Shown here: positions 1-60,000 of the stretch, piece by piece | Numbering within the stretch: the first letter of the stretch is position 1 | Layout: each line of letters opens with the position of its first letter | DNA from: Malacoraja senta | Taxonomy: Eukaryota | Assembly: GCA_038087875.1 (NCBI GenBank) | Contig: CM075988.1 | Span: 26,042,001-26,102,000 of the forward strand | Direction of reading: 5' to 3' | Length of the DNA: 60,000 nt | Made by a program: the position numbers and the translations under genes | The notes under the pieces: generated by a model | Told to the model about the DNA's origin: nothing | What the model saw: only the letters and a program-made list of their open reading frames with translations | The model's database searches: none

Positions 1-282
1 TAAATCTGGTATAAAAGTTGAAAGGTGTGGGACATTTAAGTTTGGTATCAACAATCATCTGTCTCATGAATTGCTTCACAATTTTTCACTATTTTCCGCC
101 TTAGTTATGTTGGACTTGGAGAATTCACCTTAATTGATGAACTGTAAAACATTTCAAATATGAGTTGAAAGAAATTAGTTAGCTCTTTTATTTTGTTGTT
201 GGCTAACTGATTCTGGCCTGCTTTGATTTTCTCTCACATGTGCTACTGATAACTGTTGTTGCCATGTTATGTACATTTACAG

Positions 283-443
283 GTGCTCAAGGGTCTACTG
301 GAGCACAACTGATGCTAGGAAGCGATGCGTGTACACCTGCAAGATCCTGGAACATAGACCTCCTCCTGTGGCCACAGAAGAAAACAGCACTTTAGAGCAC
401 AGTGAAAACAGAACTGTTGTACACAGTCCGCACAGTCCAGCAG
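283..443 (+). CDS. KMT2A: KMT2A internal exon (end of FYRN domain); the gene begins upstream of the window
   Basis: tttacAG acceptor and CAG|gtac donor. Encodes CSRVYWSTTDARKRCVYTCKI, the MLL1 FYRN C-terminal segment. 161 nt. Confidence 0.95.
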
Positions 444-595
444 GTACACATATGGTGCAAGCAAAGAACATTGTGTGTAGGAAAGAACATTGTTAGAATA
501 TGATGTATGCTGTAACCACACTCGGTAGGTACTCGGAGCCTAGAAGGAAAATATTCCTTGATAACTGACCTGGAATGTACCACTACGGTACACCG

Positions 596-687
596 GTCTG
601 AAGCAGGGTTCCGACCCGAAACGTCACCTATTCCTTTTCTCCAGAGATGCTGCCTGATCTGCTGAGTTGCTCCAGCATTTTGTGTCT
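596..687 (+). mobile_element. Hammerhead-type short element copy
   Basis: gtctgaagcagggttccgacccgaaacgtcacc...gatgctgcctgatctgctgagttgctccagcattttgtgtct; core has one substitution. Confidence 0.75.
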
Positions 688-2565
688 AAGTATGGTGGCT
701 CTTCCGTTTCCTGTCTCAGAGTAATGGTTGCAATGTGCACTCTGCAACTCTGCAATCTCTTTTTTATTCCTGGCTGAGTTGGGCCATCTTTCCTCTTGTA
801 CGTGCTGCTCCAAGCTCTCTTGTCTTTGCTCACTGGGGAAATGTGACCAACCCTTGTGATTACTGATAACTCCAGCATTATAGGTAGCTCTGCCCAGAAA
901 GAGAAACTTTCCTCAAGCTCTCAGGAGAAGGTTAAATGCTTGAATACCCATTGTTATAAAGGAATGGGGAAAGAAAAATAGATGCTTTTGGCAAGGTAGA
1001 GTTTATTTTAATTGTGCCCTTGGAATCTGAATAGCATCAAGTTACTTTACATTGTTGCTTAAAGAATTTGCAAACTAATTCAATTGTCAAAAGGTATGCA
1101 CAACTGACTACCTTTAATGCTTGTACCTTGTGTCTGTCTCAACCAGGAACCTCCTTCAGGCTCTTTCATTGTTCGGTAGCTAGTCCGTACAGGCAGACTT
1201 TATTTGTAAGTTGTAGTTCATTGAGTCCGTGATTGTTTTCAGAGCAGTCCTATTTGTCCAATCTCCCGACTTATTTCCATATAGCCTATTCTCTCTCACG
1301 TGCCCATTAACTCCATTGTGATTCTCCCACCACCCACCTGCGTCAGCACACAAACCAACCTTCACATCTTTGGGATGTGGGAGGAAGCTGGAGCAACTGG
1401 GGAATCCCTTTCAATCACAGGAAGATTATGTCAACTCTAAATTGACAGCACCCAGGGTAGGGATTGAATATAAATTGCTGTGCCATTTATCAGCAATAGT
1501 ACTGTGCAGCCTTATGCTGAAATATGTAGAGATTCAGGGAGTGAATGCAGAGCACCCAGCTCGGAATATAACATTTAGAGATTCCTTTATTTGTCATTCA
1601 GACCTTTCGGTATAATGACAGTCAAAATGTGATGGAGAGTTCGATTTTGTAGATGGAAGTGGTACACAGGAGTAGCTGGTGGAGCCACTGTCTCACTGCA
1701 AGTCTTGATACTTTAGAGATACAGTGTGGGAATGGGCCCTTTGGCCTACCAAGTCTGCACTGTAACCTAACACTATCCTAAACAGTAGGAACAATTGACA
1801 TTTCCAGCAGCCAATTAACTTACAAAACTGCACGTCTTTGGAAAAAAAGAAAACCTGAAAACCAGTGGGGAACAAAACAGAGCACCCGGAAAAAACCCAC
1901 GCAGTCACAGGGGGGGACGTGCAGACTGCACCCATAGTCATGATCGAACACCTGTCTCTGGCGTTGTAAGGCAGCAGCTCTACCACTGTGCCGCCAAAAC
2001 TTTAAACAGTGTTCTGGTTTCAGTCCTGACCTCGGATACGGTTTGTCTTCCTGTGACCGTATGCTTTTACCCCCAATGCTTTGGATTCCTTGCGTGTCCT
2101 AAAACATGCCAGTTGGTAGGTTAATTGCCCACTGTAAAATTGCCCCTCTGTAAAATGGCTCGATGAGTGGCAGAAACTGGGGAGTTGATGGGAGCGTGTG
2201 CAGAACAGAATAGGATGCATGTAGGATTGTAAATGGGTGCTTGATGATAACCACGGACATGATGGGCTGAATGGTCTGTTTCTGGATTGTACGACTATTA
2301 TGCTTCCTGTCAGTCCATTGAAACTCCCATTGTTTATGTTCACTAGTGTGGCTGGTATAGGAAAATTTAGTTCTGTACCTCTTTGAAGTCAGGTCAGTTG
2401 TAATGTAATGAAATATCTTTCTTAGCGGGAGGATTTTGACCTCCATCAAACAATGTATCATGCATGGGCTGTGCAGCGAGATGGCTTTATTGCTATGGTA
2501 CTAACTTGAAGTATCCCACTTCCCTTGCTCAAATGCTGACAATTAACTTGGTTTCTCCTTGACAG

Positions 2566-2745
2566 AAATTGACACAACAGAGAATCAAAACACAGGTTTA
2601 TCTGAAATACCAGATCATCATCCAGCCTCTCATGCACCTGGGCCAATACCTCCAAGATCACAGCCTGGAAGTAGAACTCAGATATCTAGTTTTTCCCCGT
2701 CACGTCGAATCACAAACACAGGATCAAGACCACTTCCATCACCAG
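2566..2745 (+). CDS. KMT2A: KMT2A internal exon (Ser/Pro-rich linker)
   Basis: ttctccttgacAG acceptor and CAG|gtacc donor. 180 nt, phase 1-1, open frame ending SRPLPSPG, similar to MLL1 CRPLPSAG. Confidence 0.88.
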
Positions 2746-3954
2746 GTACCCATGTTGCATTCCACACACAGGTCATTCGGGAAAAAGGAAGCGGGAGTTG
2801 GCTATTGATCCCGTCAAGCCTGCCTCACTATTCAATATGATCATGGCTGATCTGACCCAACATCAACTTTGTGGCTGTACTACAATGCCCTCAATTTCCT
2901 GTTTTTTTAAAACAAATTAATCTCTCTCCTGTGTTTGAGCCACGACATCCCTCTAGGATGGAGAATCTCAGTTTTAATTAATTGCCCTTGTAACCATGCC
3001 AATAGTGTTAAACTGTCCCACACTTGGAAACATCTCAGCATCCTACCTGGACATGCTCCCATTCAGTGTATCTCAGCATCCTACTTGGACATGGTCCCAA
3101 TCGGATTACCTGTTTCAGTGAGATTGTTCCTCATTCTTCTGAACTCCAAAGAACACCTGTCTAATCCATTTTGAGTTGTTCACAATAGGACAGCCTATTG
3201 CAGGAATCAGCTGAACAAATTGCTTCCGGATTTCCTTCAATGCTGTATGTCCTTTCTTGTGCTCCAGGTTTGACCTTGCCAATACTCTGTAGAGCCCTTC
3301 TCTATTTCCTACCATTAGTCCCCAGCATTAAAGGCCATTGTACCATTTGCCACGTTAATTGCTTGCTGCATCTGTGTGCTGACTCTTTTGTTTTTTCATC
3401 AACAAGAACACCATTATCCCACTGTTCTGCATCTTTGGCATTAGAGCTCCGAACATGGATCCAGTAAATCTATGTAAGGTTTTAGGTGGATTATTGGACG
3501 ATTGGAATTCCATGTTTATGGAGCTCAGCTAGAAAATAAAGTTGAGGCCCACAATCTGTTCACCCATGATCTTTGAATTGCAGTCTTGGCTGTAAGGGCT
3601 CTATAATCTATTGTTAAAGTACTATGCAGTTTTACTATTTCTGATATGATTCTTAATATGCACTTTAGGATACTTGAAACCAAAATATGTTTTTTGTTCA
3701 TGCTCCAGTTTAGACATGTCACAGGAGCAAAATTAGGCTATTCTGCCATTCGAACATGCTTCATCTCTTTTTCCCTTTCAGCCCAATTTTCCTGACTTCT
3801 CCCCGTAACCGTTTGATGCCCTTACTAATCAAGTTTCTCTTATGAATCATTTTATGTATCGGGTATGTTGCTGTTAAAGTGATAAATCAGCATGTACATT
3901 CACTTTTACTTGTTTTGGGGGTGTGCTGTGCTGTATTTGTTGTATGTGACGGCT

Positions 3955-6625
3955 GGTAGGGCGGAAGGTGACAGCCGAACCTCACCGGGACCGTCGAACC
4001 TCTCCACCTCACCGGGACCGTGGAACCTCTCCACCTCACCGAGCCTGCTGAGCCTCGCCGCCGCACCGACCATCCGCTGACCGGGACCTCCTACGCTTCA
4101 CCCGCTGACCCGGACTCCACTCCCCGCGGGCCTCCACCATCGACTCCACCCACCCTCGCCACTCCACCGCTCTCCAGCAGGCCGCAGCTGTCGCCTTACC
4201 CGAGTCCTAGGCTCAGCACCGGGCCTGCAGTCTCCACGCTGCAGACTCTGACATCACGGGTTCTGACTGTGCTGGGTCCTAGTGCTAGACCCCCTAACCC
4301 AGGCAACCTCAGTGGTTGTTCCACTGGGTCTTCCCCTTCCGTCTCAAACCTTGTGACCCCAGCTCTTCCCCACCCACACTATAGTCCTCATACCCCCTTC
4401 ATCCTTGAAAAAGGGAAGGAGTCCTCCCCCCCCCCCCCCCCAGGGATGACCCCTTCTCCCGCCTCCAACGGACCCCCTCCTCTTGGACTCCCCCTCATGG
4501 CCATCTGCTTTAGACCTTTTTATTTTAAACTGCCGGCGGGACGTCAACCGCCTCAACTTCTCCACTCCCCTTTCTCACTCTAACCTCCCCCCCCCCCCCC
4601 CCGAACGTACAGCCCTCCACTCATTCTGCAACAACCCAGACTAGGTGATCAAACCCGCTGACAAGGGAGGTGTCGTGGTAGTCTGGCGCGCTGATCTCCA
4701 CAAGGCTGAGGCCATGCGCCAACTCTCAGACACCTCCTCCTACTTATCCTTGGACCATGACCCCACAGACGCGCACCAGGCCACTATCTCTAACACTATC
4801 ACTGACTTCATCAACTCCGGCTCCCTGCCCTCCCAAGCCTCAAACCTCATCGTTCCCCAGCCCTGCACGGCCCGATTTTACCTTCTCCCCAAAATCCACA
4901 AACCAGACTGTCCTGGCAGACCCATTGTTTCTACCTGCTCGTGTCCTACCGAACTTATTTCCACATACCTCGACTCCATCCAATCCCCCCTGATCAAATC
5001 CCTCCCTACCTATGTCCAAGACACCTCACCGCTCTTCATCTACTCCAGGACTTCTGTTTTCTAGGCCCCCATTCCCTCATCTTCACCATGGACGTCCAGT
5101 CACTCTACACCTCCATCCCCCACCAGGAGGGTCTCAAATCCCTCCGTTTCTTCCTCGACCGCAGAACCAACCAATCCCCGTCTACAAATACACTCCTCCG
5201 CCTAGCGGCGCTGGTCCTTACCCTTAATAACTTTTCGTTTGACTCCTCCCATTTCCTCCAAATACAAGGCGTAGCTATGGGCACACGCATGGGCCCCAGC
5301 TATGCCTGCCTCTTTGTAGGGTATGTCGAACAATCCTTGTTCGAGGCGTACCGTGGCCCTATCCCCGAACTCTACCTCCGCTACATCGACGACTACATTG
5401 GTGCTACCTCCTGCACCCACACACAACTCACTGACCATCCATTTCACCACTAACTTCCATCCGGCACTCAAATACACCTGGACCATTTCCGACATTGCCC
5501 TACCATTTCTTGACCTCACTATCTCCATCGCAGGTGATAGACTACTGACCGACATCCACTATAAACCCACTGACTCCCATGGCTATCTGGACTACATTTC
5601 TTCCCACCCTGCTTCCTGTAAGGACTCCATCCCCTACCAATTTCTCTGCCTACGCCGCATCTGCACCCAGAATGAGGTGTTCCACACCAGGGCCTCGGAG
5701 ATGTTCTCATTCTTCAGGGACCGGGGGTTCCCCTCTTCTACTATAAATGAGGCTCTTACCAGGGTCTCATCTATACCCCGTAACTGCTCTCTCTCCCCAT
5801 CCCCCCATTCGTGACAATGGCAGAGTCTCCCTTGTCCTCACCTTCCACCCTACCAGCTGTCACATACCACAAATAATCCTCTGTCATTTTCACCACCTCC
5901 AACGTGATCCCACCACTTGCCACATCTGCCCATCTCCTCCCCTGTCTGCTCCCTCCATAATTCCCTGATCAATTTGTTCCTTCCCTTCCGAACCACCTCC
6001 TCTCCGGGCACTTTCCCTTGCAACCGCAAGAAATGCTACACTTGTCGCTTTACCTCCCCCCTTGACTCCATTGAAGGACCCAAGCAGTCTTTCCAGGTGA
6101 GGCAGAGGTTCACCTGCACCTCCTCCAACCTCATCTATTGCATCCGCTGCTCTAGATTTCAGCTGCTCTACATCGGTGAGACCAAGCGTAGGCTTGGCGA
6201 TCGTTTCGCCGAACACCTCCGCTCGGTCCGCATTAACCAACCTGTGGGCTCAGCACTTCAACTCCCCCTCCCATTCCGAATCCGACCTTTCTGTCCTGGG
6301 CCTCTTCAATGGCCAGAGTGAGGCCCACCGTAAATTGGAGGAGCAGCACCTCAGATTTCGCTTGGGCAGTTTGCACCCCAGTGGTATGAACATTGACTTC
6401 TCTAATTTCAGGTAGTCCCTACTTTCTCCTCCCCTTCCCAGCTCTCCATTAGCCCACTGGCTCCTCCTCTTCCTTTCTTCTTCCCGCCCCCCACCCCCAC
6501 ATCAGTCTGAAGATGTGGTTCGACCCGAAACGTTGCCTATTTCCTTCGCTCCATAGATGTTGCCTCACCCACTGAGTTTCTCCAGCATTTTTGTCTACTT
6601 TCGATCTGCAGTTCCTTCTTAAACA
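3955..6625 (+). mobile_element. Decayed Penelope-like retroelement (RT + GIY-YIG endonuclease, probably Neptune-type) in a KMT2A intron
   Basis: Frameshifted ORF pieces carry IKPADKGG, LLPKIHK..PGRPIVS, MDVQSLYTSIP, GVAMGTRMGPSYA, YLRYIDD, FLDL, a Cys linker CNRKKCYTC and NLIYCIRC..LYIGET.R.L..RF.EH. Stop at 6415, followed by a 3' terminal repeat region with a hammerhead motif. Confidence 0.93.
6503..6538 (+). ncRNA. Minimal type-I hammerhead ribozyme motif in the Penelope 3' terminal repeat
   Basis: CTGAAGA (6507-6513), an imperfect stem II, then GAAAC-GTT. The palindromic ACGT helix III is typical of PLE minimal hammerheads. Confidence 0.7.
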
Positions 6626-6905
6626 TAAAATAAATTTAAAGTTGTTTGCACCTAAGCAGCTACGGAATCTGATTAAAAGTTTTTTTTTAATCAGATTAAT
6701 GTATTTATTTGGTAAGAGTTTCAAAGAATAACTGGTGGGGCAATTCAGATGAGCTATGATTTATGTAATTGGGAGAATGGTTGGTCAGTTTGATACATAT
6801 TTTTGGCACTAAAATAGGAGATAATAGTTAATTATTTTTCCAGTCAGGCATCTTGATAAACGCTGAAAAGTCAATAATTTATCACCTGTTTGTTTCTTTT
6901 TGAAG

Positions 6906-9900
6906 GGAGCCCCACGCCAATGATTCATGAGAAAGTTACATTTGCTGATGCCCTGCTGTCGTCTGGGAGACGGAGCACCATTTCTAGGAGGCATAGTACA
7001 ACATCAGTATCACCCCAACATTGCAGGCACAGGATGGCTTCCCCTTCCCAAATGGGCATAACATACATCAGGTCAAGTGGTAACATCAATACATCTCCAC
7101 TGACCTCCCTCAGCGTATCTCCAGATACAGACACAGGAAACCAACCTGGTGAAACACTTCGCAAAGCGCTTCAGTCAGACAAACTTGGCATTTCAGTCCA
7201 GTCGCATACAAGCCCTTCAGGTCGACAACGAATCTGTAGTGCTGATTCCGTCCCTGTACATTACACAGGTGTTTCTCATGCACTGGGTTTACAGCCTAAC
7301 AGGACAGAACCAACATGCGTTGGGCATCACACTTCAAAAGAGCGTCCTCTAACTTTATCTGGTAACCATTCTCGAAGTGAGACGAATGCACCTGCAAGTA
7401 CGTCGGATGGTACGGTAACAACGTCAGTGTTGCCACTGATGTCTACCTCAGTTCCCACAGTAGCAGCCTTGCGTACATCACAGAAGGAAGCACGGAACAA
7501 CAGTGCATTGCTTACCAACTCTAACTCTGTGACACCACACTCCAAAGAAACTAAAACCTGTATGTTACCTTTTCACCAAAAGGATTCTAGAAGACCAAAT
7601 GAGCAACACAAGGAATCTGTGCATCCAGGAAAACCAAGCAGAGATCACATCCACAATCAAGGTACTGAGAGGATGAGGTTACAGTCTGCTGGAGTTAGCC
7701 ACACTGTGGCTGCTGGGATTGAATACTCTCGGCCAAACTGTACAGAGAAGAGACCAGTCATTAAAATGTCATCGACTGATTTTCCCAAAAACAGTAGACT
7801 ACAAACAGGGAAGCATTTTGAGGGAAGCCTATTTTCCAATTCTGCTGCAGATATAAAGGTTAATTCAAAAACATCCATCAATTCGCTACTTGAACCTGCT
7901 GAGAACACTCAAACTGTGGAAGAACCTAAACAGATATTTGGTGACAAACCTGCTGGCACTGAACATTATCTCCCTGCTAATATTGGTGATGGAATCCAAC
8001 CTCCATCTGACAAAATTAGGGCTGATATTCGCAAAAAAGAAATGCATGCTTCACAAAAGCAAGAACTTCACGGATATTTCGAACCCGATGACCTGGTTGA
8101 TGAGGATCATGACGAGAGTGTGGCTACATCCATGTCGACCAGTTCTCAGGAAGGCGAGGAGATATTGTCCTCCACAGTTGCACAACCTTCAATGACAGGA
8201 AGTCCAGAAAATGAGCAGGAAAACCTTAGGTGTCCAAAGTGCAACAAGATCTACAAACAAAGGGTGAAAAACCTGTTTCAAAAGCACGTGCTGCAGTGTG
8301 GAAGTCAGACCGCACAAGAGGATGGCGATGGGAACAAAGCTCAGGATAACGATTCAAACAAAAGGAGGTATCCTCGGCGCAGTGCCCGTGCACGCTCAAC
8401 TACCTTCTTTGGGTTGACTCCCTTTTATGGTGTGAAATCGTACGGTGAAGAAGATTTTCCATTCTATCGAGACCCCTCGGGGAAAAAACGAGGAGAACAG
8501 TCAACTCAAGGACAGGTGGATGGAGCTGATGATCCAAGTACATCATCTGATGAAGATATGGAATACTACTACAACTTCACAAGAACAGTTATCACATCTG
8601 ATAGAGAAGGAAGACTTGAGCCATGCAGTTTCTTTGATGGTGAGGAAGATTGCCGCGTACCCAGGATAAGTCAACTAGATGGTGTCGATGATGGCACAGA
8701 AAGTGATGTTAGTGTCACCACAACAGCAGGTAAAACAACACAGGTGAACAAAATAAAATCCAAAGAAAATGGAACTGAAAGCTTAGACCTTGATGGCGCC
8801 ATTAACAGCGGAGCTGTTGATGGAGAAAAGGAAAACCACGGCATCAAAACAGTTTCTGACCTGAAAGGTAGTGATTCAAAATTAGATAACTGTGTTCCAG
8901 TGAGTAGAGTTAAGTCTCAGGGCCAAGACTCCTTAGGGGAGGTTTCTCTCGCCTCATTAGACACTCCAAGACGGAGCAATTCCAACACGCCTTCTGAGAA
9001 AAATTTGCTGGATAGTTTCAACACAGACTTGTTGAAGGCTGCCAATGATTCGGACAATAACAACAGTGATGACTGTGGCAACATTCTGCCGTCTGACATC
9101 ATGGACTTTGTACTGAAGAATACACAGAGCATGCAGGCTCTAGGGGAAAGCCCAGAGTCATCATCTTCTGAACTTATAACACTGGGTGAGGGTTTAGGCC
9201 TGGTGAGTAACAGAGGAAAGGACATGGGCAGTCTGTTTGAAGTGTTTTCCCAGCCATTGCCCAGCACAGAACCTGTGGAAAATGTTGTCTCGGCCTCCAT
9301 TCCTGCCGAGGAGCCGTTTGAGCTGCCCCTGGAGTTGCCGTCTGACCTCTCCGTTTTAACAACTTGCAGCCCAACTGTTTCTAACCAAAGTCACAGCAGC
9401 CTTACTGTTATTTCCACATCCCAGCTCGCCCCATCAGAAGATCAATCGGTGTTGAATTTACCTGCTGCTGAGACGGTGGAGAAGGGGGTGACAGTGACTG
9501 GGGAGAAATCAGTGACAGTGAATGAACCCGAGGTTTCTCTGATGGGCCATCAAGTGGTGGAGCCGTCTGGAGAAAGCCACATGGCATCAGATCACTTCAT
9601 GCAAAGTCACATGGACACTGACCAACTGACGTCGCCAACCTGCACTCAGGTGGAACAAGGACTTAACCAGGATCTGACCGGGGTTGGCGCCAGCTCGCCA
9701 ATTGTCCTTCCAGTATCTGTTTCACCTTCCGTGTTACCTCAAGGGCAAAAATACGTCACAAGTCCAGATAGTCCTGGGCCTGCTCCCATCGCAGGTTCTA
9801 CAGCAGAGAGTGCAACGCCACTCTCTAAACCAGGCACCGAAAACCTCATTATTGTTAATCAACATGGACAGCCACTGTATGTTCTCCAAACACTTCCCAA

Positions 9901-11400
9901 TGGAGTTACACAAAAGATCAATCTTGCACCTTCAGTAGGAAGCACACAAGCAGTTATAGAGGCAAACAATACAGTTCTTGGGCAAAATGTTTCTATGGGA
10001 TGTAGCCTATCTTTGGCAACTGGTTTAAATGTAAGTTTGCCAGCTTCACAGTCAATATACACTTCTGCTACCATGACCAACAGCGGTGGCCTGATGACGT
10101 TATCACAACACCCTCAGTTGCATTCCTTTCCGGGACCCACTGTGTCAGCATTTCAGCCCAGCAGCACCAACTCGGCCTCCAACCTACTCATCGGGGTCCA
10201 GTCACCTCAGGATCCTCTACTCTTAAGTTCTGAGCCCAGTCAGAGGCCAGAGCTTGTCACTGCCATGACCTCTAGTCCAGGGTCCACCCAAGCTAAGAAA
10301 AGACCAATAAATAGACTGCCTTCTAAAAAGGGCAAAAAACTAGCACCTTCGTACCAGCAAACATCAAGTTCTTCTGCAGAAATTGTACCTAACTTGACTT
10401 CTATTAACTTCCCATCATCGCAGGTGTCTGGAGGGATTGCTAGCCAGTCAGGATTAGTGGATTTAGGAGCACTTACCAGCTCAGGACTGCAGCGAACAAT
10501 TCCAAACATAATCAAGCATCCCAAACCTGCCGTGATGTATTTTGAACAGGCATCTTTGGCTGTGCCTCAGCTTCAACAAACACTGGGGGCAGTAGGTTCC
10601 ACAAACATCATTGTGCCAGAAAATACTCATTTGGCAGCAGGAAATGTATCAGGATTGGGATCAGGCCAGTCGGTTTTAAATGTTGTATCTATGCATGCAG
10701 CAACAGCAGCAACCAGTACAGGAGCAGTAACTGGGCATATTCTGGGTCAAGGTTCAGTCACCCTTGCTGCTCCAATGTTGCTGGGGACAACAGACATTAC
10801 TGGCTCAATAAGTAATCTGTTAGTCAAAGCTAGTCAACAGAGCTTAGCACTTTCAGATCAGGCAGTGCCGTTGCCTGGAGCAGGAATGTTTCAACAGCTG
10901 GGACCATCACAAAGCCCCAACAGTGGACCCCTATCTCCAGCACAGAATATATGCCTGCTGCCTTCCACTGCAGCAGTCACTGTTGCACCATCTGAGCAGG
11001 AAGGGACCTATCAGCTACACCATCAGAGAACTCAATTGTTGCCAAGCAAATGCGTGACAACAACTGTCCAGTTAGATGCTGTTTGCATTTCAGATGGACA
11101 GATACCTACTACCACACTGAGCGTGTCGCCCAGTGGCATGAGCAACACCGGCATGGCCACGTCAGCTCCATTGACCTCTATGTTGTCCTCTACCATGGAC
11201 CAATCTCCTGTCAGTGGTGTGCCTGCTGCATCTCCAGGCTCTCCAAGAACCAAGCCCAGGGTAAAACGGGCATCGTCCTCTTCTGACAAACTGAGCAATA
11301 AAAAGCACAAGGTGGCACATGTCATGACTGAAATCTGTGGTGGTCATCAAGATGTCCTGGAGGCTGATTCAGCCGCTGTACCTTTGTCCTCCAGTGCAGG
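6906..11400 (+). CDS. KMT2A: KMT2A giant exon (4495 nt): Taspase1 sites CS1/CS2, transactivation domain, low-complexity region
   Basis: Lies within the 1504-aa ORF. tttttgaAG acceptor and GG|gtaagt donor. Contains KRRYPRRSARARS, QVDGADD (8513-8533), QLDGVDD (8672-8692) and DDCGNILPSDIMDFVLKNT (KIX-binding TAD, ~9068-9124). Confidence 0.98.
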
Positions 11401-11865
11401 GTAAGTAATTCAGGCCTACAACAGATAAAGATTTTATTTAAGACACCTTTTAACAGATCTGAAGAATGCCACAGTTCAATATAAATGGTGGGATTTGATG
11501 GTACTTGCGCAGAGTAAGTTTGGATAGATATCTGAATGGAACCTATCAGCCAGCAAGTGATAGGAGATCAAAGATTTGCAGTGCCAAAATTCAGAGGTGT
11601 TACATTATGCTTTGGCAGAATATTATCTCCAACCTCATTTAATGGTATTTATTTCAAATTATTTGGGAAAATATTGGACAAACAAGAAATAACTGTGTTG
11701 CAGGGCTCAGTACGGGCTTACAATAGGATTGAACGTTGAAATTTATAATCATACAAATACAATGTGATGGATTTTTGGTGACCTTAACTTAATACTGTTA
11801 ACAACCGGTAAAATAAACCTCTTGACAACACTGCACAGAGATTGTAACATTTAACGTTATTTCAG

Positions 11866-11961
11866 TTCTGTTCGTGTAAGAATAAAGGCAACCGTGCAAG
11901 ATGTAATGGAACTTGATGAGCAACAGCATGAAGATTATCACCAGGATTCTGATTCTCCCAG
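11866..11961 (+). CDS. KMT2A: KMT2A small internal exon (poorly conserved linker)
   Basis: ttatttcAG acceptor and AG|gtgaga donor. 96 nt, phase 2-2, open (SVRVRIKATVQDVMELDEQQHEDYHQDSDSP). Inferred from phase compatibility. Confidence 0.72.
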
Positions 11962-13378
11962 GTGAGAAGAGTTTGTTGAGGATTTTGTAATTAAAATTAC
12001 GTATATGAAAGAAATTGTTGCCATTAGCATAATGTTCAGACCAAAGGCAGGATCCACGAGTGGCCTTACTGTGGGTGAGGTAGTTACGATCTGCCCTGCT
12101 CCACCAAAAAATGTGATGAACGCAAGTTCAGTTACGACTTTCAAAGGGGAATTGGGTAAGTATTTAAAGGTAATACTTTTGCAGGCCAGTCGGGAATAGA
12201 GAAATAGCATTGACTATAGACCTGTGCAAAGAACTACTCAGAGCCATCATCTCTGCTGAAATATTTTTATATTATTACAATAATAATGACAATAATTATT
12301 TAAATCTCTTGTTGGAGAAAAGCAGACAGTGTGCGCTCAAGGATTTGTTCTTGCAGCATGCTTCAGCATGATGCCTTGTGCACAGCTAGGGAAATGGAGA
12401 AAATTGTATGGAACAGGGGTAGCAGGAAGCTGAGCTGACATTCTACAGTAAGGATGTTAATGGAATAGCATTGGTGAGAACATGTTTGTGTTTCTAAGAG
12501 CCTTCGCACTTCGGGGCAGAATAAGACATGCGTCTGCACCTTGAATTCAATAAAGATTGACTTGGGAAAAGTGGAAGTAGAAAAGATATTGATTATGTAA
12601 ATACTGCTGGCAACAATATTGCCATAACTAGTCCCATAATGCGAAGGCAGGATCTTATGTTTGAGTCTAAACTACTGCAAATAAAGCTCCAGCCTCAAGT
12701 GAAAAGATATGGTTTTAAGGACACCGGAAGGACGACTTCACTTGTTGAGTTGCAAGAGGAATAGAATATTGCGGTTATCTGAAAAATCTCCACATGATCA
12801 TATAATGGAAAGAAGATAGCTCATGAATTAGTTGAACCAAGGACACTCAAGTGAACTTGAAGCCTGAATATCAAGTCTGAAAATGGGTCCTACTTGAAAC
12901 ATCACCTATCCATTTTCTCCACAGATGCTGCCTGACCCGCTGAGTTACTCCAGCACTCTGTGTCTTGTTGATGATCTTGGTTAAGGGAGAACAAATAGCC
13001 TGGACATCAGCCCATATTAGCTTTCAAATAGTAGTGCACAGCTTTATTGTTTCTTCGAGGACAGATAGACCTCAACATAGTGTCTCATTTGAAAGATGGC
13101 ATCCATCACCGTATAATACTCCTTCGTTACCGTCAGATGCAGACACAGATTTTAGATCTCTGAAGTGAAACTTGAACCTGCATTTTCTGAGTCAGAGTAT
13201 GCTTCAAGTTGAGTTGTAACTAATTCCTAATTTAAAAATCATGTTAAATACAAATCAAATCGTTTAAAAATGACTCCCCTTTTTAAGTGTTTGATGCTTG
13301 AGTTTGTGTTAACTTAAGGAATTGCCAGCAAGCCTGTGTTGAGGTTGTTCATTAAAGCCGTGATTTTTGCCTCACCAG

Positions 13379-13467
13379 TCAAATGGAGCATGTGCCAATG
13401 CTGCAGTCCCTAGAACCGATGAACACAGCAACCTCAAATACAGAAGGACAAGATGACTTTGTTACTG
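13379..13467 (+). CDS. KMT2A: KMT2A small internal exon (poorly conserved linker)
   Basis: tttttgcctcaccAG acceptor and G|gtacgt donor. 89 nt, phase 2-1, which supplies the frame change needed to join the next exon. Confidence 0.72.
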
Positions 13468-13513
13468 GTACGTCTGAAGAATTGTTCAGAGACATGGGAA
13501 CATTGTAATGTGA

Positions 13514-13650
13514 TGGTCTGAAGAAGGGTCTCGACCTGAAACGTCACCCATTCCTTCTCTCCACAGATGCTGCCTGTCCCGCTGTGTTACTGCAGCTTTT
13601 TGTGTCTTAACATCGGTTTAAGCCAGCATCTGCAGTTCCCTCTCACACAC
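13514..13650 (+). mobile_element. Short non-autonomous Penelope-derived element with intact hammerhead core and target-site duplication
   Basis: ggt-CTGAAGA-agggtctcgacct-GAAAC-GTC-acc followed by the conserved tail. Flanked by the direct repeat TGTAATGTGA (13504-13513 and 13651-13660). Confidence 0.8.
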
Positions 13651-13844
13651 TGTAATGTGAGCACCTGGACTGACAAGGTCTGAGCTCCAGAGTCTTCAGA
13701 TTTCAGCTTAATTCATTCAGAGGGGAAATGTTGCAATAGCCAGGTGCTTCCTGTATTAGTTGGCTGCAATGCTGAAGAAGGCCATCAAGTGAAAACACGA
13801 GGCAACTTGCATTATTTCTAATAATCTTTGTTCTTTTCCCCCAG

Positions 13845-14012
13845 AATCTAAAAGTTCGGATGACGATGACACCTTCACTTCTCCTCTTCTTGCTCTGCTT
13901 GAGCAGGAGGAAAAGAGAAGAGAGATCAGGAGTGAGAAGAAATCAAAAAAAGGCCTGCTGTTTCAAATCACAAGCGATGATGGCTTTCAAATCCAGTGTG
14001 ATAACATTGAAG
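13845..14012 (+). CDS. KMT2A: KMT2A exon, start of FYRC domain
   Basis: ttcttttcccccAG acceptor and G|gtagag donor. Encodes FTSPLLALLEQEEKRR...KKSKKGLLFQITSDDGFQIQCDNIE. Confidence 0.93.
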
Positions 14013-14771
14013 GTAGAGTTAGTTTACTGACTATGCATGGGTGGAATGAGGGCCTTGATGCCAGAGGTTTGGTGAAGAGAATATTTTCATTTCCTGCAAA
14101 ATAAAATGAGTGCAGTGTTGCATTTGTAATTCTTCGCTTCTTTTGGAATCACAATCACAATTATGCTATAAGAGTTGGCAAAGAAATTGCATTTGCAAGT
14201 GCTCCTGATAATTAGTACAAACTAACATTATACATTTTCTGGGACTATATATATCAGATAATCCTAATCACAATAATTGAATGGTTGTTCATTTTGATTA
14301 CTAGTTTGGTAATAATAGCTCAATTGAAGAGTAAATTACAAACCATTTAAGAAAGTCGACCTGCATTCTGTAATCAATTATCCAGTGGCAAATATTGTTG
14401 AGGTGTTGCTGTTGCTTATTGACTGCTGATTTATCTTTGTATCCTTCAATATAGCATGTATACTGTAGGGCACATTAGAACACCCCGAGATCATAAACTG
14501 ACAATATCAATCCAAGTCATCTTTTATTTTAAACAATGACGGTGTAGTGACCTTTTGGGTTTCCACTGCGGGGGGGGTGGGGGGGGGGGGGGGGGGGGGG
14601 TAAAGTATGATCCAAATTTTCTGAGAGTACAATATTGATGGAATTTGTTGTCGTCTATTGTGGAATTATGGATTTGTCTAATTAGTTGGAAACGGAATTT
14701 TGTTGAGGTGATTGAAAAGAACGATTGGACCAACTTGTTTTGCTTCTCACTGTTGTACATTTTCTTTGTAG

Positions 14772-14846
14772 AAGGGTGGAAGGTGTTGACGGAGAAAGTA
14801 CAGGAAGCTCGAACCAATGCCCGGCTGAAGCACATATCATTTTCTG
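14772..14846 (+). CDS. KMT2A: KMT2A exon, FYRC domain
   Basis: 75 nt. Encodes GWKVLTEKVQEARTNARLKHISFS. tttgtAG acceptor and G|gtaagc donor. Confidence 0.95.
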
Positions 14847-15190
14847 GTAAGCAGCATTTACTGTAACGGGAATTCCCTTTAAAAAAAATTATATTATACT
14901 TAAATACAGGTAAACCTGCCCCCGCAGAGCAGAAACATTAACAAATGCAGTCCCATTCTTCTTTTAAAAAAAAAATGTTAGCCCATCTACCATGAATTCC
15001 ACTTCCTGATGTGGTACGATCTTGGTGCGCTTGTATCCAAAGATCCAAAGATACAAGCACACCAAGAATGTGCCACGCCAGGAGGCATAACATTGGGGGA
15101 AGAGGCAAGACACTTTGTATCATGGAGTTCCCAAGTGTTACAGGCTCCAAGACCTATTATGCTCGTCCATTCCTTGGCTGGAGAATATTC

Positions 15191-15661
15191 AATAGACAAT
15201 AGGTGCAGGAGTAGGCCATTTGGCCCTTCGAGCCAGCACAGCCATTCAATGTGATCATGGTTGATCATCCACAATCAGTACCCCGTTCCTGCCTTCTCAC
15301 TATATCCCTTGACTCCGCTATCTTTAAGAGCTCTATCTAACTCTCTCTTGAAAGCACCCAGAAAACCGGCCTCCACTGCCCTCAGAGGCAGAGAATTCCA
15401 CAGACTGACAACCCTCTATGTGAAAAAGTATTTCTTCATCTCCGTTCTAAATGGTTTACCCCTTATTCTTAAACTGTGGCCCCTGGTTCTTTACTCCCCC
15501 AACATCGGGAACATGTTTCCTGCCTCTAGCGGGTCCAAACCCTTAATAATCTTATATGTTTCAATAAGATCCCCTCTCATTCTTATAAATTCCAGAGTAT
15601 ACGAGCCCAGCCGCTCCATTCTATCAACATATGACAGTCCCACCATCCTGGGAATTAACCT
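15191..15661 (-). mobile_element. CR1-type LINE 3' fragment (ORF2 C-terminus and 3' UTR)
   Basis: The minus strand encodes GLSYVDRMERLGSYTLEFIRMRGDLIETYKIIKGLD, a CR1 ORF2 C-terminal motif, followed by the gaagggccaaatggcctactcctgcacct tail. Confidence 0.9.
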
Positions 15662-16505
15662 TATTCTTGCCATGGGAGAAGCTCATTTTCAATATAGGTG
15701 AACATTAGGGTTTTAAAGAGCACTGTCCCAATAGCCAACTTTGTTAAAGACTGTTCTTATGGTTTAAACACCATTCATAGTGCTACTGGTGGGAATTTTT
15801 TACATTAATTATATTTACTCTTCACTATTTAAATCTCGGGTGACTTTTTAAAGGGTTTTCACTATACTTGTTTGGCATTTAGCTATGTGGATGACTTGTT
15901 ACCTCACTGATGGAGAGACCTGTTCCTTCTGATGTTATTTGTTGATCCTGGACAAAACAACATGTAATTTAACTCCTAGAGCTTGTTCTAGCACTCTGCT
16001 TGATCCTGTATCTGAATTCCACCTTGTCACTGTGGTTCTGTTATATTAATCTCAGTTTTAAGATTTTCAATGACCACTCACCACCACCACCCCCCCCCCA
16101 CCCCCCCCCCCCCAATTGCAAATCCAGTCCTAATACTTGTTTCAGAGAGAGATTTTCTTATTTTTGCAGTTATGTACAGAAATGTTTCCTGGTATCAATC
16201 AGTGAAGGCCTAGCTATAACTAAGGTTATGTCTCGTTATTCTGCTCTCCCACACACAAAAAAATTCTCTCCACCTACATTATCATTTCCATTGATTATCT
16301 GGGAGAACTTGATAAAATCACCACTTAATCTTCTGTAATCAATCAGAATGCTTTTCAGTCATAATACAGCCATGATCTTTGTTGATATTCTCTCATTACA
16401 ATGGAATTGGCGCAGTAGGATTAGACAGATTGAATTGCTCTTTAGACCGTCGGCTCTTAGTGCTGTCCAAATGCAAATCAAAAACGTTGTGATGCCAGGC
16501 TCAGT

Positions 16506-16783
16506 GGGCGGCACGGTGGCACAGCGGTAGCATTGATGCCTCACAGCGCCAGACACCCAGGTTCGATCCTGACTCCGGGTGCTGTCTGTATGGAGTTTAT
16601 ACATTCTCCCTGTGACTGTGGGTTTTCTCCCACATTCCAAAGATGTGCAAGGTTGTATGTTAATTGGCTTCTGTAAAAAGCCCCTAGTGTGTAGGATGCA
16701 AAAAGTAGGATAACATAGAACAAGTGTGCGGGTGATGGATGGCCAGTGGGCCGAAGGACCCGTATACACACACTATCTCTAAA
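16506..16783 (+). mobile_element. tRNA-derived SINE (V-SINE, HE1-like)
   Basis: A-box-like TGGCACAGCGG, B box GGTTCGATCC, central gtatggagttt..attctccc domain and 3' gggccgaagg tail shared with the CR1 fragments. Confidence 0.82.
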
Positions 16784-16838
16784 CAGAAGGCTGGTTTTAG
16801 GCATGTACTAGCTTATGCTTTTGCTTTTCCATTTGCAG

Positions 16839-17013
16839 GGATAAATGGCCTGAAAATGCTGGGCATTTCTCACGATGCGGTGGTGTTCCTAATTGAACAG
16901 CTTTATGGAGCAAAACGTTGCAAGAATTACAGCTTCAAGTTCCACAAACACCAAGAAGTAGACGAGCTCCCTATCAATCCACATGGTTCAGCACGAGCCG
17001 AGATACACCAAAG
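16839..17013 (+). CDS. KMT2A: KMT2A exon, end of FYRC and WDR5-interaction (Win) motif
   Basis: 175 nt. Encodes INGLKMLGISHDAVVFLIEQLYGAKRC...PINPHGSARAEIHQR, with Win motif GSARAE at 16985-17002. Confidence 0.97.
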
Positions 17014-18356
17014 GTAAAACTATGGCCAAACGTTATATTTCAGCTGCTTGCCCATTGTTGCAGTAGACTTGTTACAGATAGCAAGATGACTACACATTGC
17101 ATTTGAGCTTAAAGGCATTAAATATAGCATGTTGGTGACAAGGACTTTTTTCTAAAGTATTTTACTGAATGCATTTTAAACAGTTGTTTACTTTCCAAAC
17201 TTTTGCTTCTCCATTTTTTTTTGTCAAAAGAAGGATGCCCATGGCAACCACCAATTTGGTCCACGTTGCCAGTTATTGGTGTTTGAATTTGCCTGCAGGT
17301 TTTGCAAGTGATGGTCTCAAGCATTGATCAGATGCAGATTTTATAAAACAGTACATGTGGACTGTACATCTACTTCCAGTAGAAGTATGAAATATGCTGG
17401 CTGAATCAGCCAGGAGTCAGGATGGCTTGGATTGATTAAAGAGGTTCCACAGAATCTCAGCAGCAAGCCCCGAGGAATGGGGTGGTGCAGAATATTCATG
17501 CATGCATGTGCCCTCTGCTGTTTGTCTGCATCCTCTATTCCCCTTTCAGTCCCCAGGATCCTGATAGCCAAGCATGTCCTATCTGCTGATGATTCTTGGA
17601 AGGTCGTGTAACAACAAATGCTTGGTATTTTTAAACCCTTGGAGGATATTCAGAATAAACGGGAACAATTTAGGTGAAGTCCTGAGAAACAAAAAGGTCT
17701 CAAAGTCTCTACAATGTGCTTCAAGGCTATTCTTCAAACCTGGAGCAAAAGCAACAATTTACAGAAATGTATCTTACAGTACTAGAAGCTGTAAATGCTG
17801 GAATCTGGAGGAAAAATAAGCTTCTGCAGGAATTCTGTGGGTCAGACAGTATCTGTGGAGGCGAGGAGGCAGAGAGATGGCGGATGTTATGGTTTGCGAT
17901 CGTACATCAGGATTTCAGTCCAGGCGCAGGGTCTCAAATCTGAAACGTCCACAATCTCTCTGCCTCCATAGATGATGCCTGACCTTCCAGCTGTTCTTTC
18001 TCTGCTACCTTAAAGTAGTATTCAGTAACAATGTGCATTTCCTCAATCAGCTTCTTTGAGACGGTGTTCAAATGCCAGTTGCCTTTATACCACAGTTCTC
18101 CAACAAGCACAATGTCCAATCTAAGCAGCAATCAATCACTTTATGATCCTCCAGGTCAAAGTGCAAACTTTAATTCACTCGTGGAATCTTACACTAAATG
18201 CTCTGCCATTTTGCCTCAAAGCCCTATTTTGGTCAACAAGGCAGCTCTTTGGCATTTAAACAACAAAAGCAGCGCCTATGTTTGGCCAAAAAAGGGAGGA
18301 GTTGTGTGGAAATTGCATCAAAGAGATTCACCATTTGCTTTGTTTTATTTGTACAG

Positions 18357-18464
18357 GAAGTCAGCATTTGACATGTTCAATTTCTTGGCTTCAAAACATC
18401 GTCAGCCGCCTGATTATTGTCCCAACGAGGAAGAGGAGGAGGAGGTGCAGCTTAAATCAGCTCG
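18357..18464 (+). CDS. KMT2A: KMT2A exon, pre-SET region
   Basis: 108 nt. Encodes KSAFDMFNFLASKHRQPPDYCPNEEEEEEVQLKSAR. Canonical AG/GT sites. Confidence 0.97.
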
Positions 18465-19329
18465 GTGGGTACTTTCACACACTGCCTTCCACACACAAAA
18501 AACTAGAACTTGTGTGTGTTCTTCACAGATAGGGAAGGTACAAAATAAACAGGGAAAGAAATACTGGGCAAGTTGGGTGGATTCTTTGGAGGATGGAAAA
18601 ATTGCCATTTTTAAGTTTGTCCTTTGTGCAAGATAACATATGCACGCAGACAACAGTCAGGCCCATCAGCATCGAGTTGATACATTCACAGTTTGGTATT
18701 AAATATTCCTTAGGCATTTTTTAAAAGATTTCAACATAATTTGGACATTTATTAAAGAACAATGGCGATGTGATTTATTCACGTGGGTGCACCTAATTAC
18801 CACAGCAAGTTATTTGTTTGACAGGTGAGTTGACACAGTTTGCTTCTGCCTCGGAGACTATTTATTCAATATGCTGGTACCCTAGCAACGAATATAAGTG
18901 TAGAATGTGGTAATTGGCATAATGATGAGCTATGCAGGGACCTTTGCATAAATAAACAGCTACTTTCTTCATAGAAAGAATAATGGCATTAAAGTTATAC
19001 GTTTGAAGTCCAAGTACGAATGCTAGATGTGTTGGCATTAATCTTACAGCAGTAGTAATAGTTTATCTTTAACATGTACCTAAAATATGCTGGTCAAAAA
19101 CATTGCTTATAATATGCTTAATTCACAAATTGGGTACTTATTTAAAACAAAATGTATAGTATTTCAGAAATTAAATTGTAGGTAAGGTTATAAGTTTGAA
19201 ATGGGTGGGAAATTAAGGTGATTATACCTTTCCTTCTGTCCATGGTTCTCCAATAAATATTTCTGTGTGTTGTACGTTGTATGAATCATGTCTTATTTTG
19301 GGCTGATGTCACTCTCTTTGACCTTGTAG

Positions 19330-19413
19330 ACGGGCAACCAGCATGGACCTCCCTATGGCCATGCGATTCCGGCACTTGAAAAAGACATCAAAAGAAGCAG
19401 TTGGTGTCTACCG
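19330..19413 (+). CDS. KMT2A: KMT2A exon, pre-SET/SET-N
   Basis: 84 nt. Encodes RATSMDLPMAMRFRHLKKTSKEAVGVYR. ccttgtAG acceptor and CG|gtaagg donor. Confidence 0.97.
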
Positions 19414-19675
19414 GTAAGGAAAAAATATATTTCTGCACAATGCCCCCAGGTTACAGTAGAGTTATAAGCCATTAATAAGGGAGTGATTTTTGTTATGTTA
19501 ATGTTACTTCTCAGTATTTTAAGTTGTTGTGTTTCCGGATTGCTATCCTGCTGAATAAAATTACCCTTGATCGCAGTGGAGATCACTCTAAAGTGCACAA
19601 CAAAGAAAAAACAATTTCATGCATTTTGGTCTTAATTAAACTTTCAATGAACATTTCAAACTCTGGACAACAGGT

Positions 19676-20417
19676 TACAATACAATACCGTTTATTGTCA
19701 TTTGAACCTCAAATGAAGTTCAAACAAAACTTGGTTTCTGCAGTCATACAACAAGAGAAAAAAAACCAAGACACACAATTAACACAATTTACACAAACAT
19801 CCATCACAGTGAATCTCCTCCTCACTGTGATGGAAGGCAAAGTCATTGTCTCTCCCCTGTTTTCCATTCTTCTCCCGATGTTAAAGCCCCTGGCGGGCGA
19901 TGGCAAGTCCCGCGGCCGTTAAGGCCGAGCCGGGCGATGTAAGGCCCCGCTTTCAACCCCGCAACTCGGGCGGGAGTAGCTGCCGTTGCGGGAGCTCCGA
20001 AAAGCGGTCTCCCACCAGGGACCCGCGAGTTCCCGATGTCACCGTCCACCGGGCCTGCGGCTGGAGCCTCCGAAGCTCCGAAGCCGGGACGCAGCTGCGC
20101 GCCACCACAGCTCTCCACGCTCCGAAGCCAGCCAGCCCCACGATGGTGAGTCCGCAGGCTCCGCGACTGGAGCCCCCAGGTTGTTCTGGTTGGAGGCCGC
20201 TTCACGGTGCTAGGCCCCAACGACAACGGAGACCCGACAGGGAAAAGGTCGGGTCACCCGTACAGGGAAGAGATTTAAAAGTTCCCCCCGCCCCCCACAT
20301 ATACACAGCTAAAAACAATATATAAACTACAACCAAACTATACACTCAACAGGACAAAAACTTTTTTTTAAGACAGACGGACTGCAGATGCAGCTGCCGC
20401 GAGGCGCCGCCATCTTT
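19676..20417 (-). mobile_element. CpG-rich non-coding (non-autonomous) retroelement
   Basis: The minus strand starts AAAGATGGCGGC (YY1-like) and ends TGACAATAAACGG(TATTG)n. Its GC/CpG-rich body stands out in an AT-rich intron. Confidence 0.65.
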
Positions 20418-23400
20418 AAATTATTCAGTAGCCCTAAAATAATCTCATTCCCTGCAGAACTACAACTTTGAGGCTACAGCCTCTAATTACAAATTCTATG
20501 AAAACTTAAAAGCTGCAATAACCAACAACATCTGAATGGATTCAGTTGGTCAAATGATATGCTGCATTTGTACAATGATCCGCATTAGCTAAGTGTCTTT
20601 TGATGCTATCTGTAGAATCAATTGTTATAAGAATGCTATTTTTAAAACTAATTGCCAGTTTTTTCACATTATATCCTGATGTCATCTTTCTAGATGAAAA
20701 TTGTTATGGTTTCCTTTTGGAGGATCTTATTTTGGTTGGTTATTTTGATCTTTAGACATTTGTTAGTATATGACGAGTCTATTGAAGTTGGAATTCATTT
20801 CTTGACAATTAACAAATATTTATATCTTATCTTCGGTCTGTTCTTAAACTGACTGAAAGAGATAAAAATTACAAGATCATCAACTTTTAAAGTCCCCTCC
20901 GAAAAAAAGGAGTTACAAGAATTAAGAAAGAAACCTGCTTAAAAGATGCCAAAGTCTATCATTTTGTTTCCATTCAGAGGCTACCTGGGGTTATTGTATA
21001 ACAAGTTTCCATCCCCAACCACCTGGAAATCTCTAATTTAGGGAACACTAACTTCACAGCACCTCATATTCCACTTGGGTAGCTTACAGCCCAATGGTTT
21101 GAACATTGAATTCTCCAATTTAGGTAAATCTTTGTTTCTGCTAGCTTCTAAAACCAGGAATGAGGCTTCCCAGATCAGTCAGCAAGTAGTGTGGAACTGA
21201 AGTCATTGAGATGTAAACAGTTTCAGATACCTGCCCCCATCTGCACTGTCATGACAAATTTTAATAAAAATAATAAAACGTATTATCAGATGAAATGGCA
21301 CTGAAATACAAGGGAAAAGATTCCCTGTAAATTGAGGACTGACTGATGAATGCTACCTTAATTAATTAATTTAAAAGCAATCCTACATAGAAAATTGTGA
21401 AAGGTTTTCTTCTGATGAATATAGGAACATGCAATCATATTAAAAAGGTGGTTCGTGGGGCTAGCCGAGAGTGGGGGGGGAAATAACATTGCATTTATAA
21501 AATAAAGCAACAAAAATCCTCTTAACAGTACAGGAGTATCTGAGATGCTAAAAATACTATAGTAGTTGCAGCTCTGTGTGCGTCAATATCTCGTATGCTT
21601 CCTCCTTGCACATTTACTAAGGAAGTAGTGAACAGGATGTACTTGAATCAATTGCTGATGTAACTCACCTGCAAATCAAGAGATGTGCCCTAACAGGACC
21701 TGACCATTCAGAAATCGTGGATGCAGTACATCTCAAACATAAGCAGAATATGGCAGAAAAATTCAATAAGACAGGCCACATCATCGAGTGAGAGTTAATA
21801 TCTCAGAACAATGATCTTTCATTAGAAAACTCCTGATTTACCTCTTGATCTATCTTTAAAATGCCCTTTAAAATAATGAAATTGATAATTAAGAACAAAC
21901 AAGATGATAGTTGCCATAGTAAAGAGCAAACGGTGTTGGATTTAAGTTCTATTCAGTCAGCATGATGGACATAATTTGACAGAGTATTCTAAGGAGAATC
22001 GGGACGTGATTGACTTGGACTTCCAAACAATAAAGTCCCACAATTGAGGAATTTACTTGTCAGAACTTTGACGATGTAGGATAAAGGTCGGCGATAGCAA
22101 AATCTTTTGTGTGGTGTCAGTGAAATGGAGTACTAATGGTCTGGATTCAAAGATTCAATACAACGTGGCAACATTAGCACGTTCTCAAACCTAACGTATG
22201 CATGATTCTGAAGTACTGACTTGGGAAATATAAAATAATTTGTACCAGGTGAAATTTAATGCGATGAATATGAATATAAAATATTGTTTCTGGAAAGAGA
22301 AGATAGAAAATGTGCAAACTTTAGGAATTGTGTTAAAATTATTTTAAGTTGAAAGAAATCAGGATATGGTTTGACTGGATGCTCAACAATTCAGTAACAA
22401 TGATCAAAATAAAGGAGATTGCTGAATTATTCAATTAATACAGTAACGTACAAGTCAGATGAGATATTTCACGAGAGATGCAAGGAACTGCAGATGCTGC
22501 AATCTTAAGTAAACCACAAAGTGCTGAAGTAACTCAGCGGGTCAGGCAGCATCTGAGGAGGGAATCAATAGGGGACGTTTTTGGATTGGGACCATTCTTC
22601 AGACCCTTGTTTTGCAAACTGAATTATGCACTAGGCAGACCTCACCACGAGAGTTATGCCCAGTTCCGGTCACAACACAAAGGAGACATTGTGCACTCGA
22701 TGCAGTTCAGAGAAGAACCACAAGGCTGATCACTTGTGTTAGATGTATGAGAAAACAAAATGGGTACATTTGGACTTCTTGCCGTTGGAAAGTGAAGAAG
22801 AAGGTGATCTTATAGAGGAACATGCAACTCAGTGAATGATCTGGAATATTGTGAGAACACAGAACTAAGTTCAACAAACAAAAGACAGGTTGAGAAGTGA
22901 TGTAAGGAAACAAAATTAGATCACGTGACAATAATTTAACTAAAGTGTAAAGCCTGGAAACAAATGTTTGATTTTCCAGTTGAGGAGATACGTTTTTCTT
23001 GACAGTTGAAGCTGAACGTGCTGCATGAGCTACCTCAAGTGTAAATATTTTATATTCTTCACACAAAGCAATTAGCTTCAATGTCACTGAGCTAAGGAGA
23101 GAAAAGGTAACCATGTCCCTGAGTAGATTGTGTGTGTGTGTGTGATGAAGACTAGATTGGTATAATCTTTGCTAGAACAAAAACTGAATAGCCTGGCAAA
23201 ATTCACTGTTAACACTGAGACACGTGAATGGTATTCAGGCATGATAGCTGAGTATACCTGAGCATAAGGATGAATATTCTAGTTTGAGATAGTGCCATCA
23301 AGATATGTCATGAATCAGCTATCTTATGATTTTTCCAACACGTCATTCCTCTTAAGAATAGATGCATGTTATATGGGATTGTTCAGTTGGTTGGGTGTTA

Positions 23401-23902
23401 TTGATTCTTTTGAGCCTTTCAAAATTTTCTTTAGCTTTCATTCTAACCACAAAATGAATGAATTCCATGCTTTTTATTTGTAAAGGAATTAATTTTGTTT
23501 GTTGAAGCACTTATTTCTAGGTCAGTGGTCTTGATGTGAACGAGATCTACATGCTTAAGACAATAGTTGCAATGAAACAACTCAATTTTCACACACTTTC
23601 TCTTGGATCTTGAGATAATCAAGTTAGTGATTTGGGAAACGTGGTTGGGGGTTAGGAAAGTAGGTAGGGAAATGAAATTATTCAGTTGCTTTGTATGCTA
23701 TTAGTAACTGATGTAGTGTTTGAGTAAAACTGATTATCCAACCAAGCAAGTTAATTGTATTAATAAAACAGCAGAAAAATGAATGTGTTACAAGACAGCA
23801 TGATATTGAGAATAAGAGCTCATGATCTCATGAATTTGATGTTCATAATAACTGATTTTCCTTTTTTTCCTTCTTCTCTTTCCATGTTTCTAAATGCTGT
23901 AG

Positions 23903-24032
23903 GTCACCAATCCATGGACGGGGCCTTTTCTGTAAGCGAAACATTGATGCAGGTGAGATGGTCATCGAATATTCGGGTAATGTCATTCGATCTGTCCTCA
24001 CAGACAAACGAGAGAAATATTATGACAGCAAG
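23903..24032 (+). CDS. KMT2A: KMT2A exon, SET domain
   Basis: 130 nt. Encodes SPIHGRGLFCKRNIDAGEMVIEYSGNVIRSVLTDKREKYYDSK. AAG|gtgagt donor. Confidence 0.98.
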
Positions 24033-24415
24033 GTGAGTTTCTGGTGCAGGTTTATGGTAGATTTTAACCCCAGGTGCGGGGATAGCCATCGTGGGAATCA
24101 CTGATGTTGTGTCTCCGCCATTTAATGAATCCTTTCTGAAATAGCGCTATCTTTATGGCATCAGCGAGCAACATACCAGCTTCCATGTGACATATGCAGC
24201 TGACCTGCTTGCATTATTAACTCGCACAACTTTGCAGTTTATTTTTGCCTGTGTTTTTGCCCATTGTGCATTCATTATTCATGCTGTTGAATAGTTGGAG
24301 TGTGGATTCTTCACCAAACTGGTTTTGGAACTGATAGTGCATTTTGAAACTGAGCTGCTGTGAAGAGGTGGCTCTTCACATTGCCATGGGGTTCCTACTG
24401 TTACACACTTGAGTA

Positions 24416-24697
24416 CAGTGCCCTCCATAATGTTTGGGACAAAGACCCATCATTTATTTATTTACCTCTGTACTCCACAATTTGAGATTTGTAATAGAAA
24501 AAAATCACATGTGGTTAAAGTGCACATTGTCAGATTTTATTAAAGGCATTTTTATACATTTTGGTTTCACCATGTAGAAATTACAGCAGTGTTTATACAT
24601 AGTCCCCCCATTTTTCTATTACAAATCTCAAATTGTGGAGTACAGAGGCAAATAAATAAATGATGGGTCTTTGTCCCAAACTTTATGGAGGGCTCTG
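24416..24697. mobile_element. Tc1/mariner-type MITE (internally deleted)
   Basis: ~85-90-bp TIRs (CAGTGCCCTCCATAATGTTTGGGACAAAGACCCATCATTTATTTATTT...) flanked by TA on both sides. No transposase. Confidence 0.93.
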
Positions 24698-26708
24698 TAT
24701 GTTTTTGCCTCTGAGTTCACTGTTGGCCACAGCTTTGACTTTCTCCTTACTGCTTTTACTTTTCCAAATTCAATGGTGTCTAAATTCATCCTTGAAGAGA
24801 TCTACCAGATTTGTCCTTGGGTTTAAAATAACTAGTGAGAGTTATTCATACTGCAGATACTAGGTAGGGAAACTAAAATAACGCTAAAATTCATTTGGCT
24901 TTGGATTGTATTTTAGCCTGCAATATTCACATCTCTCCAGATTTGCTAAATTATTATTAATCCATGGTCTAATAGTGATGGAATTCAAAATAATACATCT
25001 CTCAATGTGCTGGAAGTCTATCCCACCTGTCATCTTAATTGCCGATGGCACTTCCTTCTGCACCAGTTGCTAACTACTCTGTTGATATAAACCTTCATTA
25101 TTGCAAAGTACCGGTAACACTAAAAAATTTTGTGACTGGAGCTTATCCATCATTACAATATCAAGCTTTGAAATATTCATCAAGATTCAGGAAGGTAGTC
25201 CCCTCCTTGGTGAGTTACCCCCATCCCATTGACCCTATGCTACAAAGCTGGATCATTTAGAAACAGCTGCCAATCTCAGAAATATTCCTCGACAATTAGA
25301 CCCCTATTGACCTCAGCATCTGCATGATGGGAGAACTTCTCCAAAAAATTAGTCGGTTAATCGTCTTGGAGGAAAGTTAAACAACATAATTATTTGTAGG
25401 TAAGCATCGCCATCACACACCAAACCATGGATATCACAGAAGATCAATTTGTGCATTTTTGTTAAACACTTATTCCTGTAGTTATTGAATAAAAAAATGC
25501 TTTAATAGTGCTTGATTCGCTTTTGCTTGCTTGCTTCTGTGATTTTGCCTGCTCCATGGAATGAAAATGAAACTGTCCACCATGTGATGTCTTGTGTTTA
25601 AGCAAATTAATGTCACCAATGAGGTGGGTGGTGTTGTGACTTGCATTGGGAATGTATGATATTAATCACATACTATAAAATGATATACTGGCCCACAAAT
25701 GAAAGAATCAGTGTTGGAGCTGTGGAATAGTGTAATTTGCAATGTGTTCATGCTGCAAATATATTATTTTGATCTTGATTATATTTCACCCATTTGTGGA
25801 AACACTTTTTCTCATTTGAGATAGTCAGGTAAAATGTAACCTCCAAAGATGATGGTGTGGGCTCAGGTCCAACCAGACATGTGTGAACGTTTTTAAACTT
25901 TTCAAATACATCACCAAACCAGATCCTGTGATTAGATTAGAAAGAAGGAATTCATGATTTAAAAATGTGGATGAGGCTGACAACCTCGGAGTTAATGTGT
26001 ATCTTCGATTTGGCAGGCTGGGTTTCCCAGGCCTTGGAAAATCTCGTACCCAAAGGGAGGTTTGGAAGAGTTTGAGGGAGAAAGATAAATACTACTGTTT
26101 CAGCATTACAGTTGGAGCAAGGGAGGGATTCCCCTGTCCCTCAGCTCCCCTCATGATCAAAACCTTGTCCTGTCTAGTAAAGGATTTGCCATTCGCACAT
26201 CCACCTAGCGGGTAATGGATTGAAAGGATTTTTTTTTCATTGGAATCTCAATATCTCCAATTTTTCCTGAGAATATCCTAGTTTGGGTATTATTCTTGCA
26301 AATTTTTATTGCATTTTTTTGTGTGATTCTGCGTTTTATTCCTAATATGTTAGATCTCCAATGGCCACTAAGATCAAAGCAGTGCTTGGTATTTTAAATC
26401 CACAGTTTTTGTAGGTTAACTATTCTGCTGCTGCACTTAGCTGTGGTATTTTTGGCCCATTCATGGAAAAGTTTGTAACCTACTTCAGGCCAAACTACGT
26501 TTGGACATTGGATGAGAACAAAATCAAGCTTGGCTCTGATGCCTCTCTTGGTCAAGCAGCCTGCTGCTGCAGTCAATGTATTAGAGTTGCTAATATCCAA
26601 CAATACTACAAGAGTTGGCACATTTTGGAGAAGGCTGGGGGAAATCCATTGACTTGTACTGACAAACATTTTGTTAACTATTTTTCTGCTGTTGTCTTGT
26701 ACTCGCAG

Positions 26709-26984
26709 GGGATCGGTTGCTACATGTTCCGTATTGATGATTTTGTGGTGGTGGATGCAACAATGCATGGGAATGCAGCTCGTTTCATCAACCACTCGTG
26801 TGAACCCAACTGTTATTCCCGTGTGATAAATGTGGACGGGCAAAAGCACATAGTCATTTTTGCTGTGCGCAAGATCTACCGGGGTGAAGAGCTGACATAT
26901 GATTACAAATTCCCAATTGAAGACGCCAGCAACAAACTTCCATGTAACTGCGGAGCAAAGAAGTGCAGGAAGTTCCTGAACTGA
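26709..26984 (+). CDS. KMT2A: KMT2A last coding exon, SET C-terminus and post-SET (H3K4 methyltransferase)
   Basis: Encodes [11 protein letters not shown]...[12 protein letters not shown]...[13 protein letters not shown]...[13 protein letters not shown] followed by TGA. Confidence 0.99.
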
Positions 26985-29900
26985 TAAAGACTAGTGGAGG
27001 AAAAAAACCCTCTTGAGGTGACTGCCATGATTCAATGGGATTACTGGGAAAAATAAAAAAAATCAGGGATGGGAATGGTCTGATAATTGTACTGCAATGT
27101 GCAAGAATGCACATTCTTGATAGAGCACAGTTTTAAACACTAGTGGCAAAATGCTATTCAAATGTATTTTGTATCGACCCTGTTTAAAAACACTGCAAAA
27201 CTGGCCGCTGACATTTCCAAAACTGCACAACAGTGTGTTGAACAGTTACAACCTACTTTCCATTCCAAACAAATGTACAGTTCCTTCATTGAAATCCTGA
27301 CTAAAGTCGATGTTCTTGTGAGTGATGGCACCAAGGCAACACAGTAACCTGAAACAATGTGCCGGTCGGTAACTTGAGTTGAATCATCTCTGAAAAACAA
27401 AGGATAAGATCAAATATGACAGAAAATAACCTCTTTAGCAGTAATGCACTAGAAAAGGCAGGGGAAATCCAATGAAAATCTTTGACATAGAGATTCCAAC
27501 CGAGGAGTAGATTTTTATTTGCAATGTTAAAGTGGGGAAGTAAAATGTTTTAATAGCCCCATTGCTTATGATAGCCACTGCACCACAGAAGAACTACTTA
27601 ACCATAAGCAAGGACAATGAACTGAATTGTGGCCGTACCTGTGCAGCTTTGGGGAAGACCTGTTGTCCCATGCAATCACATCGATCTGGCAAATTCAACC
27701 CCCTTTCCAGGAGGCAGCTATCTCTGATTTTATTTATTTTAAGGTTGTGAGATTTTTTTAAATTGAAAGAATCGCTTTACTTGGCAGAAAATAGAATTAA
27801 CACTAAAGATTGTAATTCTGCCCATTAGATTTCCTTCATACATTTTTTTCCTTCATTGTAACGATTACCGCACTTGCTACTCAACTCAATCTTGTAAACC
27901 CCATGCAGGTTGTACACGTAACTAGTGTTGATAGTTATACTACCTGTTTAAAGTGAATGAGTTGTGATAAAGGCACTAATTCATTCTCAAAACTTCTGCT
28001 TTAAATGGTACTCATGGGGATAGTGCATGACACTATCAAATGCACTTACTGTCCAAACATTCACCGATTTAAACAGGTCAATTAATAATTTAAGGCTTAG
28101 GAGTTGATATTTCTTGACCAGAGGGAAGAGCAGTTAATGGTAATGTGCAAGAAGTGGAAATTGCAGAAGACAGCTAAAAACATCATTCTACCCATATTAA
28201 AATCCACTAACTTATAAAAGCCAAACTTACTATCAACTAGCAACTTATACAACTTTTTGTTCCTTGTATGATGGATTTTAACTGGATTTTGCTACCAAAC
28301 AAAATTTGTTTAGGATTCTCTAAAACATATTTATTGAGGAAAATTAATTGGCATGATCGATGCAGGCTCGAAGGGCCAAATGGCCTCCCCCCGCACCTAT
28401 TTTCTATGTTTCCTATTTTTCTATGATGTGATTGAGTATCCACCAAAGGAAGAAAGTTTAAGCCTATTTTTAAACTTGCTTTTGCACTCTAAACTTCCTG
28501 ATTATAAAGTTGAAGATGAGGGCACCGACCGAGGTGCTCAGTTCCCATGCATCGTACTGATTGGAGTGATTTTTGCCTACTGGGTATTTCACTTATTTTG
28601 ATTAAAAGCTACAGTAACAGCAGGGGAATGACTGAGAACAATAAGCATCTACCTGTTGGTTCCTTAAAATTATCTTTTCTGCATTCCTAGTTGTGCTGTA
28701 ACAGCAGGAAGAAAAGACTATCAGGACATTAAACCTATATTGAACTCTAGATGGGGAGGTTGCCGGAGGCACTCATGCTATTTTGGAAGAAAATGTTTTT
28801 GTGATTCATGACAAAAAAAACAACAACTATCACAATAGCTGACTCCTGGAAACCGGGCAAAAAATTTTGACCAAATGAATGCATCTCAGGTGGGTTTCTG
28901 GCAGTGACTTAATGACCTTGATCCCTTGTATTTTTGCACTGTGTGCTATTTAGATAAACGCTAAATCTAATGTGTTTGTACTGACTACAATAGTGTATCC
29001 TGATTTTCAGGTTACAGCTGTATTCCATATCACCCAATATCAACATTTCTGCTATATCTTGTGTATTCCATTATCCTGATTAGAGATTTGTCTCTGCTGC
29101 TTTCTAAGCTTTTGTTTGCTTTCCAAAAAAGGGTTTGGCTAATCAGGATATTATATCTTATTGGGGCACAGTCTTTTTTTAAAGTTGAATTATCCCACCA
29201 ACACATCTTCTCACCCTTCCATTCAGCTTCTCTCTCCCTGTAGACAAAAACAATGTCCCTTCAAACAATCATTGACAGCTTAGCAAGCTGACGGGAGCAA
29301 GGTTGGCAGAATGTTTTTTCCCTTATTATGGTCCATGCTGTCCAGTATTCTTGTTTATTTAGTTATAATTCTGCCAGAAAATCGTGGAATTTTCTTTCTC
29401 ATTTTGTTTTGTCTTCACTCAGTTGCTGCTATTACTTAATGACATCCAACTGCCTTTAGAGACCATGTTCCTTGCTGCTATGATATCAGCTTTTACTTGA
29501 GGGCACCCTCGCACAGATATGGGTACTAACCTCTAACATAGGAAAGGACAGGAGGGGTCGACCTAAAATGGATAATGTACTTCATTTAGTACATGATTGA
29601 ATCGGCATACTTAGAGCACAGGAAAGGCACACCTTCTGAGTGTGGCATTAATGTTCAGGTAATGGGGGTTCTACTTGATGGGTGGGGGGGGGAAGTAATT
29701 CTGTACGCACTGACAGTGAAAGTCCAATATATGCTGTTCTATTGACTGTGGCTGGATAGGTACATAATATCTAGCTGAAAAGATTGTGTTTGTAATTATT
29801 TTTAATCCAATGTCACTGTTGCCAAACAGCTGCAGGCAAACTACAATAGGAAAGGAAACTTAACTGGCAGTGGATATATTGGTTAATGTAATTCTGAGTG

Positions 29901-32900
29901 CATCCCTCTTATTGTATTGTAGGGCACTTCAAAAAGGGGACAAAGATTTGATTACCAGTTGCTTGCTATTGTTGATATTATTCTTATTTCTTGCTAAAAA
30001 TGGTTGATTTGGATAATTGAAGGAATATATGAAACATCAGTGTAGTCTCAGTGAGGATGTTATTAAGTACAATTGCCAGAGAAACTGTTTTATTAAATTC
30101 ATGAGGTATAATAAGGTATTTAAAAGGATATTGAGAATGTACGAGCCTTGACATTATGGTTGAGACTAAAATATTTTACCACAAAATGTGTAACTTCCCA
30201 TTCAAAGTAGTAGTTGAATAGCTGTGATGCCCCTTGTGTGGGCTTTCAAAACTCCCATCATTCCACATTGAATCGGTGAGATTGCTGCATTAAATACAAC
30301 TTTGAGTGGAGTAAGCGCACTAGCCATGAGCAGAATCACATATTCTTGGAAAACAATCATAAAACTGGCCCCAAATCCTGAAATAAGCACTACATGCTTA
30401 AGATACAAGAGGCCCCATAGACTGTCCAAGAGGAAGTGGTTGTCACTCTTGTAAAATGCAATGTTTAGTTTTGGCGAGATGGGTTCCAGGATCTCAGCTC
30501 TGACTTCCCCGACTCAAAACATAAATCCTCTTTGTGTGCCTCTTCATAAATGCTGTACTGTGTTCATTCAGAGGCAGCCAGCAGTGAACCTTTAAACTGA
30601 CTGGAGTTTATTCTCCATCAATAAAAGAAGTAAATTGCAAAAATCTCTTCAACTTGACGGGCAATCAGAGATTTTAAATAGTGCTTTTTGTCCAGTTGGG
30701 TCAGTGCGGGACTTTTATGGAGACTTTATGTAATGAGTTAAAACACTGAATAAAATATAGATGTTCTCTCCGACTGACACTATCTCTAACCCAAGCAGAG
30801 ATATTTTTTTTTTAATGTTATTTATTTGAAACCCATTTGGATATATAGGAAACTTGAATATAATTGTATTTTTAAAAAAATAATGAGAATGGGAAAGAAG
30901 TAGAAAATAATATTTAAAAACATAGATAACTGAAAATAGCACAGCAGAGCCAGGTGGTGACACCTGAGTATGTGTACCAAAGTCTTGATTCATAGGAAGA
31001 AATGAATCATTGGAATTTTAGTTCCTTCTTATCTTGCCCCTTTCTTTGTAACTAGCCCAGCACCCTTTTAATTCAGAGTCCAGACACCGAATGGTTGCAC
31101 AGAACAGCTAGGCTGTGCGAATCAGAGTGGGCCCTACAAGAACAGTTTTTATTGTCTGATTCCCCTCTTCAAGATATTGACTGTGAGTATGGTAAGAACA
31201 GGCAGCAGCTAGACCACTGGTGTAGGATTCCACATGTTTGGGATGTGGAAAACAGGCATACTGCTGAGAAGAGTCTGTCTGACAGCGAAGCCCTTGTCAT
31301 TTGGCAGCATCACGCCCGCCTGCTTCCTTGCCTTTTAGATTTTATGGGGGTGGAGGTGGCCAGTGGTGGACATGCGTGGCAAGTCAGAAGAGATGACTAG
31401 TTGCTAGTTTGCTTTTGTTTACAAATGTTGCTGCTTTTGTTCGTCCATGTGGCTGGTCAGAGATTGGAAATAAACTGTCATGTATCCCTTTGTGTTGGTT
31501 TCCGACCGAGGCAGTTAAACTTTGAAATCTTTATAACCTGCACCATGTAGTGTATATAATTAAGTGGCAGGTTATTATTTTTAAAGAGTTTTATGGACAA
31601 CCTATCAGAGGTTTAATGACCGACCTGCCAATTAACAATTGAAAATGCTGCCATAGTGCGCATATATATATATATTTTTTTAGTACAGTTTATTTATTTA
31701 ATTTGGGGTCTTTTTGTGGACGATATAATCTACACATTGATCAGTAGTTTGGGGGTCACTGTTGGTGAATATGCATACCCAGCACTCCAAATCTGAGTGT
31801 AGGGTCACTTGAAATGGAGGTGATATAGCTTCTTGTTGGTCATTTATCCCAAATGAATGAAAGGCCACCTCAGTCTGCATGGCCTCTTTTTCTCATGATT
31901 ATAAGAAGGGAGTGCTTGCTATGTATCCATGAATGCCAGAAGCAGGATTAGCCTCCAGTGGGAAATGTAATGAGAGAGGTTCCTTAATGTGCCAGTGTAC
32001 CTGGCAGAACTAGTTACAGTGACTGAGTTCACTCATTGCAGCAGTCATAAGGCTTGATCTTTAGTTTAAGCACCAAAGTTTTGAAAAATAACTATTTACA
32101 CTGCTGTTGTCCTGTTACACCATTCCGTAAGGCTCATTTCTGTACAGTTAGTCTTGTAGAAAGCTTCATTCTTGAATGTAAGTTTTTTGCCTCGGGATTG
32201 GGGCGTTGTCACAATTTAAATGGACTCCAGCTCATTCTCCATGGGTTCCAGAGCAAACCCAGAACAATTCTATGACTGTCATTAAAATCCACAACAGGAT
32301 GGCACTTTGTATCTTCTCAACATCTCCCTTGGTTCTTTTCCTCAATGCAGGACTTCACCCTACAAATGCCACAGCAAGATTACACTTAATAAAAATCATG
32401 TTGCCACAGGGTAGTCATTTCAATCTAGTCTCCACGAAACAGACCAGGTTCACACCCATTAGCATCTGACAAGGAAGGCTATGGTATTACTTTATAAATT
32501 GTAATACCGCTTAACTTTATTTCGCAACCCGACAAAGTAGGAAGGACACAGCAGTTTTAAAATGAATGTATCTTTTTTCTAATGACAAATTATTATGAGA
32601 CTTTTAAATGACACACCATAAAGTTTGCTTGATGAAATACATAATCCCATCTGAAAAAGAAGAGGGTTAATTTGAAGGGCTGGTTCTCATCTATTTAGCA
32701 TCCATTTCAAAGCAATACAATGTTTATTGATAAGTCTGCAGAGATCATGTAAGACCATCATGTCTTAGTTTAAAAGTACAGAGTTCTGGGTCTTGGTTAA
32801 AAAAAAATAAGGAGGGGGGGAGAATACAGAATCTACAATATCTGAATTATTTTCAGAGAAAATAATGCTTTGGTGATATTTCCCCCAAATTTAAAAATAT

Positions 32901-33510
32901 TTAAACACTATTGCTGATTTTTCTTTCAGTTGTCTCACAAATGGTTAGCTGACTCTAGCTATTAGAGGGAAAACAATTTTTAAATTATTTTTTTAAAATA
33001 AGGGTACATGTTGTGTCTGTACTTCCATGTTCCTTGTGACTAGAACCCTTCGTTTCCCCAATATACCCCACCGGAACAGAATTATATTTATACGTACGTT
33101 TTTCCGTTAATGTGAATATATTTTTGCGTCTCTTTGAGATGAATACACAAAGAAGTGGTAGATGTAAAATGTTCCGGTTCAGAGAAAACTTACGAGAAAT
33201 TTGTTTTATTTTTTATTCATGATGAGGCTAATTGTACCCTTTTTAATTATTTTTTCATTTTTTGCGTTCCTGTAAATTGTTATTTTTTACATGGCTCTTG
33301 CAAGACGTCTTTACAGTTTGATTAGTGCATCAGTGTTAAACAATATCATGATAATGAAGGTAATTTTAATTATTAAGAAAAACTGAAAGCTAAAGAATGA
33401 ATGTAAAAATATGTACATACTTGTAAAAAATGTTTCTAAGCGTCATTTTCTATGCACTTTTTTATTTAAGTGATAGTTTAATTAATAAACATGTCCAGTT
33501 CATCCTTGGA
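26985..33510 (+). other. KMT2A: Probable long KMT2A 3' UTR
   Basis: AT-rich and almost free of the repeats that fill the neighbouring introns. Ends in a U-rich block with AATAAA at 33484-33489 and a GT/T-rich downstream tract. The 3' end is inferred. Confidence 0.55.
33484..33489 (+). terminator. Candidate distal polyadenylation signal of KMT2A
   Basis: AATAAA preceded by TGTA motifs and U-rich sequence and followed by ttttgtgtattt. Repeats resume about 500 bp later. Other AATAAA hexamers occur at ~30620 and ~31469. Confidence 0.5.
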
Positions 33511-34389
33511 GATACTTTAAATATATTTTGTGTATTTCATGTGGGATTACTTTTTATTAAAAAGTGTTGATCCTCTAATGTTGCTAGGACCCTCACTGAA
33601 ATGACTTGCCTTCATTTGACCACACATGCAGCACTGGTAGTTTTATATCATTGTGATAGTATTTCAGCGGGATTCATATGACTAATATTTCCAGAAAAAT
33701 CACCAGATGGAAGGATTCAAATTTATTTTTATTCTGGCATGGTTTATTTTAAAGCAATTTGGACTTGAGTCAGTGATTTTGAGTAAAGCTGAGGTTGGGG
33801 CATGTTTCACTGTCGGGTGGTGCATTTGTGTGATAGGTCAGAGCTTTTGGACGCAAAATATAAAAAACAGGAGTAAGCCAAACGGGCGTTCAGATGTAGG
33901 GCATAATTCTGTACAATCTTGGCATATTTTTCCCATCTCATTCCTATGTCTTCCCATATCACTTGGCTCAAAAACCTATTGATCCCAGCCTTGAATGTGC
34001 TAAAAAACAAAGCAACCACAACCCCTGAAGGGTTTCGGCCCGAAACGTTGCCTGTTTCCTTCGCTCCATAGATGCTGCTGCACCCGCTGAGTTTCTCCAG
34101 CATTTTTGTGTACCTCTGAGATGGAGCCTTCCAGTGTTGAATCCACCAGGTAAAGAATTATCTCATCTCAGTGCTACATGGCTAACCTACTGCCTGAGTA
34201 TCCCTTGCTAAGAAGCCACTTAATCCCTTCAGCCTTTAATATTAACCATTCATTTGTTCAATGGAGAGATGTTGAGAGTTACCCAGGATTGTCCTCATTT
34301 GCATACCAATAATAACATTGCATACATTTATTCAAAGAATTTAGAAAAAATTATCTTTCTCAACACATGAAAATGAGAAAATGCCACAT

Positions 34390-34832
34390 GCAAAGTGGAG
34401 GAACAGCACTTCATATTTCGCTTAGGTAGCTGGGTAGCTTACAACCCAATGGTCTGAACATTGAATTGTTCAATCTTAGGTAAACAACCCTTCTCCTATT
34501 TCGCACCTCTCTTCCCTAAGCCCCACCTGGATGTGCACCGATTTCTCCCTTTCCCCTCGCTCCGTCCCATTCCATTCATATTCTTTCCTCTGGCTTCACA
34601 TTTCACGTATCTTCTATCCTTATCTCACACTTTTTGTCTTCACCTTTGTCCAACTATCTGCCAATTAACCCCCACACTGGTATCCACTTATCATTTGGCA
34701 GACTTTGTCCTGCCGCCACCTCTCTTCCAACTTTCTCCCCCCACTACAGTCAGTCTGAGGAAGGCTCCCAACACGATACGTCGCCTATTCATGTTCCCCA
34801 AAGATGCTGCCTGACCCACTGAGTTACTCCAA
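34390..34832 (+). mobile_element. 3' fragment of Penelope-like element (GIY-YIG C-terminus, 3' UTR, degenerate hammerhead)
   Basis: gaggaacagcacttcatatttcgcttaggtagc...gaacattgaa resembles 6338-6415 and is followed by a pyrimidine tract and cagtctgaggaagg...gatgctgcctgaccc. Similar fragments lie at ~21040-21125 and ~59745-59940. Confidence 0.8.
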
Positions 34833-35595
34833 CACATTTAATGATCCAGCCTCCACAACCCTGTAGCGCTGTGAATTCCAGGGATTCATCACCCTCTGCA
34901 AAAGTAAATTAAAATAATTCCTGTTTTAAATGATATGCCTCTTGTCACTATGTTCTCTCGTTTGATTCTTTCCAACCGGTGATAACATCTCACCATCTAC
35001 CCTGTCGTGCCTCTAAGATATGTTGTCTCAAGAAGATCACCCCTCATTCTTCTAAGCTGCAAAGAATATAGACTAATCTCTTTGAATCATAAAGTTGTGC
35101 CACACAGAAATGGCCCCTTTGCTCCATCTCAAGCGTGTCAACCTTTTTTTGCCCATCCATATTAATCCCATTTGCCAACCTTGGGACCCTTAATAGGAAA
35201 CACAACAAGGAAACCAAATGGGAATAGAATGGCAAACATTGAAGAAGTGCCCTGAATTAATCTAAATACAAAAATTAGGAGGGGGGGGGGGGGGTGTTGA
35301 CTTGTCCAGGTTGCTAGAGGATTTGGGTTACTTAATGGCTTGATTAGGGCAAATGGATTGATGATCACAGAAAGTCAAGTTTCAACATACCATCAAAGCT
35401 TTGCGGCCAACCAAAGGAGCATCTCCCTTCCTTACATCTTTGGCATTCCAAGAAGGACTCAGGACATGGGAACACACAGATCATTGCAGGTAATGCAAAC
35501 TTGAAAACATCTTGACTGATTTTCTCAATAAAGTGGAATTAATTAGTTTATGGGGATCTGTACACAATGCAAACACACAGTGCCCTCCATAATAT

Positions 35596-35795
35596 NNNNN
35601 NNNNNNNNNNNNNNNNNNNNNNNNNNNNNNNNNNNNNNNNNNNNNNNNNNNNNNNNNNNNNNNNNNNNNNNNNNNNNNNNNNNNNNNNNNNNNNNNNNNN
35701 NNNNNNNNNNNNNNNNNNNNNNNNNNNNNNNNNNNNNNNNNNNNNNNNNNNNNNNNNNNNNNNNNNNNNNNNNNNNNNNNNNNNNNNNNNNNNNN
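35596..35795. other. Assembly gap (200 N)
   Basis: Run of N; the true size is unknown. Confidence 1.
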
Positions 35796-36137
35796 TGCTC
35801 ACTAACTGGAAAACAACACTCTATCGATGGTTAACAAACCTGTTAGGATCCTAACTTATCACTGGTTACCAGATCCTATGACCATTGGTTACCAGAACCT
35901 GTGTGATGGAACCTCGTTCTACTAGTTGTCCATCATGTAGGTTATCCAAGCCTTCTCTTAGTTATTAATAGACTGCACAAGACAAGCATCTGTTGCTACT
36001 AGTTACCATGTTGTTTAGGATGAGTCTAATCCTGTACACTCTCATCAGACAGGTCTGCAGTTCCCTACTGATAAACGATGTTAGAATGAGGTCTATCCCT
36101 CTACACGATTCACCCAGGACAGTGTTACATCACCACG

Positions 36138-36565
36138 GATGCTGCCTGACCCGCTGAGTTACTCCAGCACTCTGTGAAACGTCACCTATCCATGTTCTCC
36201 ACAGATGCTGCCTGACCCGCTGAGTTACTCCAGCACTCTGTGAAACGTCACCTATCCATGTTCTCCACAGATGCTGCCTGACCCGCTGAGTTACTCCAGC
36301 ACTCTGTGAAACGTCACCTATCCATGTTCTCCAGGGATGCTGCCTGACCCGCTGAGTTACTCCAGCACTCTGTGAAACGTCACCTATCCATGTTCCGGCA
36401 GCATCTATGGAGCGAAGGAAATAGGCAACGTTTCGGCCCGAAACCCTTCCGGGTTTCGGCCCGAAACGTTGCCTATTTCCTTCAGGGTTTCGGCCCGAAA
36501 GGTTGCCAATTTCCTTCGCTCCACAGATGCTGCCTGACCCGCTGAGTTACTCCAGCACTCTGTGT
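36138..36565 (+). repeat. 66-bp tandem array (~4 units) plus fold-back composite derived from the hammerhead element
   Basis: GAAACGTCACC recurs at 36176, 36242, 36308 and 36374. It is followed by an inverted/duplicated 138-bp core at 36397-36534. Confidence 0.92.
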
Positions 36566-37040
36566 AAATGTCCAGGCTGCTCAGCACCAGAGAGTCAGAG
36601 GATTGGATTATTGCCTCCAGCAGGGGCAGGGTGGGCAAGTGATTGTTTTCCATGTTGCAAAGACTTTATGCGGAAAAATTGAAGCTTGGATTTACAATAA
36701 ATATCTTTCTGTTCTCTATTTGTAAAATAAAATCTGTTTACTTACAATTGGTATAATTTCATTGTCCAGTCTACATATATGAAGAATGGAGGGGTTATGT
36801 GGGAGATTTTATAACGAAGGGTTTCATTACCCTTTCACAGAAGTCTACGATGGCAGGATTGGAAAACTCTTATAATAACGACCACAAAACGCCTGTTTAC
36901 CGGAGAGAAACCACGATGATGAAACTAAAAGATCTCTGTAACACAGATCAAAACACCTGTAACTCAGCTGTGATATTTTGGAGCCTATTGTAGACCCCTC
37001 CAAATCAGTGCCCAAATCTCCCATGGTAACACATATTTTA

Positions 37041-37322
37041 GGGGCGGCACAGTGGCGCAGCGCCAGACACCCGGGTTCGATCCTGACTACGGCTGCTGTC
37101 TGTGTGGAGTTTGTACGTTCTCCCCATGACTGCGTGGGTTTTCTCCGGGTGCTTCGGTTTCCTCCCACACTCCAAAGGCGTACAGGTTTGTCCGTTCATT
37201 GGCTTCGGTGAAATTGTAAATTGTCCCTAATGTGTGTAGGATAGCGTTAATGTGCGGGGATCGCTGGTCGGTGCGGACACGGTGGGCCGAAGGGCCAGAT
37301 TCCGTGCTATATCTCTATACTA
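37041..37322 (+). mobile_element. tRNA-derived SINE (V-SINE, HE1-like)
   Basis: Same structure as 16506-16783. Other copies lie at ~1712-1995(-), 41277-41515(+), 41815-42064(-), 50067-50330(-) and 54372-54649(+). Confidence 0.82.
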
Positions 37323-38109
37323 AAAAATCTGAGAAATATTAGTAAGGATCAGTTTGCAATTTGCGAACATTTAGTTTTGGAACAAATATTTCTGCTATTG
37401 TACCCCCCCCCCCCCCCCCCCCCCGTGTTACTGTACCTCGACATGGACAGATAAAACACTCAGGTGTTCACCATTGAAGATGGTCCTGAGGCTGCAATAG
37501 CTCATTTGGATCCTTGCAACTAAACGGTTCAATAAGATCATGGCTCAGATTCGCATCAGCACCGTATTCCTCAAACTCCACATTAGTTTAGTTCACAGAA
37601 ACAGCGCAGAAACAGGCCCTTCAGCCCACTGAGCTCATGCTGACCAGCAAACACCCCCACACCTGTCTAACTATCTCTTAAATGTGTAGGAAGGAACAGC
37701 AGATGCTGGTTTAAACCGAAGGTAGACACAAAACGCTGGAGTAACTCAGCGGGACAGGCAGCATCTCTGGAGAGAAGGAATGGGTAACGTTTCGGGTCGA
37801 GACCCTCCTTTTGTGTCTAATTATCTTAAATGTTGTGATAGTCCCAGCCTCAACTACCTCCTCCGGCAGCCTGTTCCACACACCCACCACCCTCTGTGTG
37901 AAAAAGTTACCCCTCAGGTTCCTTTTAAATTGTTTCCCCTTCACCTTAAACCTATGTCCTCTGGTTCTCGATTCCCCCACTCTGGGCAAGAGACTCTGTG
38001 CGTCTACCCGATCTATTGCTCTCATGATCTTGTCCCCCTCTATAAGATCAAGGGAATGGTCAAGGAATAAAAACAGAGTCTGGTGGAGCATGATCAGCAG
38101 ATCGGGGGT

Positions 38110-38323
38110 TGATTGAGAGAGCCTGCAAGCTGTGCTCAGACTGCAGTGCAGTGCAGCAACACATCACTGAGGCACAGGCAGTGGGACAGGGCGGCACAGG
38201 GCAACCCATGGTGAAGGGGAGCCAACACAACGCACGGCCGAGTCCCTGCTCCCCGACCAGCTCAATAAAGCACAAAACCACCCCCCCCCCCCCCCCTCTC
38301 TCTCTCTGGATTATCCTGCAGAG
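38110..38323 (+). promoter_or_regulatory. Possible non-coding first exon of TMEM25
   Basis: Non-repeat, relatively GC-rich stretch ending in a strong donor GAG|gtaagc. The ATG-containing exon at 41128 has an acceptor, so an upstream exon is required. The start position is a guess. Confidence 0.3.
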
Positions 38324-39900
38324 GTAAGCTGGTGCTGAATTGTTCTTGTTTTGCTTCTGATCAGATTAACCCCAGCTTGGCTCGGTGCTGAGACCAGTGC
38401 ACAGCCTAGCTGGTCAGCTGCCTTTGTACGATGCCCACTGAATCTTGCTGGACCTGTTCCCATCTCGTCCCCCTGGGCAGGGGCAGGGGCAGGGGCAGCG
38501 GGGAATGTGTGTGCGTGGCAGCCAGCTGCCAGTAGCGGTGTTGTTGTTCCTGTATAAACACTGTGCACTTAACCATTGCAGGGTGCTTTGCCATGGGCTG
38601 ATGGCGGTTTACACCACAGGTTGTCTCTTTTGACCTCTAGCAATGTGTGTGGTCGCGGCCAGGGTAACCTAGGGGGGGGGGGGTGATGATAGGACGTGTG
38701 GAATAACAAAGGACCCACCTCTCTGAGACCCCAGGAAACGGCAGCTCAAGTTCTGCTGACTCCAGAGGCCTGGAATTACTTTGCTTTAGGGGACGGGATG
38801 AGTTTAACCCTTAGTTAGACACTAAAAGCTGGAGTAACTCAGCGGGTCAGGCAGCATCGCTGGAGAAAAGGAATATGTGACCTTTCAGGTCAAGACCATT
38901 CTTCCACCTATTGGTCTCCATAGTCAAGAAAGAACATGCTTGCCATCGAGGGAGTACAGTGACGGAGAACATGACACACTCCTGGGATGATGGGAGTGTT
39001 ATACGACAAGAGATTGGGTTGACTAGGCCAGCACTGGAGTTTAGAGGGCCAGACTGGATCTCATTGAAGGGAACAAAGTTATGAAAGAGCAGAGAATGTT
39101 TCTTCTGACAGGAAGGTGCCATTCATGGGCTACACACATAGAATTTGGGGCCAGACCTGAGGAGGAGGAGCTTCTGTATTCAGTGGATGGTGAGCCTGGG
39201 GAATTAGCGACAACAGTCTTGACCTGATCCCCTGTGCGGGGTTTATACATCCCCCCCCCCCCACACACACACACACACCCTTGACTACTGGATTTCTCCC
39301 TGTCCCATGAGTGCATGCTTGCTAGATGAATAGGCCACAGTAAATTTGCCCTGGTGCCAAGTTGTTTAGCCCTGGTGTGTAGGCGGGTGGTTGGGTTTGG
39401 GTGTGGGAGAGGGAGAGGGAGAGGAGGGTGGGGAATTGATGAGGGTAGGGCTGGTGTAAAATACAAATGAGTGCGAGGTGGATTAGCCGGCCTTCAAGTT
39501 TCAGTGCTTCATCCACCAGTGACTCTGTTATAGTGGGCAACAGTAGTCAAGGCACTGAACATATTTAGAAAGGAGGTGGATATATTTTTAGACATTAAAG
39601 ACATCAAGGCTGCAGGAAGTGAGGTTGAATATGACACTGGGATAAAGGCAGTGATCTTACTGTCGGGAGTTGCGAGCATTTAATTGTCATCTACACCAGG
39701 ACTACACCAGGACTAGAGTAATGGCATTCCTACTTGTTGCAGCTTCACAGCCACGTGAAACACAATCAGACATTAAATGATCAGTAATTCTCGGATGCAC
39801 GCCCTACCCCACTGTCCCACGACTGGGCTAGTATTCACAGTGGTGGTGGAGCAGCCTCCTGGTCCTGCACGCCCTACCCCACCGTCCCACGACTGGGCTA

Positions 39901-40330
39901 GTATTCACTGGAATTTAGAAGGACGAGACATCTAATAGAAACATATTTAAATTCTTAAGGGATTGGACAGGCTTAGATGCAGCAAAAAATTTCCTGATGT
40001 TGGAGGAGTCCAGAACCAGGGGTCACAGTTTAAGAATAAGGGGTAGGCCATTTAGGACTGAGATGAGGAAAAACGTTTTCACCAAGAGAGTTGTGAATAT
40101 GTGGAATTCTCTGCCACGGAAGGCAGTGGAGGCCGGTTCACTGGATGTTTTCAAGAGAGAGTTAGATTTAGCTCTTAGGGCTAAAGGAATCAAGAGATGG
40201 GGGGAAAAGCAGGAATGGGGTACTGATTTTGGATGATCAGCCGTGATCATATTGAATGGCCTACTCCTTATTCTTATTCGAGCACTGGCTCGAAGGGCCG
40301 AATGGCCTACTCCTGCACCTATTTTCTATG
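39901..40330 (+). mobile_element. CR1-type LINE 3' fragment
   Basis: Encodes ESRTRGHSLRIRGRPFRTEMRKNVFTKRVVNMWNSLP, followed by the same 3' tail. Confidence 0.9.
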
Positions 40331-40627
40331 TCTGTGTCTGTGTGTGTGCCTCTCTACAGAGACTTGAGCCAGTGCTGGCACACACGCTCTTGCTGGGGTG
40401 ATGGACCCACGGTGCTGACTGAGGGAGAGTGGGAGGGGGGCATTACCCCTGGTGACTGGGCCGCGTTTATCCCTTGACCAACGTGCCTGGAACAGATCAC
40501 CGTGCTGTGGTCTGTGCATGATTTGTCTGCTGCCTTGTACAGGGACTTGCACTTCTAACAATAATTAAGTGGCTGTCAAGTGTTTTGGGGTCTTGAGATT
40601 ATGAAGATGATAAAAATACAAGTTCAA

Positions 40628-41068
40628 AAATGATAGGAGCAGAATTAGACCATTCGGCCCATCAAGTCTACGCCATTCAATCGTGGCTGATCTATCTTCA
40701 ACTCTTAACCCCGTTCTCCTGCCTCCTCCCCCATAACCCCTGACACCCGTACTAATCAAGAATCTATCTCTGTCTTAAAAATATCCAATAACTTGGCCTC
40801 CACAGCCTTCTGTGGCAATGAATTCCACAGATTCACCACCCTCTAACTAAAGAAATTCCTCCTCCTCTCCTTCCTAAAGGAACATCCTTTTATTCTGAGG
40901 CTGTGACCTCTGGTCTTAGACTCTCCCACTAGTGGAAACATTATCTCCACATCCACTCTCTCCAGGCCTTTCACTATTCTGTAAGTTTCAATGAGGTCCC
41001 CCCCCCCCCCTCATCCTTCTAAACTCCAGTGAGTACAGGCCCGGTGCTGTCAGACTCATCATATGTTA
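40628..41068 (-). mobile_element. CR1-type LINE 3' fragment
   Basis: Reverse complement of a CR1 ORF2 end (gtggtgaatctgtggaattcattgccacagaaggctgtggagg) and its tail. Confidence 0.85.
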
Positions 41069-41160
41069 ACATGTTATTTCCGTTGTGCATTAAGATGCAG
41101 TGATGTTTTTTTCTGGTCCACTTACAGGGGAGATGTAAGGTCGGTGGCAGGGGTGTGGAC

Positions 41161-41233
41161 ATGGTGCTGGCTGGCTACGACTGTGTGGTCGGGGCATTCT
41201 TACTGTTGCACCTCGAAGCCTCCGTTTGCTCAG
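41161..41233 (+). CDS. TMEM25: TMEM25 first coding exon (signal peptide); exon starts at 41128
   Basis: cttacAG acceptor at 41127. gacATGG Kozak context. Encodes MVLAGYDCVVGAFLLLHLEASVCS. Phase-1 CAG|gtacgt donor compatible with the Ig exon. Confidence 0.8.
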
Positions 41234-42365
41234 GTACGTCAGCACGGGATGCCACTGGGCCTTCATTCTCCACAAGCACCGGGTAGTGTTGCTGCCTCAC
41301 AACGCCACAGACCCGGGTTCGATCCTGACTACGGGTGCTGTCTGTACAGAGTTTGCACCTTCTCCCCGTGACCGCGTGGGTTTTCTCCAGGAGCTCCAGT
41401 TTCCTCTCATGCTCCAAAGACGTGCAGGTTTGTAGGTTAATTGGCTTTGGTAAAGATTGTAAATTGTCCCTGGTGTGTGTTAGTGCGCGGGGGATCGCTG
41501 GTTGGCACAGACTCTGTAAATGTATCATTTCTCCCCACTCCCCCTCCCCCCACCAGGTTGGTCTGTCTACACTTGCCCGTCTGGCCAGGGACAGCCGCGT
41601 CTGACTCCATCCAGCTCCTTCACGTCTGTGAGAGAAGACGTTGTCACGTGGGTAGTGAATGATAAGAGGTCTGAAGAAGTGTCTCAACCCCAAACATCAC
41701 CCATTCCTTTTCTCCAGAGATGCTGCCTGACCCGCTGAGTTACCCCAGCATTTAGTGTCTATCTTCAATCATAAGAGGACGTTGTTAGTTTAGTTTAGTG
41801 ATACAGCGTTAATACAGCTGGCCATCCATCACCCGTTGACACTGGTTCCATGTTATCCTGCTTTTGCATCCACTCCCTACATGTTTGGGTAATTAACCTA
41901 CAAACTGGTACGTCTTTAGGATGTGTGAGGAAACCGGAGCATCCAGAGAAACCCACGCGGTCACAGAGAGAACGTGCAAACTCCACACAGGCAGCACCCA
42001 GATTCAGGATTGAACCCATGTCTCTGGCGCTGAGAGGCAGCAGCTCCACCTTCTGCTCCACTGTGGTGATGATTAAAAAAAAAAGAAAGATAAATGAATC
42101 CTATTTTATCCTGGTAGTAAGTAGAGGAGGCTTCGGGGAATGGAAGCATTAGGGCCAGCATTGCTTTCTTGGGCCGAATGGTTTCTGTACTGTGCCTTCT
42201 CTGTGGACTATGTGGTGTGAGTCTGGAGCAATTGGTCTCAGTTTCCCCATTGACATAATGATTAGTCAGAGCCTCCAATGAAGGGTCAATGATCACTGGT
42301 GGATGGAGGTCAAGTCAGGATGAGGAGCAGCTGCGATGTCCTACATGTTGAATAATCTAAAGGGC

Positions 42366-42915
42366 ACAAAGGGCTGGAGTAACTCAGTGGGTCAGGCAGC
42401 ATCTCTGGAGAACATGGACAGGTACACAGTGCTGGAGTAACTCAGTGGGTCAGGCAGCATCTCTGGAGAACATGGACAGGTACACAGTGCTGGAGTAACT
42501 CAGTGGGTCAGGCAGCAACTCTGGAGAACATGGACAGGTACACAGTGCTGGAGTAACTCAGTGGGTCAGGCAGCATCTCTGGAGAACATGGACAGGTACA
42601 CAGTGCTGGAGTAACTCAGTGGGTCAGGCAGCATCTCTGGAGAACATGGACAGGTACAGAGTGCTGGAGTAACTCAGTGGGTCAGGCAGCAACTCTGGAG
42701 AACATGGACAGGTACAAAGGGCTGGAGTAACTCAGTGGGTCAGGCAGCAACTCTGGAGAACATGGACAGGTACAAAGGGCTGGAGTAACTCAGTGGGTCA
42801 GGCAGCAACTCTGGAGAACATGGACAGGTACACAGTGCTGGAGTAACTCAGAGGGTCAGGCAGCAACTCTGGAAAACATGGTTAGGTGACGTTTGGGTTG
42901 GGACCCTTCTTCAGA
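42366..42915 (-). repeat. 58-bp tandem array (9 units) headed by one degenerate hammerhead
   Basis: ggtaca recurs at 42421, 42479, 42537, 42595, 42653, 42711, 42769 and 42827. The array ends in gtgacgtttgggttgggacccttcttcaga, the reverse complement of the hammerhead. Confidence 0.95.
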
Positions 42916-43043
42916 ATAGTCTGCTGGCTAGTTTATGGTAGTTTATGGTAGTTTGAGTGAGGTGTATCCCATCACGGAGGTGTGATACGGGTCGCGGGGT
43001 GTTATTGATCCATTGTTATTGATCCGTGGTACTGTTGTTGCAG

Positions 43044-43355
43044 AGATGGTGAAGCCGTTTGCTTTGATCAACGGGCGCCCGCGGCCGGTGGTGACACTGG
43101 AGGAGAACGCTCCCCGCGAGTTCACCTGTCGCATGGAGGGCTGGAAGTCGGTGCCCGTTGTCACCTGGTACCTGAATGGCAAGAGGCAGGCGAGTAACCA
43201 GACGGTGCTGGTGCCGAGCGCCAGTGAGAGCAGCAACAGCAGCTTCAGCACCTTTGTCATCACCACTCGTCGCAGGGACAAGGAGCTCAACTGCTCCGCC
43301 ACCGACCCGGTCAACGGCAAGACTCAGAACGCCAGCGTCATCCTCAACGTGCAAT
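43044..43355 (+). CDS. TMEM25: TMEM25 exon, Ig-like domain
   Basis: Encodes EFTCRMEG...VTWYLNG...KELNCSATDP...NASVILNVQ, with the Ig Cys/Trp/Cys pattern and the TMEM25-typical NASVILNVQF. 312 nt. Confidence 0.95.
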
Positions 43356-43397
43356 GTGAGTACCACCCTGCCTGGCACTGCGCGGGCACGCCTCGTA

Positions 43398-44237
<840 letters not shown>

Positions 44238-45360
44238 TTAGACTGTAGAGACACAACGCAGGAACAGGCTCTTGACAATAGCCTACAGGATAGTTCATAG
44301 TAGCTGATGTGAGTGTTTGTCAGCATGGACCTGTGACGCTGGCCAGCGATCCACCCATACACCAGCACTATCCCACACACACACACACACACTAGGGACA
44401 GTTTACAATCTTTACCAAAGACACTTAATCTACAAGCCTGCACTTCTTTGGAGTGTGGGAGGAAACCAGACGCTAGTTTGGGCCGGCCTGGACTTAAATC
44501 CTTGCAGCGTAGGATGCCGAGGCTTCCTTAACCCAGGGTCGGGGATCAAAAACTAGAGGGCATAGGTTAAAGGTGAGAGGGGAAGGGTTTAAAAGGGACC
44601 TGAGGGGCAACTTTTTCATGCATAGGGTGGTGGGTTTATGGACCATGCTGCCAGAGTCGGTAGTTGCAGCAAATACAATAACTACATTTAAAAGACATTT
44701 GGTCAGGTACATGGATAGGAAAGGTTTAGAAAATATGGGTCATACGCTGGCAAATAGTGTAGATAGGGCATCTTGATTAGCATGGACATGTTGGGCCAAA
44801 GAGCCTATTTCTGTTGTTTATGACTGTGACTCTGTCCTGTCAATTTAAATTTGTGAAAAATCTATCTGAGAAAAGGAAGTTCTCTCTTTCTCCACAAAAT
44901 GGCAGCATTGACCAATTCAGAGCAAGGTTAACACCATTAACTAACCGTACAATAGGTGGAGACGGTACAAAGGGATGTCGGGCCATGGAGATAACTATCG
45001 AAGCACGGCTTGAACCGGGACCTTTCACTGAATTGGTGAATGTGGAATCTGCCACCACAAGGCCATTGTGATGTCAAGCTAGAGATTGAGTTAGCTGGAC
45101 AAACCCCGGCTTCATCTGAAACAAAGAGACAGCAGGAAGATTAAAGGATGACTTCATTAAAAAGCAAATGTACAACTGGTACAGGAAAAACCAATCAAGA
45201 TTATTATTATTGATGAAAATAAATGAAAGGTATAAACCACCAAGAAATATAAAACCACTGTGGTGTCAAACTGCAAATGGGAAGTGATGAGCTGCAGTAA
45301 CTAATAGGCTCATCTCATCCCCGCTCATCACCTTCAACAGGACTGCCTGGGTCTTGACTC

Positions 45361-45391
45361 TTTGTTTGTTAGTTGGTTGGTTGGTTAGTTG

Positions 45392-45434
<43 letters not shown>

Positions 45435-45520
45435 GGGTTTATTGTCACGTGTACCGAGATACGGTGCAAAGCTTTTGTTGAGTGCTATCCAGTCAGCGGA
45501 AAGACTAGCAATTGAGCAAA
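45361..45520 (-). mobile_element. L2-like retroelement 3' end with (TTAG)n microsatellite tail
   Basis: (ttag)n followed by tttattgtcacgtgtaccgag. A plus-strand copy at ~49815-49917 ends gtacacgtgacaataaactcaactaaacta. Confidence 0.65.
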
Positions 45521-45818
45521 CACCTGTCCACATCTTGCTGTTATTGGCAGCCGTTTACAGTTGAGGCCCTGAGTTCACAAATATCCTTTCATCAGACATT
45601 CCGTCTCCTCTCCTGATAATTCCACCTTTCGACTTGCTTCATCTTTTGTTCTCTGTTTATACTCCTAGAGGAATCGAGGACCAGAGGACATAGATGTATG
45701 GAACGAGCTGCCATAGGAGGTAGTTGAGGCAGGGACTATCCTAATGTTTAAGAAACAGTTAGACAGGTACATGGATAGGACAGGTTTGGAGGGATATGGA
45801 CCAAGCGCGGGCAGGTGG

Positions 45819-46057
45819 GACTAGTGTGGCTGGGACATGTTGGCCGGTGTGGGCAAGTTGGGCTGAAGGGCCTGTTTCCATGCTGTATCACTCTATGACT
45901 AGTGTAGCTGGGGCATGTTGGCCAGTGTGGGCAGGTTGGGCTGAAGGGCCTGTTTCCACACTGTATCACTCTATGACTAGTGTAGCTGGGACATGTTGGC
46001 CAGTGTGGGCAGGTTGGGCTGAAGGGCCTGTTTCCACACTGTATCACTCTGTGACTC
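45819..46057 (+). repeat. 78-bp unit x3 (triplicated CR1 3' tail)
   Basis: gactagtgt recurs at 45819, 45897 and 45975. Confidence 0.93.
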
Positions 46058-46120
46058 TAAGTGTACGGGGCAGGCAGACAGTGCCGGTCTAACTCCTTCC
46101 TTCCCGTCTATTTTCCGCAG

Positions 46121-46411
46121 TTAAACCTGAGGTTGTCCGCATGGATGCTGAGTACAAGGAGCACAATGACTCGGGACTGTTCCTGGCGCTGTTTGTCCTA
46201 GTCCGTGCAAACCCTCCCGCAACAATCACCTGGGTCGATGAGAGTGGCGCGGTGATTGTCAACACCTCCAACTTCATGATCCTGGACACCAAGAGTTACC
46301 CATGGTTGACCAATCACACGGTGCACGTGCAGCTAACCAGCCTGGCTAAGAACTACTCCTTCACCGCCGGCAACCAGTTTGGTGTCACCAACTCTTCCAT
46401 CGGCTTTCCAG
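46121..46411 (+). CDS. TMEM25: TMEM25 exon, second extracellular segment
   Basis: Encodes FKPEV...LFVLVRANPPATITWVD...YPWLTNHTV, characteristic of TMEM25. 291 nt, phase 1-1. Confidence 0.96.
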
Positions 46412-46563
46412 GTAAAGGCAAAGCTCAGGGAACCTGGTCTGGTCTCTATGGCTCCCCTCTAATGCTCTGGATATCCCAAGTAAACTGTTCTGTCGGCACA
46501 GCTTAGGACAGGCAGCAAGAGTTGTGGATGATTCATGGATAGAGTCAAGAATTAACGGATAGT

Positions 46564-46890
46564 GCCAATGTTGGGCGAGTCCAGAACCAGGGGCCACAGT
46601 CTTAGAATAAAAGGGAGGTCATTTAAGACTGAGGTGAGAAAAAACTTTTTCACCCAGAGAGTTGTGAATTTGTGGAATTCCCTGCCACAGAGGGCAGTGG
46701 AGGCCAAGTCACTGGATGGATTTAAGAGAGAGTTAGATAGAGCTCTAGGGGCTAGTGGAATCAAGGGATATGGGGAGAAGGCGGGCACGGGTTATTGATT
46801 GGGGACGATCAGCCATGATCACAATGAAAGGCGGTGCTGGCTCGAAGGGCTGAATGGCCTCCTCCTGCACCTATTTTTCTATGTTTTCTA
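46564..46890 (+). mobile_element. CR1-type LINE 3' fragment
   Basis: Encodes GESRTRGHSLRIKGRSFKTEVRKNFFTQRVVNLWNSLP. Further fragments lie at ~37820-38050(-), 44535-44835(+), 45666-46058(+), 47668-47940(-), 48415-48590(+) and 54010-54135(-). Confidence 0.9.
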
Positions 46891-48771
46891 ATTTTTAATT
46901 GTCATATGTATAACAATCGAATAGTGAAACTTCATCGGCCTGTAAACACAATACATAGATAATATATAATTTTTAAAAATCAACAAATTAGCAAACCCAA
47001 TACTAATGCAAAAAGCCTGAGGTCCTTAGTGCAACCAAAACCAGTCCATATTTGATAATTTAGTCAATATTGTGTAAGAAGCTGATGGTTGCTGGGAAGA
47101 AGCTATATTTGAACCTGGTGGGCACAGTTTTCAGATTCCTGTACCTTCTTCCCAATGAGAGGAGTGAAATGAGAACATGGCCAGGGCTGTGTGGGTCATT
47201 GATGTGTTGGCTGCCTTTATGAGGCAGCAACTCCTGTAGATCCCTTTGATGGTGGGGAGGTCAGTACCCGTGATGGACCAGGCCATGATGCAGCAAACAT
47301 CCACTCTACGGACATCTGCAGTATTCTACCCATTGATTGTCCCACTAATCTCATTTCATTCTCCCCACGTTCTCATCAACTGGCCCCAGATTCCACCACT
47401 CACCTACACACCAGGTACATGCTACACCACCATTTAACCCACTCAGTCAAAAACAATGACAATTCCACGTGGATCTTCCATGATGTGATTAATCTGTACA
47501 GCAGCAACAAGGCGATGCGTGACCTCCTCCTCTGCCATAGGAGAATGGGATTGGCATGAACTCTTATTTACAATGACGTAGAACATAGAGCAGTATAGCA
47601 CCGGAACAGGCCCTTCGGCCCACAACATCGGTACCAAACCTGATACCAAGATAAACTACTCTCATTTAGACAATAGACAATATACAATAGGTGCAGGAGT
47701 AGGCCATTCGGCCCTTCGAGCCAGCACCGCCATTCAATGTGATCATGGCTGATCATCCCCAATCAGTACCCCGTTCCTGCCTACTCCCCATATCCCCTGA
47801 CTCCACAATCTTTAAGAGCTCTATCTTGCTCTCTCTTGAAAGCATCCAGAGAACCCGCCTCCACCGCCCTCTGAGGCAGAGAATTCCACAGACTCACCAC
47901 TCTCTGTGAGAAAAAGTGTTTCCTCGTCTCCGTTCCAAATGTCTGCACATTATCCTTATCACACCGTGTGTCTACCTAAACGCTTCTTAAACACCAGTAT
48001 CGTATCTGCCTTAACCACCACACAGCTCTCTCCCCACTTCAACTTTTAGAATGCATCATCCAAGCTGGTACTCCACGCATTACTGAAGGAGCGATGCATG
48101 GTCCAAGTCGCCAACTTTGAACTAAGACGTGAATCTGAGACTACCTTTGCCGTGTCAGGTAGATGTGGGTGATCATTTAGTTTTATTTCATAGAGCAGGA
48201 AGGTCCTCTGCCTTGGCCAACAATTGTATCTTAATGACCAGCACTAAAATAGACTCACTGGAACCTCTTCTTCTTCTTCTTGTGTATGGCGTGCACAGCC
48301 TAAAGTTGTAAGACAACTTGTTCTGTTCGATCTTCTGTTTGTGCATGCCAGGTTGATTGCATTCGTCGAAACAGGGTGGACCACGTGAAGGTTCCAATCT
48401 CCCACCCCACTCACCAGATTTATTCAAGAGAGAGTTAGGTTTAGCTATTCGGGTTAACGGAATCAAGGGATATGGGGAGAAAGCAGGAACAGGGTACTGA
48501 TTGTGGATGATCAGCCATGATCACAGTGAACGGCGGTGTTGGCTCGAAGGGCCGAATGGCCTCCTCCTGCACCTATCGTCTATGTTTCTATGTGATTCCT
48601 ACACTGTTCTCCATGGGGTCATGTCACAGGTGGCAATGATGGTAATTCAGAATCACCTGGCTGGTGGTCACGTGCGTTGAGACGAGCTATGACCAGGGTT
48701 TGTGGGCTTTCTGTTGATGTGGGGGTGAGAACCGTGACTCTTGGCTCCATCTTCTCCCCTCTTGTCTCCAG

Positions 48772-48900
48772 GGTTCCTCCATGCTCGCGTGGAAGTGCCC
48801 ATGTTGGTCATTCTCCTTGGGGGAGGCCTGGGCTTCCTGGCCATCCTGCTCCTGAATGTCATGGTGCTGTGTGTCATCTACCACAGGAAGGAGAGCGCAG
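48772..48900 (+). CDS. TMEM25: TMEM25 exon, transmembrane helix
   Basis: Encodes GFLHARVEVPMLVILLGGGLGFLAILLLNVMVLCVIYHRKESA. cttgtctccAG acceptor and G|gtaaga donor. Confidence 0.94.
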
Positions 48901-48944
48901 GTAAGACACCAAGTGCAGGGGTGGGGGCATTGACACCTGTGGTG

Positions 48945-49270
48945 CAGGAAGCAATTGCAGATGCTGGTTTAAACCAAAGATAGACACTAAATGCTGGAGT
49001 AACTCAGCGGGACAGGCATCATCTCTTGAGAGAAGGAATGGGTGATGTTTCGGGTCGAGACCCTTCTTCAGACTGGTTAGGGATAAGGGAAACGAGAGAT
49101 ATAGACGGTGATGTGGAGAGATAAAGAACAATGAATGAAAGATATGCAAAAACATAACGATGATAAAGGAAACAGGCCATTGTTAGCTGTTTGTAGCAAA
49201 GATCGTAGAGTATCTTTGGTTTGTAGGATGAAAATGAGAAGCTAGTGCGACTTGGGAGGGGTAGAGAGAG
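48945..49270 (-). mobile_element. Longer hammerhead-element copy with upstream pyrimidine-rich Penelope 3' UTR
   Basis: The minus strand reads ccagtctgaagaagggtctcgacccgaaacatcacc... Similar minus-strand copies lie at ~22480-22605, 37685-37810, 38820-38905, 50710-50825, 52113-52250, 56540-56630 and 58320-58410. Confidence 0.75.
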
Positions 49271-51404
49271 AGGGAATGCATTAGTATCTTTGGTTTAAAC
49301 CAGCATCTGTAGTCCCTTCTTACACATGAAATTGTAGAGATCTCCATCGCAGTTTTCCATCGTTTCCAGTGTATGTGACGTTATTCTCAAACCACCCAGA
49401 GACAAATTGACAGCAGATTCACAGAATGAAAGATCAATACAGGACAGATCGAGGCTCTTCGGCCCATTGAAAATGCTCTAGCCCTTTCAAAGAGAAATTA
49501 AGTCAATTTGAGTTGCGTTTATTGTCATGTGCACAGTTGTGGTGAGGGGCAGGTACAATGAAAACCTTGCTATCGGAATCTAGATAGCCTCACTCTATGT
49601 TTTGTAATGTTTACTTCAATGAATGAGCCACTATCGATTATGTTTCCACCAAACTTTCAAATAGTGTTCTCAATCCCAATCATAAAACGTTTAGCCTTGC
49701 TGTTCTTCTGACACACATTTTAAATTAATTCCTTCCGACAATCAACCCATCAGCTGCTAACAGAAACTAGTTCTCCATTTTATTTCAGTAAATCACTATA
49801 TTACCACTGTAAGTGGCTCAATTGTAATCATGTCTTGTCTTTCTGCTGACTGGTTAGCATGCTACAAAAGCTTTTCACTGTACCTCGGTACACGTGACAA
49901 TAAACTCAACTAAACTACGGCAAACTATTTAAATCCTTTAACATTTTAAACATTTCAATTCATTTTCTTCAAAGCTTTGTCTGTCCGATTGAGAGAAACT
50001 TCTCGACGCCTTTATTCCAGAAACGTGTTAATAAAATTGTTCCTGTACCCACACTTAGACTTTACTATAGAGATACAGCGTGGAAACAGGCCCTTCGGCC
50101 CACCGAGTCCATGCCGACCAGTGATCACCCCGTATACTAGTATTATCCTACATTATAGGGACAATTTACAATTTTACCAAAGCCAATTAACCTACAAATC
50201 TGTACGCCTTTGGAGTGTGGGAGGAAACCGGAGCAAAACCCAGATGGTCACGGGGAGAACGTACAAACTCCGTACAGACAGCACCCGGGTCTCTGGCGCT
50301 GTGCCAATTCTACCGCTGCGCCACCTTGCCCCCCTAACTCCAGTGCCTTCTCATCTTTCTAATGTAGCAAAGGATTGGATACAGTCACCAGCTGGGACCA
50401 GGCATGTTCTGTAGAGCTTTGCTCCACCCTCCCCTTTTCCAGTTTTCTTCCACCACCCCCTCTCCACTCAGTCAGAAGTCCCGACCCCAAACATCGTCTG
50501 CGTTCCCTGGACAGTTGATGCCTGACCTGCCGAGTTCCTCCAGTACTTTGTGTTCTGAGCATAATCTGCACCATTGCCATCCTTTATTGCATCTTTCATG
50601 CCCGGAGGACTTTCAAAACCACTCTGCAGCCACTGAGGTACTTGGTAACTTTCAAAGTGAGAATTGGCAGAAGATTAAGTGACATTGATTAAGAGGGAAA
50701 CATTGGCCAAGGAACTGCAGATGCTTCTTTATAGCAAAGATAGACACAAAGTGCTGGGGTAACTCAGCGGGTCAGGCAACATCTCTGGGGAAAAAGGATG
50801 GGTGACGTTTCGGGTCAGGACCCTTGTCCAGCTATTTCAAAGCTATTTGTTCAAAGTGTCCGTGTTGGAAGATGACACTGGGCCGGGAAACTGTCAGCTC
50901 AGAGTAAACTTGAGGCTCTGCCTTGCTCAACAACTCACAGCCTTTTGATTTGGAGATAAAAGATCCCAAAGCTGACACTTGTAACAGTTGAACTAAAATG
51001 GGATCTGTGTCCTGCAGCCAAATATCTCATCGATGCTCACAGTCCCATATATTATATAAATAATTACTCCTGGATCCTATGAAAAATGATCTACTGACTT
51101 CTAATTGATATTGGTTTCTTATTATCACCTGTACTGAGGTACAGTGAAACACTTTGATTGCGTGCTTTTCTGTCAAGACATAATATTCATGACGGGTACA
51201 AATCTGTACAACAGGTAAATGCAGAGAGAAAATTACTGGAATGCAGAATGTAATGTTCCAGCTTCACAGTGTTACAGATACAAAGAGCAGATAAAATAAA
51301 AGCGCAAGGCCGGGATTGAGGTAGGTTGGAAGATCACAGACTCTGCCTGGTCTGACAGGGATTTGCAGCAAATTCAACAACATTTTCTTTTCATTCTGTT
51401 TCAG

Positions 51405-51438
51405 ATGTAAAACCCAGCAGTGACACAGTGGTTCACAG
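51405..51438 (+). CDS. TMEM25: TMEM25 micro-exon (34 nt), cytoplasmic
   Basis: Long pyrimidine tract with tttcAG acceptor and CAG|gtaatt donor. Phase 1-2, which exactly bridges the flanking exons. Confidence 0.78.
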
Positions 51439-52342
51439 GTAATTCATTTACTTGACTACTGTTGACTTTTCGCGCTTCATTTCCTCCTCTGTCCTTTCTT
51501 AGTCCATGCCTACACTTTGCAACGAGTCCTGCAGTTGACCCAAGTCCCACACAGCCAGCTACCTCTATCCGGCCTGACACCGTCCCTGTCACTCTCTCTC
51601 TTGTGCTTGCTGATCTCTAACTGCCTGCCAGCTGGCAGTGCCTGGTGTTTACAGACCACTCTCTAGTTTTCAAAATCCATCTGAGATCTCCCGACTTTTC
51701 TTGAGCATCCCTGAAGTTGATGTCTCTACCACAGAGTAGCTGGAGGTAACTTGTGGACTTGCACAGAGAACGTGCAAACTCCACATGGGCAGCAGTGGTG
51801 GTCAGGGTCAAAGGGGGCCTCCAGAACCTGTGAGGACACAACTCTACCAGCTGAACCTCTCTCTACATCGACCTGACACTTGTGTCTGGCGATCACTGGA
51901 CTGTCCTGGTATGGTATCTGTTCACAAAACACAGAGAAAACAAATTAATGTTCATCCCAGCCCCAATGATCTGATCCTTACTTGGGACACAAGGACCCTT
52001 GTTAGAGCCCATGTTAGAGTGCAGTGAGAAGATAACTGACCATGGACCACTGACCAAGGCCATGGAGATCGATGTAGCAGGTAAACTCAGCGACTGACCC
52101 TCCACCAAAGTTAGATACAAAATGCTGGAGTAACTCAGCGGGACAGGCAGCCTCTCTGGGAGAGAAGGAATGGGTGACGTTTCAGGTTGAGACCCTTCTT
52201 CACACTGAGAGTCAGGGGAGAGGGAGACGAGAGATATAGACGGTGATGTAGATGGTGACTATCCCTCCACCACCCATTAAAGTGACACAGACTCCAGTGC
52301 GTACTGCTTCCCATAACACTCTTGTGTGTTTTGTCACTGCAG

Positions 52343-52461
52343 CGACTCCACAAATGTTAAATGTGATGAAGCACACATTCCCAGAGAGAGCATCTCGCTC
52401 CAGTCCAACCTGCACCTGGGTCACAATCAGGATGTTCACGGCCTCAACCAGCCCCTCGCAG
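52343..52461 (+). CDS. TMEM25: TMEM25 cytoplasmic exon
   Basis: Encodes SDSTNVKCDEAHIPRESISLQSNLHL, similar to TMEM25 SDSNNLKL..LPRENMSLPSNLQL. G|gtaagc donor. Confidence 0.9.
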
Positions 52462-53055
52462 GTAAGCTGAAGATTGCCCCATCTCCCCTGACCTCTGTCT
52501 GTCTACATGGCCTAAAGGATCTAGTAAAAGTGGGGATATTGTGTAGTTCTGGGCTTTGGAAGGTGCCCGCATGGAGGAGCTCGGCTTGCCAGAGCCTCGG
52601 AGGAGGAAAGAGACTCGGAGAGAAAAACTAAAAAAATGCTCGGCAACACTCGGCAGGTCAGGCAGCATCTGTGGAAAGAAAAGCAAAGTTAACGCTTCTG
52701 AATGATGATCCTCGATCAGCCCTGGAAAAGTGGGAACACAATGATAGCTTTAAGTTGTGGTGAAGGCTAGATAATAAAGAGTGGAGATCCAGACGCACTC
52801 AGAGACCTGGAGTGTTGTTGCACTGTTGCCAATGACGGGGAGAGGAGAGATCATGAGGAGATTTGAACCCAAGGATATTGGATAGAAATACAAAGGCATT
52901 GTTGGATTGACCAGTAAAGGCTGGAGGAGGGGTGAACGAGGTTGGATGTTTATAACGGCTTGGGTTCACTCTCTTCAACAAGAACGCAAGTGTGAGTACA
53001 ATTCTTATTTGGAGTTTCTGGGTGGTTGCTAACTGCTTCACGCTTTCACTTGTAG

Positions 53056-53148
53056 AGACCGATGAAGGGTCGAAGCATCTGTCTGACCACCAGGCAGCGG
53101 GCAGTGATCTGTCTGGTCAGGAAAATGCTGCAGACACAGACCCGAAAG
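53056..53148 (+). CDS. TMEM25: TMEM25 cytoplasmic exon
   Basis: ttcacttgtAG acceptor and AAG|gtaaat donor. 93 nt, phase 1-1, open frame. Weak sequence conservation. Confidence 0.75.
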
Positions 53149-53285
53149 GTAAATGGTTACGTACGTACACCCCCACCCCCTCCCCCAGTCCCACCCCCCC
53201 ACCCCCTCCCCCAGTCCCACCTAGCCGAGAATCAGTGTCGAGGGTTCACGCTTTCAAGAGACAAATTAATTTATTCAAATCATCG

Positions 53286-53680
53286 ATTTCTTCCCTGGAG
53301 CACAGGAGGATGAGGGTGACCTTATGGAGGTATATAAAATCAGGAGGGGATTAGATCGGGTAGACGCACAGAGTCTCTTGCCCAGAGTAGGGGAATCAAG
53401 GACCACAGGACATAGGCTTAAAATGAAGGGGAAAAGATTTAATTGGAATCTGAGGGGGTCACATTTTCACACAGAGGGAGGTGGGTGTATGGAACGAGCT
53501 GCCAGAGGAGGTAGTTGAGGCTGGGACTATCCCAACATTTAAGAAACAGTTGGACAGGTGCATGGATAGGACAGGTTTGGAGAGATATGGGCCAACCGCA
53601 GGCAGGTGGGACACGTTGGTTGGTGTGGGGAAGTTGGGCTGAAGGGCCTGTGTCCGTGCTGTATCACTCTATGACGCTAT
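53286..53680 (+). mobile_element. CR1-type LINE 3' fragment (second subfamily)
   Basis: Encodes EVYKIRRGLDRVDAQSLLPRVGESRTTGHRLKMKGKRF, with tail gggctgaagggcctgtgtccgtgctgtatcactctatgac. Confidence 0.88.
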
Positions 53681-54704
53681 GAGGGTTGACGGAGGGTATC
53701 AGCCTCAGCGTGCGTGTGTGAACTCAATCAGTGTGTGAACAGAAGCTCACTTCTAGGGAATGGATTAATATTTACACAACAGTACCTGGACGTGTGCTAA
53801 CATTTATGTGCGTTCTCTGCAGTGGTTAATATTTAAAAGGTTTCTCCAGCAGTGTTTATATTTACTGGAGGTCCTTGCGAGTGTGTTCATATTTTATACA
53901 TGTTGCTATGTGTGTTGGTAGATACAGGAGACCTCCTGTAGTGTTTCATTGTCTCCCAGAGTATGTTAACATTAATGGAAGAGACATCCATGGGAATAAT
54001 AACAGGGCATAGAAACATAGGTGCAGGAGGAGGCCATTCGGCCCTTCGAGCCAGCACCGCCATTCACTGTGATCATGGCTGATCATCCACAATCAGTAAC
54101 CCATGCCTGCCTTCTCCCCATATCCCTTGATTCTGCGAGCCCCGAGCACCTTTGATAATATTAGCAAAGTCCCAGGCAGTGTAATAATATTGATTGGGAA
54201 TCACTTCGGGAGTGTATTAGTATTTAAAGGAACAAGTGAAGATGTGTACATGTATAAGGTGTTTTGCCTGGAGATCTGCTTCAATGGTAAACTGCAATAC
54301 TGACTTCGTTGGGTGAAAATCAAAAATATTCTTCTGGGGAAAAAAACCTCGTACATCCATGCTTCCGTTGGAGGCAGCACCGTGGTGCAGTGCTAGAGGT
54401 ACTACCTTACAGCGCCAGTGACCCGGGTTCGATCCTGACAATGGGTGCTGTCTGTACGGAGTTTGTATGTTTGCCCCATTTTTTCCAGGAGCTTCTGTTT
54501 CCTCCCACACTCCAAAGACGTACAGGTTTGTAGGTTAGTTGACTTCTGTACGTTGTCCCTAGTGCGTGGAGTAGTGCTAGCGTTAGTGTGATCGCTGGTC
54601 GGCACAGACTCGGTGGGCCGAAGGGCCTGTATCTCTAAATTAAACTAAACACAGTGACTTGTGCGGGTTGATCACGGACTTGTGTTTCTGTCTTCTTGCT
54701 GCAG

Positions 54705-54778
54705 GATTCCATCATTTTCCAATGTCCGGATATCTCTACAAAGTCTCCAGTTTGAGCAGTGATGAGATCTGGCTTTAG
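54705..54778 (+). CDS. TMEM25: TMEM25 last coding exon
   Basis: Encodes GFHHFPMSGYLYKVSSLSSDEIWL followed by TAG, matching the conserved TMEM25 C-terminus SSDEIWL. Summed CDS is 1125 nt (374 aa). Confidence 0.96.
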
Positions 54779-55355
54779 TACCACGGGTCATTTGGTCACG
54801 GTCTGAAGGACAAAGGCCTTCCATGAATGTGGGGACGCGTACAGCCCCAACATCCAGTGATACAGAACTCAGAGCAGGATTACAACGTGCAACCTTATAC
54901 CCCAACCTGCAAACCTCCTGGTGGTGCCTTGGAATGACTGGACGGTCGGTTAAAGCACATAAAGAAGTCCGGGGCACAGTTATTCACTGAAGCAACAGCA
55001 GGCACTTTGGGTGAGGTTGCTCCCCTGTCCATTTTGAGCAGAAATTTAGATTTACAGTATTAAACCCTGTCGACGGGCCTTCATCTTGCGACAGTTTGAA
55101 TGTACTTCCCAATTAATCTCAGTCCTGCCCCAATTTAGTTCCCAAAGCTGAGATCCATATTCTGCACTTTCTGTATCATTCTCTTTGCTTTACCTTTTGT
55201 ACGAGTTTGACTTGATGTGGTGTTGCAGTAAGCCCTCGTTATAGGGGACCGTAGGGAGGGGAATGGTCCGTGATTGCTGATGTCCTCTATAACTGAGTGA
55301 GGGATTATCATTGTGTAAGTAGCAGCTACATGCAACGGCAGCTGCTGGTTAATGC

Positions 55356-55700
55356 ACAAAGTGCCGGAGTAACTCAGCGGGTCAGGCAGCATCTGTGGAG
55401 AACATGGATAGGTGACGTTTCACAGAGTGCTGGAGTAACTCAGCGGGTCAGGCAGCATCTGTGGAGCGAAGGAAATGGGCAACCTTTCGGGCCGAAACCC
55501 TGAAGGAAATAGGCAACGTTTCGGGCCGAAACCCGGAAGGGTTTCGGGCCGAAACGTTGCCTATTTCCTTCGCTCCATAGATGCTGCCGGAACATGGATA
55601 GGTGACGTTTCACAGAGTGCTGGAGTAACTCAGCGGGTCAGGCAGCATCTGTGGAGAACATGGATAGGTGACGTTTTTGGGTCGGGACCTTTCTTCAGAC
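55356..55700 (-). repeat. Second, inverted copy of the 66-bp-unit and fold-back composite
   Basis: 55451-55588 is the near-exact reverse complement of 36397-36534, flanked by 66-bp units. Confidence 0.92.
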
Positions 55701-58700
55701 TCGGTCTGGTCCTGGGGCCTGGAATCAAGGTGAGTTGCCGGCCCCGGCTTGCTGGTGGTCGGTCGGGGGGGGGGGGGGGGAGGGAGAGGTGAGGATGGGC
55801 GGAGTCGATGGTGGCGGCCCACATGCGGCTGGAGTGCAGGTGAGGGTCAGTGGTGGGGGGGGGGAGGGCGATGGAGGCAGGAGCGGCCTGAAAGTGACCA
55901 AGTAGGCTGTGTGGGCTGGCATGGTGGCAGTAGGTGTGTCCAGGTGGCGGCACTGGCCTGGGGTAGCGGGTGCTGCAAGCGGCCGGAGAGGCAGCTGTCG
56001 GTAGGTAAGTCCGCGATAACCAACATCCATCATTCAGAGGTCCATTAATACAAGGGTTTACTGTATCTGATTGAATATCACACAAAGCGTTTCACTGTAC
56101 ATGTGACAATAACAAACCTAAACTCTGTCCTGGTTTCCCCCCAAAAAAGGTTTGCAAATGACACTACATTCATGTACATAACCCAGATGCCTTTTAAAAA
56201 AAATAGTTGTCAGTGAATCTGTTCCCACACCTTCTTTAAGAAAGTATTTTGAGGATCACGATTGATTGCAAAATAAATACCAAGTCTCCCAATCATCACT
56301 TATAGAGTCATAGAGTCACACAACGTGTAACCAGGCCCTTCGGCCCAACTTGCCCATGCCGACCGTGCTACATCTGTGTGCGTTGGTTGCTGGCTCTTGT
56401 GCCTGTGGATGCGGCAGCTTCCTGCCAGCTCCATGATCCGTGGTTCTCATCTCCTCTCTGCATCTCTAAGGCCTTGACCACAAGAAAGTATTCTTGTTTT
56501 CTTTAAGCACATTTACTAGGTTTTTATAAAAACACAATGGCAAAGTGCTGGAGTAACTCAGCGGGACAGGCAGCATCTCTGGAGAGAGGGAATGGGTGAC
56601 GTTCTGGGGCGAGACCCTTCTTCAGACTGGTGTGAGGGGTTCCCCCATCGAATGACCCGATCACAAACACTCTGTGAGGTTCACAGTGCGTTCCCTCTAT
56701 AGAATAATGTTGTAGATCGCCGTCAGCAACGTTCTGTGTTCTCACCTTTTATCCTCAGTGACAGAAAATATTTCCAAATCTGTCTTTCAAAAGTCAACAT
56801 TTTTTTGCATTCCTTAGTACATATTTTTCTACATTTTTATGTACATTTTCTCTTGGCAGGAAGAATGCTTTTAGTAGAGGGGAGTGTAGCACTGTCAAAT
56901 TGTATGTTATAGTTCATTCTTAGGATGTGGGCATTTATTGGCTGGCCTTAATGTCTCTGAGAACATGGTGGGGAGCCGACTTAATTCACCACACTCCACG
57001 TGTGTAGAGAGAGTGGAGCGTTCATGCCAAAATGTTCAGAGCAAGCGATGGCAGCAGATCCAACACTTACAGATCACGTCTGAAAACATCAAGACATGCA
57101 AAGTGCTTGGCTGGATTTGGTGGCAATGAAGATGTTTGTGTTGACCCTGCCTGGAGCTACCCTGGACCTCATAAACGTTCTAGTAGAGAGCTAGCTGAAA
57201 TATTGGGGACCAGGGGAGTGCTGATGTTAGATTAGAACTCCGTACGTACTGGTCAGTAGAATCTTGTCTATCGAACCGTGGAAGGTAGGAAGGACACATT
57301 TGAGAGACCCTGGGAAAGACAAGCCTGGATTCGGAAATTGAGATGACCCTATTGGAGATACAAGGCGATGCAATGAAGCTTTGGAGAAACAGCACAGAAA
57401 CTTTCTGAAGGCCGCTGGCTAGAGTGGTTTTATTAACTCGGGAGAGAGATGGGTGTTGGAAGTGAGAAAGGTTCATCATTTAACAGTTGTGTTCCAGAAG
57501 AATTAAATCACTCAGCCCTCGGGACGCTGGCCACACCAGCAGAGCACAGACTAAAGACAAGCACAAGGGGAAAGCCCTGTGGACGCCATGCAACTTATAC
57601 CCAGTGTCTGAGAGAGAGGCAGGGCTCAGAGGAACACTGGAGTTTAGAAACTGGGAAAGGGTTTGAGGGACTGGGCAGAGATTGTGGGAAGGGAGAAGTT
57701 TAAGGTGGAAGGCTTTGAGGAGATGGGACAGGTGAAAGATGGGAATATTTAGCGGGGAACAGGAAGAAAGTCGGAGGTTGTAGATGACATAGGAAGGGGA
57801 ACAATGGCCGTCCCTGATATTGTTCTCCATAAACCACTTTTGCTTTTTGATATTCAGCGGACGAAGGATGTTTCTGATTGACAATGAATGTGCTGGGAAT
57901 GTATGTTAATGAAGCGCATGCAATATTACAGCAGGTCTAATGCTGATGCGAAACAATTGATAGATATGCTTAAGGTGCTGCCATTTACTGTATTCATATT
58001 GTTTAATAATGCAAGATTATATCTCTGTTTTATATAGATATATATATATTAAATTAAAACATGATGCTGTGAATCTGGTAATACTTCGGTAAATAGATCT
58101 CAAAACTCGATCAGCCATGGTCGGATGGTGGAGTAGACTCAACGGGCCGAATGGCCTTATTCTGCTCCCGTGTCTTATGGTCATGATATAATTAAACATA
58201 TATAATAATGTCACAAACCACCCCCATCCATAATATTTCAAGCATTCAGCAGATGTGTAGGGGATAGTGGCTGCTTTGTTAATATGTCTCATGTAACAAA
58301 GATTGAAACGACAGCTGGACACAGTGCTGGAGTAACTCAGCGGGTCAGGCAGCATCTGTGGAGAAAAGGAATAGGTGATGTTTCGGGACGAGATCCTTCT
58401 TCAGACTGATAGATATGTGTGTGTGTGGGGGGGGGGGGGGGGTGGGGGAAGGTGGGGAACCAAAGATCCAAAAGCTGCAAGATCAGGGTCAGTCCCAGGA
58501 TATATATATTTCTTACAATATACATTGTTGGCCAACAACATTTAAATCTCTAAACTACCTTTAACATCGACGCGTGTTTCTATCTGCACTGCAGGAATGT
58601 TAATTTTAAAAGCTCGTAGGTCACAGAGACATAGAGCACTTGGGAGCCAGAGCACGCTCTGCCGGGAGTTTTGGTGGTGCCCTTTATATGGGGACTCTTT

Positions 58701-59242
58701 GCATACCTTGGTTATGCAAAACAAAGAATATCACTGTGACCTGTCACATGTGACAAAGCATTCATTCATTCATTCATTCATTCGAGGGGCTGCAGTGCAA
58801 TGGCAGGGGGCCGATGGAGAACATCTCGGTGAGCTACTGGTGGAGCGTGGTGGTGACACCGGCACTGGTCAAGGTTTCAACAGCTGGAGAGGTGAAGCAA
58901 CAACTCTACTGAGTGTTACAGTGGGGCCACAGAGAAAAGTGGAGAATCTTCGTAGTGGCTTGAATTTGAAGTCCTAGTTTTATCTTGAGTGTGCCACAAA
59001 GACCATGAACACCTTGCCTCAGCTTTAGATAGATTTGGAGCAGGGGTGGAGATCCTGGTTGGTAATCGGAGGTTGCCGACAGTCTCTCAGTCACCAGGTT
59101 GAACCAAGGACAGTGCAGTCTAATTGTTATTAATGAACAATGTTCTCCTTGTGTATTGGGCAATAAAAGAATATTAAAAGTATTTGGGGTTATTGAAAAT
59201 AAACTCGCTTTGACATTCGATTAAAACAACTAATGGTTTCTG

Positions 59243-59411
59243 GGTAGACAAAAGTGCTGGAGAAACTCAGTGGGTGCGGCAGCATCTATGGAGCGAAGGA
59301 AATAGGCAACGTTTTGGGTCGAAACCCTTCTTCAGACCGAAACTTTGCCTATTTCCTTCGCTCCATAGATGCTGCTTCACCCGCTGAGTTTCTCCAGCAT
59401 TTTTGTCTACC
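59243..59411. repeat. ~170-bp palindrome of two head-to-head hammerhead-element copies
   Basis: ggtagacaaaagtgctggagaaactcag...cccttcttcagaccgaaac...ctgagtttctccagcatttttgtctacc. Confidence 0.9.
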
Positions 59412-60000
59412 TTCGATTTTCCAGCATCTGCAGTTCCTTCTTAGTTTCCTCCTAGTTTCTGGGGTGGACTGTGTTATTTCATTTTCACTTTGAAGCCTGT
59501 TTTGTGTGAATTCACTCTAAATTCTACCCCTTGGACTGGCATCTATCGTGCAGGTACTCAGGTGAGGAGTCACTGACTCGTAAATACCTGTTGTACCAAA
59601 TATCACCATGAGAGGGTACCCTGGGTCCAAACGCATCAACTCCAATTGCATCAGTTGCTTCACACAATGTATGCCCCCAAATTGGATCTATTTATATATA
59701 CGTTGACACACCTGTTTGGCACACCTGAATTGTGCTGGTGCCGAGCTCGTCCCTTCTCCCCTAGACGGAGCAAAGATAGAGTTCTCCTGGTCCTCGCCTG
59801 TCACCCCACCAGCCTCCGCATCCAATGGACCATCTTCCCACATTTCTGTCACCTCCAGCGTGGTCCCACCACTTGCCACATCTTCCCATCTTCCCCCCTT
59901 CCTGCAGAAACCACTCCCTCCACATCTCCTTGGTTCACTCATACCTTGACTCAAGACTGTTAAGGGCTTGGACACGCAAGAGGCAGGAAACATGTTCCCG

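Follow-up and report, generated by a model that had tools for sequence, protein, structure and literature searches.

The focal insert occupies positions 13514–13650 of the window, by which we mean the whole 60-kb stretch of DNA analysed here. It lies between two plus-strand copies of a 10-nt direct repeat, TGTAATGTGA, at 13504–13513 and 13651–13660, with 137 bp between them, as a preliminary description of this DNA had stated. With one mismatch, this target-site duplication (TSD) extends to 14 nt (13500–13513 and 13647–13660), so that its left copy reaches 13500. The TSD scored 11, and a score of at least 9 was obtained in 5 of 395 random draws.

All parts of the insert are read on the plus strand. 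It begins with two letters, T and G (13514–13515), which are absent from the TSD and from the long copies of the same sequence. The extra G is the same letter that was seen genome-wide in sequencing runs, and it may be a copied 5′ cap. The relic of a minimal type I hammerhead follows (13516–13548), with the pattern given in PMC4209133: a GT/AC helix I, CUGAAGA at 13518–13524, a bulged A, helix II at 13526–13537 and GAAAC-GUC at 13538–13545, with the cut predicted after 13545. The body of the terminal repeat (13549–13606) contains most invariant columns of the alignment and is a putative protein-binding and priming region. The remainder (13607–13650, boundary approximate) corresponds to the optional ‘tail’ of Penelope-like elements (PLEs), which is present in six of the 19 aligned copies. 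To judge from its sequence, the insert represents the terminal repeat (pLTR) of Neptune-type PLEs, with its hammerhead. Such stub units are very common 90–135 base end pieces of a Penelope-type element.

State of the hammerhead

The alignment consensus corresponds to the minimal PLE hammerhead (CUGANGA, one bulged base, G10.1-C11.1, GAAA, palindromic 15.2-16.2 and NUH). The CUGAAGA, helix II, GAAAC-GUC and palindromic ACGU of the preliminary description all stood, and a bulged A is present as well. Its ggtc/gacc register of helix II did not, because it would leave a 2-nt loop, and the workable register is GGGU-CUCG-ACCU. Its ggt/acc helix I has also to be shortened, as only GT/AC (two pairs) is encoded by the element. 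A third G occurs in only five of the 19 copies, each of them short or inverted, and the third pair is due to the added G.

The full core was kept in none of the 19 copies, and in the focal copy the conserved G-C pair is replaced by G10.1·U11.1. Among 16 copies, the match to the consensus was 94.4% for the non-CpG core, 93.8% for the body and 78.6% for CpG sites. The core looks like it is in neutral decay, and the suggestion that the hammerhead is an abundant working motif is not borne out. None of the four helix II pairs was changed on both sides in the 19 copies, and the covariation score was 0.135, compared to 0.131 after shuffling. The covariation of helices I and II, on which the preliminary description had made its reading depend, is therefore lacking in this sample. 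The hammerhead fold of the focal copy had an energy of −5.1 kcal/mol against a minimum of −13.5 kcal/mol for the monomer, and −7.1 against −33.1 kcal/mol for the dimer, values from nearest-neighbour energies that ignore tertiary contacts and protein help. The PAc ribozyme of Anolis is described as having needed protein help (PMC11167929). Rfam returned no hammerhead at the gathering score in the window and none at E ≤ 10 on 13400–13800, which we take as a limit of the models and not as evidence against the motif. The built-in ribozyme is mostly decayed, and it would be a passenger that sets neither end of the unit.

Relatives of the insert in the window

The coding PLE of the window is 5′-truncated and frameshifted (3934–6625, plus strand). 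It consists of a reverse transcriptase (RT), a Cys-rich linker, GIY-YIG, a pLTR with a hammerhead at 6507, and a tail. Its first 38 bp (3934–3971) are an inverted copy of 5838–5875. The profile matches had E-values of 5e-6 (RVT_1) and 3e-4 (GIY-YIG), both just under the Pfam cut-offs. There are 328 longer relatives at E ≤ 1e-20, and the broken frames of the element align along relatives of 826–955 aa. The best named RT relatives, from Mobula, Chiloscyllium, Heterodontus, Stegostoma and Hypanus, are 69–76% identical; all are elasmobranchs, so that an elasmobranch is the probable host. RT and GIY-YIG follow each other in one coding region, as in endonuclease-bearing (EN+) PLEs, and the optional tail and the inverted 5′ pieces (3934–3971, 49292–49325 and 59243–59443) are likewise features of EN+ PLEs. 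The GIY-YIG domain (frame 5908–6321) is preceded by the linker CNRKKCYTC. A Cys-rich linker between RT and EN is given for Neptune and Nematis (Craig et al. 2021, PMC8557442), and the motif here suggests membership in the Neptune clade.

The preliminary description had equated the insert with the 3′ end of a coding PLE at 3955–6625. The relationship holds, but the span is 3934–6625 and the terminal repeat shares only 71% identity with the insert over 135 bp; the two belong to different, sister subfamilies. A full-length PLE, with a 5′ repeat followed by an ORF, was not found in the window, where the only coding copy has no 5′ end. When an ORF start in the hammerhead body, as in PAc, was looked for by tblastn, none of 120 related proteins matched the stub loci. 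Downstream of the coding element, a frame of 1508 codons is open at 6878–11404 (plus strand). It has no Pfam match and only weak Atlas leads, and it is probably a large host exon. Words of this frame (query 6878–11400) were present in runs of several related organisms, with no RNA run among those listed.

With the insert as query, 38 HSPs were obtained in the 60-kb window, which merged into 21 loci at E ≤ 1e-3; 20 of 20 Markov-1 random windows gave no match. The preliminary description had listed about 20 related copies, and all 21 positions in its list carry a relative. Nineteen of them were found at E ≤ 1e-3, and those at 17930 and 50470 only at E 0.002 and 0.007. Nineteen copies were aligned. 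The alignment leaves out two old relatives, at ~17900 and ~52700, in which no core could be recognised, as well as the array at 36130, the partner on the plus strand at 59337 and the inverted 49292 tail. Contigs of viral, metagenome and prokaryote genomes were scanned for exact patterns and gave no matches, as expected for a vertebrate repeat.

Six of the 19 aligned copies are long 5′-truncated PLE ends. The copy at 48942–49325 (minus strand) belongs to the subfamily of the insert and comprises ~220 nt of upstream pLTR, the hammerhead, the tail and an inverted tail (49292–49325); it served as the reference for read mapping. Another long copy of this subfamily lacks the tail (52104–52252, minus). 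The PLE end at 34392–34840 (plus) includes the C-terminus of GIY-YIG, the 3′ UTR and a decayed hammerhead, and the long copy at 50413–50553 (plus) is old. The copy at 58318–58416 (minus) was scored as long for its short pyrimidine-rich upstream stretch, an uncertain call given that it adjoins simple sequence.

Short copies without a tail were found at 596–688 (plus, GGT start), 12874–12966 (plus, AGT start), 38813–38908 (minus) and 56541–56629 (minus), and short copies with a tail at 22476–22605 (minus, GGT start, ends approximate) and 50708–50832 (minus). The short copy at 41669–41766 (plus) has a GGT start and a 12-nt TSD with one mismatch, and the one at 34025–34115 (plus) belongs to the subfamily of the coding element and has a partly deleted core. 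At 37683–37810 (minus), a copy truncated within the core has a tail and a TSD. It sits inside a member of another interspersed repeat family (37824–38050 and 53317–53544). A second such family lies at 41276–41517, with relatives at 1771, 16519, 37058, 41891, 50102 and 54394. Two copies form a head-to-head inverted pair at 59243–59443. Pieces of the PLE coding region, or of its 3′ end, that lack a hammerhead occur at 21057–21142, 55783–55867 and 59746–59995, the second of them just upstream of a composite copy.

Three loci of the earlier list (36130, 42366 and 55356) are tandem or composite arrays. The locus at 42366–42915 (minus) starts as a short copy and continues as an array of 58-bp units. 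The locus at 55345–55701 (minus, start GAGT-CUGAAGA) is a composite of two subfamilies with an inversion, and its core recurs at 36130–36566 (plus) next to an array of 66-bp units. The ~260-bp cores of these two composites (36308–36566, plus, and 55414–55676, minus) are 98% identical and have the same internal junctions, and their flanks are no more alike than shuffled sequences. The pair is either a recopied non-coding unit or the result of gene conversion or an assembly effect. A 200-base N gap (35596–35795) lies close to the 66-bp array. The window also contains a long CA microsatellite (43573–43850) and a 78-bp tandem array (45819–46056).

The 3′ ends of the aligned copies fall at +80 to +105 (12 of 19) or +119 to +132 (6 of 19), and one copy runs into a composite. 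Loose 3′ ends in the sequencing runs were found at the reference positions 48942–48956 and 48977–48992. These two classes lie ~40 nt apart and match copies with and without the optional 30–40 bp PLE tail.

The 5′ boundary

Eleven of the 19 copies start 0–4 nt before CUGAAGA by hand-scored ends. Pyrimidine-rich pLTR DNA lies upstream of the six long copies (74–89% C+T), compared to 31–54% C+T upstream of the other 13. These 13 copies have no pLTR-like upstream DNA; 11 of them start at −4 to 0 and two inside the core. The clustering of 11 of 19 ends in one 5-nt bin has a P of about 6e-7 under a uniform 60-nt model that we chose ourselves. The boundary lies ~30 nt upstream of the ribozyme cut site, and this position rules out the cut site as the 5′ end. 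Stalling of RT at the ribozyme fold was also rejected, by reasoning, as copying stops only past the whole core.

At the boundary, the long copies read CAGT, and the initiator pattern YYANWYY is matched by four of the six. GGT and GAGT starts both recur across subfamilies. An extra G was present in 6 of 11 copies in the window (P = 0.09), or in 6 of 9 with two ambiguous copies dropped (P = 0.03); the extra G at 41671 and at 59335 is derivable from the TSD or the inverted partner. Among 11 hand-bounded copies, the TSD was significant in three (13518, 37813 and 41671), and at 13518 and 41671 it adjoins the element start within 0–2 nt. Copies with random 5′ ends, lacking a recurrent boundary or TSD, had been named beforehand as what would speak against a mobile unit; instead, a recurrent boundary was found, with significant TSDs in those three copies.

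We then considered the ends genome-wide. Three DNA runs (X1, X5 and X3) and one RNA run (X21) were mapped to 48900–49288 of the long copy at 82% likeness, a mapping in which the differences were not all counted. X21 comes from a related organism and consists of fragmented poly(A) RNA, about 6% of which was read. Matches were obtained for at least 191,790 contigs in X1, 184,587 in X5 and 227,983 in X3, and for at least 18,089 of 7.3 million reads in X21. The early claim of a very high-copy family is thus upheld. The copy number is presumably of the order of 10^5 to 10^6, a figure derived from the run contigs, whose counts are not copy numbers, together with the 21 loci per 60 kb.

Depth dropped 7- to 16-fold at the hammerhead start, a step that overstates the short class because the largest class of loose ends (position 49075, −4 relative to CUGAAGA) represents long copies of other subfamilies. 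This class has at least 1453 ends in X1, and the DNA into which its ends run is rich in pyrimidines. At −2 (49073) and −3 (49074), loose ends numbered at least 788 and 847 in X1, 1146 and 1195 in X5, and 1073 and 1070 in X3, and were among the six best supported in each of these runs. At −3, X21 had at least 833. The flanks beyond the −2 and −3 ends were long (median 143–255 nt), heterogeneous and AT-rich, with an agreement of 0.31–0.33. The first loose letter was G on the element strand in all seven rows for −2 and −3, including X21 at −3, a result that concerns the commonest letter and not its share. In X1 and X3, a 38-nt duplication joint likewise had one such letter between its two sides. 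Joints of the head-to-tail and inverted kinds converged on 49072–49075, the head-to-tail ones being rare (at least 6–12 contigs each in X1). In X21, molecule ends did not pile up and depth was equal for the two directions, which is weak evidence from fragmented poly(A) RNA, and none of the go-back joints listed came from this run; circles are poorly visible in poly(A) reads.

These data bear on plain random 5′ truncation, with the boundary merely the point at which subfamilies stop aligning. PLE insertions are described as mostly 5′-truncated with a single repeat (PMC8557442, 10.64898/2026.07.22.740005), our first query began at the boundary itself, and the largest loose-end class is the upstream pLTR of other subfamilies. 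However, the short copies have no pLTR-like upstream DNA when compared with long references, their ends cluster in one bin, and loose ends with unique flanks pile up at two positions in three organisms. Random truncation is largely refuted by these results and would be a very improbable explanation.

The boundary could instead be fixed by a splice acceptor, by a cut of the element’s own endonuclease in the cDNA, or by priming on antisense templates. All six long copies have a pyrimidine tract, which in five of them ends CAG/T. Further, an intron of Drosophila virilis Penelope is reported to end at helix I (PMC4209133), and for PLEs, resolution by EN and the use of antisense templates have been suggested (PMC8557442, PMC3846280). 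Spliced products, however, should have an upstream exon, whereas the TSD was found within 0–2 nt of the element start and the flanks were heterogeneous. By the consensus for exon ends, G is not the letter expected most often at −4. An added G is left unexplained by a nuclease cut. We consider this group of explanations improbable.

Origin of the short copies

The reading that we prefer, with slightly more confidence than doubt, is that the PLE RT starts priming in the tail of the 5′ repeat and copies to the capped start of the RNA, where it runs off, which yields solo stubs resembling strong-stop DNA. On this view, the focal insert would be a lone copy of that part of a Neptune-type PLE RNA which is repeated at both ends. 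Transcription by Pol II would start within the pLTR, on the A or the G of YCAGT, 2–3 nt before CUGAAGA, so that hammerhead, body and tail would come first in the capped RNA and return at its 3′ end. A start within the pLTR, from an internal promoter, is known for D. virilis Penelope (PMC2377424). GIY-YIG would nick AT-rich DNA, and RT would start at either of two internal sites separated by ~40 nt, giving the two 3′ classes. For the Poseidon element of Anolis, in vitro work has shown both nicking by GIY-YIG and such an internal start of RT (PMC11167929). Priming in the 3′ repeat would then produce the ordinary long copies with variable 5′ truncation, and priming in the 5′ repeat a cDNA of 90–135 nt that runs off at the RNA start, with the cap copied as one extra G. 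A 5′ G has been read as a reverse-transcribed cap in L1 and SVA (PMC2912911). The run-off cDNA would join the target, sometimes with a TSD of 10–20 nt, and a jump from the run-off 5′ end to another priming site could give the head-to-tail and inverted joints. The hammerhead would ride along and decay after insertion.

Run-off is favoured by the fixed 5′ end with its extra G, by the two 3′ classes, by the converging joints and by subfamilies that include both short and long copies. Several observations were counted against it, among them the weaker G signal in the window, the few significant TSDs and the lack of a full-length element in the window. Further, the YAG/T at the boundary also resembles a splice acceptor; the composite that occurs twice with unrelated flanks suggests recopying of non-coding units; and X21 has no place where many molecules begin, so no transcription start was seen.

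The preliminary description had proposed a Penelope-dependent, SINE- or retrozyme-like element that moves on its own. Its PLE-derived, non-coding nature without a Pol III head was confirmed. Scanned with the A-box and B-box patterns, none of the 19 copies had both boxes; one B-box match and six scattered A-box matches with one mismatch were found, along with no Rfam match and no tRNA genes in the window. A SINE head of the Pol III type was therefore rejected.

A self-propagating non-autonomous family would differ from run-off in that the stub, with an internal Pol II promoter, protein-binding and priming sites, is itself recopied in trans by the PLE protein, SINE-like but without a Pol III head. 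The defined ends with TSDs and a 3′ end common with an autonomous partner are those of a non-autonomous PLE, and the ~260-bp composite at two loci with unrelated flanks would also fit. Precedents are the internal promoter of Penelope (PMC2377424), the pLTR cis sequences that suffice for mobilisation in trans in Adineta (PMC3846280), and putative non-autonomous PLEs in Chlamydomonas (PMC8557442). On the other hand, the short copies form no clade of their own: short and long copies are intermixed, with 6 label changes compared to a shuffled mean of 5.1 and 500 of 500 shuffles as low, a comparison of low power with one of 16 inner branches starred. The GGT and GAGT starts across subfamilies point to a mechanism and not to one master copy. 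The composite pair is 19 kb apart and near an assembly gap, where gene conversion or misassembly is possible. Ordinary PLE transcripts can give the same product. The proposal of a separate family moving alone was not sustained, and we regard it as rather unlikely. We also find it doubtful that the 90–135 bp unit is a complete Neptune PLE mini-replicon, with its own capped start, promoter, protein-binding and RT start sites, recopied in trans to several hundred thousand copies.

The retrozyme part of the proposal fared worse. For a non-LTR retrozyme, units are freed by dimeric hammerhead cleavage, circularised and reinserted. The units here are PLE-derived, hammerhead-bearing and non-coding, like those in 10.64898/2026.07.22.740005, and the rare head-to-tail joints of X1 point the same way. 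The 58-bp array at 42366–42881 (minus; 8.9 copies, 97% matches) has units that begin at the predicted hammerhead cut site, which is the only hint of a self-cleaved template; the array reflects a single founding event, and microhomology could also explain it. However, the start of the units lies ~30 nt upstream of where the ribozyme would cut, and they contain the ribozyme whole, so that it does not determine their ends. Most copies are dispersed monomers, and no tandem series was found whose units all have a complete hammerhead; the arrays at 36133 and 42366 have no CUGAAGA in their repeated units. With no intact core among the 19 copies, a hammerhead fold far above the minimum energy as monomer and dimer, and neither an end pile-up nor listed go-back joints in X21, we give this origin hardly any credence. 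The ribozyme-centred story lacks support, while the fixed start has support and is worth following.

Comparison with known systems

Minimal PLE hammerheads are mostly single motifs that have been ascribed to truncated PLEs, with thousands per genome (Cervera and de la Peña 2014, PMC4209133). They share with our copies a type I core, one base between 9 and 10.1, the G10.1-C11.1 consensus, the palindromic 15.2-16.2 and the lack of a loop III, and differ in that helix I has two encoded pairs here (as in D. virilis) and helix II four. The available text of that study gives about 4,000–9,000 motifs for the coelacanth and Xenopus, and mentions no cartilaginous fish, fixed 5′ end or extra G. The Neptune EN+ PLEs of PMC8557442 resemble the elements in the window in their RT, CX2-5CxxC-type linker, C-terminal GIY-YIG, 5′ truncation, inverted 5′ pieces, 30–40 bp tail and pLTR hammerhead.

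Animal non-LTR retrozymes (Cervera 2020, PMC7229834; 10.64898/2026.07.22.740005) are similar in being non-coding, hammerhead-bearing and pLTR-related; monomers occur, and a chondrichthyan genome is among those that contain retrozymes. They are, however, tandem repeats with a complete hammerhead per unit that self-cleave into circles, whereas we observed dispersed monomers with ends unrelated to the cut site. A pLTR origin of such retrozymes has been argued from a sample with one chondrichthyan genome (Li, Clavereau and Pollet 2026, 10.64898/2026.07.22.740005). Solo minimal PLE hammerheads are thus already known, and the fixed start plus G is what we did not find in print: the open-access literature, Dfam and Repbase aside, gave no description of fixed-start solo pLTRs with an extra G or of this elasmobranch family, which may already be catalogued.

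Retroviral strong-stop DNA is a short cDNA that starts at an internal primer site and stops where the RNA has its capped 5′ end (R region). The proposed stubs would be likewise short, internally primed and copied up to the cap, with an extra 5′ G as in L1 and SVA (PMC2912911). This is an analogy only, as there is no tRNA primer or integrase here, and the short cDNA would itself be inserted by target priming.

If run-off is correct, solo copies that stop at one base plus G map the RNA start from DNA alone, and the hammerhead lies at the extreme 5′ end of the PLE transcript. A mini-replicon would, if real, be a Pol II-transcribed equivalent of SINEs for Penelope elements, and its run-off-and-jump cycle would also explain the regeneration of pseudo-LTRs, for which the text of PMC2377424 offers no obvious mechanism beyond tandem formation. 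As a warning, counts of ‘genomic hammerheads’ in sharks and rays would mostly reflect decayed passengers.

The closest parallel at the 3′ end is the Anolis Poseidon element, whose tail Frangieh et al. (2024, PMC11167929) relate to a pair of internal start sites of the RT. PAc has a hammerhead followed, ~100 nt on, by the two sites that define its tail, its ribozyme was dispensable for insertion in vitro, and the same text reports no RNA-seq ends at the cut site. The coding element described here differs by its Neptune/Nematis Cys-rich linker, and the main text on PAc describes no solo run-off copies with a fixed 5′ end. In the window, tail ends are often ACA followed by T, and two TSDs begin with ACATT (13500–13504, 37678–37684, 49325–49330 and 6623–6627; very few cases). 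This echoes the preference of the Anolis enzyme for cleavage at ATT (PMC11167929). The body motif CAGATGCTG (approximately 13569–13577) can pair with CAGCAT (~+80) or, alternatively, with the tail sequence CAGCATCTG (approximately 13625–13633). The two resulting hairpins stop a little ahead of the two classes of 3′ ends and may determine where RT starts.
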